From positions 1 through 16,393 of IMG/VR virus record IMGVR_UViG_3300045988_045918: DNA of 16,393 nucleotides; one strand, written 5' to 3'. This stretch comes from a virus. Below are positions 1 to 16,393 of this stretch, piece by piece. A program made the position numbers and the translations under genes. Under the pieces are notes generated by a model. The model was not told the origin of the DNA, did no database searches, and saw nothing but the letters and a program-made list of their open reading frames with translations. Positions within the stretch are counted from its first letter, which is position 1, and every line of letters starts with the position of its first letter.

Positions 1-33
1 CCTTAACTCCCTCGAAACCTTAAGAAATAATAC

Positions 34-62
34 TTGACAAAAAGTGGCCCATATGTTATAAT
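34..62 (+). promoter_or_regulatory. Sigma-A type promoter (ITR P1), reading inward
   Basis: TTGACA (34-39), 17-bp spacer, TATAAT (57-62), with an extended -10 TG at 54-55. The -35 lies within TACTTGAC. Confidence 0.8.
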
Positions 63-120
63 AGAATTGATACCCTAAAACACCTTATTTAATGTTAACA
101 AAATGTTCACATTTAAGTAC

Positions 121-149
121 TTGACTTACATCTAATTAAGATATATAAT
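121..149 (+). promoter_or_regulatory. Sigma-A type promoter (ITR P2), reading inward
   Basis: TTGACT (121-126), 17-bp spacer, TATAAT (144-149). The -35 is again within TACTTGAC (118-125). It lies about 40 nt upstream of the ATG at 192. Confidence 0.8.
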
Positions 150-191
150 AAATATAGAAACAACATAAACAATAACAAGGAGGAATAAACT

Positions 192-581
192 ATGACAAAG
201 GAACAGATTATCCAAGCACTCAGGAATGACTACGCTGATTGTATGCATCGTTCGGCACACCTTGAAGAATCAAGCAACGACGAATACCTCGAAGGAGTCC
301 TTGACGGACGTGCGCGTGGTGCGTTGCACGCTATTGAATTACTAAAGCAACTTGAACCAAATTCCAGAGAAATAAAGAAAACCGCAAATGTAGCCTTACG
401 TGATTTATATCTCATTAATAGTGATTGGACTTCTAACTCAATATTGCATATTAAATGCGGTTATTGTGCCCCAACTGAGGATATGACAGCGCACGAAGCA
501 ATTGTACGTTTTGGAACTAATATAGTACGTTTATTTACTGAAAATCACGTGTCTATTTTCCCTAGAGAACCAGAATCTTAA
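192..581 (+). CDS. Hypothetical early protein (129 aa). The first 92 codons are encoded inside the left ITR. Paralog of 15876..16202.
   Basis: Strong RBS AAGGAGG (177-183) 8 nt before the ATG. It lies downstream of two consensus promoters. The N-terminal 92 aa are identical to the right-end copy. I recognise no motif. Confidence 0.85.
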   Translation: MTKEQIIQALRNDYADCMHRSAHLEESSNDEYLEGVLDGRARGALHAIELLKQLEPNSREIKKTANVALRDLYLINSDWTSNSILHIKCGYCAPTEDMTAHEAIVRFGTNIVRLFTENHVSIFPREPES

Positions 582-611
582 GAATTTGTTCACACTCTGT
601 TCATATTTACT

Positions 612-620
612 TGATATAAT
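612..620 (+). promoter_or_regulatory. Possible extended -10 promoter upstream of the 75-aa ORF
   Basis: TGaTATAAT at 612-620, preceded by TACTTGA (608-614), which resembles the TACTTGAC box of the ITR promoters. There is no good -35 at 17-bp spacing. Confidence 0.4.
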
Positions 621-645
621 GAAATCATAAGGAGGTGAACATAAG

Positions 646-873
646 ATGCTAAAGACATTATTTGAGCAGATGATTGAACAATACGGAAATTGGAATTTTT
701 ACAAGATGCCCCGTTCTGATTCGCCTTTTTCCAAATACATGTTCACCCCTCAAGGCGATACATTCATGATGATAGTTGAACTTGACATGATGTATCATGA
801 GAAAGAATTACCAGTATTACTCACATTGATAAACAGAGATATTTACAAAATTTTGTCAATCAAATTTTACTAA
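646..873 (+). CDS. Hypothetical early protein (75 aa)
   Basis: Very strong RBS AAGGAGGTGA (630-639) before the ATG at 646. Co-oriented with the early operon. No recognisable motif. Confidence 0.75.
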   Translation: MLKTLFEQMIEQYGNWNFYKMPRSDSPFSKYMFTPQGDTFMMIVELDMMYHEKELPVLLTLINRDIYKILSIKFY

Positions 874-1008
874 CCAGTTGTCAACGCCTACACCTAACCA
901 ATAACAATTCACAGAAACCCCACTCACAGAGATGCGTATAAAATGTCAAGTAGGCGTTAACATAAATAAGCCATTAACTAAATCAAACAAGAAAAGGAGA
1001 CAAACACC

Positions 1009-1305
1009 ATGGCAAAAGAATCAATGGTAACAAGAACAATCATCAGCACCCAGGTAACTGTATTAGGCGTAGACGAGGTAGCTGGAGAAGCAACAAACGC
1101 AACCTACAACCTGCCCGGAGATTACACCGATAAGGCAAAGGCCCTTAAGGCAGTAATCAAAGCCAACACTGTAGAAACCTACCATCCCTCTGTCGTAGTA
1201 GACATGAAAAAGGAAGAGCGTGTTTTAGGTATTCCTGTATCCAAGTTCATGGAACTCGCAGTAGAGGTAGAACGTCCAAAGTCTCAGCAGAAGAAAGAAG
1301 CGTAA
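1009..1305 (+). CDS. Putative phi29 p6-like histone-like dsDNA-binding protein (98 aa)
   Basis: RBS AAGGAG. The size, the MAK.. N-terminus and the C-terminal segment RVLGIPVSKFMELAVEVERPK resemble phi29 p6 as I recall it (..VYELPVEKFLEVATVRVEK..). The position is syntenic: p6, p5, TP, DNAP. Confidence 0.55.
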   Translation: MAKESMVTRTIISTQVTVLGVDEVAGEATNATYNLPGDYTDKAKALKAVIKANTVETYHPSVVVDMKKEERVLGIPVSKFMELAVEVERPKSQQKKEA

Positions 1306-1339
1306 CCAACAACCACAACAACGAAAAGGAGATTAAACC

Positions 1340-1693
1340 ATGACAATTACAACTATGAGTAGTGAGAACTTCACCAAGGCAGAACTTTACAGGATGACAA
1401 AAAGCCCGTCAATCGTTTCAGTTAAGGCCATTCCTGACGGAACGATAATGACACCAATAGGGTGGTTGACATTTGACGATGAGAACAACAAAGGAGAAGT
1501 TTCCCACATGCTTTCCATCATCGGAGTAGGCGAGGACGACCAGGAGGTAGTATGGTCTTGTCAGTCACAGACGTTCAAGGACAATTTCATGGACTTGTGG
1601 GAATTGTTCAAGGGTGACACATTCAAGATTAAGAAGTTATCAGGCGAAACGAAAGCAGGACTTGAGTACGTTAACTGTGACCTTGCAGTATAG
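1340..1693 (+). CDS. Putative phi29 p5-like single-stranded DNA-binding protein (117 aa)
   Basis: RBS AAGGAG. AIPDGTIMTPIGW and DTFKIKKLSGETKAGLEYVNCDL resemble phi29 p5 as recalled (NLPDGTIIEANAI; ETFKVKVVQGTSSKGNVFFSLQL). The position between the p6-like gene and the TP/DNAP genes is syntenic. Confidence 0.6.
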   Translation: MTITTMSSENFTKAELYRMTKSPSIVSVKAIPDGTIMTPIGWLTFDDENNKGEVSHMLSIIGVGEDDQEVVWSCQSQTFKDNFMDLWELFKGDTFKIKKLSGETKAGLEYVNCDLAV

Positions 1694-1705
1694 AACGGAA
1701 TAACC

Positions 1706-1733
1706 GGGGAGGGAAACCTCCCCACTATTTTAT
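1706..1733 (+). terminator. Stem-loop, possible attenuator or partial terminator between the SSB and the TP/DNAP block
   Basis: GGGGAGG (1706-1712), GAAA tetraloop, CCTCCCC (1717-1723), then ACTATTTTAT. The U-tract is interrupted, so it is probably leaky. Confidence 0.45.
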
Positions 1734-1752
1734 CCAATCAGGAGGTGTTAAC

Positions 1753-1896
1753 ATGGATATGATATGTTGTGAAAACTGTAGGTATTTCAATCGTAACGTT
1801 AGGGAAGAGCCATGTTTATCCTGTTCATTCACTCAAGACAGGATAGAATATTGGGAACCAATCATAGAGGAGGTATACGATGGCGAAGAAACCTAA
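1753..1896 (+). CDS. Small Cys-rich (zinc-ribbon-like) protein, 47 aa, absent from the ORF track
   Basis: Hand translation gives MDMICCENCRYFNRNVREEPCLSCSFTQDRIEYWEPIIEEVYDGEET*. AGGAGGTG RBS (1740-1747) lies about 5 nt before the ATG at 1753. Two CxxC pairs (C6/C9 and C21/C24). The stop overlaps the start of the TP gene by 17 nt. Confidence 0.55.
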   Translation: MDMICCENCRYFNRNVREEPCLSCSFTQDRIEYWEPIIEEVYDGEET

Positions 1897-2581
1897 AACA
1901 ACCGATTTACGTAAAACGCAATTATCAGACGTACAGAAGCAATACCGCAAAGAACGCCGCCGTATCCAGCGTCAGATACGCCGTATGGAGAACCGAGCCT
2001 ATGACGTTCCCTCATTACTACCAGATATACCTAAGCGCATCACCAAAGCAAGTGTTAACAAGCTTAAGAAAATTACCACCGAATACCTGTACTCACGGTC
2101 ACGCTATATTGACACAGAAACAGGTGAAATCCTAACAGGCGAACAAGGGCGTAAGCAGGAACGCAAGGAAGCCGCGCAGAGAGCGGCGCAGACGCGTAAG
2201 GAACGCAAGCGTGAATCAGTAATACCCCCAAGGCAACCAGTAACCCCTCCAGCAGAAGTTGAGTACGTGGATTTCACGAATCAGATATTTACTGTATTCC
2301 AGATGGAAATGACTCAGATATACGGACGCAATGAAAGGTTGTTCAATTACCTTACACGCTGGTTCAACATGGCACGAGCACGTTATGGCGATGAGGACTT
2401 CGCGGAAGCCTTAGAGCAATCAAAGGCAGACGGTATGTGGCCTGGATGGGAAGGTGTATCCGATACAGAAATACTGGTCGGAAAGTTAACTGGAATCCTT
2501 GAATTAATAGGTGGTACAGCAGGTGGTCGTGAGGAAATCATCGAGAGCCTGGAAGCAGGTGAGGAATGGGAAGAAGTCTGA
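1880..2581 (+). CDS. Candidate terminal protein (TP) for protein-primed replication (233 aa)
   Basis: RBS GAGGAGG (1866-1872). It lies immediately upstream of, and overlaps, the protein-primed DNA polymerase, as phi29 gene 3 does with gene 2. The N-terminal half is very K/R-rich and the C-terminus is acidic. The size is close to phi29 TP (266 aa). The call rests on position and composition; I recognise no direct motif. Confidence 0.6.
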   Translation: MAKKPKTTDLRKTQLSDVQKQYRKERRRIQRQIRRMENRAYDVPSLLPDIPKRITKASVNKLKKITTEYLYSRSRYIDTETGEILTGEQGRKQERKEAAQRAAQTRKERKRESVIPPRQPVTPPAEVEYVDFTNQIFTVFQMEMTQIYGRNERLFNYLTRWFNMARARYGDEDFAEALEQSKADGMWPGWEGVSDTEILVGKLTGILELIGGTAGGREEIIESLEAGEEWEEV

Positions 2582-4485
2582 CAGAATTTATAGAACCACA
2601 ACTATTGGAGGATTATAAGAATGTGCGAACACGCAATTATGAGTACTATGTTTGTGACTTTGAAACAACGGTTTTTAAAGACCAAACCTATACAGAAGTA
2701 TGGGCCGCAGCATTTGTCAAACTCTGGTCAGAAGATGTAGAAATTTATCATTCTATCAACGAGTTTCTTGACGGAGTATTTGACTTAGGATGTAATGTAA
2801 TAGGATACTTCCATAACCTTAAGTTTGATGGTAATTTTATTATAGATTACCTTCTGAGAAACAACTACAAGTGGAACAGAACATCCGAACGTAACATGAA
2901 TAACAATGATTTTAAGTGCTCTATCAGCGATAGAGGTGCATGGTACACAATTACTATTAAGCATAAGAACAACATCATTGAGTTTAGGGATTCACTAAAG
3001 CTTTTACCTTTCAGTGTAGAACGCATTGGCAAGTCATTTAAGACGAAACACAAGAAGCTTAACATGGAATACGAGGGGTTCAGATTTGCAGGATGCGTGA
3101 TAACTCCAGAGGAAATAGAATATATAGCTAATGATGTATTAGTAGTTAAAGAAGCACTTGAAATCATGTTTGAGAGAGGGCATCAAAAACTAACAATTGG
3201 TTCCTGCTGTCTGGAGGAGTTTAAGCAGACGTATGACAAGCAGGATTATAAGAACTTTTTTCCTGATTTAACGGAGGTGGAAATAGATGAGCAGACATAT
3301 GGAGAACAAACAGCCGATGCATACATCCGTCATAGTTACCGTGGAGGATATTGCTACCTTGTTAAAGGAAAAGAGAATCGTATATACAACCGAGGATGGA
3401 CAGCAGATATCAATAGTTCTTACCCTTCAAACATGTCATCAGAATCAGGAAACTACTACCCGGTTGGAAAGCCACAGTTTTGGACAGGAGAAATTCCAGA
3501 AGTGGCTAAAGAAAACTATTATTTTGTCAGAATCAGATGTAGATTTCAGGTAAAACCGGGGATGTTACCAACGGTACAGATTAAAGGAAGCTTTCTGTAC
3601 GTAGGAACAGACTACCTAACTACAAGTGATTATTACGATTATAGCACAGGAACCTACAAACGTTATTACATGAAAAACGGAAAGTTTCACGATAGCTACG
3701 TAACCATGACAATGACAGGCGTTGATTACGAGTTGTTCCTTAAGCATTACAATGTATTTGACCTACAAATACTGGACGGATGCTGGTTCAGGCAGGAGAT
3801 TGGGTTATTTGATGAGTATATGTATAAGTATAAGAAGATTAAGGAGAACAGCAAGGATGCCGAAAGAGAGTTGGCAAAACTTTACCTTAATAACCTGTAT
3901 GGCAAGTTCTCATCCAACGACCTTTCAAGTTATAAGGTTCCGTATATTAATGACAAGAATGTTTTAGGTTTTGAAATAGTAGAAGAGCACGAGAAGAAGC
4001 CGGGGTTCATAGCGGTCGGAAGTGCAATCACATCATATGCAAGGAGGTTCGTAATCAATGCCGCGCAAGCTAATTATCAAGGGCCGGATAGGGACGGTTT
4101 CATATACTGCGATACAGATTCCATTCATTGTAGTGGCAATCCTAATGACGCAAAAGGAATTAAGATTCATCCTACAAATTTCTGTGCATGGAAACTCGAG
4201 AGTTATTGGGACAAAGCGATTTTTGTTAGGCAGAAAACGTATATTGAGCATGTCACTCACAACGATGGGGAACCAGTAGAACCATATTACTCAATCAGGT
4301 GCGCTGGTATGGGCGAGAAAGCAAAGCAGGAGTTCCTTAAAGAACATGATATACATGAGTTTAAAGAAGGGCTTAAGCTTAATAACATGTTAAAACCAGT
4401 AAGAATGCCTGGAGGAATTGTATTGGTAAATAAGGGTTATCATATGACTCCAAAGAGATTTAACAAGTTCCAGGAAGAAAAGTAA
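2566..4485 (+). CDS. Protein-primed family-B DNA polymerase (phi29 gp2-like)
   Basis: Motifs nearly identical to phi29 DNAP as recalled: ExoI YVCDFETT, ExoII YFHNLKFDGNFI, ExoIII YIANDVLVV, motif A DINSSYPS, motif B KLYLNNLYGKF, motif C YCDTDSIH, and KxY RQKTYIE. The ATG at 2566 follows AGGTGA. An in-frame GTG at 2623 after GGAGG (2606-2610) is an alternative start. Confidence 0.97.
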   Translation: MGRSLTEFIEPQLLEDYKNVRTRNYEYYVCDFETTVFKDQTYTEVWAAAFVKLWSEDVEIYHSINEFLDGVFDLGCNVIGYFHNLKFDGNFIIDYLLRNNYKWNRTSERNMNNNDFKCSISDRGAWYTITIKHKNNIIEFRDSLKLLPFSVERIGKSFKTKHKKLNMEYEGFRFAGCVITPEEIEYIANDVLVVKEALEIMFERGHQKLTIGSCCLEEFKQTYDKQDYKNFFPDLTEVEIDEQTYGEQTADAYIRHSYRGGYCYLVKGKENRIYNRGWTADINSSYPSNMSSESGNYYPVGKPQFWTGEIPEVAKENYYFVRIRCRFQVKPGMLPTVQIKGSFLYVGTDYLTTSDYYDYSTGTYKRYYMKNGKFHDSYVTMTMTGVDYELFLKHYNVFDLQILDGCWFRQEIGLFDEYMYKYKKIKENSKDAERELAKLYLNNLYGKFSSNDLSSYKVPYINDKNVLGFEIVEEHEKKPGFIAVGSAITSYARRFVINAAQANYQGPDRDGFIYCDTDSIHCSGNPNDAKGIKIHPTNFCAWKLESYWDKAIFVRQKTYIEHVTHNDGEPVEPYYSIRCAGMGEKAKQEFLKEHDIHEFKEGLKLNNMLKPVRMPGGIVLVNKGYHMTPKRFNKFQEEK

Positions 4486-4507
4486 CAATATTTGCGCAAG
4501 TATTGTT

Positions 4508-4540
4508 AAAGGGAGGATAAGATTATCCTCCCTTTTATAT
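4508..4540 (+). terminator. Intrinsic terminator of the early/replication operon, possibly bidirectional
   Basis: AAAGGGAGGATA-AGAT-TATCCTCCCTTT: a 9-12 bp GC-rich stem (4508-4519 / 4524-4535) followed by TTTTATAT. The A-tract upstream allows some function on the minus strand. It is preceded by a near-palindrome, CAATATTTGCGCAAGTATTG (4486-4505). Confidence 0.8.
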
Positions 4541-4646
4541 CTGAACAGATGGTCTATAAAGTGGGTTTCCAATACCCTATACCCCATCGGCATGTTTTAC
4601 CATGTGGATTCCGACAGCGGCAAATTATAGATAACACCTGTAGATA

Positions 4647-5678
4647 CTAATATGATAAAAGTTTTATAAGCATCTGTTTGCAGTCCAGGTTCTTGAATCT
4701 GAAACACCCCTGGTTGAACAGCATACGGAAATGATTGATTAACAGCGCATTCTTTGCTATCATAACATAGTTTATGTTGTGGTCGTCTGTAGTTAATGAA
4801 AGCTTATATGGGAAGCTACTGTCATAGTTATCAGTAACATACATGATACCCAATCCGTCATACTCATAGATGGCGTAGTGCTTCTTAAGGTACTTGACGG
4901 TGTAGCAATACCTTCCACGCCCCTCAGGCTTATCTATGAATGAGAAGTTATCGTTAAGGTATACATTCTGACTAGCGTACATAACATAATCGCTGGACGC
5001 AAATGCCCGGTTGAATCCCGAGTCAAGTTGTGCGTCACTAGCAGATTTAATGAAACCTTGCTCAAGAACAAACCCATCACCTCTCAGGAAATTAGTTTCC
5101 TTTTTAAGTCTGTCACTTATTCCAAGGCTTGCGTAGTAAGGATTAAGTAAGCTTACTGTATTTCCACACATGTACACAGGCACGTAACGAATCTGCTTAC
5201 CGTTACCACGGGCAATACTTGTATGCACGGATAACAGCTTACGGATTTCATCCGTGCAGTATTTGTTTGTCTCGCTCTGGAACTCATCCATCATCATGCG
5301 TTCTACATCATTGAAAAGGTGGCTATATTTCTTGATTGCGTCAGCGTTATTAAGCGCAATAGCATAACCGCATGGCTCATCATTTAGGAACATTTCGTGG
5401 AAGATACCTTTAGCCATAGGACGGCTTGTCATTTCATCATCAGGGAAGAACAAACCGTGAATATCCTTAAAGAATTTTTCTGCACAATCTGACAACTCAT
5501 AGTTGAATCTATAAATCAGGCAGAACTTACCTTTTCCCTGTTTAAACTTCTTAACAAGATAACGGCTAAACCATGTGGTCTTACCACCTGTTCGGTTGGT
5601 AGTAACCATAAACAGTTCTGGTTCACGACCGTTAAGGTCTTTCATGGACAGCAATTTGGTCCCGTCATAGTAAGCCAT
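4647..5678 (-). CDS. DNA encapsidation/packaging ATPase (phi29 gp16-like)
   Basis: 343 aa, versus 332 aa for phi29 gp16. Walker A TNRTGGKTT, Walker B MMMDEFQ. RBS AAAGGAG 6 nt before the ATG. It is the only clear internal gene on the minus strand (the right-ITR paralog at 15876..16202 is also on minus). Confidence 0.88.
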   Translation of the reverse strand: MAYYDGTKLLSMKDLNGREPELFMVTTNRTGGKTTWFSRYLVKKFKQGKGKFCLIYRFNYELSDCAEKFFKDIHGLFFPDDEMTSRPMAKGIFHEMFLNDEPCGYAIALNNADAIKKYSHLFNDVERMMMDEFQSETNKYCTDEIRKLLSVHTSIARGNGKQIRYVPVYMCGNTVSLLNPYYASLGISDRLKKETNFLRGDGFVLEQGFIKSASDAQLDSGFNRAFASSDYVMYASQNVYLNDNFSFIDKPEGRGRYCYTVKYLKKHYAIYEYDGLGIMYVTDNYDSSFPYKLSLTTDDHNINYVMIAKNALLINHFRMLFNQGCFRFKNLDCKQMLIKLLSY

Positions 5679-5712
5679 GCCTAACTCCTTTCAAACTATA
5701 GTTTCTCTAATT

Positions 5713-5741
5713 ATTGTAACACATTTTCATTGACAAGTCAA
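5713..5741 (-). promoter_or_regulatory. Sigma-A type promoter for the packaging ATPase gene (leftward)
   Basis: On the minus strand: TTGACT (5741..5736), 17-bp spacer, TACAAT (5718..5713), with a TGn extended -10. The -35 is within TACTTGAC, the same box as in the ITR promoters. Confidence 0.7.
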
Positions 5742-5758
5742 GTATAATTTGATATAAT
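5730..5758 (+). promoter_or_regulatory. Sigma-A type promoter for the lysis and morphogenesis (late) operon (rightward)
   Basis: TTGACA (5730-5735), 17-bp spacer, TATAAT (5753-5758), with an extended -10 TG at 5750-5751. Its -35 abuts the -35 of the leftward promoter (5730-5735 versus 5736-5741). Confidence 0.75.
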
Positions 5759-5781
5759 AAAAGGTAGGAAGGAGGTGTAAC

Positions 5782-5973
5782 ATGAATGATATTGCTAGTA
5801 TCATAAGTACGGTTGGGTTTCCAATTGCGCTTACCCTGATTCTGTTATGGTATATCTATGACAGCAACAATAAGCACAAGGAAGAAATCGACAAAATGTC
5901 AGAGGCATTGAACAACAATACCCTTGCGCTGACAAAATTGTTAGACAGGATGGAGAGTGATAAACATGTTTAA
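5782..5973 (+). CDS. Holin, BhlA/UviB-like (63 aa)
   Basis: One N-terminal transmembrane segment (ISTVGFPIALTLILLWYIY) followed by a charged coiled C-terminal part, which is the architecture of BhlA/UviB holins. It lies directly upstream of, and overlaps (ATGTTTAA), the muramidase gene. RBS AAGGAGGTG. Confidence 0.7.
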   Translation: MNDIASIISTVGFPIALTLILLWYIYDSNNKHKEEIDKMSEALNNNTLALTKLLDRMESDKHV

Positions 5974-6613
5974 GGGGATTGATGTTTCCAGACACCAAGG
6001 CGAGATTGACTGGGAGAAGGTAATCGATTCTGAGCACTCAGATTTCGCAATCATACGCGCTGGGTTTGGAAATAATAACATTGATGCACAGGCAGAACGC
6101 AATATCGAATGGTGCGAGAAGCTTGGCATACCATACGGGTTATACTGGTTCAGCTATGCGTTACACCCTGACATGGCGAAACGTGAAGCAGAACATCTGA
6201 TTAACTTTGTTGGCTCAAGAAGGCCATCATATCCACTGGTCTATGACTTTGAGTATGACAGCGTTACGCACTGCACTAAGAACGGAGTTAAGGTAACAAG
6301 GGATTTTGTACTTAAATGCACAGAAGCATTTTGTGAACGTCTGGAAGAAGCAGGATTCTACGCTATGTTCTACTGCAACAATGATTATTTACAGAGGTAT
6401 TACCAGGGTTCACGATGTGCAGAAAAATATGACATGTGGTTCGCGCGATACGCCGCTAATCCAGGTAGACCAGTAACATTATGGCAGACTTCTGAATCCG
6501 GTAAGATACCGGGAATATCAGGTAGGTGCGACCTTGACCAGACAGAAAGGGATTACCCTTCTATAATTATCCGTAACAATCTTAACAATTGGAAGGATGT
6601 TTTACATGGCTAA
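5966..6613 (+). CDS. Endolysin, GH25 muramidase (lysozyme), catalytic domain only
   Basis: GIDVSRHQGEIDWEKV, FAIIRAG, a DFE acid pair (YDFEYD) and YWF are typical GH25 (Cpl-1-type) signatures. ATG at 5966 with GGAGAG 8 nt upstream. The ORF-track start at 5957 is an upstream GTG. No obvious cell-wall-binding domain. Confidence 0.88.
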   Translation: MFKGIDVSRHQGEIDWEKVIDSEHSDFAIIRAGFGNNNIDAQAERNIEWCEKLGIPYGLYWFSYALHPDMAKREAEHLINFVGSRRPSYPLVYDFEYDSVTHCTKNGVKVTRDFVLKCTEAFCERLEEAGFYAMFYCNNDYLQRYYQGSRCAEKYDMWFARYAANPGRPVTLWQTSESGKIPGISGRCDLDQTERDYPSIIIRNNLNNWKDVLHG

Positions 6614-7604
6614 TATCCAGGTTGCCTATAATTGGGCCATAGAAGTATGCAATGAACCGAATGTCGGATACTCTCAGCAGTATCGTAACCAGCGCACTGT
6701 TAACGGTATAACATACTATGATTGTTCATCATTCATATGGTATGCTCTACTAGCAGGAGGGTGGGACTTAGAAACTAAATACGGAACATGGCCCTTTACC
6801 ACATCAACCATGGCTAACATCCTTTTACAGGAAGGATTCACACGTTATGACCCATCTGTCCCATGGCTGAAAGGGGATATACTTCTCAGGTCTACCCACA
6901 CGGAAATGGCATTCGATGCGACAAGAACCATGGGCGCACATACCAGCACAGTTCCGTTAGACCAACAGGTGTCAATCAACGTAAATGATTCCCGTGGTAA
7001 CTGGTTGCACCTATACCGTTATGGACAGGGCGCAATCAGCGAGTGGATTAAAGGCAACCGTTATCTCGCAATAGGTGAGATGCAGAACAACGCTACCATC
7101 CAGTTTGCATACTTTATGGATAAGGGATGGACAGCAAACGCCGTGGCTGGAATGCTAGGCAACCAACAAGTGGAATCAACCCTAAACCCAGGCGTGTGGC
7201 AGAACCTTACACCGGGTACCGGGGGGTTTGGTTTAGTACAATGGACACCTTCAACCAACTACACCGATTGGGCTGACCAGCATGGTTACGCCCATGACGA
7301 TGGTAACGGTCAGATGGAGTGGATAGACACTGAGACCGTGCCATTCGGCCAATGGATACCTACATCACAATACCCGGAGACATTCGGTGAGTTCAAGGTA
7401 AGCACACAAACACCTGAATATCTTGCAGATTGTTTCCTGAAGAATTTTGAGCGTCCGTCTGAAATCGACCAACCGATAAGACAGGAATACGCAAGGTATT
7501 GGTATGACTGGTTTGAAGGTCATTATGTTCCACCGCCTAATCCACCGGGTGCGCCGGACTGGAGACATAGAATGCCATTGTACATGTATCTTAAAAAATT
7601 ATGA
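6606..7604 (+). CDS. Two-domain peptidoglycan hydrolase: N-terminal NlpC/P60- or CHAP-like Cys peptidase plus C-terminal phage tail-lysozyme-like domain. Probable virion-associated lysin (functional analogue of phi29 gp13).
   Basis: N-terminal YYDCSSFIWYAL (catalytic Cys context) with a downstream His (STHTEMAF). C-terminal AGMLGNQQVESTLNP...GGFGLVQWTP resembles the GNxxxES / G(L)xQWT pattern of phage tail lysozyme domains. ATG at 6606 follows GGAAGGA. The ATG at 6597 is an alternative start. The start overlaps the lysozyme stop (ATGGCTAA). Confidence 0.7.
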   Translation: MANIQVAYNWAIEVCNEPNVGYSQQYRNQRTVNGITYYDCSSFIWYALLAGGWDLETKYGTWPFTTSTMANILLQEGFTRYDPSVPWLKGDILLRSTHTEMAFDATRTMGAHTSTVPLDQQVSINVNDSRGNWLHLYRYGQGAISEWIKGNRYLAIGEMQNNATIQFAYFMDKGWTANAVAGMLGNQQVESTLNPGVWQNLTPGTGGFGLVQWTPSTNYTDWADQHGYAHDDGNGQMEWIDTETVPFGQWIPTSQYPETFGEFKVSTQTPEYLADCFLKNFERPSEIDQPIRQEYARYWYDWFEGHYVPPPNPPGAPDWRHRMPLYMYLKKL

Positions 7605-7621
7605 TGTTTCACGTGAAACAT
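7604..7621. repeat. Perfect 18-bp palindrome ATGTTTCAC|GTGAAACAT
   Basis: The two 9-nt halves are exactly complementary, centred on CACGTG. It overlaps the last base of the hydrolase stop codon and ends 2 nt before the scaffold-gene RBS (AAAGGAGG). Confidence 0.9.
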
Positions 7622-7636
7622 TGAAAGGAGGAAAGT

Positions 7637-7951
7637 ATGGCTGTATTAGACAGGGATAACTTTTTTAAACGCATCAGGGAACGACTTGGAGAGGATGATT
7701 CCGAGGAAGCCTTATCCTATCTCGAGGATATGACCGACACATGGGAGGACATGGAACGTAGGGCTAGCCGCGAGGGGGAGGAGAATTGGGAGGAGAAATA
7801 CAACAACCTCGATGCTGAGTGGCGCAAGCGTTATAGGGATAGGTTCTTTAACACTCCGGAAGGTGTAAAGGAGGACCAGGAAGAGGATGTTAAGGACGAT
7901 GGTAAAGTACGTAGCTTTGAAACATTATTTGAAGAAAGGGAGGGCGAGTAA
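7637..7951 (+). CDS. Putative scaffolding protein (phi29 gp7-like by size, charge and position)
   Basis: 104 aa, very acidic (E/D-rich) and apparently helical. It lies immediately upstream of the major capsid gene, as phi29 gp7 (98 aa) does. RBS AAAGGAGG. Confidence 0.6.
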   Translation: MAVLDRDNFFKRIRERLGEDDSEEALSYLEDMTDTWEDMERRASREGEENWEEKYNNLDAEWRKRYRDRFFNTPEGVKEDQEEDVKDDGKVRSFETLFEEREGE

Positions 7952-8467
7952 ATGCCTATTAAACCAGAGAAAGTCACAATGAACACCGTGACCGCAAATG
8001 CGGCACAGCAGTACAGGGCAGAAGCGACTAACGCAAACCTCGAGGGAGTAAGCAACATGAGGTTAGCAACAGCGCAGATTCTTAACACAATCAGGGACAA
8101 TGCATCTGCTAACTATAGGGATTACATCCCAGAAGCAGACCCCATCAGTCAGGCAAGCGTAAGGCAGATTGGTGGTATAATCATGAACTACCCGGCCTTA
8201 CAGAATGAGTTCCTTAACGCACTCATGAACCGTATCGGTCGTGTGCTGATAACTTCCAAGATGTTTTACAACCCATGGTCTGGTCTTAAGAAAGGCCTGC
8301 TTGAGTTTGGCGAGACAGTGGAAGAGATTTTTGTGAACATAGCAAAGCCTTTCCAGTTCGACCCGGCTGTAGCTGAGACTGATGTATTTAAGCGTGAAAT
8401 CCCGGACGTGCGTGCGGCTTTCCACATCCTTAACTATCAGAAGTTTTATAAAGCCAATCAGCAATGA
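7952..8467 (+). CDS. Major capsid protein (phi29 gp8-like), N-terminal frame segment
   Basis: ILNTIRDNASANYRDYIPEA, NEFLNALMNRIGRVLI, GETVEEIF, VFKREIPDVRAAFHILNYQKFY align with phi29 gp8 as recalled ([66 protein letters not shown]). The frame ends at TGA 8465-8467, where homologs continue. Confidence 0.9.
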   Translation: MPIKPEKVTMNTVTANAAQQYRAEATNANLEGVSNMRLATAQILNTIRDNASANYRDYIPEADPISQASVRQIGGIIMNYPALQNEFLNALMNRIGRVLITSKMFYNPWSGLKKGLLEFGETVEEIFVNIAKPFQFDPAVAETDVFKREIPDVRAAFHILNYQKFYKANQQ

Positions 8468-9404
8468 CCAGCTTAGACAGGCGTTCCTGTCATGGCAGGG
8501 AATCACAGACCTGATTGCAAAGATTGTTGACAGCATGTATACAGGTGCAAACTACGATGAGTTCCTGACCATGAAATACATGTTGGCCCGCAACATATTA
8601 CAGGGCCGTATGAACGTGACTGAGATTGCGCCCGTGACCGCAGAAAACGCAAAAACCATCGTTTCAACCATTAAGGGGATAAGCAACGTGTGGGAGTTCC
8701 CATCCACCAACTACAACCTGTCAGGCGTTACTACCCAGACAGAGAAGCGTGACCAGATTCTGCTGATTAACGCTAAGTTCGATGCACTGATGGACGTGGA
8801 AGTCCTTGCCGCCGCATTCAACATGGAAAAGGCAGAGTTCATGGGCAACCGGGTTCTAGTTGACAGCTTCGGTTCCCTTGATACAGCAAGGCTGGAAATC
8901 TTGTTTAAGGATGACCCTAACTTTGTTCCGATTAGTCAGGCAGAGTTACAGGCCCTTGACGCGATTCCTGTAGTTATGGTCGATAGGGATTGGTTCATGA
9001 TTTTTGACAACTTCTACAACTTTACCGAGAACTACAATGGACAGGGGTTGTACTGGAACTACTTCTACCACACCTGGAAAACGTTCAGCGTTTCACCGTT
9101 CGCAAACAACACCATTTATGTGGGAGGCGCACCGACCGTGACAAGCGTAACCGTTTCTCCAGCAACGGCCACAGTAGTTAAGGGGCAGAACATTAAGCTG
9201 ACAGCCGCAGTTGTTACAACCAACTTCGCGCCTAAGTCCGTTGTATGGTCATTAACAGGGGCTACTTCTGCTGACACACATATTGATATCTACGGAAATC
9301 TGTATGTTGCGGAAGATGAAACAGGAACAACGCTTACAATTACTGCAACATCTACTTTTGACAGCACTAAGGTTGGAACGGCAACCATCACAGTCTCTGC
9401 TTAA
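8382..9404 (+). CDS. Major capsid protein (phi29 gp8-like), C-terminal frame segment including a BIG2 Ig-like domain. Homology starts at about 8454.
   Basis: In the +1 frame relative to 7952..8467. [60 protein letters not shown] match phi29 gp8 ([54 protein letters not shown]). The C-terminal [20 protein letters not shown]...ITVSA is a BIG2-type domain. Residues encoded from 8382 to about 8453 are just the open frame, not homologous sequence. Confidence 0.9.
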   Translation: [340 protein letters not shown]

Positions 9405-9411
9405 CATCATT

Positions 9412-9431
9412 GCCCCTGGTTTTCCAGGGGC
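9412..9431 (+). promoter_or_regulatory. GC-rich stem-loop just after the capsid gene (RNA-stabilising or partial attenuator)
   Basis: GCCCCTGG-TTTT-CCAGGGGC: an 8-bp stem with a 4-nt loop and no U-tract. It lies 8 nt after the capsid stop and directly before the RBS of the next gene. Confidence 0.5.
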
Positions 9432-9445
9432 TTGGAGGTATCATC

Positions 9446-10960
9446 ATGTATGTAGCACCTAATAGTAATGTCAGGATACTTAGAAACGTACCACTTGACA
9501 ATACTTATAGGAACACGATATATTTTTCTACAGTGGCTAATCAGGCCGCTTACTTCACAACGCTGACTAAATTTAACAATCCAGCATTGTCATACGTAAA
9601 CCTTAATGAACCGATAATGATTGGAATTAATGCAGAACAATTGTATGATTGTAACTACATGATGTTTCAGAATGCATCCTTTGGCACAAAATGGTTCTAT
9701 GCTTTCATAACCTCAGTTAAGTACATCAATAATGAAACGTCTGAGATTACAATGGAAATTGATGTGATGCAGACATGGTTCTTTGACTATACTGTTAATC
9801 CATCATTCGTTGTTAGGGAACATTCGCTTACAGACGGAATTGGCGAAAATCTTGTGCCTGAGGACTTAGAGTTAGGAGAATACATCTACGATACGGCGTT
9901 CAGGACTGATTACATGAACGACTATGTTGTTGTAGTTGCCGCAACGGTTGACAGCACAGGACAGCCGGGAACAAGTACTGGAGGGTACGGAAACATATAT
10001 TCTGGATGCTGGTTACATGTATTTGACACGTTTCCAGCCGTTGCAGTGTTCCTTGATAAACTGGTAGCTGATAACAAAGGGGATGCGGTAGTATCAATAT
10101 TCATGATGCCGTCAAGCTTCACCACAATCATGGGTGCACCAGCTAAACACTACACGATTGAAAGGGATAAACAACGTGGAACCATAGACGGTTACACACC
10201 CAAGAACAACAAGTTATTCACGTATCCATATTGCTTCCTTTACGTGACTAATCTTATGGGTAATAGCGCAACCTATAAGTATGAATATTTTAACTCAGCC
10301 AATTGTGTGTTTGACTTTGCAATGGATATGTCACCTAACCCAACCGGGATGCTGACACCATTAGGTTACAAAAACGTGGGGGCTAACTACAACGAGTCAA
10401 TGACAATTAGCGGTTTCCCTCAGTGCTCATTCACCACTGACACATACCGTGCGTGGCTTGCGCAGAACGGTTCCAGCATGACCATTGACATGTTGGGAAG
10501 TGCAATGGCGGCTTCTGTAGGTGCAATTGCTGGAGGCCCTATCGGCGCAATAGGCGCAGTAGGGGGATTCACTAATGTGGCTAAAACACTTGCGCGTGTT
10601 AATGCAATATCAGCACAACCACCACAGTCACATGGTTCACAATCAAACACAGCACAGGTAGCATTTTCAATTAAGGACTTTTGGTTCCTAAACTATCACG
10701 TTAGGGCTGAGTTCGCTAAAATCATAGATGATTACTTCAATACCTACGGTTACGCGACTCATAGAGTTAAGGTTCCAAACCGTAGCCAAAGACCGCACTG
10801 GAATTACGTAAAGACTCAAAACTCCAATCTTACAGGTAGCGTTCCGGCAGAGGACATGGCTAAACTTAGGGGTATATATGACAACGGGATTACGTTCTGG
10901 AAGAACGGCTCAGAAGTAGGCAACTATGGATTGGATAACAGAGTGGGAGGAGGTGCATAA
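9446..10960 (+). CDS. Tail knob / distal tube protein (phi29 gp9-like), 504 aa
   Basis: MYVAPNSNVRILRNVPLDNTYRNTIYF, YMMFQNASFGTKWFYAFIT, IDVMQTWFFD, FVVREH, and C-terminal YGY..HRVKVPN....HWNYVKT, IYDNGITFW match phi29 gp9 as recalled ([92 protein letters not shown]). GGAGGT RBS before the ATG at 9446. The track start at 9410 is an upstream TTG that runs through the hairpin. Confidence 0.88.
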   Translation: MYVAPNSNVRILRNVPLDNTYRNTIYFSTVANQAAYFTTLTKFNNPALSYVNLNEPIMIGINAEQLYDCNYMMFQNASFGTKWFYAFITSVKYINNETSEITMEIDVMQTWFFDYTVNPSFVVREHSLTDGIGENLVPEDLELGEYIYDTAFRTDYMNDYVVVVAATVDSTGQPGTSTGGYGNIYSGCWLHVFDTFPAVAVFLDKLVADNKGDAVVSIFMMPSSFTTIMGAPAKHYTIERDKQRGTIDGYTPKNNKLFTYPYCFLYVTNLMGNSATYKYEYFNSANCVFDFAMDMSPNPTGMLTPLGYKNVGANYNESMTISGFPQCSFTTDTYRAWLAQNGSSMTIDMLGSAMAASVGAIAGGPIGAIGAVGGFTNVAKTLARVNAISAQPPQSHGSQSNTAQVAFSIKDFWFLNYHVRAEFAKIIDDYFNTYGYATHRVKVPNRSQRPHWNYVKTQNSNLTGSVPAEDMAKLRGIYDNGITFWKNGSEVGNYGLDNRVGGGA

Positions 10961-11868
10961 TGTCAAGAGGACGGAATAACGTAAACGGCCCAAAAGGAGA
11001 TAGGGAGTTCTGGAATGCAAAGAAGTGTAATGACTGGACGTTCATACAGTACTACAACCGATTGGTCGACCTATGCATATCTCAGTTTGAGTGGATAAAC
11101 TTACCAACAACCTGTGACAGACGATTCCTTGAACTTACACTTATGGCAGATGGCATGGCGGTGTTCTTTAGGGACGAAATCATGGGTTATCTATCATTGC
11201 AATGTATGATATCAGGGCCGTTGGATGTATACAGGATACCTATTTTGCGCAGGGCGTATGCAAGCAACGGGTATCAAATGCCGCTGGATAATCTTAACAG
11301 CGTGCTTATCTTTAACAACTCACTGCACACTAACAGTCAGTTAGATATAGAGATGTACGCTTGGAGATTGTACGAAGTACAAAGGGCAATTGACACCAAC
11401 ATCAAACTACAGAAAACGCCAAAGATTGTTAAGTGTTCTGAAAACCAGAGGTTGACAATCATTAACTTGTTTAAACAGTATGAGGGTAACTACCCGTTCA
11501 TATTCGCCGACAAGGCAATGGACTTGAAGGGCCTGGAATCAATTGACATAGCGGCACCTTATGTGGCTGATAAATTGATGGTTATCAAACAGCAGATTTG
11601 GGACGAAGCTATGACATATCTCGGAATAGCTAACACTAACACTTCAAAACGTGAAAGACTTAATACTTCTGAGATATCTGTAGGAATGGGTGATGTGGAA
11701 GCACAGAGGTATACAAGATTGATGGAAAGGGAGATAGCCGTTGAAAGAATTAACTCTATGTTTGGTCTTGACTTAGATGTTAAATACAAACAGGTAATAC
11801 CAACCCTGCCTGATAATCTTGAAGATGGCGAGGGAGAGGAAACTGATGAAAAGGAGGATGACGAATGA
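10960..11868 (+). CDS. Portal / upper collar connector protein (phi29 gp10-like)
   Basis: 302 aa, versus 309 aa for phi29 gp10. QFEWINLP, QKTPKIV, NQRLTIINLFKQYEGNYPFIFA, APYVADKL, WDEAMTYLGI.N.N.SKRERL match phi29 gp10 ([65 protein letters not shown]). TAATG stop/start overlap. RBS GGAGGAGGTG. Confidence 0.92.
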   Translation: MSRGRNNVNGPKGDREFWNAKKCNDWTFIQYYNRLVDLCISQFEWINLPTTCDRRFLELTLMADGMAVFFRDEIMGYLSLQCMISGPLDVYRIPILRRAYASNGYQMPLDNLNSVLIFNNSLHTNSQLDIEMYAWRLYEVQRAIDTNIKLQKTPKIVKCSENQRLTIINLFKQYEGNYPFIFADKAMDLKGLESIDIAAPYVADKLMVIKQQIWDEAMTYLGIANTNTSKRERLNTSEISVGMGDVEAQRYTRLMEREIAVERINSMFGLDLDVKYKQVIPTLPDNLEDGEGEETDEKEDDE

Positions 11869-12698
11869 GCGTATACACAACACAAGTAAGATTCATCTGT
11901 GAAGCAGAAGCCGGACTTAAGAAAAGCGTTGGTTATGATGATGTTGAAACAGTCATTCAGAACGCCATCCCTAAGATATTCAGTTTCGATTGGCCCATAT
12001 TTGATGAGAATTATAGAAACGTACTTGAGACAAAAATACTTAAGCATTACTACACTAGGGAGATTGGGTTAGAGACATACGGACTTTGGAAACTCAAACT
12101 TGACACTAAGCTTAATGAGATTATGCCATACTACAATCAGCTATACAAAAGTGCTTTACTTGACTTCAATCCGTTCTACGATGTTGACCTGACTAGGAAT
12201 CACACTGGTAAAAAGACAGGTACCGAAGCTTTGAAAGGTAATGTAGATGTTAATGGTCAGGTAATTGTTGACAACCATGGTAATGTCAATACGACCGACA
12301 ATACCACCGTAAACAATACCACAACGTCAGATAACTTGGATAAATATTCTGCAACACCGCAGGGTGGATTAGATAACTTAAGAAATGACAAGTATCTGAC
12401 TAATGCAAGAATGATTACAGATGCAAATAACAGCAACGGAACAACAAACGGAAAAACAGATACTAGCACGGACAGTACAACGGATACAACCACGAATACA
12501 ACAACCATCACGAACAATAACACAACCATAAACAATACTGAGGATTACTTGGAAACTGTTAAGGGAAAACAAGGCACTCAAAGTTACGCCGGATTACTAC
12601 TGGAATTTAGGGAAACTTTCCTTAATATCGACATGATGGTGATTGATGACCTGAGTGAATTGTTTATGAATATATGGACAGGAGGATATCCATTTTGA
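11865..12698 (+). CDS. Lower collar protein (phi29 gp11-like) with an internal Asn/Thr-rich low-complexity insert
   Basis: 277 aa, versus 293 aa for phi29 gp11. It sits in the gp11 position between the portal and the appendage/tailspike. The N-terminal VRFICE...PIFDENYRNVLETKILKHYYTREIG...IMPYYNQLY pattern is typical of picovirus lower collar proteins as I recall them. ATGA start/stop overlap. RBS AAGGAGGA. Confidence 0.7.
   Translation: MSVYTTQVRFICEAEAGLKKSVGYDDVETVIQNAIPKIFSFDWPIFDENYRNVLETKILKHYYTREIGLETYGLWKLKLDTKLNEIMPYYNQLYKSALLDFNPFYDVDLTRNHTGKKTGTEALKGNVDVNGQVIVDNHGNVNTTDNTTVNNTTTSDNLDKYSATPQGGLDNLRNDKYLTNARMITDANNSNGTTNGKTDTSTDSTTDTTTNTTTITNNNTTINNTEDYLETVKGKQGTQSYAGLLLEFRETFLNIDMMVIDDLSELFMNIWTGGYPF
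12290..12545 (+). repeat. Low-complexity A/C-rich coding tract (Asn/Thr/Asp-rich) inside the lower collar gene
   Basis: Translated as TTDNTTVNNTTTSDN...NNSNGTTNGKTDTSTDSTTDTTTNTTTITNNNTTINNTED. The nucleotide level shows iterated ACAAC/ACGAC/AATAC units with no fixed period. Confidence 0.8.
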
Positions 12699-15600
12699 CG
12701 ACTACGACTACAAATTTTAAAAGCATTCAGTTGCTCAGACAGTGGTGTATGCTAACACTGCCAACGGTGTTTAATGACGCACTTAGTTACAACGAGCAGG
12801 TGTGCAAGCTGACCAAAGCCATTAACGATATGGCAAATACAATCAACGGCTTACCAGACTACATTATTGAGTTGGTAAAAGAGTTACTTAATCAGTTAAG
12901 TCTGGAGGAGATTGTTAAGGAAGTACTTGCAGACCTTTACTTCCTCAACGTAAAAAATCCTCCAAACAACATGGTAGCGGCTATGGGTGATGGGGTTACA
13001 GATGATACTGCCGCCATTCAGGCTATGATTGCCTATCTGAGTGGTAAAAGAGCGTATTTGTTCTTCCCTGCTGGTATTTACTCTGTTACTGGACTTAACG
13101 TGACGACTAACATGAGTTTGGTTGGTTTTGATAGATACCAGACCACGTTGCAGTTAAGGGCTGGTAGCAACAAAAACTTGCTCACTGGTGATTTAGGGGC
13201 TTGCACTATCAATGACATTACGTTGGATGCTAACATGCCTGGTCAGACACAAAATTGTAGTGTGTTTGATGGCAATGTTGGTAATATGCTAGTTAGCAAT
13301 GTTATCTTTAAAAACGGGTACAATGTATTTGGTGTTGATGTTAACGGATTAGTTCAGATGGACAATGTTATATTTGATAGTGTTCAGGGCAACGGGTTGA
13401 GTATTGGTGGAGACAGAGTTGTAGCAAATAATATAGAATTTGTAAATAACTCTCTAAATGCTAGTACACTGATTACTATCTCTGGAACAAACTGTATGTT
13501 GACTAACTTGCTCAATACATCAAACTGTAGCAAGGTATTAAACATTACTGGTAACAATAACGTAATTATGGGCGTTGCAAAAGGTACACAAACACCTTAT
13601 ACAGTTGGCGGCACTGATAACTTTGTAGACCTTATAACAACAGAAGGCCATGTGGTTATAGATGGTAATTATACGCATAACACAAATGGTGACGTTAGCA
13701 CAACATGCAACTCATCTACACAAAACATTAACACAAATAACACTGTACATGTTGATGGTAATGACTTATTGACAGCTAACAACTCAACTGAAACTATAAA
13801 CACAACCAAAGAAATAACCGCAAACGATATCTATTTAAATCCTACCAACCCGTTAAAATATGGAAGTGTAAAAGACTATAATAATTACTTTAAAGTCGTT
13901 GACATGAAAGACAAAAACGAAAACCCATATAACTTGCTCGTACCAGGCGCTGATATAGCGCAAATAGGAAATATAAATTCCTTGACAATTTCAGCAAGAA
14001 GGCTGGGTAGATGGCTAATACCGTTTGGAAATAATACAGCAGATAGGGGTGCAACGTTAGCTTTTTCTTATTCGCAAGGCAGTTATTTTATCGAAAGTAC
14101 CAATAGAATGTTGGTGGGTTTTATTCCATTTAACACAGATGATATAAGAAAAAATAACGACTGTATGATAAGAGAATATAGCATGGCTGACGGTGGCTTA
14201 ATTAGAGAAAAAGTCATTCCTTCAGGTGGTCATGTTAATGGTATGGGAATGGATGAAACTAATCAGATTGTATATGTCGCTCAAACACTAACTTATGATT
14301 CAGCAGGAGAAACCGTGGGTAGCAAGGTCATATTAGCTTTAGACTATGACACGCTTAATGTAATAAGAGTAATAACCGTTGATACTACATTAGCTACTTT
14401 CCTAAATTCTGTAAGTTATGATAATGATACTAACAAACTATATGCAATGTCCCCGAGTTATATATTTGAAATAAATAGTACTACTGGGGCTATTATTTCA
14501 ACTATTCCTTTAAGTAAACCAGACGGTCTAGATTCAGCAGAGTTGGGATATCAGGACGGCGCAATTAGAGGTGGGTTCATATATCAGCCAATTAGTGGCC
14601 CAGAAGGCTTAATCGTTTATGATATGACGGGCGCGTTAGTAAAAGTGTTTAACTTTCCTAACTATACGGACAATTTATATGCTTGGAGTGAAACAGAAGG
14701 AATAACCGTATTAAATAACGGTGACTTAATGATTAACTGCTGTACTCAGATTGACAATGCAAGCGAATATTGTTGTACTCAGGTATTCTATTGTAGTGAT
14801 ACTGTTGCAGTACTTGAGAAAAACTTGTATAGAGGTAGCCCTAATAAATTTAGCGTAACTTACCTTGATTTTGCATCCACTGCATTTAACCCAACTGGGT
14901 TAGAAAGTGCTCCATTTAAGATACCTGGTGAGTTGTTAATGAGTTTAAAGGCTAACACTTATGCGCCTCAGATTAGCGAAATTCGTGTTACCGCTGGAGA
15001 ATACCCAGCTATCAGATTGGATGGAATGAGCAATTTACATTTTGTCTGCAATGGTGCTTCGTTTAGTTCAATCATATGCACTAAGTGTTCTAATATTTAT
15101 TTTGCTAGTGCTGTAATTAAAAAGACTAATTTCTATGTAACGAACGCATTATATGTCAGTAGAGTAACAGGTCTAACGTTAGATAACTTATTGTGTACCA
15201 CGGCTGAATGGACTTATCCTGATACTTACGTTTTCTATATAGAAAAAAGTAGCTTCACATGGTTAGGTGGGGTTGGTTCAAGTGATTACATTAATCCTAA
15301 TACTTATGATACGGGTAAATTATTCTATCTAATTGACTATAGTTTAACCAATAACTCATCATTTCAAAATGTGTCTACTAGTTATCAGAAATTAATAAAT
15401 ACTGGATATACACTAGCTACTGGTTCGGCGGCACCTGGTTCTACGCTTAATTTTAACAGCGCTATTACTAATGGGTGGGTTACAGACCCAATAACTAAGT
15501 TCAGATATATTAATTTTGAAATTAGAACGGATGCAGGGGCACATTCACAGTGCCATAAATTTAGGATTAGTAACGGAAACAGTTATGTGGTTAGAATGTT

Positions 15601-15799
15601 AAATTTACCTGATTCTATTCCGGCAACTGGATTTATAGGGGCGCTGTATGAAATGTTCTTTACTGTAACAAGTACAGGGATAGAATTTACTAAATCAAAC
15701 AGAATTAATTTAACTACGACTGAGAATGGCAGTGTAAAAGCCGCTGTTGCTACTGATAGCGATAGTAGGTTAACGGCTGTAACACTGTGTGATATGTAA
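12695..15799 (+). CDS. Tailspike / pre-neck appendage-like receptor-binding protein (phi29 gp12 position) with a pectate-lyase-type beta-helix
   Basis: N-terminal LPTVFNDALSYNEQVCKL anchor-type motif. GDGVTDDTAAIQAMI...FPAGIYSV, followed by repeated N/G/V-rich rungs, is the hallmark of Pectate_lyase_3-type right-handed beta-helices. A central repeat-like region (VYVAQ.., LYAMSP.., IYQPISG..) suggests a beta-propeller. The TTG at 12695 has a GGAGGA RBS 8 nt upstream and a TTGA overlap with the gp11-like stop. The ATG at 12674 (track start) has no RBS. Confidence 0.8.
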   Translation: MTTTTTNFKSIQLLRQWCMLTLPTVFNDALSYNEQVCKLTKAINDMANTINGLPDYIIELVKELLNQLSLEEIVKEVLADLYFLNVKNPPNNMVAAMGDGVTDDTAAIQAMIAYLSGKRAYLFFPAGIYSVTGLNVTTNMSLVGFDRYQTTLQLRAGSNKNLLTGDLGACTINDITLDANMPGQTQNCSVFDGNVGNMLVSNVIFKNGYNVFGVDVNGLVQMDNVIFDSVQGNGLSIGGDRVVANNIEFVNNSLNASTLITISGTNCMLTNLLNTSNCSKVLNITGNNNVIMGVAKGTQTPYTVGGTDNFVDLITTEGHVVIDGNYTHNTNGDVSTTCNSSTQNINTNNTVHVDGNDLLTANNSTETINTTKEITANDIYLNPTNPLKYGSVKDYNNYFKVVDMKDKNENPYNLLVPGADIAQIGNINSLTISARRLGRWLIPFGNNTADRGATLAFSYSQGSYFIESTNRMLVGFIPFNTDDIRKNNDCMIREYSMADGGLIREKVIPSGGHVNGMGMDETNQIVYVAQTLTYDSAGETVGSKVILALDYDTLNVIRVITVDTTLATFLNSVSYDNDTNKLYAMSPSYIFEINSTTGAIISTIPLSKPDGLDSAELGYQDGAIRGGFIYQPISGPEGLIVYDMTGALVKVFNFPNYTDNLYAWSETEGITVLNNGDLMINCCTQIDNASEYCCTQVFYCSDTVAVLEKNLYRGSPNKFSVTYLDFASTAFNPTGLESAPFKIPGELLMSLKANTYAPQISEIRVTAGEYPAIRLDGMSNLHFVCNGASFSSIICTKCSNIYFASAVIKKTNFYVTNALYVSRVTGLTLDNLLCTTAEWTYPDTYVFYIEKSSFTWLGGVGSSDYINPNTYDTGKLFYLIDYSLTNNSSFQNVSTSYQKLINTGYTLATGSAAPGSTLNFNSAITNGWVTDPITKFRYINFEIRTDAGAHSQCHKFRISNGNSYVVRMLNLPDSIPATGFIGALYEMFFTVTSTGIEFTKSNRINLTTTENGSVKAAVATDSDSRLTAVTLCDM

Positions 15800-15813
15800 G
15801 GGAGGTTAATGTT

Positions 15814-15845
15814 AAGGGATAGGTTGTGATGGCCTATCCCTTTTT
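15814..15845 (+). terminator. Intrinsic terminator of the late operon
   Basis: AAGGGATAGG (15814-15823), 9-nt loop, CCTATCCCTT, running into TTTTT (15841-15845). It lies 15 nt after the tailspike stop. Confidence 0.85.
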
Positions 15846-15875
15846 AGTTGCGTTATAAAATCGCGATAACATTAT

Positions 15876-16202
15876 CTAACGTTCAAATTTTTGTACATTG
15901 CTTAAGGTTAAGGTGCCGGTTGGGGTACAATAACCGCATTTAATATGCAATATTGAGTTAGAAGTCCAATCACTATTAATGAGATATAAATCACGTAAGG
16001 CTACATTTGCGGTTTTCTTTATTTCTCTGGAATTTGGTTCAAGTTGCTTTAGTAATTCAATAGCGTGCAACGCACCACGCGCACGTCCGTCAAGGACTCC
16101 TTCGAGGTATTCGTCGTTGCTTGATTCTTCAAGGTGTGCCGAACGATGCATACAATCAGCGTAGTCATTCCTGAGTGCTTGGATAATCTGTTCCTTTGTC
16201 AT
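15876..16202 (-). CDS. Hypothetical early protein (108 aa), right-end ITR-encoded paralog of 192..581 with a short divergent C-terminus
   Basis: Same RBS, promoters and first 92 codons as the left copy, because these are ITR sequence. After the ITR boundary it reads TPTGTLTLSNVQKFER* instead of the 37-aa tail of the left copy. Confidence 0.7.
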   Translation of the reverse strand: MTKEQIIQALRNDYADCMHRSAHLEESSNDEYLEGVLDGRARGALHAIELLKQLEPNSREIKKTANVALRDLYLINSDWTSNSILHIKCGYCTPTGTLTLSNVQKFER

Positions 16203-16244
16203 AGTTTATTCCTCCTTGTTATTGTTTATGTTGTTTCTATATTT

Positions 16245-16273
16245 ATTATATATCTTAATTAGATGTAAGTCAA
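16245..16273 (-). promoter_or_regulatory. Right-end copy of ITR promoter P2 (reading inward)
   Basis: Mirror of 121..149. AGTCAA at 16268-16273 and ATTATA at 16245-16250 on the + strand give TTGACT-17-TATAAT on the minus strand. Confidence 0.8.
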
Positions 16274-16331
16274 GTACTTAAATGTGAACATTTTGTTAAC
16301 ATTAAATAAGGTGTTTTAGGGTATCAATTCT

Positions 16332-16360
16332 ATTATAACATATGGGCCACTTTTTGTCAA
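16332..16360 (-). promoter_or_regulatory. Right-end copy of ITR promoter P1 (reading inward)
   Basis: Mirror of 34..62. TGTCAA at 16355-16360 and ATTATA at 16332-16337 on the + strand give TTGACA-17-TATAAT on the minus strand. Confidence 0.8.
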
Positions 16361-16393
16361 GTATTATTTCTTAAGGTTTCGAGGGAGTTAAGG

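Follow-up and report, generated by a model that had tools for sequence, protein, structure and literature searches.

Probable recent lengthening of an inverted terminal repeat at a seven-base microhomology in a phi29-like gut phage

Introduction

In the Streptococcus phage Cp-1 group, whose members are phi29-like, the inverted terminal repeats (ITRs) measure about 236-347 bp (236 bp in Cp-1) and differ among close relatives, which indicates that their boundaries move; we know of no microhomology junction or cut gene described for this group. A non-exhaustive literature search gave, to our knowledge, no account of how long ITRs originate from the usual short repeats in phi29-like phages. In the panhandle model for adenoviruses, whose linear genomes are protein-primed, the displaced single strand pairs intramolecularly and one end is copied from the other, by which the arms stay identical and a damaged end can be regenerated.

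Long ITRs are sporadic among phi29-like phages. Lactococcus phage asccphi28 (Salasmaviridae), which is protein-primed, has an ITR of 577 bp with annotated promoters on both arms (EU438902; arms verified by blast), showing that promoter-carrying ITRs of about half a kilobase are viable in the phi29-like group. ITR expansion has been described in poxviruses from 2022 Mpox virus genomes, where an inverted duplication of one end is placed onto the other and the sequence at the insertion site is lost; the ITR boundary moves, accessory genes are duplicated or truncated, and the expanded genomes are single isolates found beside unexpanded siblings (PMC10230479; review PMC9973261). Among the chimeras that phi29 DNA polymerase forms during MDA, more than 85% are inverted; at more than 70% of the junctions, priming took place on a displaced single strand of the molecule itself, through 2-21 complementary nt (PMC1855051).

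Here we analysed a stretch of 16,393 nt (IMG/VR virus record IMGVR_UViG_3300045988_045918; hereafter the window) from a phi29-like, protein-primed phage that resembles asccphi28 in its long ITR with promoters on both arms. In asccphi28, however, both arms of the ITR end between genes, one ahead of ORF01 (614) and the other behind ORF28 (ends 18168), without cutting a gene, and record EU438902 gives no short-ITR sibling or junction scar. The repeat of the window ends inside a gene, and comparison with near-identical genomes suggests that a short terminal repeat was probably lengthened only recently by an inverted copy of the left end (about 0.5 kb), joined at a 7-base microhomology.

Results and discussion

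A phi29-like podophage from human gut metagenomes

The window represents a phi29-like, protein-primed podophage whose source is human gut metagenomes. Pfam and PHROG searches identified its family-B DNA polymerase, of the protein-primed type, in ORF 2566-4485 (PF03175 DNA_pol_B_2, 4.6e-51; phrog_1907, 7e-141), which shares 56% amino acid identity with that of Clostridium phage CS229P1 and 36% with that of phi29, CS229P1-3 being the closest. A gp16-type encapsidation ATPase is encoded on the minus strand (ORF 4647-5678; PF05894, 3.7e-27), and the gene tables of colinear relatives contain Phi29_MCP (PF25622), Phage_connector (PF05352) and Caud_tail_N with phi29_gp9_C. With this polymerase, the gp16-type ATPase, capsid, connector and tail-knob set on a genome of about 16-20 kb, and the ITR, the phage is a member of the phi29-like protein-primed podophages (Salasmaviridae and allies). 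CS229P1-3 and some unannotated faecal phages are related to the window through the polymerase only; the hosts of the nearest isolates are Clostridium symbiosum.

Directly upstream of the polymerase gene, and overlapping it as terminal-protein genes do, lies an ORF of 233 aa (1880-2581) with no match in Pfam or PHROG. A packaging RNA (pRNA) was not matched in Rfam at E <= 1 across the window, including in and near the ITR, which is a weak negative given the fast divergence of pRNAs. Neither a nucleotide search with the whole window nor a tblastn search with the first ORF (ORF1) gave a match among 50,697 deposited phages, and ORF1 searches of metagenome and genome contigs yielded 0 confirmed loci and so no host clue.

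The terminal repeat ends inside a conserved early gene

Positions 1-467 and 15927-16393 form a perfect inverted repeat of 467 nt, or of 475 nt if one mismatch (468) is allowed (Table 1). Each arm was originally described as carrying two promoters, an AAGGAGG ribosome-binding site (RBS) and codons 1-92 of an ORF, and all of these were verified on the left arm and at their mirror positions on the right. Three promoter sites in the window match the consensus at 12/12 positions, two of them being the left and right copies of P1, which is also kept in L019, L022 and L013. The window stops short of the physical termini: L005 extends 29 nt and L010 80 nt further at the left, and L005-L008, L010 and L011 run 7-80 nt past position 1 with consistent outer sequence. 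The terminal repeat that is usual in the lineage of the window measures only about 60 nt, as a conserved block present at both ends of relatives. A survey of ITRs in the other fetched loci was uninformative, almost no contig retaining both ends, and a terminal inverted repeat of at least 25 nt was not found in CS229P2 as deposited.

Table 1. Features of the window around the terminal repeat and its junction
Feature	Position	Strand	Remarks
ITR left arm	1..467	+	467-nt identity to the reverse complement of 15927-16393; true terminus at least 29-80 nt further out
Early promoter P1, TTGACA-17-TG-TATAAT	34..62 (right-arm mirror 16360-16332)	+	12/12 consensus
Early promoter P2, TTGACT-17-TATAAT	121..149 (right-arm mirror 16273-16245)	+	11/12 consensus; conserved in relatives
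RBS AAGGAGG	177..183 (right copy 16211-16217)	+	8 nt before the ATG at 192; read from sequence
ORF1L, full-length, 129 aa	192..581	+	Conserved two-domain early protein
CCCCAAC heptamer, left junction partner	469..475	+	ORF1 codons 93-95, immediately inside the ITR boundary
Join artefact, CA dinucleotide missing	8456..8457	.	Splits the major capsid gene (7952-8467 / 8382-9404); outside the ITR
Late-operon hairpin terminator	15814..15842	+	13-bp stem then TTTTAG, T-run on the + strand only
ORF1R, 108 aa	15876..16202	-	ORF1 residues 1-92 and 16 new residues (TPTGTLTLSNVQKFER)
Relic of the ancestral right terminus (ACCCCAACCGGCACCTTAACCTTAAGCAATGTACAAAAATTTGAAC)	15881..15926	-	Now internal; corresponds to the inner half of the conserved block
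CCCCAAC heptamer, right junction partner	15919-15925	-	C-rich part of the right-terminal block
ITR right arm, inverted copy of 1-467 with P1, P2, RBS and ORF1 codons 1-92	15927..16393	-	

The left copy (ORF1L) and the right copy (ORF1R) have codons 1-92 in common, and the ITR boundary lies precisely at the transition from codon 92 to codon 93. The prediction that the boundary lies inside a real coding sequence, giving two promoter-equipped ORFs with shared N-termini and different C-termini (129 and 108 aa), was therefore borne out. ORF1 has 12 homologues and is also conserved as a coding sequence in relatives, with a dN/dS of 0.27-0.41 and a full-length form of about 130 aa that persists, including the C-terminal part, down to about 50% identity. 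Judged by this conservation, by its structure model and by its N-only and C-only relatives, ORF1 is a genuine, conserved, non-universal early accessory gene.

ORF1R keeps the N-terminal helical-hairpin domain and is without residues 93-129, which make up about half of the conserved C-terminal domain. The double dose that had been proposed for the gene accordingly stands for codons 1-92 and does not extend to the complete protein. The 16-codon tail of ORF1R lies within the relic terminal block, and the same block occurs without any ORF in L122, L123 and L028; read against these genomes, the predicted tail is former non-coding terminal (ex-origin) DNA in translation. In a cluster look-up, ORF1R was annotated as the 108-aa hypothetical protein P0045 on a 16393-nt JGI/IMG contig, and an exact sequence look-up found no record.

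Near-identical genomes have a short right end

Three relatives cover the right end of the window. L122 (SRR5091571) is 99.84% identical to it over 5220-15931 (about 10.7 kb, 14 mismatches). The identity is 98.4% for L123, across 5783-15931, and 97.2% for L028, where the comparison covers the tail-fibre gene and the right end (13229-15931). Their right ends read ...tttgcccctttattttttttcgcctgtta[t/c]cattt followed, at the position of the boundary, by ACCCCAACCG[G/T]CACCTTAACCTTAAGCAATGTAC..., and the copy of ORF1 is absent. Behind the terminal block, L122 corresponds base for base to the right-unique DNA of the window. Sequence identical to the relic stands directly behind '...cgcctgttatcattt' at the right ends of L122 and L123, and homologous sequence is found in L119. 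The unexpanded, L122-type right end can be written as '...gttatcatttACCCCAACC', or as a physical end '...tcatttACCCCAACC'.

The right-end sequence of the window past the boundary, ACCCCAACCGGCACCTTAACCTTAAG, is the inner half of this ancestral terminal block, and an alignment showed the relic to be colinear with the terminal blocks of L028, L023, L013, L019, L010 and L011, with left and right ends of distant relatives represented. The inner part of the old right-terminal block is retained at 15881-15926 and its outer part (...tttgcccctttattttttttcgcctgttatcattt) is absent from the window. The copy of 1-467 at the right end was found only in the window's own apparent sample. An intact terminal block with no ORF1 piece in strains that are 97-99.84% identical indicates that the repeat grew recently, and not that it shrank or decayed.

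Both junction partners are the heptamer CCCCAAC, which has no other occurrence in the window; the probability of a 7-nt match beside a random junction is about 6e-5 (4^-7, by simple arithmetic). At position 468 the right side has the A of the siblings and the left side a G, so the crossover maps to the outer border of the heptamer. The junction is thus inverted and has 7 nt of complementarity exactly at the join, within the 2-21 nt known for template switches. The 40-mer spanning it is GCGGTTATTGTACCCCAACCGGCACCTTAACCTTAAGCAA; pattern scans for the junction and the relic in IMG/VR and JGI metagenomes gave 0 matches.

Assembly support for the right junction

Four window-identical contigs, apparently from one sample and assembled with k = 55, 119 and 127, contain the junction. 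Each of them begins in right-unique DNA, crosses the junction and breaks off after exactly k nt of the repeat; scaffold L121 likewise begins exactly 55 nt ahead of the left boundary, the k-nt overlap being symmetric at both ends. Such exact stops are what a genuine repeat node with two distinct exits leaves behind. With k = 55-127, an overlap of 7 nt is too short to produce a spurious de Bruijn edge, which means that the reads themselves must contain the junction.

The expanded form occurs only in window-identical contigs, including the gap at 8456, and in no independent sample. At 8456 the window has a join error, where L005 ends, L121 has 10 N and all relatives read AAAGCCACAATCAGC and encode one Phi29_MCP protein of 481-484 aa. 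Over 1-8456, L005 matches the window at 100% identity and is thus apparently from the same sample. L027/L121 was considered as independent support for the junction and rejected, being identical to the window except for the 10-N gap. The junction contigs very probably come from a single sample (run ERR1018200 of PRJEB10878, sample SAMEA3541484) at a SPAdes k-mer coverage of about 4.3. Since all of them are identical, the expanded genome was seen in one apparent sample and not in several.

The single apparent sample and the low coverage (NODE_3875 cov 4.28, NODE_4278 cov 4.38), together with the join error and the missing termini, are compatible with a right junction that is a library or assembly artefact, namely an inverted chimera with the true tip pruned, or that belongs to a minor or defective sub-population in one stool sample. 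Chimeras that arise in vitro also typically have an inverted junction at a short microhomology (PMC1855051). In contig L125, the same C-tract is joined to 54 nt of unrelated DNA (not found in 185,579 reference genomes), and among the relatives there are contigs with clearly chimeric ends (L001, L012) or with an adaptor (L022). We nevertheless judge this explanation improbable: the junction was recovered in both MEGAHIT assemblies, the overlap on the ITR node is exactly k nt in every assembly, and a genome with two identical origins makes biological sense. By default, MEGAHIT discards k-mers seen once, and the settings used here may differ from that default. The source cohort is a bulk faecal metagenome, for which we know of no MDA step.

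Two properties of the assemblers limit the reading of the repeat itself. A de Bruijn assembler reuses one collapsed repeat node at both ends, so the perfect identity of the arms may in part reflect this collapse and is unusable for dating the event. Assemblers also prune short tips, so a co-existing normal right terminus would be invisible and the expanded genome could be a sub-population.

Proposed origin of the long repeat

According to the proposed expansion, the right terminus of the window strain would have been rebuilt very recently. At least the outer 35 nt or so of the old block would have been lost and replaced by the inverted left terminus with its two early promoters, RBS and ORF1 codons 1-92, joined at CCCCAAC. 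A plus-strand 3' end finishing in ...CGGTTGGGG(T) would anneal to CCCCAAC at 469-475 on a single-stranded plus strand, possibly the parental one that is displaced when replication starts at the left origin. The priming 3' end could belong to a nascent strand stalled just short of the right end or to an eroded terminus, and would then be extended to the 5' end of its new template. The product would have two identical origins and, in this proposal, would therefore replicate normally. A template switch in the style of phi29 polymerase is the most likely mechanism, as read from the junction; host-mediated illegitimate recombination would leave an identical scar.

The window and the MDA chimeras share inversion, a junction at a few complementary bases (7 nt in the window, 2-21 nt in MDA), a polymerase of the same family and, according to the proposal, the priming of a displaced 3' end on a displaced single strand of its own molecule, whereas MDA chimeras are in vitro artefacts made with random primers and the event proposed here would be in vivo, heritable and known from its scar alone. 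As in poxvirus expansion, an inverted copy of the other end is combined with sequence loss at the acceptor end. Poxviruses differ in their hairpin-ended genomes, their replication mode and the kilobase scale of the events; the window is protein-primed, with an event of about 0.5 kb and an acceptor site within the replication-origin block. In the adenovirus panhandle, existing ITRs pair together, whereas the pairing proposed for the window would be ectopic, on an in-gene C-tract look-alike, so that the repeat grew.

The opposite direction of change, in which the long ITR is ancestral for the right-end module and the strains of L122, L123 and L028 lost about 0.5 kb by deletion, is very unlikely. 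In the expanded arm, the relic repeats the outer copy of the terminal block in direct orientation at a distance of about 0.5 kb, and the two could mediate such a deletion, but a deletion between the left-derived outer copy and the relic would leave an outer half of the left type. Instead, the sibling right ends form one continuous block whose outer half is unlike the left-end block, reading 'cgcctgttatcattt' where the latter reads 'cgaaattaccattt', with A versus C before CCCC. Short right termini are moreover universal in other right-end modules (for example L023-L026, L117 and L119), and three diverged short-ended lineages against one expanded sample favour the short end as ancestral.

The original prediction had instead assumed an older, longer duplication of the whole gene, of which the outer 467 bp were kept identical by homogenisation and the inner right copy is decaying. 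Positions 468-667 of the left end, compared with 468-667 of the reverse-complemented right end, gave a local score of 9, below the mean of 1000 shuffles (11.1 +/- 1.8) and reached or exceeded by 98% of them, so the match between AGCAATTGTAC and AGCAATGTAC that had been read as decayed similarity is a chance one. The match between GCCCCAACTG and ACCCCAACCG, 8/10 right after the boundary, is real and would fit an older duplication, but it is junction microhomology and not decay, its right version pre-existing in the ORF1-less siblings. An 11/12 match between AAGCAATTGTAC and AAGCAATGTAC about 25 nt further in also points towards this duplication, as does asccphi28, where blast similarity between the arms reaches 609 nt, past the annotated 577-nt ITR, and shows that fuzzy inner edges exist. 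It can nonetheless be practically dismissed, because the supposedly decaying right-hand sequence is the conserved terminal block, which forms the physical right terminus of L122, L123 and L028 with no remnant of ORF1, because the comparison with related genomes returned 0 ORF1 pieces at about 100 other right ends examined, and because 0.16% divergence from L122 leaves no time for 37 codons to decay between identical flanks.

The recent expansion, if correct, would have had three consequences. The phage would have gained a perfect ITR of about 0.5 kb; a second strong pair of early promoters at the right, predicted to fire inward and antisense to the late operon; and the truncated paralogue ORF1R, consisting of the N domain and 16 residues from former origin DNA. 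On the minus strand, the hairpin at 15814-15842 (-19.6 kcal/mol, z = -4.6) is followed by UUAACAUUAACC. The T-run is on the plus strand only, so the predicted transcripts from the right arm probably read through the hairpin, antisense to the tail-fibre gene.

A near-identical pair before and after the event (99.84%), with a 7-nt scar in the origin block, offers a concrete and testable mechanism that ties to the known in vitro behaviour of the window's polymerase family. One may go further and suppose that ectopic 3'-end priming on look-alikes of the origin C-tract is a regular, polymerase-driven way of lengthening ITRs in protein-primed phages, that the window is a viable intermediate caught in the act, and that ORF1R is expressed from the first-entering DNA and acts like the N-domain-only genes of sister lineages. 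We regard this extension as speculative and unlikely; if true, such priming would carry strong early promoters and parts of genes over to the other end of the genome and make new small ORFs from origin DNA. For short-read metagenomes the window also carries warnings. A call of 'complete genome with ITR' can depend on one low-coverage junction, arm identity is uninformative on homogenisation, and where a reading frame continues beyond the boundary of an ITR, its tail can be ex-origin DNA in translation as opposed to diverged paralogue sequence.

ORF1 encodes a small predicted two-domain protein

Structure prediction, which had been suggested as a check on ORF1, was informative on its architecture, and the Foldseek searches against PDB and BFVD were uninformative. 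The AlphaFold2 model (mean pLDDT 80) has two predicted domains: residues 3-53 or so form a helical hairpin at the N-terminus, and an alpha/beta domain follows at about residues 62-123. ORF1 had no match in PHROGs, Pfam, NCBIfam or, by profile, PDB sequences, and its own profile matched only 25 representatives among 1.84 billion proteins. The best Foldseek match in PDB had an E-value of 0.03, a TM of 0.39 and an rmsd of about 15 A, and the best in BFVD was an unnamed 90-aa protein (E = 1e-4), uninformative on function. A histidine-kinase DHp/CA-like identity was considered and rejected, the weak Foldseek matches (E >= 0.03, rmsd about 15 A) reflecting a generic helical hairpin.

From its gene position, ORF1 might be a candidate for a host-takeover or anti-defence role, which we consider possible though doubtful. 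The N and C domains are separable and are each also found as separate small proteins (N-only and C-only relatives), and this small two-domain family is a reasonable candidate for host-takeover screens. ORF1 occupies a hypervariable first slot behind the terminal promoters; the hypervariability of the slot and the position of the gene are compatible with such a candidate role.

Terminal repeat and genome organization

The sequence at 15927-16393 is the exact reverse complement of 1-467. At position 468 the left arm has G and the right arm has A, CCCCAAC (469-475) is common to both, and the arms are unrelated beyond. The original prediction was largely right in its observations, as the perfect 467-nt inverted terminal repeat (ITR), the two promoters per arm, the AAGGAGG site and the two versions of the early gene ORF1 (left, ORF1L; right, ORF1R) sharing codons 1-92 were all recovered. 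Its claim of decayed similarity inward of the boundary did not hold: across 200 nt inside each boundary, the best local alignment scored 9, against 11.1 +/- 1.8 in 1000 shuffles. The sole other 12/12 promoter site in the genome is at 5730, before the late genes.

Features of the window
Feature	Position	Strand	Details
Promoter TTGACA-17-TG-TATAAT	34-62, one per arm		12/12 consensus
Promoter TTGACT-17-TATAAT	121-149, one per arm		11/12 consensus
AAGGAGG	177-183		ATG at 192
ORF1L	192-581		129 codons
ORF1R	15876-16202	minus	108 codons
p6-like dsDNA-binding protein	1009-1305		phrog_6370
Protein-primed family-B DNA polymerase	2566-4485		PF03175 4.6e-51, phrog_1907 7e-141
gp16-type packaging ATPase	4647-5678	minus	PF05894
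Late block		+	holin, GH25 lysozyme, second lysin, scaffold, capsid, tail knob, connector, lower collar, 1041-aa fibre; Pfam labels drawn from colinear relatives
Join error	8456-8457		CA dinucleotide missing; splits major capsid gene into ORFs 7952-8467 and 8382-9404

The window, at 16,393 nt, represents a nearly complete phi29-like podophage genome. No DNA-level match was found among deposited phages; the nearest isolates are the Clostridium symbiosum phages CS229P1-3 (56% polymerase identity), and human-gut assemblies hold many colinear contigs of ~16 kb. Transcription of the early replication genes (p6-like, putative terminal protein, polymerase) runs inward from the left end. The packaging ATPase gene separates the early block from the late one, as a single gene on the opposite strand, and divergent promoters lie at ~5713-5758. 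This layout (192-4485 vs 4647-5678) is unlike the phi29 map, in which the early replication genes read toward the left end. A 233-aa ORF (1880-2581) without a Pfam or PHROG match overlaps the polymerase start, the position of the terminal-protein gene, and is a possible candidate for a divergent terminal-protein family. Three related contigs (L026 4576-5677, L117 6995-8096, L124 3220-4026) carry a 3-4-gene insert between the lysin and scaffold genes that is missing from the window; it includes a PF21825 (Sequestin) protein and may be an accessory or anti-defence cassette.

A probable recent expansion of the right terminus

Left-end contigs of this phage (L005-L008, L010, L011) run 7-80 nt past position 1 with the consistent sequence ...tttgcccctttaattttttttcgaaattaccatttccccccaccgacctaactaa^CCTTAAC... 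(^ marks a boundary or join), and the window therefore lacks physical termini. A terminal block of ~60 nt, reading tttgcccctttaattttttttcg...ttaccatttcccccan...taaccttaac, is conserved and recurs at both ends in diverged relatives. In alignment A2, the right-arm sequence from 468 inward, ACCCCAACCGGCACCTTAACCTTAAGC, is colinear with the inner half of this block, ...CCATTT-CCCCCAnCnn-nnnnnTAACCTTAAC. Three sibling contigs with the same 1041-aa fibre (L122, L123, L028) have the intact right end ...tttgcccctttattttttttcgcctgtta[t/c]catttACCCCAACCG[G/T]CACCTTAACCTTAAGCAATGTACAAAAATTTGAACG..., which in L122 continues base-for-base as the window's right-unique DNA. Their identity to the window is 99.84% over 10.7 kb (L122, 14 mismatches), 98.4% (L123) and 97.2% over the fibre and right end (L028). 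An ORF1 fragment was found neither at the right ends of these three nor at any other fetched right end (L023-L125, ~100 loci) outside the window's own sample. Such sibling ends argue that the right arm is an L122-type end, whose outer ~35 nt or more would have been swapped for the inverted left genome end.

The feature is a recent ITR expansion, apparently restricted to a single sample. The alternative first proposed, an old, longer duplication homogenised outside and decaying inside, is wrong, since in the siblings the counterpart of the window's block relic (15881-15926) is terminal sequence without an ORF1 fragment; nor is the perfect identity of the arms evidence of homogenisation, because the assembler places one collapsed node at both ends.

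Beyond positions 1 and 16393, other assemblies (L005 1-29, L010 1-80, L122 right end) add 29-80 nt. Several contigs from different samples begin at exactly 'tttgcccc', and L010 and L122 reach further out. L022 (IMGVR_UViG_3300045988_044184) opens with an adaptor (1-39), which by eye we take to be Nextera, joined to phage sequence at the point that corresponds to the window's first position (CCTTAAC...). This shared starting point hints at an edge, set by tagmentation or coverage, that lies ~55-80 nt short of the true terminus.

A microhomology scar at the junction

Comparison of the left parent (...ATTGT^GCCCCAACTG...), the right parent (...CATTT^ACCCCAACCG...) and the hybrid (...ATTGT^ACCCCAACCG...) places the crossover at the outer edge of a perfect 7-nt microhomology, and with the flanks included T.CCCCAAC.G agrees at 9/11 positions. 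By simple arithmetic, the probability of 7 matching bases after a random junction is ~6e-5. The similarity of GCCCCAACTG and ACCCCAACCG, earlier attributed to decay, is instead a recombination scar, as CCCCAAC occurs only twice in the whole window, exactly at the two junction sites. ORF1R owes its 16 extra codons (TPTGTLTLSNVQKFER) to reading on into origin DNA that was formerly non-coding.

We infer a template switch as the mechanism of the expansion. Replication from the left origin would displace the parental + strand as single-stranded DNA, and a + strand 3' end in ...CGGTTGGGG(T), supplied by a nascent strand arrested a few tens of nt before the right end or by an eroded terminus, would anneal to CCCCAAC (469-475) on the displaced strand. 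Extension to the template 5' end would yield the window + strand exactly, in the order whole genome, relic, reverse complement of 467..1 and then of the left terminus. This product would be replicable by protein priming, because its new right end would duplicate a working origin exactly. Chimeras in MDA with phi29 polymerase arise mainly through this reaction: >85% are inverted, and >70% of their junctions had 2-21 nt of complementarity as the priming site, with a preference for displaced 5' strands within the same molecule (Lasken and Stockwell, PMC1855051). Host illegitimate recombination, which would leave a scar identical to that of a template switch, is another possible origin of the junction.

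The contig L125 (SAMN06111981), whose identity to the window is 99.9%, has at its right end (7910-7963) an unrelated, GC-rich stretch of 54 nt, joined within the same C-tract (...gcggggga^CCAACCGGCACC) at 2-3 nt from the position of the junction in the window; this stretch had no match in 185,579 reference genomes. Either a chimeric read or a second rearrangement, at a site that is fragile or prone to switching, could account for this join.

Reliability of the expanded form

The contigs with the junction (L027/L121, L034, L035, L036) are all identical to the window; they are re-assemblies of one sample, L035 bearing the run name ERR1018200, and not independent observations. L121 equals window 413-15981 save 10 N at 8456, and L005 equals 1-8456 plus 29 nt at the left. 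The SPAdes k-mer coverage was ~4.3. That the junction is an artefact, or belongs to a minor, possibly defective, sub-population, is unlikely. The expanded form is known from one sample at low coverage, a co-existing normal terminus would be concealed by tip pruning, the window carries a clear join error at 8456, and the junction and relic patterns gave 0 matches in IMG/VR or JGI metagenomes. However, every junction contig passes from unique DNA across the junction and ends exactly k nt (k = 55, 119 or 127) inside the repeat, with L121 starting exactly 55 nt before the left boundary, as expected of a true inverted repeat with two exits in the de Bruijn graph. Because a 7-nt overlap gives no false edge at these k values, the junction is present in the reads.

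At the capsid site the relatives read AAAGCCACAATCAGC and all have one 481-484-aa Phi29_MCP ORF. The split in the window is a contig-join artefact, because L005 ends and L121 has its N-gap there; a programmed frameshift at 8456-8457 was rejected on the same coincidence. L001 (17,378 nt; 1-1386) and L012 (20,579 nt; 1-59), which are probably chimeric assemblies, have non-phage DNA joined to the phage inside the ITR region, at window position 168 in L001 and 117 in L012; the foreign piece holds a response-regulator fragment and a Cys-rich Fe-S-like ORF in L001 and is a hairpin-rich stretch in L012.

ORF1 and its truncated copy

ORF1 is a real gene. Among the 12 homologues found, the ~130-aa forms are ~50% identical and conserved through the C-terminus (...TA..A...YG...V..F.EN.VY.F). 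The dN/dS was 0.27 against L011, 0.40 against L022 and 0.41 against L120, and was <1 both in the shared codons 1-92 and in the left-only codons 93-129. In the AlphaFold2 model (mean pLDDT 80), residues 3-22 and 30-53 form an N-terminal helical hairpin, followed by a C-terminal alpha/beta domain (strands 62-68, 84-89, 95-99, 111-116, 119-123; helices 69-75, 100-107). A profile search of 1.84 billion representatives returned only 25 relatives, including N-domain-only (58-88 aa) and C-domain-only (55-76 aa) forms and C-C tandems.

Gene content behind the terminal promoters is hypervariable (L013-L018, L019, L021, L118, L120; P0014-P0035). This first slot holds full two-domain ORF1, N-only genes of 58-93 aa (72, 74 and 93 aa at the left end of sister lineages), an N-domain tandem (58 aa + 72 aa; L013-L016), a distant homologue of 120 aa (28% identity), or unrelated genes of 146 and 69 aa; L118 and L120 have other genes there. 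At residue 92/93 the ITR boundary falls between strands two and three of the C domain, leaving ORF1R with an intact N domain and a disrupted C domain. Since natural N-only genes exist, ORF1R is not necessarily dead; its expression and selection are hypothetical. ORF1 gave no informative match in PHROGs, Pfam, NCBIfam or PDB sequences, or by Foldseek against PDB and BFVD; from its position and the slot variability, a role in host takeover or anti-defence would be a guess. Population variants of the left ORF1 (P0003, P0036, P0042, P0044; L011 250-262) are interrupted by early stops or by frameshifts of one base, frequently within homopolymers (ATGACAAGG in L011; CCCCAAAC in P0003, giving ...CAPN*), and are either sequencing errors or frequent natural C-terminal truncations.

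The two strong promoters of the right arm now point inward. The hairpin at 15814-15842 (-19.6 kcal/mol, z = -4.6 in the minus-strand transcript) has a T-run on the + strand only and is followed by UUAACAUUAACC on the minus strand, so right-arm transcripts likely read through it, antisense to the fibre gene. Such read-through could be costly, which would fit the rarity of the expanded form.

Comparison with known systems

ITR expansion as such is a known phenomenon, of which the window is a further case. Adenovirus panhandle repair and the varying ITR lengths of the Cp-1 group are parallels. Poxviruses are well known to expand their ITRs by copying one end, inverted, onto the other (review PMC9973261), with sequence lost at the acceptor site and duplication or truncation of accessory genes, for example in 2022 Mpox virus genomes (PMC10230479). 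What is new here, a modest but concrete advance, is a before-and-after pair in a protein-primed phage, with the acceptor site within the origin block and a microhomology scar pointing to the phage's own replication chemistry. Long promoter-bearing ITRs do occur in the phi29-like group, as in asccphi28, whose GenBank record (EU438902) annotates ITRs of 577 bp that contain promoters in both arms and no CDS. The asccphi28 arms (L127, 1-609 vs 18154-18762) showed blast similarity to 609 nt (98.7% identity), past the annotated 577 nt, and thus have an imperfect inner ITR edge of the kind originally proposed for the window.

Follow-up and report, generated by a model that had tools for sequence, protein, structure and literature searches.

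The gene for the phi29-type major capsid protein (MCP) in the window, by which we mean the whole analysed stretch of 16,393 nt, is divided between two reading frames by the loss of two nucleotides. About 100 related loci, some of them with 99.2-99.8% identity to the window across as much as 10.7 kb, carry an uninterrupted MCP gene across the same site. The comparison of these sequences indicates that the split is in all probability an assembly or sequencing artefact at a low-coverage joint, and that the gene would be intact in nature. Artefact or variant alike, the split gene is neither an established genotype of this phage nor a regulatory device.

Frame A of the MCP gene starts at 7952, keeps its native register to the last native codon, GCC at 8453-8455, and reaches a TGA at 8465-8467. 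Its translation product (7952 to 8467) has 171 aa and the C-terminal end ...FHILNYQKFYKANQQ before the stop. The gene resumes in the +1 frame with ATC at 8457-8459 as the first native codon and runs to 9404; in translation, the +1 frame has no interruption between 8373 and its terminal stop at 9402-9404, and it overlaps frame A by 95 nt. The Pfam profile PF25622 (Phi29_MCP, score cut-off 27 bits) matched the first fragment over profile positions 1-121 (E 7e-36, 124.7 bits) and the second over positions 124-321 of 323 (E 3.4e-57, 194.7 bits). Because these matches abut, the two ORFs are adjoining halves of one capsid domain, and together the two fragments match the Phi29_MCP profile over its full length. 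The stretch 8457 to 9404 encodes the remainder of the capsid-fold domain and a C-terminal Ig-like domain; the Ig_3 and Big_2 Pfam matches in this second half were weak and under their cut-offs. The translation and the two profile halves bear out the original prediction that a +1 frame change splits the MCP gene within a conserved segment. The features of the site are given below, with L numbers as our handles for other contigs and loci.

7952 to 8455, plus strand: MCP codons 1-168 (Met1 to Ala168) in native frame A, from the translation; matches Phi29_MCP 1-121, and residues 1-168 are 100% identical in L001 and L039.
8456 to 8457, plus strand: deletion point, where relatives have CA (GCC ACA ATC in relatives, GCC A/ATC in the window), from the DNA alignment; L106 ends at 8456.
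8457 to 8464, plus strand: ATCAGCAA, in place of the 10-nt CAATCAGCAA of relatives and of the gap of ten Ns in L091/L105.
8465 to 8467, plus strand: premature TGA in frame A, arising from the frame change, from the translation.
8457 to 9404, plus strand: MCP codons Ile170 to Ala484 and the stop, in the +1 frame; matches Phi29_MCP 124-321 and aligns to phi29 gp8 (PDB 6QVK).

Since both ORFs are open and an ATG at 8382 is available in the +1 frame, the capsid could conceivably be made as two co-assembling polypeptides of 171 aa and about 315-340 aa. However, the ATG at 8382 has no GGAGG-type site, whereas the ATGs at 7952 and 9437 are preceded by AGGGAGG and GGAGG, respectively, and a start at 8382 would add 25 out-of-frame residues. 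Moreover, the break interrupts a conserved block within the capsid-fold domain, at a position where no relative has a split gene. We therefore give this arrangement practically no credence.

DNA alignment with close relatives defined the lesion. Where the relatives read AAA GCC ACA ATC AGC (K-A-T-I-S), the window reads AAAGCCA--ATCAGC, which can also be written as AAAGCC--CAATCAGC; one CA of a CACA repeat is gone, and owing to this repeat the placement of the deletion is ambiguous inside CCA/A. A 1-nt insertion in the window was ruled out by the same alignment, as the real change is a 2-nt deletion costing Thr169. With CA restored, the native MCP has 484 aa. The original prediction had proposed that removing one base would restore an ORF of about 480 aa: the single ORF stood, but the one-base removal did not, because two bases are missing. 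The junction peptides that it had put forward, FYKAISNDQ and FYKPISNDQ, are likewise non-native, as intact relatives read K-A-T-I-S. Thr169 is invariant among the roughly 100 fetched loci, within the motif K-x-T-[IV]-x-N-D, and aligns gap-free with the Thr of phi29 gp8 (HQTIQDD).

The restored 484-aa MCP is homologous to the solved structure of phi29 gp8 (PDB 6QVK chain 1A; E 6.5e-74, phmmer), including the C-terminal Ig-like domain, and the alignment is gap-free across the junction. The phmmer segments pair query residues 41-310 with gp8 18-288 and query residues 339-469 with gp8 290-419; gp8 belongs to PF25622, and its PDB entries include 6QVK, 6QYD and 6QZ0.

The window is a complete linear genome of a phi29-like gut podophage. 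The MCP gene is flanked by a 104-aa gene upstream and by the genes for the tail knob gp9 (PF16838, PF20934) and the connector gp10 (PF05352) downstream, which is its position in a phi29-like morphogenesis module. The window also encodes a DNA_pol_B_2 polymerase, a GH25 lysin, a tail lysozyme, a 1041-aa tail protein and, on the minus strand, a gp16-type packaging ATPase. The ATPase gene (4647-5678) is the only large minus-strand gene; the DNA polymerase gene lies on one side of it and the lysis and structural genes on the other, as in all close relatives. The inverted terminal repeats comprise 475 nt (1-475 and 15919-16393) with one mismatch at repeat position 468; three contigs of the same or a near-identical phage (L106, L108 and L110) extend 29-85 bases beyond window position 1, and the true ends and repeats are therefore probably longer than in the window. 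Downstream of the connector gene, the 277-aa (11865-12698) and 1041-aa (12674-15799) proteins had no Pfam match; their positions would make the first the lower collar and the second the tail appendage or receptor-binding protein. An identical 1041-aa protein occurred in only three public contigs, a rarity that fits a fast-evolving host-range module.

Several related contigs differ from the window elsewhere in the genome. A 23.3-kb ENA contig (L103; ERZ773505 NODE_1059, coverage 13.3) and the IMG/VR contig 3300045988_180480 (L084) contain a 99.8% identical copy of window 117-10839 followed, from the same base in both, by unrelated DNA with genes for an integrase-like protein and a bacterial Mfd/TRCF helicase. 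The junction, at 10784/10785 in L103 and 9795/9796 in L084, corresponds to window 10839 inside the tail-knob gene (9410 to 10960). Because the junction sequence is identical in both, the two contigs probably share a source, and the junction may reflect either an assembly chimera or a real join of phage and chromosome. In another locus, L003, a single 160-aa ORF (2518-3000) corresponds to window 7447-7948, where the window has two genes, the tail-lysozyme gene with its end and the 104-aa gene before the MCP, which suggests a different gene boundary or another indel in L003.

The coincidence of the lesion with breaks in other assemblies of the same genome argues most directly for an artefact. 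Contigs 100% identical to the window were recovered by looking up its 1041-aa tail protein and DNA polymerase. One of them, L106 (SPAdes NODE_3875, coverage 4.28), reproduces window 1-8456 exactly as its bases 30 to 8485 and ends in ...TATAAAGCCA, its last bases being ...AAAGCCA. Another, L101 (MEGAHIT k127, run ERR1018200 of PRJEB10878), starts with TGACCAGC and is exactly window 8465-16053. The eight bases ATCAGCAA are the only bases of window 1-16053 absent from these two contigs together; the window therefore equals the left contig, ATCAGCAA and the right contig in succession. Between the same left and right flanks, relatives carry the 10-nt CAATCAGCAA, and the two missing bases are located at the extreme end of the left contig.

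Over 14,073 nt, a scaffold of sample SAMEA3541484 (L091/L105) differs from the window only in that 8457-8464 are replaced by ten Ns, so that it shows NNNNNNNNNN at these positions. Masking by a tool was rejected as the origin of the N-run: a sister scaffold of the same ENA series, L093, has 62 N where there are 53 real bases, and such N-runs are therefore estimated scaffold gaps. Two further contigs, L100 (MEGAHIT k119) and L102 (SPAdes, coverage 4.38), agree with the window from 8502 onward and are preceded by 71 and 98 nt, respectively, without a match in the window or its relatives. This junction, 40 nt from the deletion site, is probably chimeric and derived from a chimeric read. Read in frame, the foreign DNA (L100 1-71, L102 1-98) gives ...EEVKKFQPSLEVDDAEEAIYNNDVPD. 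Judging by their 100% identity and shared breakpoints, the identical contigs presumably come from the same sample; run ERR1018200 and sample SAMEA3541484 would then correspond to each other within the PRJEB10878 cohort. The SPAdes headers put the coverage of the two halves at 4.28 and 4.38, which are values for whole contigs rather than per-base depths. Four assemblies besides that of the window, apparently of this same low-coverage genome, failed to cross the site, and the assembly of the window crossed it two bases short. That independently assembled contigs end or leave a gap at the lesion points to an artefact.

The relatives, which were collected from several sources, are uniform at the site. 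In a tblastn-guided scan of IMG/VR, we collected 80 related loci with 63-100% aa identity, and in every one of the 80 the N- and C-terminal halves lie in one frame across the site, with one extra codon between Ala168 and Ile170; this count includes L011, whose own single-base MCP deletion sits about 270 nt upstream. Over 5.9 kb, L001 shows 99.8% identity to the window with these two bases as the sole gap, and its downstream MCP half shares 99.7% aa identity with that of the window, from which it follows that the downstream half has not decayed. Ten ENA/NCBI/Logan contigs encoding an identical upstream 104-aa protein each have one MCP gene coding for 484 aa (475 aa in L098 because of a later called start) and are 96.8-99.9% identical to the window over 7.2-8.3 kb, again with the 2-nt gap as the only one in each. 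In L103, which is 99.84% identical to the window over 10.7 kb, the MCP gene is intact as well. A degenerate exact pattern for the deleted allele had no match in IMG/VR or in JGI metagenomes, and the pattern for the intact allele had nine matches in IMG/VR. No record of the exact 171-aa or 340-aa product was present among 153 billion called genes. The original prediction had stated that two more bases at this position would mark the split as an artefact, and every relative, including those 99.2-99.8% identical, indeed has CA and an intact 484-aa ORF. Its ranking of a sequencing or assembly indel as the likeliest cause is supported by these intact relatives and by the contig ends and N-gap at the exact position.

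On the available alignments, one CA of GCC-ACA-ATC would have been lost during assembly from reads of about fourfold coverage, just where the two contigs yielded by other assemblers meet. The error most likely arose by one of two routes: the gap could have been bridged by a single erroneous read, or the left end ...GCCA could have been merged with the right CAATCAGC... and the shared CA collapsed as an overlap to give GCCAATCAGC. The outcome of such a collapse, GCCAATCAGC, is exactly the sequence of the window.

Two points weigh against an assembly error: two-base deletions are uncommon among Illumina errors, and the left contig end ...GCCA would also be expected where intact and deleted reads conflict in a de Bruijn graph at low coverage. 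As de Bruijn assemblers break on conflicting reads, a real minority variant could have caused the contig break. The 2-bp deletion might thus be real, belonging to a defective genome or minority variant generated by polymerase slippage on CACA, packaged in capsids from sibling genomes and caught by chance in a low-coverage assembly. The loss of one unit of a CA-CA tandem is a classic slippage context, the left contig ends at the last base common to both alleles, as conflicting reads would predict, and sporadic 1-nt deletions occur in structural genes of relatives. However, the deletion was not found in any other assembly searched, the right contig starts at 8465 and not at CAATC, where a simple two-allele bubble would close, and the downstream half is free of decay. 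Because the capsid protein is essential, a variant of this kind could not be the dominant genotype. We regard a real deletion, the main rival of the artefact reading, as unlikely, albeit deserving of consideration. That it persists in the phage population as a capsid-defective genome, by co-infection complementation or by low-level rescue through +1 slippage at A_AAG or a shift at CAA-UGA-C, seems very improbable to us.

Programmed +1 frameshifting or bypassing could in principle join the two MCP frames, as the +1 frame is open from 8373 to 9404. Near the site, frame A reads AAG TTT TAT AAA GCC AAT CAG CAA TGA, which offers two candidates: slippage of tRNA-Lys from AAA to AAG at 8450-8453, where A_AAG would let the tRNA re-pair, or a shift at CAA-UGA-C (8462-8468). 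As in prfB-type shifting, termination is weak in the context UGA-C, which to this extent favours the second candidate. Nevertheless, tRNA-Gln cannot re-pair from CAA to AAU, so A_AAG is the only re-pairing option, a weak one, and the codon that follows, GCC, is ordinary. The original prediction had noted no obvious slippery or Shine-Dalgarno (SD) stimulator signal, in agreement with our finding that no SD-like stimulator precedes the site and that the RNA fold of 121 nt around and downstream of it is no better than that of shuffled sequences (z = -0.60). The site thus does not combine a shift-prone P-site codon with a slow A-site codon and a stimulator. Nor is the frame change conserved, since none of about 100 relatives, including the 99.2-99.8% identical genomes, needs a shift here. 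The shifted product would lack the invariant Thr169, and the phi29 capsid protein is required in hundreds of copies per virion, a demand that also speaks against recoding. A full-text literature search for programmed frameshifting in phi29-type capsid genes gave only work on phage SPP1. Taken together, we consider programmed recoding at the MCP site effectively excluded, with hardly any probability left to it.

An assembly error at a low-coverage joint, the reading that we prefer, also agrees with the condition of the remaining genome. With ORFs of relatives as probes, no frame-broken gene other than that of the MCP was detected in the window. The window is accordingly not an indel-ridden product of long reads; its assembly is clean apart from a single faulty joint. 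Among the relatives, 3 of about 570 gene copies were frame-split, no two of them at the same site. The MCP gene of L011 lacks one nucleotide at about 3236 (GAACTAC to GAA-TAC), the tail-lysozyme gene of L010 lacks one at about 2190 (CATGGCT to CAT-GCT), and the tail-knob gene of L046 is split at about 6105-6110. Sporadic assembly errors or defective variants would be expected to give about this frequency, one break in every few dozen genomes.

For curation, the record should present the MCP as a single protein of 484 aa and flag a suspected 2-nt assembly error at 8456/8457; annotation as a pair of genes, as a pseudogene or as a recoding site should be avoided. More generally, reads are not needed to triage frame breaks in phage genomes assembled from metagenomes: one can search for breaks at the same base in other assemblies of the same genome.

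Compared with phi29, the restored MCP has in common with gp8 the signature FY-x-x-T-I-x-x-D and the C-terminal Ig-like domain, and the window shares the gene order of a small upstream gene, MCP, tail knob gp9 and connector gp10. However, the MCP of the window is only about 36-37% identical to those of the phi29 group, its genome is 16.4 kb long with inverted terminal repeats of about 475 nt or more, its packaging ATPase is on the opposite strand, and its MCP gene has the 2-nt deletion in this record. The closest cultured relatives are podophages of gut Clostridia, namely Clostridium phage CS229P1/P2/P3 (OP172772-4) and Hungatella phage CH17P1, whose MCPs are 60-66% identical at the aa level over more than 90% of the protein. 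They have 16-kb genomes, the local gene order of the window and a single annotated MCP gene, which is intact in contrast to that of the window; a megablast search of 7600-9500 against GenBank phages gave no match, and these relatives are visible at the protein level only.

A frame change inside a capsid gene is also a feature of two programmed shifts, the -1 shift of T7 gene 10A/10B and the +1 shift of Listeria phage PSA cps. Those shifts occur at the 3' end of the gene, are conserved, use defined slippery sites and stimulators and yield two functional isoforms, whereas the break in the window falls mid-domain, is signal-free and occurs in one assembly only. The window conforms instead to the sporadic indels of metagenome-assembled viral genomes, in having a single frame break, located at a low-coverage joint, in a genome that is otherwise intact; its break additionally matches the contig ends of other assemblies to the base.
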